The translations under genes and the position numbers were made by a program. The notes below the pieces were generated by a model that worked only from the letters and a program-made list of their open reading frames with translations, did not search any database and was not told the origin of the DNA. A stretch of 35,631 bases of DNA from Pyrinomonadaceae bacterium. GTDB lineage: Bacteria > Acidobacteriota > Blastocatellia > Pyrinomonadales > Pyrinomonadaceae. The stretch is from the NCBI GenBank assembly GCA_035563275.1, contig DATMVI010000520.1:1-35631 (forward strand). Reading direction: 5' to 3'. Below are positions 1 through 35,631 of this stretch, piece by piece. How positions within the stretch are numbered: position 1 is the stretch's first letter; every line of letters starts with the position of its first letter.

Positions 1-792
1 CCGCCATGCCTTTTCACCCCGGCCCTCCGCGGCCGCGCGGTCTTCGAGGTAGAACTCGTCGAGCGCGCCGCGGCTCAGGCCGTCGGCCCTCGCGTCGAAG
101 GCGACGGCCCCGGCGCGCAGGGCCACGACGCGCGGGAAGTAGCCGAGCGCCAGCTCGACGTTGTGGAGCGCGACGACGAGCGTGCGCCCGCCGTCGTCGG
201 CGACGCGTTGCAGCAGACTCATCACCGAGTCGGCCAGTCCGGGGTCGAGCGAGGCGACCGGCTCGTCGGCCAGAATCACGTCGGGCCGCTGCATCAGCAC
301 GCGCGCGACGGCGAGCCTCTGCTGCTGCCCGCCGGAGAGCGCGTCGGCCCGCTCGCGCAGCTTCTCCTTCAGCCCCACGAGTTCGAGGACGTGCTCGGCC
401 TCTTCAACGTCGCTCCTGCGCGGCCTCACGACGCTGCGCGCCGTCTGCCACAGAGACCAGCGGCCGAGCCGCCCGCAGAGCGCGTTGTCGAGCGCCGAGA
501 GCGAGGGCACGAGGTGGTGCTGCTGGTAGACGGTGCCGACGCGCCGCCGCATCGCGCGCAGCTCGCGCGCCGGCATCTCCGTCACGTCGCGCCCGTCGAA
601 GCGGATGCGCCCGCCCGTCGGGCGCAGCGTCGCGTTGAGCAGGCGGAAGAGCGTCGTCTTGCCCGCGCCCGACCGGCCGATGAGCGCGAGGCGCTCGCCT
701 TTCGCGACCGACAGCGAGAGACGGTCGAGGGCGCGCGTGACGCCCTCGCGCGAGCGGTACTCTTTGGTGATCTGTTCGAGCTGGTAGACCAT
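1..792 (-). CDS. phnC: phosphonate-type ABC transporter ATP-binding protein; stop codon lies beyond the window edge
   Basis: Not in the ORF track because it is open at the window edge. Manual translation from ATG (complement of 790-792) gives MVYQLEQITKEYRSREGVTRALDRLSLSVAKGERLALIGRSGAGKTTLFRLLN... It has Walker A GRSGAGKTT, ABC signature LSGGQQQR and Walker B ILADEP. It sits directly downstream of phnD. Confidence 0.85.
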   Translation of the reverse strand, partial: MVYQLEQITKEYRSREGVTRALDRLSLSVAKGERLALIGRSGAGKTTLFRLLNATLRPTGGRIRFDGRDVTEMPARELRAMRRRVGTVYQQHHLVPSLSALDNALCGRLGRWSLWQTARSVVRPRRSDVEEAEHVLELVGLKEKLRERADALSGGQQQRLAVARVLMQRPDVILADEPVASLDPGLADSVMSLLQRVADDGGRTLVVALHNVELALGYFPRVVALRAGAVAFDARADGLSRGALDEFYLEDRAAAEGRGEKAWR

Positions 793-813
793 CGCCGCCG
801 GCCGCCCCCGGAG

Positions 814-1689
814 TCACTTCAGAAGCCCCGCGTCCCTCGCCGCCTGTCGCAGCTTCTCGTAGTCGGAGTCCGCGGCCCGCACGTACTTCGTCGCGCTCAG
901 GATGTCGAGCACGCGCTTGCCGCCGGCGTCGGCCGCGTCGAGTTTCAGCAGCGCGCCGGCGAAGGCTTCGGCCAGCTTCGGGTCGAGACCTTTGCGCGCG
1001 GCCCACAGGTAATCGAAGTAAGGCGGCGTGGTGTAGAAGACGCGGACGCTGTCGGCCGCGAGCTTCCCCTCCTTCGTCATGCGCTCGAAGACCAGCTCGT
1101 CCATCGCGCCGGCGTCCACCTTCCGGTTGGCGACGGCGAGCGCCGTGGCGTCGTGCCCGCCCGTGTAAACCGCCTTCGTGATGACCTCCGCGTCCACGCC
1201 CGACTGGCGCATGAAGTATTCCGGCATCAGGTGGCCGGAGGTGGAGTTCACGTCGCCGAAGGCGAAGGTGCGGCCCTTGAGGTCGGCGAGGCTGTTGACG
1301 GGCGAGTCGGGCTGCGTGAGGAAGACGCTGTGGAAGCTCTGGTCGCGGTCGCGCTGGACGAGGGGGCGGACGCCGAAGCGGCCCGACGCCTGCACGTAGG
1401 TGAAGCCGCCGAAGTGCGCGATGTCAACGCGGTCGCTGCCGACGGCCTCGACCACCGCGGCGTAGTTGGTCGGGATGGTCAGCTCGACCTTCGCGCCCGT
1501 CTCCCTTTCGAGGTACTCGACGAGCGGCTGGCTCTCGCGCAGCATCTTGCCGGGGTCGGTCGTCGGGATCATGCTCAGGCGCAGCGTGGGCCGGTCGGCG
1601 GGCGCGCCCCCGCCCGCGCAACTCGGGCCGAGGGCGAGGAGCGCCACGGACGCGAGCAGCAGCAGTCTGTTTCTCGAACTGTTCGTCAT
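814..1689 (-). CDS. phnD: phosphonate ABC transporter periplasmic substrate-binding protein (PhnD family)
   Basis: 291 aa with signal/lipoprotein-like N-terminus (LLLLASVALLALGPSCAGG). PhnD-like segments: RLSMIPTTDP, TNYAAVVEA, DIAHFGGFTYV. A 22-nt gap separates it from phnC. Confidence 0.8.
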   Translation of the reverse strand: MTNSSRNRLLLLASVALLALGPSCAGGGAPADRPTLRLSMIPTTDPGKMLRESQPLVEYLERETGAKVELTIPTNYAAVVEAVGSDRVDIAHFGGFTYVQASGRFGVRPLVQRDRDQSFHSVFLTQPDSPVNSLADLKGRTFAFGDVNSTSGHLMPEYFMRQSGVDAEVITKAVYTGGHDATALAVANRKVDAGAMDELVFERMTKEGKLAADSVRVFYTTPPYFDYLWAARKGLDPKLAEAFAGALLKLDAADAGGKRVLDILSATKYVRAADSDYEKLRQAARDAGLLK

Positions 1690-1706
1690 CGGCGTGCTCG
1701 CTGTTT

Positions 1707-2168
1707 TCAGAAGTTGTATTGGAGGAAGATGTTGACGCGGTTGTTGACGCCGGGCAGGAAGCCTTCGCCGACGCGCTGCGCGTAGGCGACTTGCGGTTGC
1801 GGCCTGCGGTCGCCGAAGCGCGTGAGGCGCGGGTGGATGGAGTAGTCGCCGTTGGCCGTCCCGCCGGCGCGCGCGTCGGGCGTGGTGATGAAGAACGGAA
1901 TCTGGGTGTTGTTCGGGTGCTGGCTGTCGAAGTCGAGGCGGAGGAAGCCGTAGAGCTTGATGCGGTTGTCGTGGCCGAGCAGCTCCGACCAGCGCACGGG
2001 CGGGTTCTTCTCCGCCTCGGCCGTCTGCGCGGGAGTCGGCGGCGACGCCGTGGCTGCCTGAGTCGCGGCCGCGCCGCCCGGCCGTGAGGTCTGCTGCGCG
2101 GGCGCTTGGATGTTGAGGGCGAGGATGATGCCGCAGAGCGCGGCCGGTGTCAGGCGCGGTCTTTTCAT
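1707..2168 (-). CDS. small secreted/outer-membrane-like hypothetical protein
   Basis: The internal ATG at 2168 gives 153 aa starting MKRPRLTPAALCGIILALNIQAPAQQ (signal peptide). It has a low-complexity Ala/Pro/Thr linker and a C-terminal ...IFLQYNF (terminal aromatic as in OM beta-barrel proteins). The 267-aa track ORF has an Arg-rich, implausible N-terminal extension. Confidence 0.5.
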   Translation of the reverse strand: MKRPRLTPAALCGIILALNIQAPAQQTSRPGGAAATQAATASPPTPAQTAEAEKNPPVRWSELLGHDNRIKLYGFLRLDFDSQHPNNTQIPFFITTPDARAGGTANGDYSIHPRLTRFGDRRPQPQVAYAQRVGEGFLPGVNNRVNIFLQYNF

Positions 2169-2460
2169 GGCGACGAGTGACTCGCTTTCTTCGGGCCGGA
2201 GAGAGCGAGCGCCTCGTCGGGCGGTCAGACGAAGGCGGGCGGGCCGGCTCCGGGCCTGCGTTGATGTGGGCCTTGCGCGAACCCCGCCGGGGCCGCCGCG
2301 CGGCCCGTTCAGTTGAACTGTTCGCGGCCCGCGGTGGGCGCGTAAATCAACCCCCGCGGATGCCTTTCGCCTGCGACTTTCATGCGCTTCGTCTCCCCCG
2401 TGCGGAGTCCCTTCGGCCGCCCCGCCGCCACGCGGAACCGGGGCCCGCCTTCTGCTGACG

Positions 2461-2615
2461 ACTGTGCGGTCAGGAGTGGCCGCGGCTCGGCGGCCGTTGA
2501 GCCGTCTCAAACGCCGCGGCGCGCGAGCGGGATCGGATTAGTCTTGCTGAACGAAACTGACCGTGTTAATGAATATAATCCCGGCCGTGGATTTTTAGCA
2601 ACAACCTGTCACGCC
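2461..2615 (+). repeat. copy A of a dispersed ~140-155 nt intergenic element (second copy at 17125-17262)
   Basis: Shared blocks with copy B: actgtgcggtcaggaNtggccgcgg; a GC-stem hairpin; gagcgggat...tcttgctgaacgaaa(c)tgaccgtgttNaNgaatataatc; tt(t)agcaacaRcctg. TATAAT lies at 2574-2579. Same orientation as copy B. Confidence 0.8.
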
Positions 2616-2650
2616 GCGCGAAGGGCCGGCCCGTTCCGTCTCAGCGAGCC

Positions 2651-3553
2651 ATGCTTCCGCCAACGCCCAAAATCTCCATCGTCACCCCTTCGCTCAATCA
2701 GGCCGATTTCCTTGAGGCCAGCATGCGGAGCGTGCTGTCGCAGGACTACCCGAACCTCGAATACATCGTGGTTGACGGCGGCTCGACCGACGGCAGCGTC
2801 GAGATCATCAAGAAGTACGAGCCACGCCTCAAGTTCTGGTCGAGCGAGCCGGACGAGGGCCACTGCGACGCGCTCAACAAAGGCTTCGCGCACGCCACCG
2901 GCGAGATCATGGCGTGGATAAACAGCGACGACATGTACTGCCCGTGGGCCTTTCGGACCGCGGCCGGCATCTTCGCGGCCTTCCCCCAGATCAAGTGGCT
3001 GACGACGCTCAACCCCGGCCTCTGGGACTGGCACGGCTTCTGTATGGGGTTCGTGACGGTGTCGGGCTTTTCGCGCGAGGCTTTCCTCGACGGGTGCTAC
3101 CTGCCGCCGCTCGACCGCAGTCTGGCCATCGAGTGGATTCAACAGGAGTCCACCTTCTGGCGGCGCGAGTTGTGGGAGGAGGCCGGCAGCTACATCTCGC
3201 CCGAGTTCTTCTACGCCTTCGACTTCGACCTCTGGGCCAAGTTCTTCTCCCACGCGGAACTCTACGCCACCGTCTCGCCCCTCGCCGGCTTCCGCGCGCA
3301 GGTCAACCAGAAGACGCGCTCGATGGAGCAGTACACAGTCGAGGGGAAGGTCGTCTTGGAGCGGATGCGCCGCCGGTTCGGGTGGGAGCCCGACGGCGTG
3401 AGGAATTTTCTCCGCCGCACCGACCTCAACAAGGTCGGCGCCCTCAAGCCCCTGCTTGAGCCGCGCTGGAGCTACCGCGGCAAGCGCGTCGTCCGCGGCG
3501 ACATGAACACGCGCTCGGCCAGTTGGCGGGTCGAGGAGTACAGGTTCACTTAA
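2651..3553 (+). CDS. family 2 glycosyltransferase
   Basis: 300 aa. The N-terminus ISIVTPSLNQADFLEASMRSVLSQDYPNLEYIVVDGGSTDGS...NSDD is a typical GT-A/GT2 signature with a DxD-like motif. Confidence 0.85.
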   Translation: MLPPTPKISIVTPSLNQADFLEASMRSVLSQDYPNLEYIVVDGGSTDGSVEIIKKYEPRLKFWSSEPDEGHCDALNKGFAHATGEIMAWINSDDMYCPWAFRTAAGIFAAFPQIKWLTTLNPGLWDWHGFCMGFVTVSGFSREAFLDGCYLPPLDRSLAIEWIQQESTFWRRELWEEAGSYISPEFFYAFDFDLWAKFFSHAELYATVSPLAGFRAQVNQKTRSMEQYTVEGKVVLERMRRRFGWEPDGVRNFLRRTDLNKVGALKPLLEPRWSYRGKRVVRGDMNTRSASWRVEEYRFT

Positions 3554-4376
3554 CTCGCGCGGGTATCACGTAACCGAGCGGCCTGATGTGCTCGTACCAG
3601 AACTCCGGCTCGAACTCCATCCACTTATGACACCCGAAAGGTAGTGAGTGACCGCACTCGCGGAAGAGCCTGCCGGGGTTGACCTCGAATGAGAACTGAC
3701 GCGCGACCTCGTAAGGGGCGACGCGGAAACTCGGGAAACGCTCGGCCACCACGCGCCCCCAGAAAACGTCTTCGTTATAATAATTTGCCCTGTCGTTGAA
3801 CGGGGCGAAAAAATTGTTTCGGTACGTCAGCGCCCCGATAAGTCTCTTGGTGTCGTACTCGCCCCGCCTCCAAGCCCTCAAGACATCTGTCGCCGGCTGC
3901 TGGTAGCGCCAGCTCCCGGAGATTTGTAAGACCGCCCGCGTGCGGCGCAAAGAGAAGCCGGAGTTACCTACCCCGATCGGCCTCGCGTCGCGCGCCGCGT
4001 GCTGCCAACCTTCGAACCACGGCGCCCCGACGTAGTCCCAGCCTTTCGAGCACCACTCCGACAGTTCGTCACGAAAGACGAAGGCGTCGAGTTCGTAGGT
4101 GAGGATGTATTCGAACCGGGCGTAACGCCGGTACAGGAACGGTAAAATCTTCAATCGGTTATAGGCTCTGTAGCTCGACATCCATTCGGGCGGGATGAAA
4201 TCTACTGCTAACGCGGGCGCCATCGCGCGGTAAGCGCTAACGTCCAACCCTTCGGGGCAGACCAGACGTAAGGGGTGGCGGTTTAAAACCCGAAGACACT
4301 GTCGGAAAGAAATCTCCTCGTACCATTCGAGCCGGGGTTTATGGGAGAAGACGAGGACGACCGCGCGATTCGACAT
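3546..4376 (-). CDS. DUF5672-like protein (putative glycan-modifying enzyme)
   Basis: 276 aa. Resembles the DUF5672 family often found in polysaccharide loci (VLVFSHKP..., GVGNSGFSLRR, FGCHKW). Visibly lower GC than its neighbours. Converges on the GT2 gene with an 8-nt overlap. Confidence 0.45.
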   Translation of the reverse strand: MSNRAVVLVFSHKPRLEWYEEISFRQCLRVLNRHPLRLVCPEGLDVSAYRAMAPALAVDFIPPEWMSSYRAYNRLKILPFLYRRYARFEYILTYELDAFVFRDELSEWCSKGWDYVGAPWFEGWQHAARDARPIGVGNSGFSLRRTRAVLQISGSWRYQQPATDVLRAWRRGEYDTKRLIGALTYRNNFFAPFNDRANYYNEDVFWGRVVAERFPSFRVAPYEVARQFSFEVNPGRLFRECGHSLPFGCHKWMEFEPEFWYEHIRPLGYVIPARVK

Positions 4377-4424
4377 ACACGCCTCCGCGATTTTTCTGCG
4401 CGTCAGGGGCCGCGCGGGGGCGAC

Positions 4425-5345
4425 TCAGGCCGCGCGGGCGATGCAATCCCTCAACACCCGGCCGACGACCTCGATGTAAGGGCTTTGGAGAATCGTGCGG
4501 TGAGCGCCGGGGATCATGTGCGCCTCGACGCCGCCGCCGGCGAGCGGCCCCCAGCCGAGGTCGGGCGGCGCGGACGGGTAGGTGCCGTGCCCCGTGCGCA
4601 GGAGCGTGATCGCCCCCGGGTACGGCTTATGCTCGTAGCCAAAGAGCGCCTGCTGGTTGGACTGCTCCACCCGCGCCATCCGGCAGAGGTCGGCGTGCGG
4701 CAGGCTCATGTGCGCCGGCTGGCGCTCGGCCGTCTTCAACTGCTCGACGACGTAGTCGAGCAGCCGCTCGGGGTCGAGGCCCCGCATGTGGCTCACCGAG
4801 AGCGACACCTCTTTGCGCAGGCGCCAGTGCCAGTAGAGCGCGCCGTCGAAGTCGCCCTCCCACGGCGGCTTGAGGCCGTCGCAGGAAGTGTCTATGAGCG
4901 CCAGCAGCCCCACGCGCGAGCCCCCGGCGCAGAGCTGCTGCGCCATCTCGTAGGCGATGTGGCCGCCGAGGCTGAAGCCGGTGAGCAGGTACGGCCCCTC
5001 GGGCTGCACGGCGCGCACGGCCGCGACGTAGCAGGCGGCCATCTCTTCGAGGCGGGTGAAGGGCTCGTCGTCCGTGTCGAGGCCGCGCGCCTGAAGGGCG
5101 TAGAAGGTCTGGTCTTCGCCGATCATGCGGGCCAGATCGATGTAGGACGCGACCGAGCCGCTGAGCGGGTGGACGCCGAAGAACTTCTTCCCCGAGCCGC
5201 CCGGCTGCATCTCGACCATCGGCGACCAGTCGCGGCTTTGATTTACGGGGGCGGCGGCGCGGCCCTTCAGCCGCCTTTCGAGCAGCGCGCGCCGGGCGCG
5301 TGAGAGGTTGGCCAACCTGCCCGCGAGGCTTTCGTTGGTGGACAT
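4425..5345 (-). CDS. free-standing thioesterase (alpha/beta hydrolase, NRPS/PKS TE-domain type) with N-terminal LSxxRRxLLExRLKG helix
   Basis: The internal ATG at 5345 gives 306 aa starting MSTNESLAGRLANLSRARRALLERRLKG. Nucleophile elbow GFSLGGHIAYEM and C-terminal GAH (IPGAHRTIL) are as in type I TE domains. The 387-aa track ORF has an Arg-rich, unlikely extension. Confidence 0.75.
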   Translation of the reverse strand: MSTNESLAGRLANLSRARRALLERRLKGRAAAPVNQSRDWSPMVEMQPGGSGKKFFGVHPLSGSVASYIDLARMIGEDQTFYALQARGLDTDDEPFTRLEEMAACYVAAVRAVQPEGPYLLTGFSLGGHIAYEMAQQLCAGGSRVGLLALIDTSCDGLKPPWEGDFDGALYWHWRLRKEVSLSVSHMRGLDPERLLDYVVEQLKTAERQPAHMSLPHADLCRMARVEQSNQQALFGYEHKPYPGAITLLRTGHGTYPSAPPDLGWGPLAGGGVEAHMIPGAHRTILQSPYIEVVGRVLRDCIARAA

Positions 5346-5539
5346 CGCTCCGCCCCGTCCGCGCCGGCGCGAGGGCCTCCGACGACGGAGAGCCGGGGCG
5401 GAAAGAAGTGTCTGAAGGTACTTGCGCGACCCGCAACCTCGGCTGACAAGGTCGGAGTTGTATCCCTCCCGGCGGACTTGGGAGTCGTGCCCCTCCGACC
5501 TTTCGGAACGTCTCCAACCGGGGCTCCGTGCGCCTCGTG

Positions 5540-6112
5540 TTAACCGAACTGCCGCGCGACCTGTAGACGGCCGTAGACGCGATCCCACTCGGCGACGGCC
5601 GCCGGGCCGAGCCGCTCGCTGACCTTACGCAGGAAGGGCGCCCAGATGGCGCCGACGTTGGCCGGGTCTTTGCGCACCCAGCGGGCGTCCTGCTCCAGCA
5701 CGTCGATCAGCGTCAGCCAGAGCAGGCCGGTGAACTCCTCCTCGGTGACGGGGAGCGGGCATTTCAGGAAGCGATCCCACAGCCGCGGGGTTGCGTCGCC
5801 CTCGAAGCTGTCCTGAAGCGACTCGTCCGACGCGGCGCAGTAGAGGTAGACGACCTGCTCCGCGTCCGCGCCGATGAGGCCGGCGATCTCGGCGCGCCGG
5901 CTGATGGGCAGCGCGAAGTCCTCGAAGCCCTGCGCCCCGTAGATGGAATGGAACAGGCCCGCCCTCACCATGTACTCCGGGCTGCCCAGCCTCTCGAAAT
6001 ACTTCGACACCCCGAGCGAGTGTTGATAGAAGCTGCTCTCGCTGGGGTGGCGCACCTCCTGCATCCCGAGTTCGAGCAGGAAGTTCTTCAGCGGGGCAAA
6101 GTCAGTCGCCAT
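5540..6112 (-). CDS. hypothetical protein, HD-domain-like helical protein (DUF6817-like, tentative)
   Basis: 190 aa. The motif AGLFHSIYGAQGFEDF, preceded by HSLGVSKYFERLG, resembles uncharacterised HD-related families. Codon usage is consistent with coding. Confidence 0.5.
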   Translation of the reverse strand: MATDFAPLKNFLLELGMQEVRHPSESSFYQHSLGVSKYFERLGSPEYMVRAGLFHSIYGAQGFEDFALPISRRAEIAGLIGADAEQVVYLYCAASDESLQDSFEGDATPRLWDRFLKCPLPVTEEEFTGLLWLTLIDVLEQDARWVRKDPANVGAIWAPFLRKVSERLGPAAVAEWDRVYGRLQVARQFG

Positions 6113-6144
6113 CGGTCACCTCCGTCGCTCCGGCGGTTTTAGTG

Positions 6145-7398
6145 TCAGGCGGCGCGCGCGGCCTCGTCCGTGAGGGCGCGGACGACCTCGGCGCACGGGG
6201 GCAGGCCGGCCTCGCTCAGCAGGCCGGCGACCCTCGAAAGGTGTTCGAGATCGGGCAGCGGCTCGCGGTCGCCGTCCGGCGTCGGGACGAAGCTGCGGTT
6301 GAAGGCGCAGGTGTCGCAGACCAGTGCGCCCTCGCCGGACGCGCGCCCGCCGTGGCAGGCCGTGTGCCGGGCCTGCCGGTAAGCGGGGCCGTTCCAGACG
6401 GCGCGCAGGTCGCCGCCGCGCCAACTGCCGTAGTCGTTCTCCTGAAACCAGTTGCTCCAGCACGGCGAGACGCCGCCGTCCGGGTGCAGCGCGACCTTGC
6501 CCCAGAGCCAGTGGCAGCGGCTCCGCTCCTCCGCGCGCCGCTTCTCGCCGCGCTCGTCGTACTCGCTTAAGGGGTGCGACGCGTCGAGCAGCAGCCCCCG
6601 CGACTGCCTGACGTTGGTCGGCGAGTCGGTCAGAATCTTCGTGGACATGCGCCCGCGCGCGCCACCGTAGCGGAAAACGTCCACGCCGAGCTGCTTCGCC
6701 AGTTCGCGCGCCCCGGCGATCTCGTCCGCGTTGTGCTCCATCACGAGGTACTGCCACTCGACGAGCGGGAACATGGAGCCGGCGCGCGCCCGCGCCGAGA
6801 CCAGCTCTTCGAGGTTGCGCAGCACGTGCGAGAGGTTGCCGTTGACGCGGTAGCGCTCGAAGGTCGCGGCGGTGGCCCCGTCGACCGAGGCCACGATGTA
6901 GCGCAGCCCCGACTCGACCAGCCGCTCGGCCTTCACGCCCTGCTTGTGGCTGAAGTGGCTGGAGGTGCGCGTGTAGATGGAGCGGGCCGAGGCCATCGCC
7001 ACGAGGTCTGCGAAGTGCGGGTGGAGCAGCGGCTCGCCCCAGTTGAAGAGGTCGAGGCGGATGACGCAGCCGGACAACTGGTCGAGGAGCCGCGCGTAGT
7101 CCTCGATGTCGATCATGCGGCGCGCGCGCCCCTGCGGGTCGGTCGCCTGCACGCAGAGGGGGCACGCGAGGTTGCAGACGTTCGAGGGGTCGAGCACGAC
7201 GTGGTAAGGCAGGTTCTCGACGACCAGCGGCCGCAGCCCCTCGGCCCGCCGCGCCTGCCGGTAATTGCCGAGGCGCTCGCGCACGCGCCCGGCGTCTTCC
7301 GGCCGCGCGCTCAGGACGGCCGTCAGGTAAGGGTACTCCGCCTCAAGCTGCGCCAGCGCGCGCGTCTCTTCCCGCAGATACTCTGTGTGCCATGCCAT
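6145..7398 (-). CDS. radical SAM protein with C-terminal SPASM-like Cys-rich domain
   Basis: 417 aa. CxxxCxxC cluster CNLACPLCV followed by FNWGEPLLHP. The C-terminus has additional Cys motifs (RCHWLWGKVALHPDGGVSPCW, CDTCAF) typical of SPASM/twitch auxiliary clusters. Confidence 0.8.
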   Translation of the reverse strand: MAWHTEYLREETRALAQLEAEYPYLTAVLSARPEDAGRVRERLGNYRQARRAEGLRPLVVENLPYHVVLDPSNVCNLACPLCVQATDPQGRARRMIDIEDYARLLDQLSGCVIRLDLFNWGEPLLHPHFADLVAMASARSIYTRTSSHFSHKQGVKAERLVESGLRYIVASVDGATAATFERYRVNGNLSHVLRNLEELVSARARAGSMFPLVEWQYLVMEHNADEIAGARELAKQLGVDVFRYGGARGRMSTKILTDSPTNVRQSRGLLLDASHPLSEYDERGEKRRAEERSRCHWLWGKVALHPDGGVSPCWSNWFQENDYGSWRGGDLRAVWNGPAYRQARHTACHGGRASGEGALVCDTCAFNRSFVPTPDGDREPLPDLEHLSRVAGLLSEAGLPPCAEVVRALTDEAARAA

Positions 7399-7430
7399 AT
7401 TTTATTGCCCCGCAGGCGGGCCGGGCCTCT

Positions 7431-8594
7431 TCAAAGCCCGGCCCGCTCCAGACCCTCGACGAGCGTCCGCGCGGCGGCCGCCCACGTCCACTGCCGCGCG
7501 CGACGGCCCGCGTTCTCGCCCCACACGGCCAGCCCCGCGCGCCCGTGCGCGGCGCGGCTCAAGGCGCGCGCCACGGCGCCGACGGAGGGCTCGACCATCA
7601 TGGCGCGCTCTCGTTCCGGGTGGTCGAAGTCGATCAGCATCGGGCCGCCCGGAATCGGGGTGAAGTCGTCAATCAGGACGCCCGTGGCGTCGTCGCAGAA
7701 ATCGAGCGGGCCAGACCACCCCGTCGTCAGCACGGGCGTCCCGCAGGCCATCGCTTCGAGCAGCGGGAGCGCGAAGCCTTCCCCGCGCGACGGCAGGCAG
7801 ATCAGGTCGGCCGAGCGGTACAAATCGGCCATGCCCGCTTCGGACAGACAACCCGTGAGCACTTCGAGGCGGAAGCCCCGCCGCCGGAGCGCCCGCGCGC
7901 GTTCCTGCCAGCGCTGTTCGAGGTAGGGCCGCGACTCGGCGTCGGCGTAGGCGAAAGTTTTAATGACCAGCGACACCTCGTCGGCGGGCGAGAAGGCCGC
8001 CTCGAACGCGGAGAGGAGGATGTCAAGCCCCTTGCGCCGCGCGGGCGTCCCGACGAAGAGCAGCCTGAGTTCCGGCAGGCTGCCCGGCGGGCGGCGGTCG
8101 CCGGGGTGGTAGACCTTCGGGTCAACGCCGTGCGGCACGACCCGGACGTTTTCAGACGGGTAGCCGGAGGCGGCCAGCGTCTCGCGGCAGAAGGAGGACG
8201 GCACCACGACCTGCTCCAGATGCTCCCCGGCCAGACGCACCCAGTGGGGCGGCCAGCGCGTGGCCTCGTAGACCAGCATGCCGACCCGCGGCGGGCCTTC
8301 GAGCGTCGCGGGGTAGTCGGCCGGGTCGGAGAAGGTGAACGTGACGCCGCCCGGGCGCGGCGGCCCCAGCGCGCCCTCCAGCGGGGCGGGCAGGGGGAAG
8401 TCGAGTTGACAACGATCCTCGACCAACTCTGTAGCGCTGACCGGGTGACCGTCCTCGATGAGCGCCAGCAGAAGCTCGCGCGCCACCTTCGCCCAAGACG
8501 CGGGCGAGCGAAGCATCCCCGTGTAGTGGATGCTTCGGCGCGGCGCCAGTCCGGCGCCGCGCCCCGACCGCACGACTTGCTCACTGCTCGCCAC
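7431..8594 (-). CDS. family 4 (GT-B) glycosyltransferase
   Basis: 387 aa. LLFVGTPARRKGLDILL and PSRGEGFALPLLEAMACGTPVLTT form the EX7E-type GT4 signature. Its start overlaps the stop of the upstream rSAM gene by 14 nt. Confidence 0.85.
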   Translation of the reverse strand: MASSEQVVRSGRGAGLAPRRSIHYTGMLRSPASWAKVARELLLALIEDGHPVSATELVEDRCQLDFPLPAPLEGALGPPRPGGVTFTFSDPADYPATLEGPPRVGMLVYEATRWPPHWVRLAGEHLEQVVVPSSFCRETLAASGYPSENVRVVPHGVDPKVYHPGDRRPPGSLPELRLLFVGTPARRKGLDILLSAFEAAFSPADEVSLVIKTFAYADAESRPYLEQRWQERARALRRRGFRLEVLTGCLSEAGMADLYRSADLICLPSRGEGFALPLLEAMACGTPVLTTGWSGPLDFCDDATGVLIDDFTPIPGGPMLIDFDHPERERAMMVEPSVGAVARALSRAAHGRAGLAVWGENAGRRARQWTWAAAARTLVEGLERAGL

Positions 8595-9678
8595 TTGATT
8601 CCCCGCGCGCCGCGCCGCGCCGGACGCCCGTCGCGACGGCGGCAGGACTGATCTGGACCGGCTTCTGCTCGCGCACCCACGGCGTGAAGCGGTCGCCGCC
8701 CGCGTTGAGCAGCCCGGCCAGAGGGTTCTCGGGGCGGCGGCGAATCTGGTTGCAGTTCCGGCAGAGCGGGAGTCGCGCCTGCCCGCGCCCGGCGTGGCGG
8801 CGGCGGAACTCTTTCATCGCGGGGGCGTTCCACGCCCCGAGCACGCCCATCTCCTGCACGCTGCCGACGGGCGAAGTCCGGTTCAGGTCGAGGCAGCAGA
8901 TGTAGACCATCCCGTCCCACGAGATGGGCAGCTTCTTCCAGAGGTTGATGCAGGGGATGTAGTCGTCGTCGGAGAAGGGCTGGACTTTGTACTGCTCGCG
9001 CACCTGATGGCGGTGCGAGCCGGGCCAGTAGTCGGCCCACGTGAAGCGGTACTCGTCGGGCGGGCAGTCGTCGAACAACCGCGCGAAGCTCTTCGGGAAG
9101 GCCGCCTCGGAGTCGGGGTCGTAGTACCGGATGTTTTTGATGACCGTGTAAGTCGTCCGCCGGTTCCCCTCCCGCCTGAGCCGCAGGAAGTGACGGATGT
9201 TCTCGACCGTCTCGGCGAAGTGGCCGCGCGCGCGCATCGCCTCGTAAGTTTCGGGCGTGTCGCCGTCGAGGCAGAAGACGAGCTTGTCGATGCCGGCGTC
9301 GAGCAGACCTTCGCTGATGCGGGGCGTCAGCCGGGTCGCGTTCGTGTCGAGGAAGACGTACATGCCCGCCCGCTTCAGCTCGCGCACCATCCGCACCAGC
9401 TCCGGGTGGAGGGCGCTCTCGCCGCCGAGGTTGAGCGCCACCTCGGGCCGAAACGGGGCGATCTCCCCGACGATGCGCTCGAAGAGGCTCATCTCCATCA
9501 GGCCGCGCTCGACCGTCGGGTAGTTGACCGAGACGGGGCACATCGGGCAACGCAGGTTGCAGTGGTTGGTCGGCTCCAGATTGACGAGGAGCGGCGGGTA
9601 GGGGAGGCGGCTGACGCCGAGGCGGTAACAGACGTTGAAGGTAAGCAGCGACTTCAGCTTGCGGACAGACTGGAGCAT
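8581..9678 (-). CDS. radical SAM protein with SPASM-like C-terminal domain
   Basis: 365 aa. CNLRCPMCPV cluster, GGESALHPEL, and C-terminal Cys motifs (IPCINLW, YICCLD, LCRNCNQ). Confidence 0.8.
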   Translation of the reverse strand: MLQSVRKLKSLLTFNVCYRLGVSRLPYPPLLVNLEPTNHCNLRCPMCPVSVNYPTVERGLMEMSLFERIVGEIAPFRPEVALNLGGESALHPELVRMVRELKRAGMYVFLDTNATRLTPRISEGLLDAGIDKLVFCLDGDTPETYEAMRARGHFAETVENIRHFLRLRREGNRRTTYTVIKNIRYYDPDSEAAFPKSFARLFDDCPPDEYRFTWADYWPGSHRHQVREQYKVQPFSDDDYIPCINLWKKLPISWDGMVYICCLDLNRTSPVGSVQEMGVLGAWNAPAMKEFRRRHAGRGQARLPLCRNCNQIRRRPENPLAGLLNAGGDRFTPWVREQKPVQISPAAVATGVRRGAARGESSGEQ

Positions 9679-9883
9679 GACGCCTCCGCGCGCACTGCCC
9701 CGGCGCGCCGTCGCGCCCCCGCCCGAGGGGGAGGCACGGCCGCCGTCTCTGACGGACTGTGAGTGTCTAGGTCATGGCGTATGGGCGGGGGGCCGCCGCG
9801 ATCCTCGGTTGGGAGGCGAGTTTCTTTAACCCCGACTGTCAACGTTGGAAATCGCGGAGGCCCCCCGCGCGCGAACGGCCCGG

Positions 9884-10603
9884 CTAGGACGCCGCGCGCA
9901 CCGGCATCCCGAACCCGACGGGGAGCGCAAGGTTCAGCGCCGACTGCTCGTTGGTGTAGAGCGGGCGGATGGCCGTCGTGTAGTAGGCGGAGACGAGGCG
10001 GCCGCCGTCCCACTCGACGCGGATGTCTTCGACCTCGCGGACGAGCGGCGACTGGAGCGAGAGGCCCGTGTCCCACCTGTAGGGCACGATGGTCAGCCCG
10101 TCCAGCTCCTCGCCGCTCTTCGCCAGCAGCTTGTAGCGGACGATGCCCGTCGCCTCGCCGCCGGCCGACGGGACGAGGTAGTCGCGGTAGGGCGTCAGGT
10201 TCTTTTCGAGCGGCGGGAGGTGGCTCGTGCCCCACATCCTGTGGACGGAGACGAGACGGCCGCCCTCCATGTAGACTTCGCCGCTCACGTGCAGGTCGAG
10301 CACCTTGGCGCCGCTGGCGTCGTAGATGACGCCGTGGCGCGCCGGCTCGACCCTGTAGGACTCGGCCGACACCGCGCGCAAGTCCTGACCTTCGGCGACC
10401 GGGCGCGAGAAGAAGGAGCTCGTCGGGTGCGAGCAGATCGCGGGGCAGGAGACGGGGTCGAAGCCGGCCGGGAACTTCGGCGAGGCTTCGAGGTGCAGGC
10501 TGCACGTGCCCGCTTCGAAGCTGCCAACGCCCTCGCCGTTCATATCGAAAGTCTGGCCGTTAACCTCGGCGTGGAGCCGAAAGTCAATGGTGATGTCCTT
10601 CAT
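9884..10603 (-). CDS. GFP-like (11-stranded beta-can family) protein lacking the X-Tyr-Gly chromophore triad
   Basis: The internal ATG at 10603 is preceded by aaaggaaagcacc (RBS) and gives 239 aa. IDFRLHAEVNGQTFDMNGEGVGSFEAGTCSLHL matches the GFP/DsRed N-terminal signature (VNGHxFxIxGEGxGxxxxGxxxxxL). SSFFSRP parallels GFP QCFSRYP. YMEGGRLVSVHRMWGTS parallels GFP KFEGDTLVNRIELKGID. The comparison was done from memory of GFP/DsRed sequences, not by a search. Confidence 0.5.
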   Translation of the reverse strand: MKDITIDFRLHAEVNGQTFDMNGEGVGSFEAGTCSLHLEASPKFPAGFDPVSCPAICSHPTSSFFSRPVAEGQDLRAVSAESYRVEPARHGVIYDASGAKVLDLHVSGEVYMEGGRLVSVHRMWGTSHLPPLEKNLTPYRDYLVPSAGGEATGIVRYKLLAKSGEELDGLTIVPYRWDTGLSLQSPLVREVEDIRVEWDGGRLVSAYYTTAIRPLYTNEQSALNLALPVGFGMPVRAAS

Positions 10604-10642
10604 GGTGCTTTCCTTTCTTGGAAGAGGTGACAGAAGGATTTG

Positions 10643-10662
10643 GCGTCCCCCGCGGGGGACGC
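10643..10662. promoter_or_regulatory. perfect 20-bp GC palindrome upstream of the GFP-like gene
   Basis: gcgtcccccg/cgggggacgc is self-complementary and lies 40 nt upstream of the ATG at 10603. It could be an operator or a 5'-UTR hairpin. Confidence 0.3.
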
Positions 10663-10964
10663 GAATGAGGCAGCGAGCGATCACTTCGCTCACCTGACCG
10701 GAGAATGGCGATTGACGACCTTAAGACGACTTCCGACTGGTAATAACGTGATAAAGAGCAGCGCGCTGGCAGGCTTGGTTGTGAGCCTCATCCCGACGGG
10801 TGAAGCGGCCGGCCGCCTCGCCCAGAAGAGGCGACGGCCCCCGACTCTCGAACGCTCTGTCCCCTTGATGCGGCAGTCAGTAGGCGGATGTGCGCTGCAC
10901 AATACGCCCGTTGCGCGCGAATGTCAACGGTCTCTTTCGGGGCGGCGGCGGGCCCAGAAATTTA

Positions 10965-10992
10965 TTGACTTTGCCCCGTTCGTGGATATTAT
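10965..10992 (+). promoter_or_regulatory. sigma70-type promoter candidate for the epimerase gene
   Basis: TTGACT (10965-10970), 16-nt spacer, TATTAT (10987-10992). It would give a ~165-nt leader before the ATG at 11166. Confidence 0.4.
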
Positions 10993-11165
10993 GTGCCGGC
11001 GCAAAAGTCGTTAACTCCTCAGCGGGCCATCCAAAAAAGGCGGCGAGACATCGCCCGCCGAACGCGGCCAAGCACGCCTTCGCCGCGGCCACCAGAGCAG
11101 CAGGCGGCGCGAGGCCCCGGGGGGCGGCCTCGACCCACCTCTCCACCGCGCGGGGTCAAATTCCT

Positions 11166-12215
11166 ATGACGCGACAAATCAAAGTTGCCGTGACGGGGGC
11201 GGGCGGGTTCATCGGTCACCACCTCACCACCTTCCTCAAAAGGCAGGGCTACTGGGTCAGGGGCGTTGACCTCAAGCGCCCCGAGTACAGCGACGTTGAC
11301 GCCGACGAGTTCGAGCTGCTCGACCTGCGCCGCTGGGAGAACTGCCTGCGGGCCACCCGCGACGTGGACGAGGTTTACGCGCTGGCCGCCGACATGGGCG
11401 GCATGGGCTTCATCTCCTCGAACCACGCGCGGATTCTGCGCAACAACTCGCTCATCAACATCCACACGCTCGACGCCGCGCGGGCCAACGGCGTCGGCCG
11501 CTACTTCTACACCTCCTCGGCCTGCGTCTACCCCGAGCACTTGCAGGAGACGGCCGAGGTGGAGCCGCTCAGAGAGGAGCACGCCTACCCGGCCCGGCCG
11601 CAGGACGCCTACGGCTGGGAGAAGCTGGTCACCGAGCGCCTCTGCGCGCACTACCGGGAGGACTGCGGCATCGAGACGCGCGTCGTCCGCCTCCACAACA
11701 TCTTCGGCCCCGAGGGCACGTGGGACGGCGGGCGCGAGAAAGCGCCGGCCGCCCTCTGCCGCAAGGTCGCCGAGGCCAAGCTGACCGGCGAGCACGAGAT
11801 CGAGATTTGGGGCGACGGCAGGCAGACGCGCTCGTTCTGTTACGTCGAGGACGGCGTGGCCGGCATCTTCAAGCTGATGCGCTCGGACTACCACGAGCCC
11901 CTCAACTTAGGTCAGGAGAGGCTGGTGACGATCAGCGAGCTGGCCGATATGATCGCCGAGATCGCCGGCGTCCGCGTCGTCAAGCGGTTCGTGGCCGGGC
12001 CGCAGGGCGTGCGCGGCCGCACCTCCGACAACACGCGGCTGCGGCAGGTGCTCGGCTGGGAGCCGCAGGTCTCGCTTGAGGAGGGGCTGGCCCTGACTTA
12101 CTCGTGGATCGAGGGGCAGGTGGCGGCGAGGCTGAAGACGGCGGCGGCCGAGACGAAGTTGCGGACGCCGGCGGCGGTCGAGAGCGGGCGGGGCGAGGGT
12201 TCGCTCCGGCCCTGA
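11166..12215 (+). CDS. gme: GDP-mannose 3,5-epimerase-like NAD-dependent epimerase
   Basis: The internal ATG at 11166 gives 349 aa starting MTRQIKVAVTGAGGFIGHHL (Rossmann GxGGFIG). Long identical runs to plant GME as remembered: AADMGGMGFI, SSACxYPE, PQDAYGxEKL, GTWxGGREKAPAAxCRK, WGDGxQTRSF, GVRGRxSDN. Confidence 0.8.
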   Translation: MTRQIKVAVTGAGGFIGHHLTTFLKRQGYWVRGVDLKRPEYSDVDADEFELLDLRRWENCLRATRDVDEVYALAADMGGMGFISSNHARILRNNSLINIHTLDAARANGVGRYFYTSSACVYPEHLQETAEVEPLREEHAYPARPQDAYGWEKLVTERLCAHYREDCGIETRVVRLHNIFGPEGTWDGGREKAPAALCRKVAEAKLTGEHEIEIWGDGRQTRSFCYVEDGVAGIFKLMRSDYHEPLNLGQERLVTISELADMIAEIAGVRVVKRFVAGPQGVRGRTSDNTRLRQVLGWEPQVSLEEGLALTYSWIEGQVAARLKTAAAETKLRTPAAVESGRGEGSLRP

Positions 12216-12219
12216 AGGC

Positions 12220-13749
12220 TCAACTCGGGCCGGCCGGGCGGGCCTCCGGCGGCAGGCCGAACGAAGCCAGCAGCGGCCCGGCCGAGAGCGCGCGCTCGCC
12301 ACAGACGGCGAGCAACGATTCCGCGTCGTGCGTCGCGCCGCGGCCCCAGAGGCCGCGCAGCAACGCGCCCGCCCCGCCCGACTCGAACCACCGGGCCCCG
12401 TACGTGCCGACCAGATGTTTATTCAGACTCGCTTGCAGGAACCACGCCGAAAGGTACTGGAAGGAATACAGCCCGCCGTCCATCTCGGCCAACCCGAAGT
12501 CGCCCGGCACGCTCACGCCGACCGCCTCCTTCATCCGCAGCGCGTAGAGGTCTGACGAAAGCTCGAGCTTTTGGCGGCGGTGCAGCTCGGCCTCGTAGAG
12601 CGTCTTGGCGCAGTAGCGGCGGAACATGTACAGCTCGATAAAATTCGCGTAGGCGGCGAAGGCCGTGGCGTCGCGGGCCGGCATCCCGAGGCGGGCGTCG
12701 AGGTATTCGGCCGAGCGCAGGAGGGCGGCCGTCTGGTAGGCGAAAGTCTCCGCCACGGTGTCGTCGAGCAGGCAGCGCAGCTCCCACGGCAGGGCCGGGT
12801 CGGTGAGGCCGAAGTGGAAGGCGTGGCCCGCCTCGTGCAGCACCTCTTCGTAGTCGCGGTGGCCGCCCGAGGGCTTCGCCACGAGGTAAACTTCTTCGGG
12901 CACGCGCACGCCCGCGCAGAAGGCGCGCGGCGACTTGTTCGGGCGAGGCTCAAGGTCGAGCCGGATGTTCTGCCGACGCTCAAGCCCGACCCGCAAACCC
13001 GCGGCGGTCGCGCGCAGCGCCGGCAGGATGCCCGCGGCCGGGAAGTATTCGTCCCACTCGTCGCCGCGCAGGATGCGCGGGAAATCGAACCACGCCACCT
13101 CGCCCGCGCCGACGCCGACGTAGCGCCGCGCGTAATAATCCAACTCACGCCGGTAAAGATCGTCCGTGGCCCGCAGAGACGCTTTCGCCAGCGCCACCAG
13201 CCGGCCGACCGGCAACTGTTTCCACCCGGCGTAGGCGTCCGCGTACGACAGGCCGCAGAGGTCTTCGACGAGGTCGTACGTCGCCGCCCAGCGTTCGAGC
13301 ATCAGGGGCCGGAGCGAGGCCGTGAGTCGCGCGAAGGCTTCGGCCAGTTCGGCCCTCCGCCCGCGCTCGGGCAGGTTGCGGAGCAGCGGCTGCGCCATGT
13401 GGTAAGCGACGCCGCGCCCCTCGAAGACGAGCTCGGCACGCAGCTTCCACGTCTCGACCTCGTCGGCCAAGCGCTGCGTGCCGGCGGACAGGTAATGGTT
13501 GGCCCGCTCGACCAGCCGCAGGCGCGCCCGCCGAAGCTCCTCGGCGGAGCCGGCCGCGCCGACGGCCGCGCGCTCCGCGAGCACCTGCGGCTTGCCGAAG
13601 AGGTCTGAGTAGGATTTGAAAACGGCCGTCAGGTTGGCTTCGTCGCGCAGGCCGGCGGCGACGGCGTAGCTCTCGTAGTTGAGGCGCGCGAGGAACTCGG
13701 CGAAGCGTGCCGAGTTCCTCGCGGGATGAACGTTTGAGCCGGCAGGCAT
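12220..13749 (-). CDS. M3-family oligoendopeptidase (PepF-like)
   Basis: 509 aa. Zinc motif HEAGHAFH, with size and architecture of the oligoendopeptidase F-like family. Confidence 0.75.
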   Translation of the reverse strand: MPAGSNVHPARNSARFAEFLARLNYESYAVAAGLRDEANLTAVFKSYSDLFGKPQVLAERAAVGAAGSAEELRRARLRLVERANHYLSAGTQRLADEVETWKLRAELVFEGRGVAYHMAQPLLRNLPERGRRAELAEAFARLTASLRPLMLERWAATYDLVEDLCGLSYADAYAGWKQLPVGRLVALAKASLRATDDLYRRELDYYARRYVGVGAGEVAWFDFPRILRGDEWDEYFPAAGILPALRATAAGLRVGLERRQNIRLDLEPRPNKSPRAFCAGVRVPEEVYLVAKPSGGHRDYEEVLHEAGHAFHFGLTDPALPWELRCLLDDTVAETFAYQTAALLRSAEYLDARLGMPARDATAFAAYANFIELYMFRRYCAKTLYEAELHRRQKLELSSDLYALRMKEAVGVSVPGDFGLAEMDGGLYSFQYLSAWFLQASLNKHLVGTYGARWFESGGAGALLRGLWGRGATHDAESLLAVCGERALSAGPLLASFGLPPEARPAGPS

Positions 13750-13785
13750 GTCGGTCAGGACTGGGGCCGAGGGCGGGGCGCCGCG

Positions 13786-16700
13786 TCAGGCGCGCCGGAT
13801 GGTGATGGCCAGCTTCGCGCCGCCGATGTCAACCTCCTCCGTGTGCTCCGGCCCGGCGAGCCGGTTGTATTCGAGCGCTGAGATTAAGCCTTCGCCCTTG
13901 ATGAAATCCTCGTGGTCGCGGACGGCTTTGAGCAGCGCTGCGTCGGCGTCGAGGCCGAGCGCGATGTGGTCGGACACGTCCATGCCGGCGTTCTTGCGCG
14001 CGTTCTGCACGTGGCGCAGCACGTCGCGCGCCTGCCCCTCCGCGATCAGTTCCGGCGTCAGGTTCGTGTTGAGCGCGACGAGGTAGCTGCCCTCCTCGAC
14101 GGCCGCGTAACCTTCGGGACTCTTCACGTCGACGAGGAAGGCGTCGGGCGCGAACTCCATCGTCTCGTCGCCGACGCGGACGGGCGTCTTCTCGCCGCGC
14201 CGGACGTTGACGGCGACCTGCCGCGGGTCAACCTCCTTCAGGGCTTTGACGAACTGCGGCAGCCTGCCGCCGAGAGCGCGGCCGACGACCGGCAGGTTGG
14301 GCCGCAGCGAGTAGCTGACGAAGTTCGTGTCGAAGTCGAGCCGCGTCACCTGCTTGGCGTTGAGTTCTTCCTTGATCAACTCCTCGAACTTGCCGAGCGC
14401 GGCCTGCTCCCTCTCGGTGCCGACGCGCACCAGAATCTCGGGCAGGGGCTGGCGCACCTTGACCGACGCGCCGGCGCGCGCCGCGCGGCCGAGGTCGATG
14501 ATCTTCAGCAGCAAGTCCATGTCGGCCAGCAGCGCCTCGTCAATCAGCGCGGGGTCGGCCGCGGGCCACTCGGCGAGGTGGACGGAGGCGGGCGCGTCCG
14601 GCTCGACGGCCCGCACGAGGTTCTGGTATATCGCCTCGGTGACGAAGGGCACCATCGGCGCGCCGAGCTTGCTGACCGTGACCAGCGCCTCGTAGAGCGT
14701 GAGGTAGGCGGCGCGCTTGTCGGCGTCGTCGGCGCTCTTCCAGAAGCGCCGGCGGTTGCGCCGCACGTACCAGTTCGAGAGGTCGCGGACGACGAACTCG
14801 TTGAGGGTGCGCGCGGCCGAGGTCACGTCGTACTCGTCGAGGCTGCGCGTGACCGACTCGGCGAGGCGGTGCAGCTTGGCCGTCAGCCAGCGGTCGATCT
14901 CCGGCCGCTCGGCGTGGGGCAGCGGCGTCCGCAGGTCGGGTTCGTCGAGGTTGGCGTAGAGCACGAAGAAGCCGTAGACGTTCCAGAGCGTGAGCAGGAA
15001 ATCCTTGACCACCTCGGAGACGTGCGCGGGGTTGAAGCTCTTGTTCGCGTCGGGCGGGCTGGAGGTGTACAGGTACCAGCGCAGCGCGTCGGCCCCCTGC
15101 TCGTTGAGCACGCTCCACGGGTCTACCGCGTTGCCCCTCGACTTCGACATCTTCTGGCCCTTCGCGTCGTTGATGAAGCCGAGCACGATGCAGGTCTTGA
15201 AGGCCGAGGTCTCGGGAAACACGTGGGCGAGCGCGCCGGCCGCGACGCCGCGCTCGGCGTCGGCCCGCGCCGTCAGCAGCGTGGCCAGCGCGTGCAGGCT
15301 GTAGAACCAGCCGCGCGTCTGATCCATCGCCTCGCAGATGTAGTCCGCCGGGAAGCGCGACGGCAGCAGGCCGGCGTTCTCGAAGGGATAGTGCCACTGC
15401 GCGTAGGGCATCGCGCCCGACTCGAACCAAACGTCCACGGTGTCGGGCACGCGGCGGTAGGTCTGCCCGCCGCGCTCGAAGGTGATCTCGTCGATGTAGG
15501 GGCGGTGGAGGTCGAGCGTGTCGAGCCGCCGGCCCGTCAGCTCTTCGAGCTCGGCGACGCCCGAGACGCAGATGCTCTCCTCGCCGTTCTCGCTGACCCA
15601 GACGGGCAGCGGCGCGCCCCAGTACCTCTCGCGCGAGATGGCCCAGTCGATGTTGTTCTCCAGCCACTTGCCGAAGCGGCCGGTCTTGATGTTCTCGGGC
15701 AGCCAGTTGATGCGGTAGTTGTTCTCCAGCAGCTTGTCCTTGACGGCGGTGGTTTTGATGTACCAACTGGTCTTGGCGTAGAAGAGCAGCGGCGAGTCGT
15801 CGCGCCAGCAGAAGGGGTAGGCGTGTTTGACGCGCTCGGAGCGGTAGAGCAGGCCGCGGCGTCTGAGGTCGCGCGAGATGAGCTTGTCGGCCTCCTTGAA
15901 GAAGAGGCCCGCGTAAGGCCCGGCGGCCTCGGGCGCGTCCGGCGCTCTGACCTCCGGGTGCACCTTGCCCGTGCGGTCGACGGAGAAGAGGGTCGGCAGC
16001 CCGTGCCTGCGCCCGACTTCGAGGTCGCCGTAGGCCGGGGCGATGTGGACGATGCCCGTGCCGTCTTCGACGGAGACGAAGTCGTCGGCGATGACGGCGA
16101 AGGCCCGCGCGAGGTCTTCGCTTTCGGGCGCGCGGCCCGAGAGGATTTGCTCGTAGGTCAGCCCGGCCAGCGCCTCGCCGGGGAACGCGCGCAGCAGTTT
16201 GTAGTTGCCCTCGCCGAACACGTCCGGGGCCAGCGCGGCGGCGAGGATGTAAAGCTCCGTCTCCCCCTCCTGCCCGTGCGCGGCGGGCGCTTCGAAGAGG
16301 CCGTACTCGGCGTCGGCGCGCACGGCGAGCGCGGTGTTGGCGCCGAGCGTCCACGGCGTCGTCGTCCACGCGAGGAAGGAGACTCGTCTCCCCGCCTCCC
16401 CCGGCGTCAACAGCCCGGCCCCCGCGAGCGCGTCGCGGCGGGCCGGGAACTTCGGCCACACCGAGGGGTCGTCCACGTCCTCCTTCATGCCCTGCGAGAC
16501 TTCGTGGTCGGCGAGGCTCGTGTTGCAGCGCGGGCAGTGCATCGTGGTCTTGTAATCCTGATAGAGCAGGCCGCGCTCCCAGAAGGATTTCAGGATCCAC
16601 CAGCACGTCTCGATGTAGCCGTTCTCGTAGGTGATGTAGGCGCGGTCGAGGTCAACCCAGAAGCCGATGCGCTCGGTCAGCCGGTTCCAGTCCTGTATGT

Positions 16701-17079
16701 AGCGGAAGACCGACTCGCGGCAGAGCCGGTTGAACTCGGCGATGCCGAACTTCTCGATGTCCTGCTTGCCGGTCGAGCCAATCTCCTTCTCGATCTCGAC
16801 CTCGACGGGCAGGCCGTGCGTGTCCCAGCCGCCGCGCCGCTCGACGCGGAAGCCGCGCATCGTCTTGTAGCGCGGGAAGAGGTCTTTGAAGGCGCGGGCG
16901 CTGACGTGGTGGATGCCGGGCCGGCCGTTGGCCGTCGGCGGCCCCTCGTAGAAGACGTAGTCGCCCCGCGGCGCGGGCTTCCCGACCGAGGCCGCGAAAA
17001 TCTCGTGCTCCCGCCAGAAGCGGATGATCTCTTCTTCTAATTGTGGGAAGCTGACGTTCCGGTTGATGCTCTTGAACAT
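13786..17079 (-). CDS. ileS: isoleucine--tRNA ligase (long, type 2-like form)
   Basis: 1097 aa. HIGH-type motif PPTANGRPGIHHV, KMSKS motif KMSKSRGN, CP1 editing region, WHYPFEN. Confidence 0.95.
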   Translation of the reverse strand: MFKSINRNVSFPQLEEEIIRFWREHEIFAASVGKPAPRGDYVFYEGPPTANGRPGIHHVSARAFKDLFPRYKTMRGFRVERRGGWDTHGLPVEVEIEKEIGSTGKQDIEKFGIAEFNRLCRESVFRYIQDWNRLTERIGFWVDLDRAYITYENGYIETCWWILKSFWERGLLYQDYKTTMHCPRCNTSLADHEVSQGMKEDVDDPSVWPKFPARRDALAGAGLLTPGEAGRRVSFLAWTTTPWTLGANTALAVRADAEYGLFEAPAAHGQEGETELYILAAALAPDVFGEGNYKLLRAFPGEALAGLTYEQILSGRAPESEDLARAFAVIADDFVSVEDGTGIVHIAPAYGDLEVGRRHGLPTLFSVDRTGKVHPEVRAPDAPEAAGPYAGLFFKEADKLISRDLRRRGLLYRSERVKHAYPFCWRDDSPLLFYAKTSWYIKTTAVKDKLLENNYRINWLPENIKTGRFGKWLENNIDWAISRERYWGAPLPVWVSENGEESICVSGVAELEELTGRRLDTLDLHRPYIDEITFERGGQTYRRVPDTVDVWFESGAMPYAQWHYPFENAGLLPSRFPADYICEAMDQTRGWFYSLHALATLLTARADAERGVAAGALAHVFPETSAFKTCIVLGFINDAKGQKMSKSRGNAVDPWSVLNEQGADALRWYLYTSSPPDANKSFNPAHVSEVVKDFLLTLWNVYGFFVLYANLDEPDLRTPLPHAERPEIDRWLTAKLHRLAESVTRSLDEYDVTSAARTLNEFVVRDLSNWYVRRNRRRFWKSADDADKRAAYLTLYEALVTVSKLGAPMVPFVTEAIYQNLVRAVEPDAPASVHLAEWPAADPALIDEALLADMDLLLKIIDLGRAARAGASVKVRQPLPEILVRVGTEREQAALGKFEELIKEELNAKQVTRLDFDTNFVSYSLRPNLPVVGRALGGRLPQFVKALKEVDPRQVAVNVRRGEKTPVRVGDETMEFAPDAFLVDVKSPEGYAAVEEGSYLVALNTNLTPELIAEGQARDVLRHVQNARKNAGMDVSDHIALGLDADAALLKAVRDHEDFIKGEGLISALEYNRLAGPEHTEEVDIGGAKLAITIRRA

Positions 17080-17124
17080 AAAACAGAAGTGCCGGCTCGC
17101 GCCGCGCGGCCCCGACTGGTTATA

Positions 17125-17262
17125 ACTGTGCGGTCAGGATTGGCCGCGGCGCGGCGGTTGAAATGGTTCGACCGCCCCGAACGGGAGCGGGATTAATCTT
17201 GCTGAACGAAATGACCGTGTTGACGAATATAATCTCCCCGGTTGACTTTAGCAACAGCCTGC
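17125..17262 (+). repeat. copy B of the dispersed intergenic element (see 2461-2615)
   Basis: Same blocks and orientation as copy A. TATAAT lies at 17228-17233. It sits between divergent ileS (start 17079) and lysS (start 17356). Confidence 0.8.
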
Positions 17263-17355
17263 CGCGGCGGCGCGCGCGGGGCCGAAACGGCGCGGCGGCG
17301 AGACTTGCCTCGGGCGGCGAAGCGTGATTAAGTTGCTGGAATTTCGGATGAGCTT

Positions 17356-19023
17356 ATGAGCAGATCGAAGAACTGGATCGAACAGACCGCCGACAAGGTC
17401 GAGGAGTTCGCGCGCCAGCGGAAGGGCGACGGCGCGAAGATCGTCTGCGCGTCGGGCATCAGCCCTTCCGGGCCGATTCACCTCGGCAACCTCCGCGAGA
17501 TCATCACCGTCCACCTCGTCACCGAGGAGTTGCGGCGGCGCGGGCGCGAGGCCGAACACATCCACTCGTGGGACGACTTCGACCGCCTGCGCAAAGTGCC
17601 GGCCGGCGTGCCGCAGGAGTTCGCGCAGCACATCGGCCGCCCCATCAGCGACATCCCCGACCCGGCCGGCGAGTACGAGTCTTACGCCATGCGCTTCATG
17701 TCCGAGTTCGAGCGCAGCGTCGCCCGGCTCGGCATCGGCCCGCGCTACGTGCGCCAGTCCGTCGCCTACCGCCGCGGCGACTACCGGGAACAGATCAGGG
17801 TCGCGATGCGGAAGCGGTTCGAGATTTTCGACATCCTCGTCAAGTACCAGACGCCCGGCCGCCACGAGCGGCCCGCCGAGGAGCGCCGCGCCGAGTACTA
17901 CCCCTTCAAGGTTTATTGCGAGGACTGCGGGCGGGACACGACGGTCATCGAAGCCTACGACGACGCGGCCTCGACCGTCTCTTACGCGTGCCAGTTCCGC
18001 GAGTACCGCGGCTCGTTCAGCCTCGGCGAGAAGGTCGCCGGCAAGCTCGTCTGGAAGGTGGACTGGCCGATGCGCTGGAGCTACGAGGCGGTCGACTTCG
18101 AGCCGGGCGGCGAGGATCACTCCGCGCCGGGCAGCAGCTACACCGTCGGCAAGCAGCTCGTGAAGGAAATCTACGGCGGCGCCGCGCCCTACTTCATCGG
18201 CTACGCCTTCGTCGGGCTCGCCGGCCGCTCGAAAATCTCCAGCTCCTTCGGGACGAGCGCGACGCCCGAGGCGGCCTTGGACATCCTCGAGCCGTGCATC
18301 GTCCGCTGGCTCTACATCCGCCGTAACGCCGGGCAGAAGTTCGACATCAACTTCGGGCAGGAGGTGGTGCGCCTCTACGACGAGTGGGACTCGTTCGTCG
18401 CGCGCGTGGCCGCGGGCAAGGCGGACGAGGCCGAACGGCTCGTCTACGAGCGCTGCGTCCGCACGTCCGAGGGCGAGGTGGCGAGGTCGAAGTTGACCAT
18501 CCCCTTTCGCATCCTCAGCTCGGCGGCCGACATCACGCAGGGTAACGTCGAACAGATTCTCCGCATCGCCTCCGACCACCTCGAAGACCCGCCCCCGCGC
18601 GAAGAATTGAGGCGGTCGCTTGAGCCGCGCCTGACCTGCGCCATCAACTGGGCCGTCAACTACCTGCCCGAGGACGAGCGGACGCGCATCAGGTCGGGCC
18701 ACGACCGCGCGACCTACGAGTCGCTCGACGAGGCGCACCGCCGCGGCATCCGGATGCTGCTCGAACGGCTCGACGAGTACTGGAGCCTGCAAGGTCTGAC
18801 GACGCTCGTCTACGGCGTCCCCAAACTCCTCCTCGGCCTGCCCATCGACGCGCCGCCTAGCGAGGAGATCAAGCCGGTGCAGCGCGGCTTCTTCATCGCC
18901 GTCTACCAACTCCTCTGCGGGAGCGACACCGGCCCGCGCCTCCCCACCCTCTTCCTCTCGCTCGGCAAGGAACGCCTGCGGGCGCTCTTAACACCGGGCG
19001 GAGGGGACGGGGAGCAGGCTTAG
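17356..19023 (+). CDS. lysS: lysine--tRNA ligase, class I
   Basis: 555 aa. SGISPSGPIHLGNLREI (class I HIGH-like) and overall class I LysRS organisation, with KISSSFG in the KMSKS position. Confidence 0.85.
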   Translation: MSRSKNWIEQTADKVEEFARQRKGDGAKIVCASGISPSGPIHLGNLREIITVHLVTEELRRRGREAEHIHSWDDFDRLRKVPAGVPQEFAQHIGRPISDIPDPAGEYESYAMRFMSEFERSVARLGIGPRYVRQSVAYRRGDYREQIRVAMRKRFEIFDILVKYQTPGRHERPAEERRAEYYPFKVYCEDCGRDTTVIEAYDDAASTVSYACQFREYRGSFSLGEKVAGKLVWKVDWPMRWSYEAVDFEPGGEDHSAPGSSYTVGKQLVKEIYGGAAPYFIGYAFVGLAGRSKISSSFGTSATPEAALDILEPCIVRWLYIRRNAGQKFDINFGQEVVRLYDEWDSFVARVAAGKADEAERLVYERCVRTSEGEVARSKLTIPFRILSSAADITQGNVEQILRIASDHLEDPPPREELRRSLEPRLTCAINWAVNYLPEDERTRIRSGHDRATYESLDEAHRRGIRMLLERLDEYWSLQGLTTLVYGVPKLLLGLPIDAPPSEEIKPVQRGFFIAVYQLLCGSDTGPRLPTLFLSLGKERLRALLTPGGGDGEQA

Positions 19024-19092
19024 GGCGGCATCGCCTGCCTGAGTCTCGGCCGACGCTCGATTTAACGCGGGGTTCGCGGAGCGAGCGCGGGG

Positions 19093-20142
19093 CTACCCGC
19101 CGGCCTCCCCTTCCTCCGCGGGCTTCCTCATGCGCGCCGAGACTTTGCTGCCGTGCTTGTCGGCCTTGACGGTGATGCGCTGGACGTAGACCCGGGTCGT
19201 CGCCGCGTTCTCGTGATCCAAAGCCTCCTGCGCTTCCAGATAACTGCCGGTCTCCTCGGCGACGATGCGCGCGTAGGTGTGACGCGTCTGGTGGACGTGG
19301 ACGTGGCCGATGCCGGCCTCCGCCGCGTAGAGCTTGAGGTTCTCGGCGAAGGAGCGCGACGAGAGCGGCGCGCCCGGCTTGCCGGCGCGGTCGTGGCGCG
19401 TCCAGAGCGGGCGGGGCGAGCCGAGCACGTCCTCGCGCCCCGCCGCCCTGAGGTAGGCGACCAGCGCCTCGTAGGCCGCCGCATCGCCCACCTCGCGGCC
19501 GACGAACTTCCCGCCTTTGCGCCGGTACTTGATGACGAGCCGGCCGCCCGCGCGTTCGAGGTCGCTGCCCCTGAGCGAGATCACCTCGCTGCGGCGCAGG
19601 CCCGTCAGGAAGAAGAAGAGCAGCAGCGCGTAGTCGCGCTTGCCGACGACCGAGCCGGCCTCGGCCCGCGCGCGCGCGGCGTCGAGCAGGCGGTTCATCT
19701 CGTCGTCGGAGAGCGCCTTCGTCAGCTCCGACTGGTAGGGTCGCGGGTAGCGCGGGCGGGCCTGCGCCGCGGGGTTGGCGCGGATGTGCGCGGAGAGTTG
19801 CGGGTCGCTCATCAGCCAGCGGTAGAAGGCCGAGACGCGCGAGACGCGCGCGTAGACGGTGGCCGGCTTGAGGCCGCGCGCCTCCATGTCGGCGCGCCAG
19901 CGCGCCACGTCCTCCGGCCCCACGTCGCCGGGGTGCTTGGCCGCGAACTCGAAGAAGTTGACGACGGCCTGCACCTTGTCGCGCAGCTTGTCGCGGCGGT
20001 CTAAGGTCTCGGGGCGCGTGTTGGCGTCGGCCCAGAGCGTGACGGCGCGGCGCAGCGCCTCGGCCGAGTCGCGCGCGGCGAGGGCGTTCGTGGCCGGCGT
20101 GGCCCCGCCCTCAGACTCGCGCCCGCTCTCGTCCGTCATCAT
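19093..20142 (-). CDS. tyrosine-type site-specific recombinase/integrase
   Basis: 349 aa. N-terminal SAM-like core-binding region. Catalytic-domain motifs: GLRRSEV (Arg I), HQTRHTYA (His-x-x-Arg), HENAATTRVYV (His/Tyr). Confidence 0.85.
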   Translation of the reverse strand: MMTDESGRESEGGATPATNALAARDSAEALRRAVTLWADANTRPETLDRRDKLRDKVQAVVNFFEFAAKHPGDVGPEDVARWRADMEARGLKPATVYARVSRVSAFYRWLMSDPQLSAHIRANPAAQARPRYPRPYQSELTKALSDDEMNRLLDAARARAEAGSVVGKRDYALLLFFFLTGLRRSEVISLRGSDLERAGGRLVIKYRRKGGKFVGREVGDAAAYEALVAYLRAAGREDVLGSPRPLWTRHDRAGKPGAPLSSRSFAENLKLYAAEAGIGHVHVHQTRHTYARIVAEETGSYLEAQEALDHENAATTRVYVQRITVKADKHGSKVSARMRKPAEEGEAGG

Positions 20143-20393
20143 GCGCCGACTCTAGCACGCCTCCCACCGACCGTCGAGACGGCTCCCGTTGTCGGCGAAG
20201 CCGCCCGGCCGGGAAATTTTTTCGGGAACTTTTCCGGCCCCCTCAAGGAAATGTCAGTGTCCGCCACGGAACCCGCCGGCGGGCGTCACTCGACTACCGT
20301 GGGCTTCGTCTGCGCGCGCGCTGCGGCACGCGCGGCGGCGGCGGTGTGTCCGGGGCCGGGTACTCATACGGAAAAACGGGAGGACTGTTTGGC

Positions 20394-21326
20394 ATGTCGA
20401 GCTTAGGCAGGAGTCTGTTCGTGTTGGCCTTCGCGCTCGCGGGCTGGGGCCACGCCGCGGGCGGCGCGGGGGCGGCGACTTCGCGCGCCGAAGAGGTGTT
20501 GGCGAAGGCGCGCGCGGCCGTCGGCGGCGCGGAGAAGGTTCGCGGGGTGCGCGGCCTCACCATCAAGGGCAAGTACCGCCGCGTCATCGGCGAGCGCGAC
20601 ACCTCGGGCGAGAACGAAGTCGACCTCCTCCTGCCGGACAAGTTCATGCGGACGGAGTCGTTCGCCATCCCCGGCATGGGGACGAGCGTCTCGAACACGC
20701 GCGCCCTCAACGGCGCGGAGTTCTGGTCGGACGGGGGCGGGCGGCGCGGCGGCAACATGATCGTGCTGCGCGGCGACGGGCGCGAGCTGACGAAGGAGGA
20801 GCTGGAGGAGGCGCAGAAGCGTCAGGCGAAGATGCTGCGCGCCGAGATGGCCCGCCTCGTGCTCGCCCTGCTGCTCACGCCGCCCGACGACTTCCCCCTC
20901 CAGTTCGCCTACGTCGGCGAGGCCACGGCCGACGACGGCAGCGCCGAGGTGCTCGACGCCACCGGCCCCGAAGGCTTCGCCGCGCGACTCTTCATAGACA
21001 AGCAGACGCACCTGCCGCTGATGCTCACCTACCGCGCGCCCAAGCCGCGCATGATGATGCTGACCATCACCGGCGGCGGGCACAATTCGGGCAAGAAGCC
21101 CGAGGAGCTGGAGAAGGAGGCGCGCGAGAAGTTGAAGCAGCAGGCCGAGGCCCCGCCCGAAGAGGTCGAGATGCAGTGGCGCTTCTCGGACTACAAAGAG
21201 GCCGGCGGGTTGAAACTCCCTCACACGATCTCGATGGGCCCCGAGGGCGAGACCAACGAGGAGTGGGAGATCAAGTCTTACGCCGTCAACCCGCAGTTCA
21301 GGGCCGACAAGTTCCAGAAGAAGTAA
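20394..21326 (+). CDS. secreted hypothetical protein (LolA/sorting-protein-like size), partner of the downstream receptor
   Basis: The ATG at 20394 is preceded by gggagga and gives 310 aa starting MSSLGRSLFVLAFALAGWGHAAG (signal peptide). A 19-nt gap separates it from the next gene. Confidence 0.55.
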   Translation: MSSLGRSLFVLAFALAGWGHAAGGAGAATSRAEEVLAKARAAVGGAEKVRGVRGLTIKGKYRRVIGERDTSGENEVDLLLPDKFMRTESFAIPGMGTSVSNTRALNGAEFWSDGGGRRGGNMIVLRGDGRELTKEELEEAQKRQAKMLRAEMARLVLALLLTPPDDFPLQFAYVGEATADDGSAEVLDATGPEGFAARLFIDKQTHLPLMLTYRAPKPRMMMLTITGGGHNSGKKPEELEKEAREKLKQQAEAPPEEVEMQWRFSDYKEAGGLKLPHTISMGPEGETNEEWEIKSYAVNPQFRADKFQKK

Positions 21327-21345
21327 GCCCGAAAGGTAAAGTCAC

Positions 21346-23967
21346 ATGGCCCGACACGGATTCAACGTCCGCGCGCTCTCGGTGTGTCTCGCCGCGCTCC
21401 TGCTCGCCTCGCCCGCCGCCTTCGCGCAGGGCGGCGGCGCGGCGGCCCTGAAGGTCGTCGTCCTTGACCCGAACGGCGCGGCCGTCCCCGGCGCGCGCGT
21501 CTCTCTGCGCGCGGGGGCCGGCGACGAGGTCAGCGCGCGCGCCGACGAGCGCGGCGAGGCCACGTTAACGAGGCTGCGGCCCGGCGCGGCCCGCGTGACC
21601 GTCGAGGCCGAGGGCTTCGAGCCTCGGGTGCTCGAAGAGTTCACGCTCGCGGCCGGCGCCAACCGGGCGGAGGTGCGGCTCGAAGTCGCCGCGCTGAAGG
21701 AGGAGTTGGAGGTCGCGCCCGACGAGCGGGGCCGGAACCTCGACCCGCGCGGCCCGGCTTTCTCGAACGTGCTCACGGCCGAAGACCTCGCGCAGTTGCC
21801 CGACGACCCGGAAGAGTTCGAGGCGGCTTTGAACCAGCTCGCCGGCCCCGGCGCGAACTTCCGCGTCAACGGCTTCCGCGGCGGCAGGCTCCCGCCCAAA
21901 AACCAGATTCGCGAAATCCGCTTCCGCCGCAACCCCTACGCGGCCGAGAACCACGAGCGCGGCTTCGTCTCCGTTGACTTGTTCACCAAGCCCGGCGCCG
22001 GCGAGTGGCACGGGGCCGTCGGCCTCGGCTTCCGCGACGAGTCGCTCAACGCGCGCCCGGCCTTCGCCGCCTTCCGCGGCCCCGAACAACTCCGCCGCTT
22101 CGACTTCACGCTCGACGGCCCCGTCTGGAAGAACCGCACCTCAGTCTTCCTCGCCGCCGAGGGCAACAGCACATACGACTCGAAGACCATCGTCGCCGCG
22201 CTGCCCTCGGGGCGCTTCGACGACCTCGTGCTGCGCCCCTCGCGCAAGCTCAACGTCTCGGCGCGCGCCGAGCACGCGATTGATAAGGTTCACTCGCTGC
22301 GGGCCGAGTACCAGCGCAACGCCGCGCGGCAGGACAACCTCGGCGTCGGCGACTTCGACCTGCCGGAGCGCGCCTACACGCTCGATCAGGCCGAGCACAT
22401 CTTCCGCCTCTCCGAGTCCGGCGTCTTCGCCAAGCGCTTCCTCAACGAGCTGCGCTTTCAGGCGCGCTGGCAGGAGCGCGAGACGCGCGCGGCCGGCGAC
22501 GCGCCCGCGCTCTTCGTCAACGGGGCCTTCAACGGCGGCGGCGCGCTCACGCGCGGGGCGCGGCGCGCGCTCGAATTCGAGCTGGCCGATAACGTGGACT
22601 TCTCCACCGAGAAGCACTCGATGCGCGCCGGCATCGAACTCGAAGCCGCGCGCTACCGCAGCGACGAGACGACCAACCCGGCCGGCGTCTTCACCTTCGC
22701 CGGCCTCGCGGAGTTCGCGGCCGGGCGCCCCACCACCTTCTCGCGGCGCGTGGGCGACCCGCTGCTGTCGTTCTCGCAATACCAGTTCGCGTGGTACTGG
22801 CAGGACGACTGGCGCGCGCACAGGAACTTCATGCTCAGCTACGGCGTGCGCCACGAGATGCAGACGCACCTCTCCGACCGCGCCAACCTCGCGCCGCGCG
22901 TCGGCCTCGCGTGGACGCCGACGAAGTCCGGCGCGGTGACCGTCCGCGCCGGGGCCGGACTCTTTTACGACTGGTTCGAGTCGTCAACCTACGAACAGAC
23001 GCTCAGGGTTGACGGGCTGCGGCAGCGCGACTTCGTCGTGCTCGGCCCCGGCTTCCCCGACCCGCTCGACGGCGGCACGGGCCTCGCCCTCCCGCCGGGC
23101 CGCATTCAGGCCGACCCCGAATTGGTGATGCCCTCGGTCTGGATGGCCTCGGCCGGCGTGGACGTGCGGCCGTCGAAGTGGTTCCGGCTCGGCGCGGACT
23201 ACCGCTTCGAGCGCGGGCTGCACCTGCTCCGGGGCCGCAACGTCAACGCGCCGCTCGCCGGCGCGGGGCGGCCCGACCCGGCCTTCGGCAACGTCACGCA
23301 GATCGAGTCGTCGGCCAGCTCGACGACGCACGGCCTGATGCTTCACCTCTCGCCGGGCAGCATCACGAACGGCTTCTTCTGGTCGGCGATGTACAGGTAC
23401 TTTCACTCCCTGAGCGACACGGCCGGGCCGCTCGCGCTGCCGGCCGACAACTTCGACCTGCGCGGCGAGTGGGGGCCGGCGCCGACCGACGTGCGCCACG
23501 TCTTCTCGGCCATGCTCAGCCGGAAGCTCCCGCGCGGCTTCACGCTCGGCCTGATGTTCGGCGCCAGCTCGGCCCCGCCCTACAACGTCACGACCGGCTT
23601 CGACGACAACGGCGACACGGTGAGCAACGACCGCCCCGCGGGCGTCCGCCGCAACAGCGAGCGCGGGTCGGGGCGCGCGGAGTTGAGCGCGCGGCTCGGC
23701 TGGGGCTTCGGCTTCGGCGGCGACCGCCAGCCCTCGACGCAGGGCGGGCCCGTGATGATCCGCGTCGGCGGCGACGCCGGCCCGCCCGCGCTCCCCGGCG
23801 CTTCGACCAAGCGCTTCCGCCTCGACCTCTACGCGCAGTTCTTCAACCTGCTCAACCACACGAACCTGACCAACTACGCCGGCGTCCGGACCTCGCCCTT
23901 CTTCGGGCAGGCAACGGCCGCGCTCCCCGGTCGCCGCGTCGAGACGGGCCTGCGGTTCAGTTTCTAA
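21346..23967 (+). CDS. TonB-dependent-receptor-like outer membrane protein with N-terminal carboxypeptidase-regulatory-like domain
   Basis: 873 aa. Signal peptide, then LKVVVLDPNGAAVPGARVSL (CarboxypepD_reg type), a long beta-barrel region and terminal ...GLRFSF. Confidence 0.8.
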   Translation: MARHGFNVRALSVCLAALLLASPAAFAQGGGAAALKVVVLDPNGAAVPGARVSLRAGAGDEVSARADERGEATLTRLRPGAARVTVEAEGFEPRVLEEFTLAAGANRAEVRLEVAALKEELEVAPDERGRNLDPRGPAFSNVLTAEDLAQLPDDPEEFEAALNQLAGPGANFRVNGFRGGRLPPKNQIREIRFRRNPYAAENHERGFVSVDLFTKPGAGEWHGAVGLGFRDESLNARPAFAAFRGPEQLRRFDFTLDGPVWKNRTSVFLAAEGNSTYDSKTIVAALPSGRFDDLVLRPSRKLNVSARAEHAIDKVHSLRAEYQRNAARQDNLGVGDFDLPERAYTLDQAEHIFRLSESGVFAKRFLNELRFQARWQERETRAAGDAPALFVNGAFNGGGALTRGARRALEFELADNVDFSTEKHSMRAGIELEAARYRSDETTNPAGVFTFAGLAEFAAGRPTTFSRRVGDPLLSFSQYQFAWYWQDDWRAHRNFMLSYGVRHEMQTHLSDRANLAPRVGLAWTPTKSGAVTVRAGAGLFYDWFESSTYEQTLRVDGLRQRDFVVLGPGFPDPLDGGTGLALPPGRIQADPELVMPSVWMASAGVDVRPSKWFRLGADYRFERGLHLLRGRNVNAPLAGAGRPDPAFGNVTQIESSASSTTHGLMLHLSPGSITNGFFWSAMYRYFHSLSDTAGPLALPADNFDLRGEWGPAPTDVRHVFSAMLSRKLPRGFTLGLMFGASSAPPYNVTTGFDDNGDTVSNDRPAGVRRNSERGSGRAELSARLGWGFGFGGDRQPSTQGGPVMIRVGGDAGPPALPGASTKRFRLDLYAQFFNLLNHTNLTNYAGVRTSPFFGQATAALPGRRVETGLRFSF

Positions 23968-23976
23968 TACGAAAAT

Positions 23977-25701
23977 TCACTCCGCCCCCGAGCCCGCGCT
24001 CTGCCGCTCGACTTTGTAAAGCTGCCAGCGGCCGGGGACGGCGTCGAAGACCTCCGCGCCGCGCTCCTCGAAGCGCAGCCCCGAGCCGGCCACGAGGTCT
24101 TTGACCGTCTGCGAGACGAGCACCTCGCCCGGCCCGGCGCGTTCGCTCACCCCGCGGCCGATCTCCGCCGCCGGCCCGCCGACGCGGTCGCCTTCGAGCA
24201 GGTCGCACTCGCCCGTGTGCAGCCCGGCCCGCACCTCTAGGCCGAGCCGCGCGGCGTGCTCGACGACGGCGCACGCGCAGCGGATGGCGCGCGCCGGGCC
24301 GTCGAAGGCGGCGAGCGGCCCCTCGCCCGTCGCGTCCACCTCGCGCCCGCGGAACCAAACGACCTCGCGACTGACCTGCGCGCGGAAGCGTTCGAGCGAC
24401 TCGCGCCGGCGCCCGGCCCCCGGCCCCGCCGCCCGCCGCGGCGCGTCCGTGATGCGCGTGAAGAGGAGGGTTGCCAGCACGCGCTCCGGCCCCGGCTTGT
24501 GCCGGACGCCCGTCAGGAACCCTTCGATCTCGTCGAGAAGCTCATCCTGCTCGCCGACGAACGGCAGATGGTCTTCGCCCCGCAGCTCGACGTACTTGGC
24601 CCCCGGAATCAGACCCGCCACGTAGCGCCCCTCCTCGACCTTCAGGCAGCGGTCGCCGTCGCGGTGCAGCACCAGCGTCGGCACGCGCACCGTCGGCAGG
24701 ACGCTGCGCACGTCAACCTCGGCGTTCATCCGCGTGAGCGCGACGGCCGCGCCGGGGCTGGCCCCCATCCGCAGGTAGGTGGCCCACCACTCGCGGAAGC
24801 GCGGGTCGGCGGCCCGGCTCGGCGCGCGCTCCTCCAGCCCGACGGGGCCGCCCCAGTGCTCCCGCATCTCCTCGAAGAAGCGCTCGCGCGCCTCGGTCGT
24901 CGGCGCCCACGGGTAGTCCGCGGCCCGGGTGCGCTTGGCGTAGGTTCCGATCATGACGAGCGCCGCCGTGCGCTCGGGGTAGGTCGCGGCGAAGAGCGCC
25001 GACATCGGCCCGCCCTCGGAGACGCCGACGAGCGCGGCGCGCTCCGAGCCGGCCGCCTCCATCACGCAGCGCACGTCGTCCATCCGCTGTTCGAGCGTCG
25101 GCAGCTCGTTCAGGGGCACGCGGTCGGACAATCCCGTCCCGCGCTTGTCGAACAGGATGAGCCGCGAGAAGGAGGCGAGCCGGCGCAGGAAGCTTGAGAA
25201 CGACTCCTCCTTCCAGAAGTATTCGAGGTGCGAGACCCAGCCCATGACGAAGACCACGTCGAGCGGGCCGTCGCCGACGACCTGATAGGCGATGTTCACG
25301 TCGCCGCTGCGCGTGTAGTGCGTCTCGGGCGGCGCTTCGACGCGCGCGCCGCCCTCCCCCGCCGCGCCCTCATCCGCATGGCGAATCTCCACGCGTGGAG
25401 TGAATTTGTAGCCGCGGCGCGGGACGGTCTCGATGTACTGCCCGCCGCCTTCGGGCTCGCCGAGGATTTTCCTCAGCGTGTAGACGTGCTGCGTGAGGTT
25501 GCCGTCGTCGACGAACTGCTCGGGCCAGACGCGCCGCATCAGCTCGTCTTTGCCGACGGTGCTGCCGCCGCGTTCGACGAGCGCGAGCAGCACCTCGAAA
25601 GCCTTCTGCGTGAGCGGCACGGCGACGCCGTCGCGCAGCAGCGTGCGCTCGTCGGCGTCCACGCGGAAGCGTCCGAATTCGTAGGCGCGGGTCTGCGGCA
25701 T
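23977..25701 (-). CDS. three-domain regulator: CadC/OmpR-type winged-helix DNA-binding domain + alpha/beta hydrolase + class III nucleotidyl cyclase-like domain (metal ligands substituted)
   Basis: YEFGRFRVDADERTLLRDGVAVPLTQKAFEVLLALV (trans_reg_C). Hydrolase nucleophile elbow GVSEGG. The cyclase-like C-terminus has LATLLFTRITD and ATGEGPLA where active cyclases have FTDIVGST and TTGDG. The start is preferred at 25701 (cggagacg RBS); the alternative ATG at 25752 would place an AT-rich tandem repeat inside the gene. Confidence 0.75.
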   Translation of the reverse strand: MPQTRAYEFGRFRVDADERTLLRDGVAVPLTQKAFEVLLALVERGGSTVGKDELMRRVWPEQFVDDGNLTQHVYTLRKILGEPEGGGQYIETVPRRGYKFTPRVEIRHADEGAAGEGGARVEAPPETHYTRSGDVNIAYQVVGDGPLDVVFVMGWVSHLEYFWKEESFSSFLRRLASFSRLILFDKRGTGLSDRVPLNELPTLEQRMDDVRCVMEAAGSERAALVGVSEGGPMSALFAATYPERTAALVMIGTYAKRTRAADYPWAPTTEARERFFEEMREHWGGPVGLEERAPSRAADPRFREWWATYLRMGASPGAAVALTRMNAEVDVRSVLPTVRVPTLVLHRDGDRCLKVEEGRYVAGLIPGAKYVELRGEDHLPFVGEQDELLDEIEGFLTGVRHKPGPERVLATLLFTRITDAPRRAAGPGAGRRRESLERFRAQVSREVVWFRGREVDATGEGPLAAFDGPARAIRCACAVVEHAARLGLEVRAGLHTGECDLLEGDRVGGPAAEIGRGVSERAGPGEVLVSQTVKDLVAGSGLRFEERGAEVFDAVPGRWQLYKVERQSAGSGAE

Positions 25702-25711
25702 CGTCTCCGAA

Positions 25712-25738
25712 TTGAGAACTATTTGAGAACTATTTGAG
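25712..25738 (-). promoter_or_regulatory. tandem 11-bp direct repeat (TTGAGAACTAT x2.5) immediately upstream of the regulator gene
   Basis: ttgagaactat ttgagaactat ttgag. It has one-helical-turn periodicity and lies 11-37 nt upstream of the ATG at 25701. Confidence 0.45.
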
Positions 25739-25844
25739 CGGCGGGCGCGCACCGCGAAGGCCGCCGCCTGCGCGTTTGTAAAGGCAACCGCTGCCTGCGA
25801 GGTCAGGCGCGGCGCTGCGGCAGGGGCCGATTATACAGCATCAG

Positions 25845-25888
25845 GCGCGCGCGAACGCGCCGCGACACAAAAGCGCGCGCGAACGCGC
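25845..25888 (+). repeat. two copies of a 16-nt direct repeat gcgcgcgcgaacgcgc upstream of the methyltransferase gene
   Basis: Copies at 25845-25860 and 25873-25888, just upstream of RBS gaaggagga and the ATG at 25906. Confidence 0.5.
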
Positions 25889-25905
25889 GGCGAAGGAGGA
25901 ATGAT

Positions 25906-26994
25906 ATGTCCACAAGGATTTCCGAGCCGGTTGAGAAGTCGAAGTCCGAGGTCTTCGCCGAGAAGATGCTCGGCATGATTAACGGCGCGGGCGTGGCGCT
26001 GATGACGAGCATCGGCCACCGCACCGGCCTCTTCGACGTGATGGCGGGGCTGCCGCCGTCCACGCCCGAGCAGCTCGCCGAGGCCGCCGGGCTGAAGGAG
26101 CGCTACGTCCGCGAGTGGCTGGGCGCGATGACGACCGGGGGCGTCGTCGAGCACGACCCCGAGGCCAACACTTTCCACCTGCCGCCCGAGCACGCGGCGT
26201 TTTTGACGCGCGCGGCCGCGCCGAACAACCTCGCCGTGACGACGCAGTTCATCTCCGTCCTCGGCGCCGTCGAGGATCGCATCGTCGCCTGCTTCCGCCA
26301 CGGCGGCGGCGTCCCCTACTCGGCCTTCGCGCGCTTCCACGAGACGATGGCCGAGGAGAGCGGGCAGACCGTCGTCGCCGGGCTGCTCGACTCGATCCTG
26401 CCGCTCGCGCCGGGCCTGACCGAGGCTTTGCGCGAAGGCGTTGACGTGCTCGACCTCGGCTGCGGCAGCGGCCGCGCGCTCAACACTCTGGCGCGGGCGT
26501 TCCCGCAAAGCCGTTTCGCGGGCTACGACCTGTCCGAAGAGGCCGTCGGCAACGCGCGGCGCGAGGCCGAGCGCTTGGGCTTGAAGAACGTGAGGTTCGA
26601 AGTGCGCGACGTGACGCGCCTCGGCGAGAGCGGGCGCTACGACCTCGTCACGGCCTTCGACGCCATCCACGATCAGGCGCATCCCGCGCTCGTGCTGCGC
26701 GGCATCGCCGAGGCGCTCCGGCCCGGCGCCACTTTCCTCATGCAGGACATCCGCGGCTCGCGCCACGTCGCGAAGAACATGGATCACCCGGTCGCGCCGT
26801 TCCTCTACACCATCTCGGCCATGCACTGCATGACGGTCTCGCTGGCCGCGGGCGGCGACGGCCTCGGCACGATGTGGGGCGAGGAGACGGCAGTCGAGAT
26901 GCTGGCCGAGGCCGGCTTCTACAACATCGAGGTCAGGCAGTTGCCGCACGACATCATGAATAACTACTACGTCGCGCGGAAGCCAACCGCCTGA
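25906..26994 (+). CDS. class I SAM-dependent methyltransferase with N-terminal winged-helix-like dimerisation domain
   Basis: 362 aa. SAM motif I VLDLGCGSGRAL and an acidic loop GYDLSEE. Confidence 0.8.
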   Translation: MSTRISEPVEKSKSEVFAEKMLGMINGAGVALMTSIGHRTGLFDVMAGLPPSTPEQLAEAAGLKERYVREWLGAMTTGGVVEHDPEANTFHLPPEHAAFLTRAAAPNNLAVTTQFISVLGAVEDRIVACFRHGGGVPYSAFARFHETMAEESGQTVVAGLLDSILPLAPGLTEALREGVDVLDLGCGSGRALNTLARAFPQSRFAGYDLSEEAVGNARREAERLGLKNVRFEVRDVTRLGESGRYDLVTAFDAIHDQAHPALVLRGIAEALRPGATFLMQDIRGSRHVAKNMDHPVAPFLYTISAMHCMTVSLAAGGDGLGTMWGEETAVEMLAEAGFYNIEVRQLPHDIMNNYYVARKPTA

Positions 26995-27065
26995 GTCGCG
27001 CTACGGCGGCCGCCCGCCTCGTCTCGAACCGGCGAGGCGGGCGGCCGGGAAGGAGGCTTATCAAG

Positions 27066-27881
27066 ATGAATCTCGTCGCCACCCCGACGCGCGTCGCCGA
27101 CGCGCGTCTCGGCACGGGCGTCCGCCTGCGCTACGCCGAGCAGGGCGACGCGGGCGGCCGCCCCGTCATCCTGCTCCACGGCTACACCGACTCCTCGTTC
27201 TCGTTCAGCCGCGTCATGCCCTTGCTCGACCCGGCTTACCACGTTTACGCACTCGACCTGCGCGGCCACGGCGACTCCGAACGCCCGCCGGGCGGCTACG
27301 CCCTGAGCGATTTCTCCGCCGACGTGCTCGCCTTCATGGACGCGCGGGGCCTTGAGCGCGCGACGCTCGTCGGCCACTGCATGGGGAGCCTCGTCGCGCA
27401 GCGCGTGGCCCTCGACGCGCCGGCGCGCGTGGCCCGCCTCGTCCTCGTCAGCTCGATGACGGCGGCGCGCAACATCGAAGGCGTCGAAGAGCTTCGGCAA
27501 GCGGTGGAGGCGCTCGAAGGCCCCGTGCCCGCCGAGTTCGCGCGTGAGTTTCAGGCCGGCACCGTCTACGCCCGGCTGCCCGAAGAGTTCATGGACGGCG
27601 TGGTCGCGGAGAGCCTCAAGGTTCCCTCGCGGGTCTGGCGCGCGGCGCTCGCGGGCCTGCTCGACGAGGGACAGGCGTCCCGCCTCGGCCGCATCGAGAC
27701 GCCGACGCTTCTCCTCTGGGGCGACCGTGACGCTCTGCTGACGCGCGCCGAGCAGGACGCCTTGACGGCCGCGCTCCCCAACGCCGACCTGACGGTCTAC
27801 ACCGAAACCGGCCACTCCCCTCACTGGGAGCGGCCCGAGCAATTCGTCCGCGACCTCGAAGCTTTCCTCGCGCGGGCGTAG
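27066..27881 (+). CDS. alpha/beta-fold hydrolase
   Basis: 271 aa. HG oxyanion motif (ILLHGYTDS), nucleophile elbow GHCMGS, C-terminal GHSPHWE. Confidence 0.8.
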   Translation: MNLVATPTRVADARLGTGVRLRYAEQGDAGGRPVILLHGYTDSSFSFSRVMPLLDPAYHVYALDLRGHGDSERPPGGYALSDFSADVLAFMDARGLERATLVGHCMGSLVAQRVALDAPARVARLVLVSSMTAARNIEGVEELRQAVEALEGPVPAEFAREFQAGTVYARLPEEFMDGVVAESLKVPSRVWRAALAGLLDEGQASRLGRIETPTLLLWGDRDALLTRAEQDALTAALPNADLTVYTETGHSPHWERPEQFVRDLEAFLARA

Positions 27882-27889
27882 TTCATAAA

Positions 27890-27934
27890 GACGCGGCCCG
27901 GCCCCGGCGACACCGACGGAGGCCGGGCCGCGTC
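27890..27934 (+). terminator. strong GC hairpin after the hydrolase gene
   Basis: gacgcggcccggcc (27890-27903) pairs perfectly with ggccgggccgcgtc (27921-27934): a 14-bp stem and 17-nt loop. There is no clear U-tract. Confidence 0.5.
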
Positions 27935-28065
27935 CCGAACTCACTCCCGATAAAACCTCGGACAATCCTCCCCTTTCCCCTGTTCGTCTTAAACTAAATC
28001 AAAACTAAATATATTGACTTCCCTTCCCCCCTTTCGGTATCGTCGCTGCCTCTAAGGGAGGCAGC

Positions 28066-28266
28066 ATGAACGACACCCACCGACCCGACGATCTGATCCG
28101 CACCACCGAAGCGCGCAAACTGCTCGGCGTGAGTACGGTGAAGATGACGCAGCTCATCAAGCACGGGGTCTTCACGATCTACGAAGACCTCCTCGACCGC
28201 CGCGTCAAGCTCATCCGCCGCTCCGAAGTCGAGGCCCTGAAACACAGGAGCGTGAAAGCCGCATGA
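28066..28266 (+). CDS. small helix-turn-helix DNA-binding protein (excisionase/MerR-like HTH_17 type)
   Basis: 66 aa. TTEARKLLGVSTVKMTQLIKHGVF. Its stop overlaps the parA start (ATGA). Confidence 0.6.
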   Translation: MNDTHRPDDLIRTTEARKLLGVSTVKMTQLIKHGVFTIYEDLLDRRVKLIRRSEVEALKHRSVKAA

Positions 28267-29084
28267 AGACCATCGCCATCGCCGTCGCCAACCAGAAGGG
28301 CGGGGTCGGTAAGACCACCCTCACCCGCGAGTTGTCGGCCTGCTGCGCCCTGCGCGGCTTCCAGACGCTGGCCATAGACTGCGACCCGCAGGGCAACCTG
28401 ACTTCCTCGTGGGTTGACCCGGACGTTTACGAGGCCACCCTCTCGCACGTCCTGATCGAGCCGGAGTTGCCGACCGGCGTGAAGGCCGAACCCCTGCCGC
28501 TCGACGATGCCATTGTCGAAAGCCCGGTCGAGGGCCTCGACCTCGTCCCGGCCGACATCCGCCTCGCGCGCTTCGAGATGCAGCCCGACTACCTCACGCA
28601 CCGCCTGCGCAATCAGGTGCAGGAGCACGGGCGCGCTTACGACCTCGTCTTCATCGACTGCCCGCCGCAGCTCGGTAAGCTGCTGACGGCCGCCCTCTAC
28701 TCGGCCGACTACGTCGTCGTCCCCTGCGCGGCCGACGCGATGGGGCTTCAGGGACTCTCCGACCTCGCCTTCACCATCGAGCAGGTGCGGAAGAACGTCA
28801 ACTCCGGCCTCCAGATGCTCGGGGCCGTCATCAACCTCTACAAACCTTCGCGCAACCTCTCGGCCGAGTCGCGGCAGGCCGTCGAGGCCGCGGTCGGGCT
28901 GGTGGGCCACGTCTTCGACACCAACCTGCACGACTACTCGAAAGTGGCCGAGGCACCCTCGCAGAAGCTCCCGGCCGTGCTCTACGCCAAGTCGCACCGC
29001 GCCGCCGACCAGCTCTGGAGCCTGACCGACGAAGTGCTCGACAAGCTGAAGCTTTCCCGGCAGAAGATCGCCGCCGTCAAGTGA
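28263..29084 (+). CDS. parA: ParA/Soj-family partition ATPase
   Basis: 273 aa. Deviant Walker A NQKGGVGKTT, then DCDPQGN and IDCPP. Confidence 0.9.
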   Translation: MKTIAIAVANQKGGVGKTTLTRELSACCALRGFQTLAIDCDPQGNLTSSWVDPDVYEATLSHVLIEPELPTGVKAEPLPLDDAIVESPVEGLDLVPADIRLARFEMQPDYLTHRLRNQVQEHGRAYDLVFIDCPPQLGKLLTAALYSADYVVVPCAADAMGLQGLSDLAFTIEQVRKNVNSGLQMLGAVINLYKPSRNLSAESRQAVEAAVGLVGHVFDTNLHDYSKVAEAPSQKLPAVLYAKSHRAADQLWSLTDEVLDKLKLSRQKIAAVK

Positions 29085-29092
29085 GGTCGTAG

Positions 29093-30217
29093 ATGGCCGA
29101 GACTAAGCCTAAAGCGAACAATTCCCTGCGGACGCCGAAGCCGAAAAAACTGGGCCTCTCGGTTCCGCCCGCGCTGCGCCTGCCGCACGAAGAACTGATT
29201 CGGGCGGCACAGACCCCGCCCGAACCGGCCGAGCTGCTTGAATCAACTATGCCTAGTCAGACTAGTCTGACTAGTCTGACTAGGCATACTCAGGACGCCT
29301 CCGAAGCGACGCCGGTCTCCCCCGTCCGCGATTACACGAAAGTCGCCAACTCGATCACGCGCGAGGCGATCCCGGCCGGCGTCTTTAAAGGCAAGAGCAA
29401 ACAGCTTTACGACGCCCTCTACCAACTCACGCGCGGGGCCGTCGTCCCCGTCAGGAGCGTACGCATTTCGCGCCCCCGCCTGATGAAGAAAGCCGGCATC
29501 GGCGCGCGCGTCACTTTCGAGGCCAACGTCGCGCACCTACAGGCGGAGGGACTCGTCACCGTGCGCCACATCGCCGGCGAGCACGAGGGCAACGAGTACA
29601 CCGTCCACCTGCCCGAAGAGACGGCAGAGAGTATGACTAGTCATACTAGTATGCCTAGTCTGACTAGTCAGACTAGGCATGCCCAGAAACTAGACAGACT
29701 AGTCAGACTAGAAACTAGTCAGACTAGGCATACTTCAATTGCTGAAGAATCAACAACTTACGAGGTGCCTAAGACTTCTTTTAAGACTAATACTGAGAAA
29801 ACTGATGATGATGAGGCTCTCGCCGATTTCGTCGCCGCCGTGAGACAGGCGACAAGGGAGATCACCGGCAGGGAATTGTCGGTTGCGGAGAGGCAGCGTT
29901 GGGCCGAGTTGGCCGAAGTGCTCGTCACCGAGTTGAAGATCGCCGCGGGGCGCACGACCGTCTCATCCGTCCCGGCATTCCTCGCGGAGCACCTGCGCCG
30001 GCGCCTCTGGAAAAAGGAGAAGCGGCAGATTGAGGCTGAGGCGGCCGACGCGGCGTCGCCCGCGCCGACCCCGAAGGTGGACGCCGGGCAGTGCCCGGAC
30101 TGCTTCGGGACGGGAATGTGGTATCCGCAGGGGTACGAAAAGGGGGTTGCGCGCTGCCGCCACGAAAAGCTGACGCCCGAGGTAGGGGACTCAGACCCGG
30201 AGCAGACGCCGGCCTGA
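29093..30217 (+). CDS. initiator-like or centromere-binding-like protein with winged-helix region, internal DNA iterons and C-terminal CxxC...C zinc-ribbon-like motif
   Basis: 374 aa. The wHTH-like segment is ISRPRLMKKAGIGARVTFEANVAHLQAEGLVTV. Peptide repeats TSLTSLTRH / TSQTRH come from the 9-bp DNA repeats. C-terminus has CPDCFGTGMWYP...CRHEK. No family was recognised with certainty. Confidence 0.4.
   Translation: MAETKPKANNSLRTPKPKKLGLSVPPALRLPHEELIRAAQTPPEPAELLESTMPSQTSLTSLTRHTQDASEATPVSPVRDYTKVANSITREAIPAGVFKGKSKQLYDALYQLTRGAVVPVRSVRISRPRLMKKAGIGARVTFEANVAHLQAEGLVTVRHIAGEHEGNEYTVHLPEETAESMTSHTSMPSLTSQTRHAQKLDRLVRLETSQTRHTSIAEESTTYEVPKTSFKTNTEKTDDDEALADFVAAVRQATREITGRELSVAERQRWAELAEVLVTELKIAAGRTTVSSVPAFLAEHLRRRLWKKEKRQIEAEAADAASPAPTPKVDAGQCPDCFGTGMWYPQGYEKGVARCRHEKLTPEVGDSDPEQTPA
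29248..29288. repeat. 41-bp near-perfect palindrome built from 9-bp CTAGTCWGA units (iteron cluster 1)
   Basis: tatgcctagtcagactagtctgactagtctgactaggcata. It contains 4 CTAG tetramers and only the central 2 nt break the symmetry. Confidence 0.85.
29633..29732. repeat. iteron cluster 2: ten CTAG-centred 9-bp-phased units, including a perfect 30-bp palindrome (29651-29680)
   Basis: atgcctagtctgactagtcagactaggcat is self-complementary. Flanking units are ctagtcata, ctagtatgc, ctagacaga, ctagtcaga, ctagaaa, ctagtcaga, ctaggcata. It is followed by an AT-rich tract at 29733-29815. Confidence 0.85.
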
Positions 30218-30257
30218 GACTGCACCGCGCGAAACGCCGAGGCGAGGCCGGCCCGCG

Positions 30258-31043
30258 CTAAATATTCAGCTTTTTCGCGCCTTCCTGCCGTTTTTGCCTT
30301 CTCCGCTCAATGTGGAGCAGGGCGATGCTCACCTGATCGACGGCCGGCAACAGTTCGTCCACGTCTTCGTCTGTTAACTCCTCCGGCCTGATCTCCCTCA
30401 AAGCCCGCCCGATGCGCCGCAACTCCTCGAAAAAGAGGTGACTTGAGTCGAGCGGGTCGGCCTCCAGCAACTCGTCCGCCTTCTCGACGGCGGCCATCTC
30501 GGTCGCCAAAGGGTCAGGCTCTCTCAACTCGCCCAGAGCCTCTTTGACCCTCTCGCGCAGCATCATGCCGGTCTCCTGCTTCAGCAGGTGCGTCTCAAGC
30601 AGCTTCCGCCGATGGGTGCGCGCCTCCGATTCCGTGCAGCCGAGTCGCTTGGCGCTGAGGCGCGCGAGCTGGTGCGCCTCGAAGAGGTTGAGGTCTCCGC
30701 GCTCAAGCGGCTCCCGCACGTCCTGAGGGAAATCCAGAATCGGGAGGTACTGGCCGACGAAACTCCTCACCGAGACCCTCGTTTCACGCGACAAGATGTC
30801 GCGCAGGCTGGAGTCTACGCGCAGGAGCAGTTCGCGCGCGTGGCGCGGCGGCCGCCCGCGGCGGCTTTCGGTCGGCTGGCGCATGTAGAGGCCGCGCACC
30901 GAGTTGAGCAGAGAAGATAAGTTCTTGTGCGAGCGCGGGATGGCATCGGGCAGGGAAGCGCGCAGGTGTTCCAGCACGCGGCCGACGCCTTCGGTCGAGG
31001 CCAGCGGGTCTACACGTCTCGTGCGACGCCTCGTGGTTTTCAA
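30258..31043 (-). CDS. hypothetical protein, tentatively ParB/KorB-like HTH protein
   Basis: 261 aa. FPQDVREPLERGDLNLFEAHQLARL resembles the ParB segment LPxxVxxLIxxGxLSxGHARxLLxL. It has an acidic C-terminus. No clear ParB-box (GERR) was seen. Confidence 0.3.
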   Translation of the reverse strand: MKTTRRRTRRVDPLASTEGVGRVLEHLRASLPDAIPRSHKNLSSLLNSVRGLYMRQPTESRRGRPPRHARELLLRVDSSLRDILSRETRVSVRSFVGQYLPILDFPQDVREPLERGDLNLFEAHQLARLSAKRLGCTESEARTHRRKLLETHLLKQETGMMLRERVKEALGELREPDPLATEMAAVEKADELLEADPLDSSHLFFEELRRIGRALREIRPEELTDEDVDELLPAVDQVSIALLHIERRRQKRQEGAKKLNI

Positions 31044-31425
31044 AGCGACTCCTCCGGCTTGGGCTCGGGGCCGGGCTCAAACCCCCGGCTGTGAAACCTC
31101 GAACAGAAATTTACTTACCATACAATAGAAACAAATCACCCGACCTTCTTTTATGTTTCTGCTACCCGGACAAAATAGGAACCATCGGCAGTCTGTCGCT
31201 AATATTTTGCTCCCGCTCACGTTGAGACGCCTCACGGCGGAGCAGCCGGAGCGCGCCTCAGCCGCGCGTAGACAGAAGCGCCGGAGCAGAGAAGGGGGGC
31301 GGGCGAAGGGCGAGACGGCCGCCCGAGGATGACCGTTGACGTTTTTGCTTGGCGTTAACTCTCATTTTCGCGCGGTCTGAAGGGCTGATTAATTTTCGTT
31401 GAAAAATATCGGCAAGAGGTAGACA

Positions 31426-31623
31426 ATGCCGGCGCCCAACCAGTCCGCCTTCCTGTTCGATGGGCGAGCGCCGATAGGCGTGCTCAGCTCAAACTTATTT
31501 ATCCTCGCCGCGCCGGTGCTGCCGGTGCCTGTGGCCGGGCCTTGCCCCGGCGTGGGCCACCGCGTGGGCGCACGCCCGGTGGGCGGCGGGGTGACCTCTA
31601 TTCCAGAGGCGCCAAATGTCTAA
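31426..31623 (+). CDS. small ORF (65 aa), possible coupled peptide upstream of the C-A gene
   Basis: RBS-like gagg lies 8 nt upstream. GC3 is about 78% (51 of 65 codons). Its stop overlaps the ATG of the next gene by 8 nt (aATGtcTAA). The product is MPAPNQSAFLFDGRAPIGVLSSNLFILAAPVLPVPVAGPCPGVGHRVGARPVGGGVTSIPEAPNV. Confidence 0.3.
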   Translation: MPAPNQSAFLFDGRAPIGVLSSNLFILAAPVLPVPVAGPCPGVGHRVGARPVGGGVTSIPEAPNV

Positions 31624-34600
31624 CGCAATTTTTGAAGATAGAGGGTTTCCGGATACGAGGCGAGAAGAGCTGTCGGCCCGGCGGGCGCGCCTGTCGGAGG
31701 CGAAGCTGCGGATTCTGGCCGGCAGACTGGAAGGGAAACTCAGTCCGCGGGAGGACGCCGCGCCCGCCGACCCGCCCGGCCGAGAGAGCGCCGACGAGCC
31801 GTCGCTGCTTCAGGAGTTCGCGCTGTGGCACGACAGGTGGGCGCGCGAACAGTCCGTGCCCGTCAAGCGCCGCCAATACTACCGCCTGCTGCAAGTGACC
31901 GGCCCGCTTGACGTTGGCTGCCTCGAACGGAGCTTTCAAGAAGTCCATCGCCGCCACGACATCCTGAACTCGACCTTCCCCTTCGCCGACGGGAAGTTCG
32001 TCAGGGCCGCGCGCCCGGGGAAGACCTTCGCCCTGCCGTCGCTCGACCTGTGCCACCTGCCCGAAGGTGAGCGCGAGGCGGCGGCCCGCTCGCTCTGCCT
32101 CGCGGAGATTCTAAAGGATTATGACCCGGCCGGCGATGACCTACTGCGCGCCCTGCTGTTGAAGATCGACGACAAGCGACACCTGCTGCTGTTCGTCATG
32201 CAGCACTTGGCCTTCGACGGTAAGTCTCAGGATTTGTTAATCCACGAAATCTCACAAAACTACATGGCGCTGGCGACGAAGAGTCCTTCCCCGCTGCCGC
32301 CGCTGCGCGCCGGCTATCAGGACTTCGCGCGCTGGCAGAGGGCGCGCGCCGAGAGGGGCCGCGGCTCGCAGCGCCTGCTCTCGTATTGGAAGGGGCAGTT
32401 CGGCGGCGAGTCCGTGCCCGACGCCGCGGCGTTGGAATTGCCGTTCACGCTCCCGCAGACGCGGCCGGCCTCTTACAGAACCGGCGTCGAGGCGCTGCGC
32501 GTGTCGGGGTCGCTCTACGCCTCGCTGACGGAGCTGGCGCGGCGCGCGGACGTGACGATGTTCGTCCTGCTGCTGGCCGTCATCAACACCTTGCTTTACC
32601 GCTACACGGGCAGGGGAAGCATCTACGTCTGCACGAGCGCGTCCGGCCGCGGCAGGGAAGAGTTCGCCGACCTCATCGGGAAATTCAGCTCCTGCCTCTG
32701 GTTCCGCACGCAGCTCGCGGGCGGGCTGAGCTTTCTGGAACTGCTGCGACGCACGCGCGAGTCCACGCTGAGCGCCTTCGACCATCAGGACTTGCCTTAC
32801 CCCGCCCTGCTGGAGAGCCTGCGCCCGGCTTCCGCCCGGCCGCCGCAAATCTCGACGGCGCCGATGGTCTGGTTCAATTTCACTCCGCGGGCCAAAGCCG
32901 AGGCGCGGCCCGAGCCTTCGTCCGGCGGGCCGCCCGTCAGGTTCCGCAGGGTGTCGATCGACGGGGCGGACTTGGAACAGAGCCTCGGCCTCTCCATCTC
33001 GGCCACCGAGAAGGCCAACGGGTTGGGCGTTAACATTCGTTACGAGCGCGACCTCTACGACCCGCGGGACATGGCCCGGATGGCCGAGCACTTCCACGCC
33101 CTGCTCGAAACCGTGAGCGAGCGCCCCCACCAACGTCTCTCGGAGATGCGGTTGTTGACGGCCGCCGAAGAGCGTCTGCTGTCGGAATGGAATCGCGCGG
33201 AGAGTCACGCCGCCGCCGAGAGCCGCTGCCTCCACGAACTGTTCGAGTCGCAGGCGGAGCGGACGCCGGAGGCGCCGGCGTTGATCTCCGGGACGGGGCA
33301 GTTGACTTACCGCGAATTGAACGAGAGGAGCAGCCGCCTCGCCCGCCGTCTCAGGCAACGCGGGGTCGGGCCGGAGCGGGTCGTCGGCCTCCGTCTGGGG
33401 TCGTCGGCTGACGTGGCCGTGGCCGCGCTCGCCGTCTGGAAGGCCGGCGGCGCCTGCGCGCTCTTCGAGGCCGTGCCCTCCGGCCAGTGGCTCGCGGCAG
33501 CGTTTGAGAGCGGGGAACTCGCCCTGTTGCTCGACGGCGAGGGCTTAACGGACGAGTCGGATTCCCGCCCCGGCCGTGCGCTGCCTCCCGGGGGGGAGCA
33601 CGGGAGTGTCTCGCCGGAAAGCGCAGACCACGCGGCCCAGACCGCGGCGCCGTGGAATCGGGCCGTCGTGAGTTACCGGCCGGACGCGCGGGGGCGTGTG
33701 AGGGCCGCGGCCGTCACTCACGAAGCAGTCTGGAGCAGACTGCGCGGGCTGCAAAAGCGCATCCTGCTCAACGGGGCCGACCGTTTTCTGCTCCAACCGG
33801 CGACCGACCACGAGGCGTTAGTGAGCAACCTGCTCTGGCCCCTTTCGCGCGGGGCCGGCTTCGTCTTCGACGACGACGAACACGCGCTCGCGCGGCACGC
33901 CGTTACCGTCTGGCGCACCACGCCCCCGCTGCTCGAAGATTGGTTGAGCGGACGCGGCCGGGGCGACGGCGCGGCCTTGCGGCGGGTGATTTGCAGCGTC
34001 GAGCGGCTCAGCCCCGCCCTGAAGGCGCGCGCTCTGGCCTTGCCGGGAGTCGAATTCTCCAGCCTCTACCGCGCGGGCGAGGGCGTGGGTGAAGTGGCCG
34101 TCTACTCCCCCACGCGGGAGCAGGCCGAGAGCACCGCCTCCATCGGGCGCCCGCTGGTGGATTTCAAACTGCATCTGCTCGACGCCCAACTGCGGCCCGT
34201 CCCCGTGGGGCTCCCCGGCGAACTCCACGTCGGCGGACTGGCAGTCTCGCAAACCCGCACGGACTCGGCCCGAGCGGCGGCGCAGAAATTTATCCCCGAC
34301 CCCTTCGGCGAGCGCCCGGGCGCGAGACTTTTAGCCACGGGCGACGTGGCGCGTTACTTGCCGGACGGCAGCCTTGAGCTGCTCGGCCGCAAGTCCGAGT
34401 TCGTCAGGCGGCGCGGCTTCGTGTTCCATCTCGGCCGCGTCGAGAAGGCGCTTGAATCTCACCCCCTCGTCCGGAGGGCCGTGGTCTTATTCAAAGACGA
34501 TCCGCGCGGCCCCGAGCAGTTGGTCGCCTGCCTGACCTGCGTCGGCGAAGGGGTGACGGCGGCAGAGTTGGATGACTCCCTCAGGCGCAGGCAGCCCGGC

Positions 34601-34735
34601 TACGTGCTGCCGACCGCTTATATCTTTTTCGATAAATTCCCTCTGACGAATGAAGGCGGGATAGACCGCGAGGCTCTGCTCCGGCTTCAGGCCGTCGAGG
34701 TGTCCGCAGCCCCGAGTTGGCTCGAATGGGCCTGA
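31616..34735 (+). CDS. NRPS-like condensation-adenylation didomain protein with degenerate A-domain core motifs and no carrier (T/PCP) domain
   Basis: 1039 aa. C-domain motifs: RRHDILNSTF (C2), VMQHLAFDGKS (C3, HHxxxDG with first His replaced by Gln), YQDFARW (C4), HQDLPYP (C6). A-domain motifs: LTYRELNERS (A1). A3 is SYRPDARGRVRA instead of YTSGSTGxPKG. A5 is SLYRAGE instead of NxYGPTE. A7 is ATGD. A8 is GRKSEFVRRRGFVFHLGRVE. A10 is NEGGIDR instead of NGKxDR. The protein ends ~25 aa after A10. Confidence 0.8.
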   Translation: MSNAIFEDRGFPDTRREELSARRARLSEAKLRILAGRLEGKLSPREDAAPADPPGRESADEPSLLQEFALWHDRWAREQSVPVKRRQYYRLLQVTGPLDVGCLERSFQEVHRRHDILNSTFPFADGKFVRAARPGKTFALPSLDLCHLPEGEREAAARSLCLAEILKDYDPAGDDLLRALLLKIDDKRHLLLFVMQHLAFDGKSQDLLIHEISQNYMALATKSPSPLPPLRAGYQDFARWQRARAERGRGSQRLLSYWKGQFGGESVPDAAALELPFTLPQTRPASYRTGVEALRVSGSLYASLTELARRADVTMFVLLLAVINTLLYRYTGRGSIYVCTSASGRGREEFADLIGKFSSCLWFRTQLAGGLSFLELLRRTRESTLSAFDHQDLPYPALLESLRPASARPPQISTAPMVWFNFTPRAKAEARPEPSSGGPPVRFRRVSIDGADLEQSLGLSISATEKANGLGVNIRYERDLYDPRDMARMAEHFHALLETVSERPHQRLSEMRLLTAAEERLLSEWNRAESHAAAESRCLHELFESQAERTPEAPALISGTGQLTYRELNERSSRLARRLRQRGVGPERVVGLRLGSSADVAVAALAVWKAGGACALFEAVPSGQWLAAAFESGELALLLDGEGLTDESDSRPGRALPPGGEHGSVSPESADHAAQTAAPWNRAVVSYRPDARGRVRAAAVTHEAVWSRLRGLQKRILLNGADRFLLQPATDHEALVSNLLWPLSRGAGFVFDDDEHALARHAVTVWRTTPPLLEDWLSGRGRGDGAALRRVICSVERLSPALKARALALPGVEFSSLYRAGEGVGEVAVYSPTREQAESTASIGRPLVDFKLHLLDAQLRPVPVGLPGELHVGGLAVSQTRTDSARAAAQKFIPDPFGERPGARLLATGDVARYLPDGSLELLGRKSEFVRRRGFVFHLGRVEKALESHPLVRRAVVLFKDDPRGPEQLVACLTCVGEGVTAAELDDSLRRRQPGYVLPTAYIFFDKFPLTNEGGIDREALLRLQAVEVSAAPSWLEWA

Positions 34736-34796
34736 AACTTCCCACTTTTAATCCTGCCCCGCTTCACAGCGGCCGTTTCTTTGAAAGGGCCAAAAC

Positions 34797-35216
34797 ATGT
34801 CCAGCCAAATCATCGTCGTCAATCATCTCTTCACGCAGGCCACCTCCCCCGAACCCCACGAGGCGGACGTTCGCGGGCTTCTGTTAGGGGAACACTTTTC
34901 CACGCACCCCAACCAAGCCATCTTCTGGTCGGGCGGGGCCGAAGCCGAACAGGAGGCGGCGGCCATCGCGCGTCAGGAGGGGAAAGTAACTTTCGGCATG
35001 ACCGTCGGGGGCCGCTCGATCACCTCGCTGGTTCATAGTCTGACCCCGGAGCAGGCGGCCCACGTCTACAGGTTCGGCTCCACCCATTTCGCCGCCGCGG
35101 CGGCGGGCGAGGTGGAGGTGGTCGTCAGAAAATACAACGCCGCCAGCCTCTTCGTCAGAACCGAACTCCCGATGCTGCTGAAAAATTTGGGGGTCAAACG
35201 CATCACCTTCCGTTGA
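34797..35216 (+). CDS. small ADP-ribosyl cyclase/CD38-like (NAD glycohydrolase fold) protein, tentative
   Basis: 139 aa. NQAIFWSGG parallels Aplysia cyclase NKVMFWSGV. VTFGMTVGGRSITSL parallels ITLEDTLPGYMLNSL. AAAGEVEVVV parallels SAEGEVTYMV. SLFVRTELPMLL parallels SFFGKYELPNL, which holds the catalytic Glu. The comparison is from remembered sequences only. Confidence 0.35.
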   Translation: MSSQIIVVNHLFTQATSPEPHEADVRGLLLGEHFSTHPNQAIFWSGGAEAEQEAAAIARQEGKVTFGMTVGGRSITSLVHSLTPEQAAHVYRFGSTHFAAAAAGEVEVVVRKYNAASLFVRTELPMLLKNLGVKRITFR

Positions 35217-35287
35217 CTCAATCAGCCGCGAAACTCCCCGTCGCCGTCGCCCGACTCCGGCCCGCCCACGAACCCCGCCAGTCTACG

Positions 35288-35312
35288 CCGGCCTCTTCAG
35301 TGAAGAGGCCGG
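35288..35312. terminator. 11-bp-stem GC hairpin downstream of the 139-aa gene
   Basis: ccggcctcttc agt gaagaggccgg. It lies 72 nt after the stop at 35216. No U-tract. Confidence 0.4.
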
Positions 35313-35490
35313 ACGCGGGCCGACATTCTGCTGCGCGGAAATGTACGCGGGTGTTATAGTGCTCCGGCACAGCTCGCCTTTAGTTCTCAGGACAGAATCC
35401 GCGTCTCTGCCTCGGCGGTCTTCTTCCCGTGACGCCGTGCGGAGGGGGAGGGACGGGGTTGCGCCACGGTCAACCTCGCAGGAAGGAATA

Positions 35491-35631
35491 ATGAAGATCT
35501 TACTGTACAACCCGGACAACGGGGTGACGCGCAACTTCATGCCGCACCTCTGGATGTTCCTGCTCCAAGCCCTCACCCCGCCCGGCCACGAGGTCATCCT
35601 CGTCGACGGCAACGCCCGCGCCATGGACGAG
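35491..35631 (+). CDS. B12-binding-domain radical SAM protein, N-terminal fragment (continues beyond window)
   Basis: Not in the track because it is open-ended. The ATG at 35491 is preceded by ggaagga. MKILLYNPDNGVTRNFMPHLWMFLLQALTPPGHEVILVDGNARAMDE is the typical N-terminus of class B (cobalamin-domain) rSAM enzymes. Confidence 0.55.
   Translation, partial: MKILLYNPDNGVTRNFMPHLWMFLLQALTPPGHEVILVDGNARAMDE

Follow-up and report, generated by a model that had tools for sequence, protein, structure and literature searches.

A rare bacterial homologue of the GFP superfamily without a Tyr-Gly chromophore, encoded beside two rSAM/SPASM enzymes

The 239-aa product of a gene from a Pyrinomonadaceae bacterium is confirmed here as a genuine bacterial homologue of GFP-superfamily proteins, whose fold is a beta-can of 11 strands around a central segment. 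The gene lies within the stretch of 35,631 nucleotides that was analysed as a whole and is called the window below. A bacterial GFP-like beta-can without a Tyr-Gly chromophore, at the head of an operon that includes two rSAM/SPASM genes, had been claimed in the initial annotation of this DNA, and the claim is supported by AF2, Foldseek, profile searches and the anatomy of the operon. The gene is probably part of a protein-modification or antibiotic pathway that has not been described before.

The features of the gene and of its neighbourhood are collected in Table 1. The initial annotation had missed that the gene is on the minus strand, as well as the HExxH peptidase and the type-2 IleRS (IleRS2) of the cluster. 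We rejected the plus-strand frame over the same positions as a gene, the real ORF being on the minus strand, and the antisense ORFs that overlie it (for example 9845-10630, plus strand) are GC-rich artefacts whose cross-locus matches mirror the conservation of the real gene. The likely start is the ATG at 10603, where the N-termini of the homologues align. The ribosome-binding region is retained upstream of the GFP-like gene in L010, a 72%-identical locus of 51% GC as against 68% in the window. On direct reading the N-terminus MKDITIDFRL shows no apparent signal peptide, and the protein is cytoplasmic. Rfam gave no match anywhere in the window at gathering thresholds, and its permissive E-value mode gave nothing in 9600-11100 (barrel gene, 5' leader and downstream gap) or in 17000-17400 (IleRS leader).

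Table 1. Features of the GFP-fold gene and its neighbours (positions in the window)
Feature	Position	Strand	Basis or remark
DUF6817 protein, 190 aa, last gene of the operon	5540..6112	-	Pfam; common only to L010 (69% identity)
rSAM/SPASM enzyme rSAM-B, 417 aa	6145..7398	-	Pfam
GT4 glycosyltransferase, 387 aa	7431..8594	-	Pfam Glyco_trans_1_4, Glycos_transf_1, GT4-conflict; conserved in 7 locus groups
rSAM/SPASM enzyme rSAM-A, 365 aa	8581..9678	-	Pfam Radical_SAM and SPASM
GFP-fold protein CDS, 239 aa	9884..10603, stop codon included	-	ORF list and translation; AF2; Foldseek; 26 close homologues
Arg89 codon, strand 4; candidate counterpart of GFP Gln94 or Arg96	10337..10339	-	Invariant in A1; at least 90% in A3
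Central segment PxFPxGFDPVSCPxICSHPTSxxF, residues 42-65	10409..10480	-	Near-invariant; place of the GFP chromophore helix
Cys57 codon	10433..10435	-	Within the central segment
Cys53 codon	10445..10447	-	Within the central segment
Cys34 codon, third conserved Cys of clade 1	10502..10504	-	Nearly invariant in A1; aligned to GFP Leu42 (HMMER/hhalign)
GFP-family glycine signature VNGxxFxMNGEGxGxxxxG, residues 14-32	10508..10564	-	Counterparts of GFP Asn23, Gly31, Gly33, Gly35, Gly40
Ribosome-binding region AAGAAAGGAAAG	10608..10619	-	Read directly; kept in L010
Sigma-70-like promoter candidate TTGACA-17-TATTGT	10899..10927	-	About 300 nt upstream of the GFP-like gene; consensus scan 10/12, pattern match only
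NAD-dependent sugar epimerase/dehydratase, 349 aa	11166..12215	+	Divergent from the GFP-like gene; NCBIfam GDP-fucose synthase-like; gene call on identical contigs has Pfam Epimerase/GDP_Man_Dehyd
M3-like zinc metallopeptidase homologue of 509 aa (HEAGH at residue 305)	12220..13749	-	Weak Pfam/NCBIfam M3 matches
Type-2 isoleucyl-tRNA synthetase, 1097 aa, GIHH (non-canonical) and KMSKS	13786..17079	-	Pfam tRNA-synt_1, Anticodon_1, DUF5915; motifs read
Tyrosine recombinase (phage integrase family)	19093..20142	-	Flanks the IleRS side of the cluster; Pfam Phage_integrase E 1.8e-21

The AF2 model (pLDDT 91.5, pTM 0.84) places eleven strands at residues 4-14, 17-28, 33-41, 82-94, 100-113, 116-127, 132-147 (kinked), 150-161, 166-176, 187-198 and 203-214 around an internal segment of residues 42-66, in agreement with the fold that had been claimed. 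Foldseek returned 1277 PDB matches at E<=1e-3, the 50 listed all containing GFP-like barrels (E about 2e-14, TM 0.65-0.8), and no other barrel family was found to match the protein better. A phmmer search of the PDB with the single protein finds GFP-like proteins only, and weakly (E 0.04; 100 sequences at E<=10), while against the same database a 26-sequence family profile finds 922 GFP-like sequences with E down to 2e-5 and a 47-sequence profile (A3) finds 887, with an E of 3.6e-9 for a single barrel. When A3 is aligned to GFP, DsRed and mCherry by hhalign, the probability is 96.3% and E is 1.7e-9 over 161 columns; this wider alignment is needed, as the close-family alignment A1 alone aligns just 43 N-terminal columns.

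None of the outcomes that the initial annotation had named as refuting its claim was observed: the family profile matches only GFP-like proteins. The PF01353 threshold is not reached. The query is unmatched by PF01353.27, the best E among the 26 homologues is 0.02 and none of the 47 sequences has E<=0.01, though precomputed PF01353.28 matches, mostly weak or faint, are recorded for some homologues. We do not claim curated PF01353 membership, the query and all 47 relatives falling below the threshold with PF01353.27. No NCBIfam family fits the protein, and nidogen G2F (PF07474) does not match it at E<=1; the gene is moreover bacterial and operonic. A fold search of BFVD gave strong matches only to recombinant GFP-tagged viral proteins, and no natural viral relative was found. 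The missed Pfam threshold, and the many spurious ORFs that arise in GC-rich DNA, might suggest that the resemblance is due to chance or is a non-coding artefact, but the probability of this is negligible: there are at least 26 homologues over a wide GC range, and the explanation is already refuted by the confident AF2 model, by Foldseek, by hhalign and by profile searches in which every one of the 887-922 PDB matches is GFP-like.

Most of the parallels to GFP that had been picked out by eye were recovered by alignment. With HMMER, residues 6-38 align with GFP 14-46, bringing Gly23, Gly25, Gly27 and Gly32 onto GFP Gly31, Gly33, Gly35 and Gly40; Gly23, Gly25 and Gly32 do not vary among the 47 superfamily members. 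The parallels of PKFPAGFDPVS with GKLPVPWPTLV, of FFSR with CFSR and of YMEGGRLVSVHRMWGTS with KFEGDTLVNRIELKGID are all aligned by hhalign. Within A1, no conserved block is longer than the central segment. In the hhalign alignment the segment's Ile56-Cys57-Ser58 falls onto GFP Ser65-Tyr66-Gly67 and His-Pro-Thr forms a 3-residue insertion, on the placement of which the register of Cys57 with Tyr66 hinges. Cys57 is near-invariant, being conserved in at least 90% of the 47 sequences, and is the best-conserved non-glycine residue among them. As had been claimed, there is no Tyr-Gly at the chromophore site: the central SCPAICSHPTSS is without it in both A1 and the hhalign alignment, and none occurs within residues 42-68 in any of the 26 homologues. 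The counterpart of Cys34, GFP Leu42, is an interior residue near the chromophore, and Cys34 would likewise occupy an interior position. The proposed correspondence of the Arg of ARHGVIY to GFP Arg96 is ambiguous: Arg89 is conserved on strand 4, but hhalign pairs it with Gln94 and pairs Gly91 with Arg96. On strand 11, where Glu222 would sit and of which the profile alignment stops short, the residues conserved in A1 are Val204, Ala206 and Tyr208, none of them acidic.

The barrel family, none of whose members is annotated, is very rare, with about 35 clusters among 5.8 billion proteins. Its members are bacterial and occur in Roseibium, Streptomyces, Micromonospora, Acinetobacter and Hymenobacter; Proteobacteria, Actinomycetota and Bacteroidota are represented. 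Cultured strains with members include Roseibium marinum DSM 17023, Streptomyces sp. NPDC054802 and Micromonospora saelicesensis. Roseibium marinum has two identical copies of the gene in one island. An Ile/Val-Cys pair at the chromophore-equivalent site is kept across clades, with or without rSAM partners, and distant relatives with an 'ICC' motif are found on mobile elements and plasmids without biosynthetic genes.

The operon had been described as containing two rSAM/SPASM genes, and both are present according to Pfam, but the GT4 gene between them had been overlooked. Wherever a clade-1 locus has enough flank, the trio of rSAM-A, GT4 and rSAM-B is found with the barrel gene, over a range of 37-72% in protein identity and 51-74% in GC and in differing gene orders. 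Orthologues of rSAM-A adjoin the GFP-like gene in L010, L014, L001/3, L020, L007, L004/5, L030, L032 and L039; the orthogroup comprises 39 clusters at >=44% identity, followed by a drop to <=31%, and is as rare as the GFP-like clade and on the same contigs. Orthologues of rSAM-B (48-68% identity) occur in L010, L004-6, L007 and L001/3. What the linkage of rSAM and barrel genes demonstrates is adjacency, from which a substrate relationship does not follow. Both enzymes score far below every NCBIfam cut-off, their best NCBIfam neighbours being protein 'maturase' families, while their closest solved relatives are the sugar- or lipid-modifying BlsE, BtrN and GDGT-MAS together with PqqE, all of them weak matches (only about 33-35 bits for BlsE and BtrN). 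Pfam detects no PqqD/RRE leader-binding domain in either enzyme. The 205-nt gap that separates the barrel gene from rSAM-A contains no precursor peptide, and no small precursor ORF lies beside the enzymes in the window or in L010. In four other locus groups the barrel gene is directly followed by a conserved peptide of about 64 aa that ends in Trp; neither the window nor L010 has an equivalent. PADLOC models give generic viperin-type rSAM similarity only and so lend no support to a known defence system.

Frequent further neighbours in clade 1 are the HExxH peptidase, a PhyH dioxygenase and IleRS2. The peptidase, which starts 36 nt past the IleRS stop codon in the window, has homologues, likewise with HExxH, in L010, L004, L008 and L039. 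IleRS2 lies within 10 kb in six of the 11 loci with usable flanks (the window, L010, L004/5, L007 from Roseibium, L019 and L024) and is absent from L027, L030, L032, L038 and L039; the linked loci include a 30%-identity barrel relative without rSAM, and the cluster-linked IleRS2 of L004 and L007 has the canonical HYGH. L019 keeps both Cys53 and Cys57 and has no rSAM within 8-10 kb. The sugar epimerase/dehydratase gene is not conserved in other loci, and cluster variants also encode a carbamoyltransferase, an amidohydrolase, a methyltransferase or an ABC exporter. In clade 2 (Streptomyces and Micromonospora; motif MICN) the barrel occurs with PhyH, to which it is translationally coupled, a methyltransferase, an AMP-binding enzyme and a 2OG oxygenase; these clusters are without rSAM or GT4, and PhyH and sometimes IleRS are common to both clades. 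Enzymes and core motif vary jointly from clade to clade, and the barrel is retained. In three loci the cluster has integrases or transposases at its flanks; integrases are found there in Roseibium (L007) and L032 as well as in the window. In the window there is no tRNA gene and no GC anomaly to indicate an island, the integrase at 19093-20142 being the only hint of mobility.

A possible role for the barrel, which we propose tentatively and with somewhat less than even confidence, is that of a ribosomally made scaffold or substrate that would be modified at its Cys core by the rSAM/SPASM enzymes to give a crosslink, cofactor or warhead, with a product acting on IleRS and IleRS2 affording protection. 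The barrel would then be neither an enzyme nor a fluorescent protein. Its buried GFDPVSCPxICSHPTS stretch, with Cys57 at the Tyr66 position and Cys53 and Cys34 nearby, would be the target of the co-encoded rSAM/SPASM enzymes and perhaps of further tailoring enzymes. Because the folded barrel buries this target, the enzymes would have to act on the unfolded chain, so that the rSAM step may take place before or during folding, as that of anSME does on sulfatases. The outcome could be a Cys-derived structure where GFP forms its chromophore autocatalytically. IleRS is suggested as the target of the mature product because IleRS2 recurs beside the cluster, and the active form could be the holo-protein itself or a fragment that the peptidase sets free. 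A putative enzyme-installed crosslink or cofactor, raised as a speculation in the initial annotation, is made more plausible by the fact that the trio always accompanies the gene in clade-1 loci of sufficient flank and that rSAM-A is equally rare.

The conserved core, the exclusive partnership with the enzymes, the two-copy dosage in Roseibium, the joint variation of enzymes and core motif from clade to clade, the recurrent IleRS2 and the lack of an alternative substrate in the window all favour a modified scaffold. Against it, the weak relatives of the rSAMs are mostly sugar or lipid enzymes and, together with the GT4, epimerase, carbamoyltransferase and amidohydrolase, would fit a small-molecule pathway equally well; the Trp-terminal peptide could be the true rSAM substrate in its four locus groups; L019 has both Cys yet no nearby rSAM; the proposed target is buried once the barrel is folded; the pairing of Cys57 with Tyr66 hinges on the position given to the insertion; and the G/AXHH signature is common among housekeeping IleRS2 as well. 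A small-molecule pathway could make a glycoside- or nucleoside-like IleRS inhibitor, with the rSAMs and GT4 acting on sugars and the barrel serving as an accessory for binding, carriage, sequestration or immunity, or chaperoning a reactive product. Aminoacyl-adenylate mimics are frequent among the known aaRS inhibitors, BlsE and BtrN come from nucleoside antibiotic and aminoglycoside pathways respectively, the methyltransferase and ABC exporter of some variants would also be at home here, and the adjacency of IleRS2 matches known self-resistance logic. We nevertheless regard this explanation as somewhat unlikely. The BlsE and BtrN matches are low-scoring, and since clade-2 clusters share the barrel, PhyH and sometimes IleRS but are without rSAM and GT4, a common small-molecule scaffold is unlikely. 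Moreover, conservation in the barrel peaks in the buried central segment and not at a surface or cavity, and the central helix of the GFP fold fills the interior, leaving scant space for a ligand.

GFP-like barrels are themselves known to promote backbone chemistry, and the barrel could act autocatalytically at Ile56-Cys57, by way of an N-to-S acyl shift or thioester, by cleaving its backbone or by forming a thiazoline, in the manner of GFP cyclisation or of the fragmentation of Kaede and asFP595, the neighbouring enzymes then acting on or after the product. Conservation of the Ile/Val-Cys pair irrespective of rSAM partners and the interior Arg89 near the Gln94/Arg96 position are consistent with this, but with Ser in place of Gly67 and no conserved acidic residue on strand 11 in A1 we consider it improbable. 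To the same low degree we would credit an inert structural or protein-binding module like nidogen G2F, having no internal chemistry and neighbours that were merely co-transferred on mobile islands. The 'ICC' relatives on mobile elements and plasmids, and the integrases flanking several clusters, point in that direction, whereas the dedicated rSAM-A orthogroup co-distributed with the barrel, the extreme conservation of the interior segment and a linkage that survives rearrangement of gene order and wide differences in GC argue against it.

The modified-scaffold proposal can be carried further, to a reading that we find distinctly doubtful: the GFP barrel may be a protein-sized, RiPP-like precursor and a closed 'reaction vessel', in which rSAM/SPASM, glycosyltransferase and other tailoring enzymes would turn the Ile-Cys core into a chromophore, cofactor or warhead, the HExxH peptidase would excise an IleRS-inhibiting warhead, and IleRS2 would be the immunity gene. 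If this were true, modification of the beta-can core would be an ancestral bacterial trait and the autocatalytic chromophore of metazoans one derived version of it. Should the enzymes modify the barrel, the outcome would be a protein-derived cofactor or chromophore of a new class, the barrel would be a new type of SPASM substrate, and the system could be useful in engineering enzyme-dependent reporters, possibly independent of oxygen. The recurrent IleRS2, for its part, makes the cluster a candidate in the search for new IleRS inhibitors.

When compared with rSAM/SPASM maturase systems (anSME-sulfatase, QhpD-QhpC, PqqE-PqqA and the sactipeptide and ranthipeptide synthases), the locus is similar in having SPASM rSAM genes beside a Cys-bearing ribosomal product, and its rSAMs resemble anSME in being without an RRE domain. 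It differs in that the putative substrate is a 239-aa folded barrel instead of a peptide or sulfatase. The central segment S52-C53-P54-A55-I56-C57 lacks the anSME motif (C/S)xPxR: Ser52-x-Pro54 fits but Ile56 replaces Arg.

Antibiotic gene clusters with a resistant aaRS include those of mupirocin (mupM), thiomarinol, albomycin (SerRS), borrelidin (ThrRS) and SB-203207/altemicidin (IleRS) (cf. PMC13518217). The present clusters are like these in having a full-length IleRS2 of the drug-insensitive type (GIHH in the window) in or beside a biosynthetic-looking cluster, some variants with an exporter and some flanked by integrases; they are unlike them in that genes for a PKS, an NRPS or another known scaffold are missing and a GFP-fold protein is the constant element. 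The G/AXHH signature marks the mupirocin hyper-resistant class of IleRS, but about half of all IleRS2, housekeeping enzymes included, carry it (PMC10485003), and we rejected GIHH as proof of a resistance role, the signature being too common among IleRS2.

With the GFP-like fluorescent proteins and chromoproteins (PF01353; avGFP, DsRed, copepod and anthozoan proteins) the barrel shares the beta-can and the VNGxxFxxxGxGxG signature, and it is colinear with them in the FSR after the core, in EGxxLV on strand 6 and in TPxxDxxxPxxxG as against anthozoan EPSxExxxPxDG. In contrast to them it is only 14-20% identical, below the Pfam gathering score, has Cys-Ser for Tyr66-Gly67 and the HPT insertion, and has no conserved Glu222 counterpart that we could find. 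Fluorescent proteins need no partner enzymes, whereas the barrel is bacterial and operonic with rSAM/SPASM, GT4, peptidase and IleRS genes.

The GFP fold was long considered a metazoan invention. The initial annotation had likewise held GFP-like folds to be established in metazoans and a bacterial member to be unusual, which has been overtaken by the report of a bacterial charge-network family in August 2026 (bioRxiv 10.64898/2026.07.29.741452). Members of that family keep Gly67, Arg96 and Glu222, with Met, Val or Phe at position 66, and have two Arg, two Glu and Tyr168 in a buried network that is invariant; they are 33-46% identical to coral FP-like proteins and occur in variable genomic contexts, with no mention of rSAM or cysteines (bioRxiv 10.64898/2026.07.29.741452). 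This one 2026 preprint being the only report of a bacterial family, the barrel family is the second bacterial GFP-fold lineage and much the more divergent, and a second, divergent lineage pushes the origin of the fold towards bacteria. The two families are alike in their bacterial GFP fold, their non-tyrosine chromophore position and their rarity. They differ, by the preprint's description, in that the family in the window has Cys57/Ser58 at positions 66/67, is far more divergent from fluorescent proteins and has a fixed enzyme neighbourhood, and it is this fixed set of neighbours that makes its function testable, unlike that of the charge-network family.

The open reading frame proposed in the initial annotation is present, but it is coded on the minus strand, and translation of the plus strand does not give the protein quoted there; all of the motifs listed for it are found in the 239-aa minus-strand product. 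Its start codon is the ATG at 10603, and the preceding ribosome-binding element is also kept in front of the homologue with 72% identity in L010 (the closest of the loci with homologues, L001-L040), despite a GC content of 51% in L010 versus 68% in the window. The N-termini of 26 homologues lend no support to a longer, GTG-initiated form of 269 aa.

As had been proposed, the protein is GFP-like in its fold and by remote homology. A single-sequence phmmer search of PDB matched solely GFP-like proteins, weakly (best E 0.04). A profile of 26 close homologues (A1) had matches to 922 different PDB sequences at E<=1, and among the 60 matches listed all 60 were GFP-like proteins or GFP fusions; with a profile of the wider, 47-sequence superfamily alignment (A3) there were 887 matching sequences at E<=0.001, the top single-barrel match having E 3.6e-9. 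Comparison of A3 by hhalign with an alignment of avGFP, DsRed and mCherry gave a probability of 96.3% (E 1.7e-9, 161 columns). In the AlphaFold2 model, built from the 26-sequence alignment (mean pLDDT 91.5, pTM 0.84), residues 42-66 form an internal segment enclosed by eleven strands, of which one is kinked, and the C-terminal tail (220-239) is disordered. Foldseek returned 1277 PDB matches at E<=1e-3, of which the best 50 were all with GFP-like barrels (E ~2e-14 to 6e-14, TM-score 0.63-0.81, identity 14-20%), and strong matches in a viral library fold search were recombinant GFP-tagged viral proteins only. Because the profile, hhalign, AlphaFold2 and Foldseek results are all GFP-like, neither a different fold nor a better match to an unrelated bacterial beta-barrel family emerged. 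The query has no match to the curated Pfam GFP model suggested as a check: with PF01353.27 the best E among homologues was 0.02 and 0 of 47 relatives matched at E<=0.01. For the newer PF01353.28, precomputed matches are on record for some relatives. We place the protein in a family of its own, new and divergent, within the GFP-like superfamily but outside the fluorescent-protein family.

The glycine signature of GFP is kept, with Asn15, Gly23, Gly25, Gly27 and Gly32 corresponding to GFP Asn23, Gly31, Gly33, Gly35 and Gly40, and Gly23, Gly25 and Gly32 are invariant in 47/47 superfamily sequences. Residues 42-65 (PxFPxGFDPVSCPxICSHPTSxxF) form the longest near-invariant block of A1. Within it, hhalign places Ile56-Cys57-Ser58 on GFP Ser65-Tyr66-Gly67 and His59-Pro60-Thr61 as a three-residue insertion ahead of the shared FSR motif; the Phe48/Trp57 anchor, nine residues before Cys57 and GFP Tyr66, agrees with this register, and placement of the insertion leaves the Cys57/Tyr66 register uncertain by up to three residues. 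Cys57 is present in at least 90% of the 47 sequences; no other non-glycine residue in the superfamily is as well conserved. Cys53 and Cys34, conserved within clade 1 (that of the window), align with GFP Thr62 and Leu42, which line the chromophore cavity; the three cysteines are probably clustered in the barrel interior. An arginine had been suggested as the equivalent of GFP Arg96. This residue, Arg89, is indeed conserved, but hhalign sets it at Gln94 and Gly91 at Arg96, leaving the equivalence plausible but unproven. The conserved residues of strand 11 in A1 are Val204, Ala206 and Tyr208, none of them acidic, and a Glu222 counterpart is probably absent. No register of the central segment gives Tyr-Gly, in line with the earlier doubts about a Tyr-Gly chromophore; as was also proposed there, the protein is very unlikely to fluoresce by classical autocatalysis.

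The family is very rare and genuinely bacterial. Among 1.84 billion representative proteins, scanned exhaustively with HMMER, 34 matched at E<=1e-3. Word-indexed searching of 5.8 billion clusters picked out 26 when the single sequence was the query and 35 when the profile was; those family clusters that carry a name are all annotated 'hypothetical'. Clade 1 (core motif SCPxICSHPTS) includes Roseibium marinum DSM 17023, clade 2 (MICN) Streptomyces sp. NPDC054802 and Micromonospora saelicesensis, and the 'ICC' clade (ICC) Acinetobacter baumannii and a Hymenobacter plasmid. The window sequence was found again in several metagenome assemblies, and its TonB-receptor-like protein indicates a diderm host.

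Features of the window and of other loci carrying barrel homologues
Feature	Locus	Position	Strand	Remark
GT2 glycosyltransferase	window	2651-3553	+	past operon; alone among the 2651-5588 genes in matching compared loci, weakly and partially (37% over 89 aa, GT2 of L019)
DUF5672 protein	window	3546-4376	-	past operon
Thioesterase-domain protein	window	4425-5588	-	past operon
DUF6817 protein	window	5540-6112	-	fourth downstream gene
rSAM/SPASM B (rSAM-B)	window	6145-7398	-	downstream of barrel gene
GT4 glycosyltransferase	window	7431-8594	-	between rSAM-A and rSAM-B
rSAM/SPASM A (rSAM-A)	window	8581-9678	-	downstream of barrel gene
Barrel gene	window	9884-10603	-	239 aa
Ribosome-binding region AAGAAAGGAAAG	window	10608-10619	-	precedes ATG
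Sigma-70-like promoter candidate	window	10927-10899	-	pattern match to consensus
M3-like peptidase	window	12220-13749	-	intact HExxH; also in L010, L004, L008, L039
IleRS2	window	13786-17079	-	peptidase gene next, after 36 nt
553-aa ORF	window	17248-18909	-	between integrase and IleRS; no Pfam domain, no counterpart in other loci
Tyrosine recombinase, phage-integrase family	window	19093-20142	-	two genes upstream of IleRS
CarboxypepD_reg and outer-membrane beta-barrel protein	window	21346-23967	+	TonB-receptor-like
Trp-terminal ORF	L004	8710-8904
Trp-terminal ORF	L007/L008	10716-10904
Trp-terminal ORF	L030	9068-9268
Trp-terminal ORF	L001	8777-9193		tandem
1.3-kb duplication	L007 = L008	9759-11076 in each		Roseibium
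Clade 2 locus	L024	2762-8412
Clade 2 locus	L027	8001-13173
'ICC' barrel	L022	7733-8407
'ICC' barrel	L040	8001-8690		plasmid NZ_CP110137.1

Both rSAM/SPASM genes noted in the initial annotation lie downstream of the barrel gene on the same strand, with GT4 between them. Across loci with barrel homologues at 37-72% identity and DNA of 51-74% GC, this trio stands beside the barrel gene in all clade-1 loci with enough flank, and the linkage survives changes of gene order (the enzymes are ahead of the barrel gene in L030, and GT4 is directly after it in L039). The rSAM-A orthogroup is dedicated: its 39 clusters at >=44% identity, with the next at <=31%, share their contigs with the barrel clade. 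The best NCBIfam neighbours of rSAM-A and rSAM-B are the 'maturase' families TIGR04317 and TIGR04311, far under cut-off, and the nearest solved relatives are BlsE, BtrN, GDGT-MAS and PqqE, all weakly matched; a Pfam domain search found no RRE/PqqD domain in either. Besides the M3-like peptidase, the clusters frequently include a PhyH dioxygenase, a third rSAM/SPASM, an amidohydrolase, an ABC exporter and a 580-860-aa protein with no known domain. The last usually comes next after a conserved ORF of ~64 aa (…LTPExA…W*), which has an LTPExA helix, ends in Trp and looks like a scaffold or precursor peptide; this ORF is found directly after the barrel gene in four locus groups (L004-6, Roseibium, L030/31 and L001-3). 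Neither is present in the window or L010. In R. marinum (NZ_PPCN01000021.1) an identical 1.3-kb duplication carries the barrel and Trp-terminal peptide genes, the copies lying ~15 kb apart in one island that also holds three rSAM/SPASM genes, PhyH, IleRS2, an ABC exporter, GT4, a phage integrase and an rve transposase.

In clade 2 the actinomycete loci (M. saelicesensis and Streptomyces sp. NPDC054802) have a barrel gene overlapping the PhyH start, then a methyltransferase, an AMP-binding enzyme and a 2OG oxygenase, with a carbamoyltransferase additionally in L024; rSAM genes are absent among their neighbours. The 'ICC' members, a distant branch of the family, have no biosynthetic neighbours, only mobile-element settings: DarA_N, SprT-like and ddrB-ParB helicase genes in L022, RHS toxins and transposases on the Hymenobacter plasmid.

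The most unexpected result is linkage to a type-2 isoleucyl-tRNA synthetase (IleRS2; tRNA-synt_1, Anticodon_1 and DUF5915), which lies <=10 kb from the barrel gene in 6 of the 11 loci with usable flanks. We estimate roughly that a random gene would be so near ileS in 0.5% of genomes; the linkage is thus no coincidence. Besides the window, IleRS2 is within 10 kb in L010 and the brine contig L019, directly after PhyH in L004/L005, and in Roseibium L007 after PhyH, then an ABC exporter; it is also found in L024, whose barrel is 30% identical and has no rSAM partner. Barrel and IleRS identities to the window drop in parallel, from 72% and 76% (L010) through 54% and 41% (L004) and 51% and 37% (L007) to 44% and 32% (L019). 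The signatures GIHH in the window and GTHH in the divergent IleRS2 of L024 belong to the non-canonical G/AXHH class, which confers mupirocin hyper-resistance and is also common among housekeeping IleRS2 (PMC10485003). Since it is common there, and the enzymes of L004 and L007 have canonical HYGH, the motif is no proof of a resistance role. In the window, Roseibium and L032 the cluster has tyrosine recombinases or transposases at its flanks; around the window integrase there is no tRNA gene and no GC anomaly.

A possible role for the barrel, which we tentatively favour with less than even confidence, is that of a scaffold or substrate that the cluster enzymes would modify at its Cys-bearing core. 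We favour it because the barrel is the element common to all biosynthetic-type clusters, the tailoring enzymes and barrel core sequence vary together from clade to clade, no alternative small substrate for the enzymes was found in the window, the rSAM enzymes lack leader-binding domains, and the most conserved part of the barrel is the site where the GFP superfamily does its post-translational chemistry. The similarity of the rSAM enzymes to BlsE/BtrN and the sugar-related genes of the cluster speak for the main rival, a pathway to a small-molecule glycoside or nucleoside that would have the barrel as an accessory binding or immunity protein; we consider this rather unlikely. Autonomous Cys-based autocatalysis by the barrel, and an inert barrel module carried on islands, are lesser alternatives. 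IleRS2 we read as indicating a product that would be directed at IleRS, with self-protection.

We found no report in the literature connecting GFP-like proteins with radical-SAM enzymes or IleRS. The sole description of bacterial GFP-fold proteins in the literature searched is an August 2026 preprint on a 'charge-network' family, which keeps Gly67, Arg96 and Glu222, has Met, Val or Phe at position 66, shares 33-46% identity with coral proteins and occurs in variable contexts (bioRxiv 10.64898/2026.07.29.741452). Judged by that description, the family of the window is unlike it on every point testable, and represents a new bacterial branch, more divergent than that family, within a fold superfamily already known, to which it brings a new, conserved enzymatic context.

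Follow-up and report, generated by a model that had tools for sequence, protein, structure and literature searches.

A putative replication origin inside the gene of its own initiator in a ParA operon of a Pyrinomonadaceae bacterium

Why is a tetranucleotide that is avoided in its surroundings crowded into a single reading frame? We examined this question in a 35,631-nt stretch of DNA (hereafter the window) from a member of the Pyrinomonadaceae (Acidobacteriota), contig DATMVI010000520.1 of assembly GCA_035563275.1. CTAG occurs 19 times in the window, where about 104 occurrences are expected from the base composition, and the flanks contain 0-1 copies per kb. Fourteen of the 19 were located at 29253-29724, a span of 472 bp inside an open reading frame designated X; the binomial probability of such a cluster is 6e-23. 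A sequence-only reading had reported 14 CTAG within less than 500 bp, arranged as CTAGTCWGA units with 9-bp phasing, and had suggested an origin of replication within the initiator gene as in phage lambda. The count was reproduced, seven units matched CTAGTCWGA exactly, and the spacing was mostly 9 bp. The genes around the cluster are as follows.

27991 and 28002, forward strand: candidate operator, two copies of AAACTAAAT (consensus match, low confidence)
28014-28043, forward strand: candidate sigma-70-like promoter of the HTH-ParA-X operon, TTGACT-18-TATCGT (consensus match, low confidence)
28066-28266, forward strand: small HTH_17/excisionase-family DNA-binding protein, 66 aa (weak Pfam, NCBIfam and PHROG matches)
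28263-29084, forward strand: ParA-type Walker ATPase, 273 aa (AAA_31, 4e-42; CbiA, 7e-22; PHROG ParA-like, 2.5e-53)
29093-30217, forward strand: ORF X, 374 aa, proposed replication initiator of an unannotated family (homologues, AF2 models, fold matches)
30258-31043, reverse strand: ORF Y, 261 aa, conserved hypothetical protein, convergent here (830 homologues, no Pfam match)

The stop codon of the HTH_17 gene overlaps the start of parA, and only 8 nt separate the end of parA from the start of X. The ParA_partition model (2e-26) agreed with AAA_31 in identifying the second protein as a Walker-type ParA ATPase. A homologue of the HTH_17 protein was found upstream of ParA in 29 related loci. ORF Y was often observed near the ParA-X module in a relative position that varied between loci, and searches of Pfam, NCBIfam, PHROGs and PDB sequences with Y gave no family. 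An Rfam search of 27.5-31.7 kb gave nothing above threshold, and a DnaA-box search found no DnaA boxes near the X locus. In a soil metatranscriptome, a contig of 228 nt has exactly the sequence of 29903-30130, a weak sign of expression. Within the X gene, the following features were recognised.

29248-29288, no strand: array A, four boxes (GCCTAGTC, GACTAGTC, GACTAGTC, GACTAGGC) at 9-bp spacing (perfect 20+1+20 palindrome)
29375-29617, forward strand: segment coding the winged helix, between the arrays (AF2 models, fold matches)
29635-29729, no strand: array B, ten boxes in groups of 5 + 3 + 2 (perfect 30-bp palindrome at 29651-29680)
29733-29815, no strand: AT-rich tract, proposed DNA-unwinding element (GC 0.36)
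29768-29815, no strand: conserved DNA core of the AT-rich tract, CCT AAG ACT TCT TTT AAG ACT AAT ... GAT GAT GAT GAG

The 14 CTAG tetramers form the cores of 14 palindromic 8-bp boxes of the type GACTAGTC; five boxes are exact and the remaining nine deviate at 1-2 positions. Their spacings are 9, 9, 9 / 357 / 9, 9, 9, 9, 17, 9, 9, 7 and 9 bp, and the two resulting arrays bracket the segment coding the winged-helix domain. Array A, translated into a segment that precedes the winged helix and is predicted to be disordered, had been described as a 41-bp near-palindrome and proved to be a perfect one. In array B, the first five boxes (29635-29678) include the perfect 30-bp palindrome at 29651-29680, as had been reported. 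The next three (29688-29713) are in the other codon phase and are read as KLDRLVRLE, and the last two lie at 29713-29729; a conserved AQKLDRLVRLETSQTRH segment is also present within this array. The frame of 374 aa indeed stays open through the repeats, which are translated as TSLTSLTRH and TSQTRH. When folded as single-stranded DNA, both arrays were far more stable than shuffled sequences (z = -9.3 and -7.2). No repeat arrays other than A and B were found in the ParA-X module.

Array B is directly followed by the AT-rich tract. The stretch of about 80 bp pointed out by the sequence-only reading has a GC content of 0.36, against 0.63-0.68 in the remainder of the X gene, and the lowest-GC 80-bp window of all 35.6 kb starts at 29730 (GC 0.34). 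The core motif AAGACT-N6-AAGAC, at 29771, was found in 43 of 74 X genes, whereas 961 kb of flanking DNA contained one match. GC at third codon positions (GC3) after array B was 0.23 compared with 0.59-0.68 in the folded domains, and 66 of 67 genes, spanning every box type, showed this dip. Several synonymous positions of the core were nearly invariant (ACT in 63 of 67 genes, TTT in 60, GAT in 65 at two codons), and one codon kept T at its third position in 66 of 67 genes despite a varying amino acid. The core DNA was conserved across all box types. We found no sigma-70-like promoter inside the tract; hence, reading it as an internal promoter has no support.

We then compared X with its relatives, using 67 homologues for layout and GC3 and 74 related loci for gene context. 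Across the 67 homologues, the boxes are succeeded by an AT-rich tract, even where they are entirely unlike those of the window; this is the repeat-in-gene layout that the sequence-only reading had proposed to look for in related elements. Paralogues with 32-53% identity carry other motifs (CTACCCCCTC, AGTACTC, CCACGCCAC, CCACTCAC, CCCTGGGCAG and others) in 5-10 copies each at the same two gene positions. Repeats were present at the position of array A in homologues of every box type, and the last copies of array B were likewise frame-shifted in the other types and mostly inverted. The signature of the recognition helix, which is IGARVTFEAN for the GACTAGTC type, tracked the box type, also across clades linked to ParA and those linked to an AAA_22 ATPase. 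ORF Y was rejected as the reader of the boxes, since its counterparts in L037 and L038 are 70% identical to it although the X genes of these two loci have boxes of another type (ACGCCAC); it is probably an accessory protein.

An AAA_22 ATPase replaced ParA in 13 loci, and the arrays and the GC3 dip were still kept there; both features thus go with X and not with ParA. Eleven metagenome-assembled genomes (MAGs) contained 2-5 X copies. None of the 25 within-MAG pairs shared a box type, compared with 7.3 expected (P about 1e-4), a statistic that may be affected by binning errors. This exclusion is an incompatibility-like pattern and indirect evidence that replicons sharing repeats would be incompatible.

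The protein itself belongs to a large family. When 1.84 billion representatives were searched with a profile, the family size came to 850 clusters at 50% identity, with only close members among those listed; more than 2235 homologues were obtained at 90% clustering, and all source-named homologues were labelled 'hypothetical protein'. X consists of a basic N-terminal tail, a winged helix (residues ~95-175), a helical C-terminal domain (237-320) and a zinc-ribbon-like Cys/His end (C334, C337, C355 and H357). The AF2 models were of moderate confidence (pLDDT 60-69), and their stretches of pLDDT below 50 (residues 36-90 and 176-237), predicted to be disordered, contain the boxes. The AT-rich tract likewise falls in a segment coding a predicted disordered linker.

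Searches of Pfam, NCBIfam, PHROGs and PDB sequences placed X in no family. Pfam gave no match even at E<=10, including the lambda O N-terminal domain, and none in 67 family members, in which RepA_N (PF06970) was likewise not matched. The PHROG 'replication initiation O-like' matched only at E = 0.039, and hhalign of the X family against lambda O was not significant (Prob 0.07%, E 0.69). A tblastn search of 72,556 PLSDB plasmids with X gave no match. The best PDB folds for the winged helix were the RepA_N N-terminal domains 5kbj_H, 4pql and 4pt7 (TMq 0.54-0.56; rmsd 3.6-4.0 over 84 columns); these matches were marginal (E 0.01-0.05), with generic wHTH proteins following closely behind. In BFVD, the named top matches by Foldseek were replisome organizers, lambda GpO N-terminal proteins and replication initiators (E 8e-5 to 1e-3); their low TM-scores (0.16-0.3) are attributed to the flexible linkers. 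Furthermore, one relative ends in a module resembling DnaA domain I (DnaA_N-like). A relative was found in only 2 of 2.9 million viral contigs, and a prophage replication module was rejected as the general context on this count, although one locus (L077) lies near a baseplate gene.

In two contigs of about 10 kb, L051 (10.5 kb) and L141 (9.6 kb), the ends overlap by the k-mer length of the assembler; judged from these k-length overlaps only, the contigs are apparently circular. ParA-X is present on both, a further recognisable Rep gene on neither, and by gene content X would be the only plausible initiator on them. On L141, X contains all top repeated 8-mers, and the detrended GC skew reaches its minimum (4857) where array B ends. 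On L051, X contains both the sole tandem repeat and the window of lowest GC, and the skew minimum is located ~0.3 kb beyond the end of X. Across loci, GC skew flips sign at X, and the two flanks beyond the module differ (paired P = 0.004), although these signals are small and confounded by gene orientation; the skew of the 35.6-kb window alone is ambiguous. The window contig shows no terminal overlap and carries IleRS and LysRS genes, and its X copy could therefore reside on a chromid or in the chromosome.

Taken together, these findings suggest that the region is probably the vegetative replication origin of a plasmid-type replicon, situated inside the gene of its own initiator, X. The putative initiator-binding repeats adjoining an AT-rich element are those expected of an iteron-type theta replicon, and X most likely represents a new initiator family with iterons and an unwinding element in its own gene. 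Origins inside rep genes have precedents in lambda (PMC7466680), pSK41 and pT181 (PMC5703833) and repC (PMC3155836).

In lambda, initiator-binding repeats followed by an AT-rich tract lie in the middle of the initiator gene O (PMC7466680), and the X gene has the same layout, at the level of sequence only. Like lambda O, X would have an N-terminal DNA-binding part and a C-terminal recruitment part joined by a linker that is coded by the origin, and 'lambda GpO N-terminal' proteins are among the best viral folds for X. Among lambdoid phages, the repeats change along with the N-terminal domain while the AT-rich part stays common, and X behaves alike: its boxes vary with the recognition helix, and its AT-rich core is common to all box types. 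In contrast, lambda has one array of 18-19-bp iterons, whereas X has two arrays of 8-bp boxes at 9-bp spacing flanking the DNA-binding domain; the partner gene is a downstream P-type helicase loader in lambda and an upstream parA in X; and the context is a phage for the former and a plasmid or chromid for the latter. No relation was found at the sequence level. The lambda O-like 'origin within the initiator gene' of the sequence-only reading was thus supported as a way of working by the layout kept in the 67 homologues and the 13 ParA-less loci, by the O-like and RepA_N-like folds and by the two apparently circular contigs, but not as membership in the lambda O family, for which neither Pfam nor hhalign gave a link. 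X would work like lambda O without being one of its family.

RepA_N initiators offer a second parallel. These proteins bind Rep boxes in the middle of their own gene through a winged-helix N-terminal domain and recruit host primase through the C-terminal domain, the central segment coded by the ori serves as a linker that can be dispensed with, and divergent members are mutually compatible (PMC5703833); the boxes are semi-palindromic 8-9-bp repeats (PMC7145576). As in pSK41 Rep, pTZ2162 RepA and pAD1 RepA, the boxes of X lie inside the gene and code a linker, which in X is predicted to be disordered. RepA_N domains are the best PDB fold for the winged helix, marginally better than generic winged-helix regulators. 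X differs in its extra upstream array, basic N-terminal tail and zinc-ribbon-like C-terminus, and in its host, which is Acidobacteriota rather than Firmicutes.

In repABC replicons, oriV lies within repC in a central A+T-rich region, a synonymous mutation raising GC abolishes replication, and repC has no iterons (PMC3155836). These alphaproteobacterial cassettes resemble the X module, as it is read here, in the logic of combining a ParA-type gene and an initiator in one operon, in the intragenic AT-rich origin and in the presence of several compatible cassettes per genome. However, X has 14 boxes, and RepB (ParB), which stands between ParA and the initiator in repABC, is absent; domain searches of the ParA-X module detected neither ParB nor RepC, and X has no sequence relation to RepC. 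Two repeat groups, one adjoining an AT-rich origin and the other a few hundred bp off, are also shared with the iteron plasmids P1 (incC/incA), F and RK2, in which the second iteron group serves copy control by handcuffing. Their arrays flank or lie outside the rep gene and are non-coding, whereas those of X are intragenic, and their iterons of 19-22 bp and Rep_3/RepA-family initiators are unlike X.

From these comparisons, a mechanism may be proposed. Dimers of X would read adjacent boxes via the recognition helix and oligomerise on array B, and the oligomer would distort the DNA so that the adjacent AT-rich tract melts. As lambda O, pSK41 Rep and RepC do, X may use its C-terminal helical and zinc-ribbon parts to recruit a helicase or primase of the host. 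Array A, ~360 bp upstream, would be auxiliary, serving in looping, handcuffing or copy control or as a ParA cargo site, and segregation of the replicon would fall to the co-transcribed ParA, probably through contact with the basic tail at the N-terminus of X. Box types and their matching recognition helices would define incompatibility groups, and thus up to five such replicons could coexist per genome.

The arrays may also act as a centromere for ParA, the alternative put forward by the sequence-only reading, most plausibly in addition to the origin. X may, tentatively, be a dual maintenance protein on a dual cis site, which opens the AT-rich origin and also acts as a segregation cargo adaptor via its N-terminal tail. 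If so, the ~2-kb parA-X unit would be a complete, self-contained, specificity-coded replicon module, and its diversification into at least ten box types would enable Pyrinomonadaceae to maintain multipartite genomes with up to five such replicons.

We consider it unlikely that the boxes are a centromere only, that is, the parS/parC of the ParA system with X as a ParB-like adaptor and replication starting elsewhere. The arrangement of the operon would fit such a role: ParA stands directly upstream of X in 59 of the 74 loci, with gaps of 5-39 nt, and the parA-then-X order and the conserved basic N-terminal tail are those of a ParB-like centromere-binding adaptor. Moreover, the tail switches with the upstream ATPase, from the basic 'LRTPxPKKKLGL' with ParA to 'F.DLLKK' with AAA_22. 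Neither the module nor the contig L141 has another repeat array, the exclusion of shared box types within genomes fits partition incompatibility as well as replication incompatibility, and the short, contiguous boxes of mixed orientation resemble type Ib centromeres, such as the omega heptads of pSM19035 and parH of TP228. Yet the arrays and the AT-rich tract persist in the 13 loci without ParA, and a centromere needs no AT-rich tract, whereas synonymous sites of this tract are conserved in 66 of 67 genes. L051 and L141 would be left without a recognisable initiator. X did not match ParB, RHH or KorB models; its fold matches were initiators and wHTH proteins, and one relative carries the DnaA_N-like module.

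It is far less probable that the arrays are regulatory or recombination sites, serving for example as a roadblock for autorepression by X, in copy control by handcuffing, in multimer resolution or in integration by a tyrosine recombinase. Tyrosine recombinase genes do lie within 0.2-9 kb of the module in the window, L075 and L076, the first gene of the operon is excisionase-like, and the long perfect palindromes could extrude as cruciforms. However, recombinase core sites are single units of 28-40 bp rather than 14 boxes in two arrays, and the recombinase genes, which show no consistent linkage to the module, are missing from L051 and L141. Such sites would also leave the conservation of the AT-rich core, the link between helix and box and the skew minimum unexplained.

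In 31 CTAG-type genes, codon usage in the repeat segments was compared with that elsewhere in the same gene: ACT accounted for 84% of Thr codons (28% elsewhere), AGT for 78% of Ser (9%), CTA for 50% of Leu (7%), AGA/AGG for 91% of Arg (24%) and CAT for 96% of His (36%). The homologues keep the repeats as DNA, with ACT, AGT, CTA, AGG and CAT dominating, rather than as the TSQTRH peptide; the refuting condition named by the sequence-only reading, repeats conserved as amino acids but not as DNA, thus did not hold. The boxes are read in two reading frames, three of them in the second (LDRLVRLE), and the alternations M/H, P/R, L/Q and T/S in the repeat peptides are pairs of reverse-complement codons, as follows from palindromic boxes. 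In the overlaid linker region, synonymous sites are more conserved than amino acids. Codon choice, the two-frame boxes, the boxes of the paralogues and the GC3 dip together show selection on the boxes and the AT-rich tract as nucleotides, not as peptide. That the repeats are mere low-complexity Thr/Ser/Gln-rich linkers arising from slippage, without a function as DNA, is hardly credible and was rejected: they do code predicted disordered linkers and TSQTS-like peptides do recur among homologues, but the codons are fixed on ones rare in GC-rich genomes, an identical box is translated in two frames, Q/L, M/H and P/R alternate as reverse complements, CTAG is scarce in the flanks, and unrelated boxes with inverted terminal copies occupy the same positions in paralogues.

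The X gene clearly exemplifies the natural superposition of a DNA code on a protein code, in which palindromic sites force reverse-complement codon pairs (T/S, L/Q, M/H and P/R) into a tolerant disordered linker; this overlay also explains why gene callers mis-start the X ORF. Genetics has hardly any access to the Acidobacteria, which rank among the most abundant bacteria of soils. Our searches turned up no characterised replicon native to this lineage. The present analysis identifies a large protein family that lacks annotation and predicts its cis-acting origin base by base, and the apparently circular ~10-kb elements L051 and L141 could seed shuttle vectors. Since co-resident X copies differ in box type, some Pyrinomonadaceae genomes may hold several plasmid-type replicons, for which the box types would act as incompatibility groups.

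The window (35,631 bp, 68% GC) contains 19 CTAG tetramers, against about 104 expected from base composition, and 14 of the 19 lie at 29253-29724 (P = 6e-23 for 14 of 19 within one 472-bp span), in agreement with the cluster in less than 500 bp that the sequence-only reading had described. Each of these 14 lies at the core of an 8-bp box; five of the boxes match GACTAGTC, a palindrome by itself, exactly, and nine have one or two differing positions. With spacings of 9, 9, 9, then 357, then 9, 9, 9, 9, 17, 9, 9, 7 and 9, the boxes form two arrays inside the gene of X, a proposed replication initiator.

Features of the locus
Upstream of parA: HTH_17 gene, 66 aa; its stop overlaps the parA start
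28263-29084: ParA gene (AAA_31, 4e-42); X starts 8 nt downstream
29093-30217, plus strand: X, 374 aa
29248-29288: array A, a perfect 20+1+20 palindrome
29635-29729: array B, including a perfect 30-bp palindrome at 29651-29680
29733-29815: AT-rich tract, 83 bp, GC 0.36
30258-31043, minus strand: ORF Y, conserved hypothetical, 830 homologues

Both palindromes (the first as a near-palindrome), the AT-rich stretch of about 80 bp after the second cluster and the frame staying open through the repeats had also been proposed from the sequence alone, and that description was right in each detail checked. The arrays and the tract all lie within the open frame of X, and the lowest-GC 80-bp window of the entire 35.6 kb falls within the tract. 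Single-stranded folding of both arrays was far more favourable than that of shuffles (z = -9.3 and -7.2). Outside X, CTAG is strongly avoided (five in approximately 35 kb, against the window-wide expectation), and the flanks of homologues (L001-L074) contain 0-1 CTAG per kb; the tetramer that makes up the arrays is thus one that the rest of the genome avoids.

More than 2235 X homologues were obtained at 90% clustering (850 clusters at 50% identity). Taxon labels, where given, are those of Pyrinomonadaceae/Blastocatellia metagenomes and MAGs; names, where given, are always 'hypothetical protein'. We fetched 74 genomic, 80 metagenomic and 2 viral loci. Homologues of at least 56% identity contain 10-23 CTAG within the gene, against 0-1 per kb in the flanks, and in 31 of them codon use in the repeat segments was set against that in the remainder of the gene.

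Codon share in repeats and elsewhere in the gene
Thr ACT: 84% and 28%
Ser AGT: 78% and 9%
Leu CTA: 50% and 7%
Arg AGA/AGG: 91% and 24%
His CAT: 96% and 36%

Furthermore, the peptide alternations in the repeats correspond to reverse-complement codon pairs, namely ATG/CAT (M/H), CCT/AGG (P/R), CTG/CAG (L/Q) and ACT/AGT (T/S), as a palindromic DNA site would impose on a reading frame. Three boxes (29688-29713) lie in a different codon phase and are translated KLDRLVRLE, a segment that is likewise conserved. Homologues keeping the peptide repeats but not the DNA had been named as the case against an origin in this gene; the codon bias, the codon pairs and the second-phase boxes reveal the opposite.

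The repeat-in-gene layout, for which a search of relatives had been proposed, was found at the same two gene places in every box type. Paralogues at 32-53% identity contain no CTAG, and other motifs are repeated 5-10 times each (CTACCCCCTC, AGTACTC/TACTCAGAG, CCACGCCAC, CCACCCAC, CCACTCAC, CTACCACCCC, CCCTGGGCAG, GGTATTACC, GTACGGTA and others). The copies occupy alignment residues ~50-70 and ~180-212, and the last ones are usually inverted and in another frame. The predicted recognition helix carries a type-specific signature: RVTF[DE]AN with GACTAGTC, EVTLR with CTACCCCCTC, STKTLY with AGTACTC, SERTLLKN with CCAC(G/C)CCAC and STHTLRDN with CCCTGGGCAG. SERTLLKN and CCAC boxes are common to clades that otherwise differ in partner ATPase. 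Eleven MAGs carry 2-5 copies of X per genome, exactly one of them of the GACTAGTC type in each, and none of the 25 within-MAG pairs shared a box type, against 7.3 expected (permutation P ~1e-4; MAG binning may misplace copies). Such exclusion is the pattern that would be expected of incompatibility determinants.

In an alignment of 67 X genes, GC3 drops from 0.59-0.68 across the two folded domains to 0.23 over residues 214-240; this dip is present in 66 of the 67, with the same value in CTAG-type and other types. Codon-level alignment revealed that all box types share a DNA core, CCT AAG ACT TCT TTT AAG ACT AAT ... GAT GAT GAG GCT TTC GCC, with near-invariant synonymous positions (ACT 63/67, TTT 60/67 and, at two codons, GAT 65/67). 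The codon of residue 222 ends in T in 66/67, even though its amino acid varies between T, V and S. AAGACT-N6-AAGAC is present in 43/74 X genes, compared with a single occurrence in the 961 kb of flanks. By these alignments, the AT-rich tract is under selection as DNA. Since the core and the GC3 dip are kept in all types, the AT-rich element stays constant behind boxes that vary with the type; lambdoid origins, like the X genes, show this split between type-specific iterons and a shared AT-rich region.

No X family member searched matched Pfam, NCBIfam or PDB sequences. AlphaFold models were of moderate confidence (pLDDT 60 for the whole protein and 69 for the domain alone). Disorder was predicted for the N-terminal tail and for the stretches that the arrays and the AT-rich tract encode (residues 1-21, 36-90, 176-200 and 208-237); the predicted layout further comprises a winged helix (95-175), helices (237-320) and a Cys/His zinc-ribbon-like end. 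The best fold matches of the winged helix were the RepA_N initiator N-terminal domains 5kbj, 4pql and 4pt7 (TM 0.54-0.56), only slightly above generic wHTH regulators and with marginal E-values. Among viral models, the named top matches of full X were replisome organizers, lambda GpO N-terminal proteins and replication initiators (E 8e-5 to 1e-3); the PHROG 'replication initiation O-like' match was marginal (E = 0.039), and hhalign of the X family against lambda O was not significant. In the X relative P0380, a DnaA domain-I-like module (residues 406-469; Pfam DnaA_N 24.1 bits, just below the cut-off of 24.6; PDB 4tps, E = 0.047) replaces the zinc-ribbon end, a weak hint toward replication. 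The protein collection calls X as 244 aa from Met131 (P0001), missing the repeat-coded start (window 29093-29483), and the full 374 aa are called in another assembly of the same locus (L160); the atypical codon usage of this part probably misleads gene finders.

Two contigs with identical ends, L051 (10,653 bp) and L141 (9,767 bp), are apparently small circular carriers of ParA-X, their circularity resting on overlaps of 141 and 127 bp that equal the assembler k-mer length. L051 encodes four Crp-like regulators, an Xre HTH protein, ParA, X, a cyclase, an alcohol dehydrogenase and two response regulators; L141 encodes an IS3 transposase, ParA, X, SSB, two HTH_17 proteins and some small unknown ORFs. 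No initiator other than X was recognisable in either. In L141, all top repeated 8-mers lie within X, and the end of array B coincides with the minimum of the detrended cumulative GC skew (4857). In L051, X holds the lowest-GC window and the only tandem repeat, and the skew minimum lies 0.3 kb beyond the end of the X gene. Across all loci, GC skew was negative over the 4 kb upstream (-0.06 to -0.02) and positive over the 3 kb downstream (+0.04 to +0.03). The sides differ even when the module is left out (paired Wilcoxon P = 0.004, n = 37), a difference that is small and confounded by gene orientation.

An origin within the gene of the initiator X is the best-supported reading, and we consider it probable. 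It draws on the arrays and tract, their nucleotide-level conservation, the architecture kept between types, the exclusion of box types among copies in one genome, the predicted disorder of the segments they code, the fold class of X and the small, apparently circular contigs. X would bind the boxes via its winged helix, oligomerise on array B and melt the adjacent AT-rich tract, and its C-terminal part would recruit host replication proteins. In this, X would work like lambda O at ori-lambda (PMC7466680); like pSK41 Rep, which has its Rep boxes in the middle of its gene, can do without the linker that the ori encodes and binds DnaG through its C-terminal domain (PMC5703833); and like RepC of repABC plasmids, where a central A+T-rich part of repC holds oriV and the gene shares its operon with a ParA (PMC3155836). 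Membership of X in any of these three families is not demonstrable. Tentatively, the X-array complex could be origin complex and partition cargo at once, with array A as a candidate cargo or handcuffing site.

The main rival, a pure centromere role with X as ParA adaptor, seems unlikely to us.

X lies directly downstream of ParA in 59/74 loci. The 13 loci without ParA (L029, L044, L049, L060, L062, L064-L068, L070, L071 and L074) have an AAA_22 ATPase (~300 aa) there instead and keep the arrays and the GC3 dip, so the cis features belong to X, not to ParA. This ATPase might act in helicase loading or drive partition. ParA identity is 83-95% within the GACTAGTC type and 30-38% in most others. 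The N-terminal tail of X is basic, LRTPxPKKKLGL, when ParA-linked and F.DLLKK when AAA_22-linked; because it differs with the ATPase type, the tail is suggested to contact the upstream ATPase. ORF Y, without a Pfam match, belongs to a tightly conserved family (259-261 aa, homologues at 70-78% identity) found downstream of the module (convergent) or upstream; it is unlikely to read the boxes, since its position varies and it is 70% identical between loci with different boxes.

Two copies of AAACTAAAT, 11 bp apart, immediately precede a sigma-70-like promoter before the HTH_17 gene (27991-28043), and this pair is a candidate operator of the operon. A GC-rich hairpin at 27890-27934 marks the end of the upstream gene. 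Short contigs from one soil metatranscriptome run include 228 nt identical to window 29903-30130 (C-terminal part of X) and 188 nt of parA (28463-28650) with one mismatch, weak evidence for expression of ParA-X in situ, with DNA carry-over as an alternative source.

Accessory or metabolic genes flank the module, and a tyrosine recombinase is often close by. The window's own contig is linear and has the following genes.

13786-17079, minus strand: isoleucyl-tRNA synthetase (with DUF5915)
17356-19023, plus strand: class-I lysyl-tRNA synthetase
19093-20142: tyrosine recombinase, adjoining the synthetase genes

Radical-SAM/SPASM, thioesterase and NRPS genes lie within ~15 kb. The synthetases may be additional, resistance-type copies that belong to an accessory replicon, or else core genes, in which case the replicon would be a chromid. 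Given these genes and the linear contig, this copy of X may sit on a chromid or in a chromosome. X relatives were present in only 2 of 2.9 million viral contigs, one near a baseplate gene. The IMG/VR contig L077 (55.7 kb) encodes a CTAG-type relative without the zinc ribbon, together with an integrase, a HerA/TrwB-like ATPase and Baseplate_J; the same initiator type would thus also be used by a phage-like element.

What the first reader, a model, noticed from the sequence alone, without database searches (positions are those of the whole stretch)
31616..34735. Carrier-less NRPS-like C-A protein with a decayed adenylation active site
The condensation domain keeps its catalytic core (QHLAFDG, with the second His and the Asp present). 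The adenylation domain aligns end to end with canonical A domains but has lost the residues needed for adenylation.
- The A3 P-loop YTSGSTGxPKG is SYRPDARGRVRA.
- A5 NxYGPTE is SLYRAGE.
- The A8 hinge GRxDxQVKIRG is GRKSEFVRRRG.
- The invariant A10 lysine (NGKxDR) is Gly (NEGGIDR).

No thiolation domain follows, and none is encoded nearby in the window. This does not fit a standard NRPS module. The A-like domain may be a substrate-binding or scaffolding pseudoenzyme, and the C domain may act on a free or ribosomal substrate. The locus sits immediately beside a replicon/partition module, so it may be mobile cargo.
Basis: partly seen in the sequence, partly recalled or inferred. Interest (0 to 1): 0.7.

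Follow-up and report, generated by a model that had tools for sequence, protein, structure and literature searches.

The report
Carrier-less NRPS module with dead adenylation
This is an intact 1,039-residue protein in which a peptide-bond-forming (condensation) domain is fused to an adenylation domain that has lost its ATP-handling residues, with no carrier domain; only one distant relative turned up in public data, so it looks like a rare but maintained offshoot of peptide-synthetase machinery rather than a broken gene.

Summary
ORF 31616-34735(+) encodes Condensation + AMP-binding + AMP-binding_C and no carrier domain. HMMER and MAFFT alignments confirm QHLAFDG in the C domain. They also confirm loss of A3 (SYRPDARGRVRA), A4 Asp, A5 Thr, the A8 Asp/Lys and the A10 Lys.

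No carrier domain is encoded anywhere in the 35.6-kb contig. The contig ends 896 nt downstream.

Only one relative was found among 5.8 billion protein clusters: P0002, 40% identical, from a genome of different GC content. It has the same C-A architecture without a T domain, the same QH motif, the same losses at A2/A3/A4/A8, and the same WxEW C-terminus. It keeps the A10 Lys. So adenylation was already lost in the common ancestor, yet a ~1000-codon ORF was maintained. This is not a pseudogene.

Family-specific substitutions are shared in the C domain and divergent in the A domain. This points to a constrained C domain and a relaxed, scaffold-like A domain.

Best reading (inferred, not shown): a trans-acting condensation enzyme derived from an LCL elongation module. 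Its remodelled acceptor-carrier site suggests an acceptor that is not carrier-bound.

Neighbours are an ADP-ribosyl-cyclase homologue and a B12 radical SAM enzyme here, and cREC/HIT in the relative. They hint at nucleotide-linked chemistry, unproven.

New variant of a known kind; moderate interest.

The parts
31616..34735 (+). Complete ORF, 1039 aa: a C-A* protein made of a condensation domain and a degenerate adenylation domain, with no carrier domain
31655..31729 (+). N-terminal helical pair (aa 14-38, ...RLSEAKLRILAGRL...). It matches the LSEAKRxLLxKxLxG motif found at the N-termini of C-starting NRPS subunits. Inferred to be a docking or communication element. Absent from the relative P0002.
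31802..33181 (+). Condensation domain (aa 63-522). Its closest solved relatives are LCL-type elongation C domains (Txo2, Txo1, TycC6, DhbF).
31802..31861 (+). Remodelled first helix / C1 motif (SLLQEFALWHDRWAREQSVP). It has a 5-residue insertion and W70L and Q74R, all shared with P0002. In canonical modules this helix is the docking site for the acceptor carrier domain.
   Evidence: review PMC10510592 section 2.3.1
32201..32221 (+). C3 catalytic motif QHLAFDG. The first His is replaced by Gln; the second His, the Asp and the Gly are kept. Identical in P0002.
33242..34390 (+). Degenerate A-core (aa 543-925). The fold is retained (Pfam 8e-40; AF2 model matches the Txo2 C-A structure). Only 48 of 90 canonically conserved columns are kept.
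33671..33706 (+). Remnant of the A3 P-loop, SYRPDARGRVRA, in place of YTSGSTGxPKG
34061..34081 (+). A5 remnant SLYRAGE. Tyr and Glu are kept; Asn, Pro and Thr are lost.
34385..34417 (+). A8 remnant GRKSEFVRRRG. The hinge Asp is replaced by Ser (also Ser in P0002) and the Lys by Arg.
34391..34681 (+). A-sub domain (aa 926-1022), retained
34640..34669 (+). A10 remnant PLTNEGGIDR. The invariant Lys is replaced by Gly. P0002 keeps the Lys.
34712..34732 (+). C-terminal tail PSWLEWA. The W-x-E-W ending is conserved in P0002 (HDWVEWP). Both proteins stop here, where the T domain of a normal module would begin.
34797..35216 (+). Downstream ORF of 139 aa, a homologue of bacterial ADP-ribosyl cyclase (ARC) toxin domains. 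The catalytic Glu is kept (E123). The second Glu is replaced by G67, as in the non-toxic cyclase Nac1.
35491..35631 (+). Start of a B12-binding radical SAM gene, cut off by the end of the contig
31426..31623 (+). 65-aa ORF that overlaps the start codon of the C-A* gene by 8 nt. Gene callers call it in every assembly. It has no homologues and may be spurious.
28066..31043 (.). Upstream block of lower GC3: an HTH_17 (Xis-like) ORF of 66 aa, a ParA-like ATPase, a 374-aa unknown protein with a C-terminal Zn-ribbon, and a 261-aa unknown protein on the minus strand. A putative mobile-element backbone.

Best explanation
The gene encodes a functional, trans-acting condensation enzyme that evolved from an ordinary LCL-type NRPS elongation module (C-A-T).

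**What happened to the module.** The T domain was deleted and the adenylation chemistry was lost. The A-core and A-sub fold was kept as a non-catalytic structural partner, playing the role of the rigid C-A-core 'platform' of normal modules.

**How it would work.**
- The C domain (QHxxxDG with the catalytic His, Asp and Gly intact) takes an acyl or peptidyl thioester from a carrier protein encoded elsewhere.
- The N-terminal LSEAK...L.G helix, and perhaps the conserved WxEW tail, would dock that partner.
- The C domain transfers the acyl or peptidyl group to an acceptor that is not on a cis carrier. Most likely this is a soluble amine or alcohol, as with VibH-type free-standing C domains.
- The remodelled first helix, which is the acceptor-carrier docking site of canonical C domains, fits that change of acceptor.

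**Shown.**
- The architecture.
- The motif losses.
- The absence of a carrier domain in 35.6 + 8 kb.
- Conservation of the truncated architecture in a distant relative.
- Asymmetric constraint between the C and A domains.

**Inferred.**
- That the C domain is catalytically active.
- That the donor is supplied in trans.
- That the acceptor is free.
- That the A domain serves only as a scaffold.
For: 1. **Domain architecture and fold.** Pfam finds C + A + A_C and no T. The AF2 model has pLDDT 77.7 and pTM 0.76. Its best Foldseek matches are the Txo2 and Txo1 C-A didomains.

2. **Adenylation is lost.** A2, A3, A4, A8 and the LPxP linker are lost both here and in the only relative, P0002. A5 Asn, A6 ARGY and A10 Lys are lost additionally here. 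TIGR01733 scores below its cutoff for both proteins: 209 and 268 bits against 317.

3. **It is not a pseudogene.** P0002 is 40% identical, comes from a contig of 57% GC rather than 68%, and has no other shared genes. It has the same T-less architecture, ends at the same point with W-x-E-W, and has the same QHLAFDG. The chance of an open frame of this length is 1.5e-10 here and 6e-17 for P0002.

4. **Constraint is asymmetric.**
   - C domain: 45% identity between the two family members, against 30-39% to canonical proteins.
   - A-core: 37% between the two, no higher than P0002's identity to canonical proteins (35-40%).
   - At canonically conserved columns changed in both proteins, the two carry the same new residue in 10 of 14 C-domain columns, against 7 of 33 A-domain columns. 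Fisher p = 0.002.

5. **The shared C-domain changes include the first helix** (a 5-aa insertion, W70L, Q74R). The review PMC10510592 describes this helix as the acceptor-PCP docking surface, and places the donor-PCP interface mainly on the C-lobe.

6. **The first His is dispensable elsewhere.** Fungal terminal C domains use SHxxxD.

7. **The N-terminal motif is shared.** Many C-starting single-module NRPS proteins carry it, and so does the stand-alone thioesterase at 4425-5345(-) in the same contig.

8. **The C-A-core pair is described as a static foundation of NRPS modules** (PMC10510592). This gives a rationale for keeping a dead A domain.
Against: - No donor carrier protein, active A domain or NRPS partner is present in the window or in the relative's contig.
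- The gene neighbourhood is not conserved between the two members, so no pathway can be assigned.
- P0002 lacks the N-terminal helix.
- The whole A-sub domain is retained, and P0002 keeps the A10 Lys. A pure scaffold does not obviously need either.
- The comparison rests on two sequences.
- C-domain activity, donor and acceptor are all untested.
- The window's copy is more decayed than P0002 (48 against 58 of 90 conserved A-core columns kept), so this particular copy could be on its way to loss.
Confidence: 0.45

Rival explanations
1. Split module. The protein is the C-A* part of a module whose T domain is a separate small protein encoded elsewhere. That T domain is loaded in trans by a free-standing A domain. 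The C domain would then still use a carrier-bound acceptor, as in C-A*-T modules with vestigial A domains, but with T in trans.
For: - A-sub and the overall module geometry are retained.
- The contig ends 896 nt downstream, and every assembly breaks at the same point, so nearby genes are unseen.
- From memory, not checked here: NRPS systems with inactive A domains loaded in trans are known, for example in kutzneride biosynthesis.
Against: - No T or ACP is found in 35.6 kb here or 8 kb in the relative.
- The acceptor-PCP docking helix is the most remodelled part of the C domain in both members.
- The LPxP A-T linker motif and the A8 Asp/Lys, which are needed for the thiolation conformation, are lost in both.
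Confidence: 0.15
2. Non-functional relic. This is a truncated NRPS fragment carried on a mobile island, still open by luck or because it is recent, with no role for either domain.
For: - It lies in a stretch of lower GC3 next to Xis-like and ParA genes. The relative lies next to an IstB (IS21) fragment.
- Catalytic motifs have been lost progressively, more here than in P0002.
- The A domain evolves as if under relaxed constraint.
- No partner genes are present.
Against: - Two lineages at 40% identity keep the same truncated architecture, the same end point and about 1000 open codons.
- The C domain has shared derived residues and an intact catalytic His-Asp-Gly.
- The gene is nearly identical in assemblies from at least eight metagenome samples.
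- All three Pfam domains are still recognised.
Confidence: 0.15
3. Nucleotide-linked function. The A* domain has lost catalysis but keeps an adenine-nucleoside pocket and binds an NAD-derived or adenylate-type ligand (ADPr, cADPr, an acyl-AMP or CoA). It would work with the adjacent ADP-ribosyl-cyclase homologue here, and with cREC/HIT in the relative, either as a sensor or to present the acceptor to the C domain.
For: - The ORF 61 nt downstream is an ARC homologue with the catalytic Glu kept. The second Glu is replaced as in the cADPr-releasing Nac1.
- The relative is flanked by a cREC_REC protein and a HIT protein. cREC is predicted to process ADPr-derived cyclic phosphates (PMC9503650).
- By mapping to PheA numbering from established knowledge, the residues that contact adenine and ribose are kept in both members: A5 Tyr and Glu, A7 Asp, A8 Arg. 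The residues that handle phosphate and catalysis are lost.
Against: - There are only two loci, and the neighbouring genes are different families.
- HIT-GT2-GHMP kinase in the relative can equally be a sugar-nucleotide cassette.
- The A-core shows no family-specific conservation, as would be expected for a shared ligand pocket.
- The kept residues are also structural.
- In known modules the A pocket lies far from the C active site.
- PADLOC finds no defence-system match.
Confidence: 0.12
4. The A domain still adenylates a substrate by a non-canonical mechanism, and the product is passed to a carrier or nucleophile in trans.
For: - P0002 keeps the A10 Lys and the A6 and A7 motifs.
- The fold is intact.
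Against: - The whole P-loop, the A4 Asp, the A5 Thr and, in this protein, the A10 Lys are gone.
- The replacement residues are not conserved between the two members.
- The protein scores below the TIGR01733 cutoff.
Confidence: 0.05

Closest known systems
Canonical LCL-type NRPS elongation modules (C-A-T), for example Txo2/Txo1 of teixobactin synthetase, LgrA module 2, SrfA-C
   Same: - Same C + A-core + A-sub fold and domain order.
- These are the best sequence and structure matches.
- The catalytic His-xxx-Asp-Gly of the C domain is present.
- The A1, A6 (partly), A7 and A9 motifs are recognisable.
   Different: - No T domain.
- A2, A3, A4, A5 (Thr), A8 and A10, and the LPxP linker, are lost.
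- The first His of HHxxxDG is Gln.
- The first helix of the C domain is remodelled.
- The protein ends in a WxEW tail.
Free-standing condensation enzymes that use a soluble acceptor (VibH of vibriobactin synthesis, PDB 1L5A)
   Same: The C domain has no carrier in cis. The proposed logic is the same: a donor on a carrier in trans and an acceptor that is not carrier-bound (PMC10510592, for VibH).
   Different: - VibH is a C domain alone. Here a full-length dead A domain is retained.
- No sequence-level affinity to VibH was seen among the PDB hits.
- The acceptor here is unknown.
Vestigial or inactive A domains inside C-A*-T modules that are loaded in trans (reported for kutzneride synthetase; recalled from memory, and I could not confirm it in the held library)
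   Same: An A domain that has lost its core motifs is kept within an NRPS module.
   Different: Those modules keep their T domain in cis and belong to a multi-module synthetase. This one is a single stand-alone protein with no T domain.
NRPS domains turned into non-catalytic scaffolds: the X-domain of glycopeptide synthetases (PDB 4TX2) and the pseudo-A-sub domain of StsA
   Same: They set a precedent for an NRPS catalytic fold being kept for structure or recruitment only (PMC10510592).
   Different: In those cases the pseudo-domain is C-like (X) or a small A-sub mimic. Here it is a whole A domain, and the C domain looks active.
Fungal terminal condensation (C_T) domains with an SHxxxD motif
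   Same: The first His of the motif is replaced while the domain remains catalytic. They act on a carrier-bound donor without a carrier-bound acceptor.
   Different: C_T domains are fused after a T domain and cyclise intramolecularly. No specific sequence relationship was shown here.

Membership tests
NRPS condensation domain (Pfam PF00668) | Profile match above the curated threshold over the full domain | tested here: met
   219.6 bits against a cutoff of 30.6, covering profile positions 33-455 of 456
NRPS condensation domain (Pfam PF00668) | HHxxxDG active-site motif with the second His and the Asp | tested here: met
   QHLAFDG at 196-202. The second His, the Asp and the Gly are present; the first His is Gln.
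NRPS condensation domain (Pfam PF00668) | Two-lobed CAT-like fold | tested here: met
   The AF2 model has pLDDT around 90 over most of residues 90-400. Top Foldseek hits are C-A didomain structures.
LCL subtype of C domains | Closest to characterised LCL domains rather than DCL, starter, Cy, E or X | tested here: inconclusive
   The best PDB sequence hits are Txo2, Txo1, TycC6 and DhbF C2. No dedicated subtype classifier such as NaPDoS was available.
Functional amino-acid adenylation domain (TIGR01733 / ANL superfamily) | Score at or above the curated cutoff of the adenylation-domain model | tested here: not met
   209.1 bits against a cutoff of 317.4. P0002 scores 267.8, also below.
Functional amino-acid adenylation domain (TIGR01733 / ANL superfamily) | A3 P-loop (T/S)SG(S/T)TGxPKG | tested here: not met
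   RPDARGRVRA here and HADESGQPAL in P0002
Functional amino-acid adenylation domain (TIGR01733 / ANL superfamily) | A10 catalytic Lys | tested here: not met
   Gly at position 1015. P0002 keeps the Lys.
Functional amino-acid adenylation domain (TIGR01733 / ANL superfamily) | A4 Asp that binds the substrate alpha-amino group | tested here: not met
   Glu here and Val in P0002 at the aligned column
Functional amino-acid adenylation domain (TIGR01733 / ANL superfamily) | ANL fold (A-core plus A-sub) | tested here: met
   Pfam AMP-binding at 8e-40 and AMP-binding_C at 1.2e-6; AF2 model and Foldseek
Functional amino-acid adenylation domain (TIGR01733 / ANL superfamily) | ATP-dependent adenylate formation | not testable with these tools
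   Needs an ATP-PPi exchange or hydroxamate assay
Complete NRPS module (C-A-T) | Carrier (T/PCP) domain with the phosphopantetheinyl Ser, in cis | tested here: not met
   The protein stops 17 residues after A10. No PP-binding hit by Pfam, by regex or by a custom T-domain HMM in six frames.
Free-standing C enzymes with a soluble acceptor (VibH-like, functional class) | No carrier domain in cis for the acceptor | tested here: met
Free-standing C enzymes with a soluble acceptor (VibH-like, functional class) | Uses a non-carrier-bound nucleophile | not testable with these tools
   Only indirect evidence: the acceptor-PCP docking helix is remodelled in both family members.
   AAA_31 at 4.4e-42, CbiA, and PHROG ParA-like at 2.5e-53
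   - No Pfam, PHROG or NCBIfam hit for the neighbouring ORFs.
- No plasmid match for the 374-aa ORF.
- No terminal overlap in the contig.

The most novel reading that the evidence does not exclude
The dead A domain has been repurposed as an adenine-nucleotide-binding module for ADPr, cADPr, an acyl-adenylate or CoA. The C-A* protein would then work with the adjacent ADP-ribosyl-cyclase homologue here, and with cREC/HIT in the relative. It would either acylate or aminoacylate an NAD-derived nucleotide, or act as a cADPr-responsive acyltransferase. That would link NRPS condensation chemistry to NAD/ADPr signalling or conflict systems on mobile islands.
Probability: 0.1. Interest if true: 0.85.

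Novelty: new variant of a known kind. Interest (0 to 1): 0.5.

Why it matters
NRPS logic assumes that every C-A pair serves a carrier domain and that A domains are kept because they activate substrates. Here a whole A domain has been maintained over long divergence after losing its chemistry, and the carrier is absent altogether.

If the C domain is active, three things follow:
- It would be a natural example of a C-A-core 'platform' used purely to support a trans-acting condensation enzyme. This is useful for engineering stand-alone C catalysts.
- It would be a case study in how pseudoenzyme domains persist.
- Genome-mining tools would mis-score it as an incomplete or broken NRPS.

The adjacency to an ADP-ribosyl-cyclase homologue and a B12 radical SAM enzyme on a putative mobile island points to an uncharted small pathway. 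With only two family members and no biochemistry, the finding is a lead, not a discovery.

Tried and rejected
- **Exhaustive HMMER search** of 1.84 billion representatives with the two-member profile. It was uninformative, because ranking by total bits filled all 150 rows with 4000-8000-aa megasynthases.
- **Profile search with only the degenerate A2-A6 segment**. It returned short A-domain fragments with intact P-loops, not family members. It did show that the '4-aa insertion' after A5 is normal for one A-domain class.
- **Searches with family-specific motifs** (HDRWxxEQSVP, V[MF]QHLAFD and others). No relatives in genome contigs, metagenome contigs or viral contigs.
- **tblastn against plasmids.** Only generic NRPS at 34% identity or less. 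The 374-aa and 139-aa neighbours have no plasmid match.
- **PADLOC, PHROGs and NCBIfam** on the neighbouring unknown ORFs gave nothing useful.
- **dN/dS among the near-identical copies from other samples.** Only 2 synonymous and 2 non-synonymous differences exist, too few to use.
- **Shared neighbours between the two loci.** None besides the C-A* gene.
- **Single-sequence AF2 of the 139-aa ORF.** pLDDT 40, unusable. The PDB sequence search identified it instead.
- **Rfam** on the 570-nt upstream region and on both contigs: no hits.
- **Circular contig.** Rejected, as there is no terminal overlap.
- **tRNA attachment site.** No tRNA genes found.
- **The thioesterase ORF at 4425-5588(-) hiding a T domain in its N-terminal extension.** Rejected. 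The extension is upstream of the likely real start, and the T-domain HMM finds nothing.
- **Literature search for natural T-less C-A proteins with dead A domains.** Nothing relevant turned up. Absence from this library is not proof of novelty.

Full report
**1. What is there**

The finding's coordinates coincide exactly with an ORF, 31616-34735 on the + strand, of 1039 codons.
- Pfam finds a full-length Condensation domain (residues 92-522, 8.9e-65), an AMP-binding domain (543-878, 8e-40) and AMP-binding_C (942-1014, 1.2e-6). It finds no PP-binding domain.
- Against solved structures the protein aligns end to end with C-A portions of LgrA, Txo2, Txo1, McyB and SrfA-C.
- An AlphaFold2 model built on a 40-sequence alignment has mean pLDDT 77.7 and pTM 0.76. 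Its best Foldseek matches are the teixobactin Txo2 and Txo1 C-A didomain crystal structures.
- An open frame of this length at 68% GC has a chance probability of about 1.5e-10.

**2. The motif claims are correct**

The HMMER alignment to LgrA and MAFFT alignments to canonical C-A-T proteins agree on every motif.

| Motif | Canonical | This protein |
|---|---|---|
| C3 | HHxxxDG | QHLAFDG |
| A3 | YTSGSTGxPKG | SYRPDARGRVRA |
| A4 | FD | HE |
| A5 | YGPTE | YRAGE |
| A7 | TGD | kept |
| A8 | GRxDxQVKIRG | GRKSEFVRRRG |
| A10 | NGKxDR | NEGGIDR |

- The A2 tail (YVPLDP..P..R) and the LPxP A-T linker motif are also gone.
- NCBI's amino-acid adenylation model TIGR01733 scores 209 bits against a cutoff of 317.
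- One detail needs correcting. The apparent 4-residue insertion after A5 is normal for the A-domain class that reads YGPTEASVDV.

**3. No carrier domain**

- The protein ends 17 residues after A10.
- A regex for the GG(D/H)S core found nothing relevant in six frames.
- An HMM that I built from 34 T domains of the homologues found nothing. It was run without filters on all six-frame ORFs of the window and of the relative's contig.
- There is a limit to this. The window is an entire contig and stops 896 nt after the gene.
- Eight further assemblies of the same organism from other samples were retrieved. All break within the next gene except one (L006), which adds 726 nt and shows a B12-binding radical SAM enzyme.

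**4. Relatives**

- In the 5.8-billion-cluster protein collection, the only protein that stands out from ordinary NRPS is P0002. It has 995 aa, is 40% identical, and comes from a Logan assembly.
- With a two-sequence profile the two members score 2067 and 1989 bits. The next hit, a multi-module synthetase, scores 1011.
- P0002 comes from a contig of 57% GC that shares no other gene with the window.
- It has the same C-A architecture with no T domain and the same QHLAFDG. It has the same remodelled C1 region (HDRW..EQSVP..RRQY) and the same losses at A2, A3, A4 and A8. It ends at the same place with a W-x-E-W tail.
- It keeps the A10 Lys and the A6 ARGY.
- Motif scans of GTDB genomes, JGI metagenomes, viral contigs and plasmids found no further members.
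- An exhaustive HMMER search was swamped by megasynthases and is uninformative.

**5. Is it a relic?**

The truncated, adenylation-dead state was evidently present in the common ancestor of two proteins that have since diverged to 40% identity in different genomic backgrounds. Both remain open for about 1000 codons, and all three Pfam domains are still recognised. That argues strongly against a pseudogene at the family level.

Constraint is asymmetric between the two domains.
- The C domains are 45% identical to each other, against 30-39% to canonical C domains.
- The A-cores are 37% identical to each other. This is no more than P0002's identity to canonical A-cores (35-40%). Canonical A-cores are 46-60% identical among themselves.
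- Consider the columns that are at least 85% conserved in 38 canonical sequences and changed in both members. The two members carry the same new residue in 10 of 14 C-domain columns: W70L, Q74R, Y86R, T119S, L171P, H196Q, G339C, V399L, Q419W and D458G.
- In the A domain they carry the same new residue in only 7 of 33 such columns. Fisher p = 0.002.

So the C domain has acquired and kept a family-specific make-up. The A domain has drifted under fold-level constraint only.

**6. Mechanistic reading**

- The C domain is nearest to LCL-type elongation C domains and keeps the catalytic His, Asp and Gly.
- Replacement of the first His has precedent in fungal terminal C domains, which read SHxxxD (PMC10510592).
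[quoted passage not shown] It also places the donor carrier interface mainly on the C-lobe, and describes C and A-core as a static foundation.
- The helix most altered in this family is that N-terminal helix. The A8 and LPxP elements needed to deliver a cis carrier are gone.
- The N-terminus of the window protein carries the LSEAK...L.G helix. That helix is typical of C-starting NRPS subunits, and it also occurs on a stand-alone thioesterase 26 kb away in the same contig.
- I therefore favour a trans-acting condensation enzyme. It would receive a carrier-bound donor from another protein and transfer it to an acceptor that is not carrier-bound. The dead A domain would be kept as the structural partner of the C domain.
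- This is inference. No partner, donor or acceptor is identified, and P0002 lacks the N-terminal helix.

**7. Context**

- The gene lies in a stretch of lower GC (0.60-0.66 against about 0.70) and lower GC3.
- That stretch begins with an HTH_17 Xis-like ORF, a ParA-like ATPase and two unknown ORFs. A tyrosine integrase lies 11.5 kb upstream.
- A mobile island is plausible. A replicon is not shown: no initiator was found, there is no plasmid similarity, and the contig is not circular.
- Sixty-one nucleotides downstream is a 139-aa ORF homologous to bacterial ADP-ribosyl cyclase toxin domains: PDB 9ro8 at 4.9e-7, and 9ouf (Tac1) at 4.9e-5.
- In that ORF the essential Glu is kept (E123). The second Glu, which drives cADPr hydrolysis in Tac1, is Gly, as it is Ala in the non-toxic cyclase Nac1 (PMC12356396).
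- Next comes a B12 radical SAM gene.
- In the relative's contig the order is cREC_REC, C-A*, HIT, GT2 and GHMP kinase.
- So both members sit beside nucleotide-handling genes. The A domain keeps its adenine/ribose-contacting residues (A5 Tyr and Glu, A7 Asp, A8 Arg) while losing the phosphate-handling ones.
- This allows a more novel reading in which A* binds an NAD-derived or adenylate ligand.
- I rate that reading low. There are only two loci, with different neighbours. The HIT-GT2-kinase set may be a sugar-nucleotide cassette. The A-core shows no family-specific conservation.

**8. Verdict**

- The interpretation, a pseudoenzyme A domain with a C domain acting outside standard module logic, is partly supported and now rests on comparative evidence.
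- The substrate, the partner and the 'replicon' claim remain open.
- It is a new variant of a known kind: an NRPS-derived, T-less C-A* protein. It is rare, with two members found, and of moderate interest.

Noticed in passing
window 34797-35216 (+): A stand-alone 139-aa homologue of bacterial ADP-ribosyl cyclase toxin domains (PDB 9ro8 and 9ouf/Tac1). The catalytic Glu is kept (E123). The cADPr-hydrolysis Glu is replaced by Gly (G67), as in the non-toxic cyclase Nac1. It has no trafficking domain and no obvious immunity gene, so it is predicted to be a Nac-like cADPr-forming enzyme.
   Followed up: partly
window 35491-35631 (+); L006 10695-11561: A B12-binding radical SAM gene is cut off by the end of the contig. 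Of the nine assemblies that carry this region, eight stop within or just before the first ~140 nt of the gene; L006 extends it to 289 aa. This suggests a repeat or strain heterogeneity there.
   Followed up: partly
window 4425-5345 (-): A stand-alone thioesterase whose likely N-terminus (MSTNESLAGRLANLSRARRALLERRLKG) carries the same motif as the N-termini of C-starting NRPS subunits and of the C-A* protein. It sits among two rSAM/SPASM enzymes, GT2, GT4, DUF5672, DUF6817 and an epimerase (2.6-12.2 kb). This may be a separate biosynthetic cluster with no NRPS in sight.
   Followed up: no
L001 985-8091: Locus of the only relative: an IstB fragment, a cREC_REC protein, C-A* (P0002), a 244-aa HIT protein, GT2 and a GHMP kinase, with cREC_REC through the GHMP kinase all on one strand and short gaps after the C-A* gene. 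The HIT protein weakly matches PADLOC ThsC.
   Followed up: partly
window 13786-19023: A type-2 IleRS (with DUF5915) and a class I LysRS are encoded divergently next to each other. A tyrosine integrase follows at 19093-20142. GC3 of 0.93-0.95 suggests they are native housekeeping genes rather than resistance copies.
   Followed up: no
window 29093-30217 (+): A 374-aa ORF after ParA with no family match. It has repeated TS(L/Q)T(S/R)HT-like segments and a C-terminal CxxC...C.H zinc-ribbon-like motif. It could be the centromere-binding or replication protein of the island.
   Followed up: no
window 31426-31623 (+): A 65-aa ORF that overlaps the C-A* start codon by 8 nt and is called in every assembly. 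It has no homologues. It is either spurious or a small coupled peptide.
   Followed up: no
window 33593-33787 (aa 660-724 of the C-A* protein): All four differences among the near-identical copies from other samples (G660 synonymous, A674P, L717P, F724 synonymous) fall in the degenerate A2-A4 region of the A domain.
   Followed up: yes
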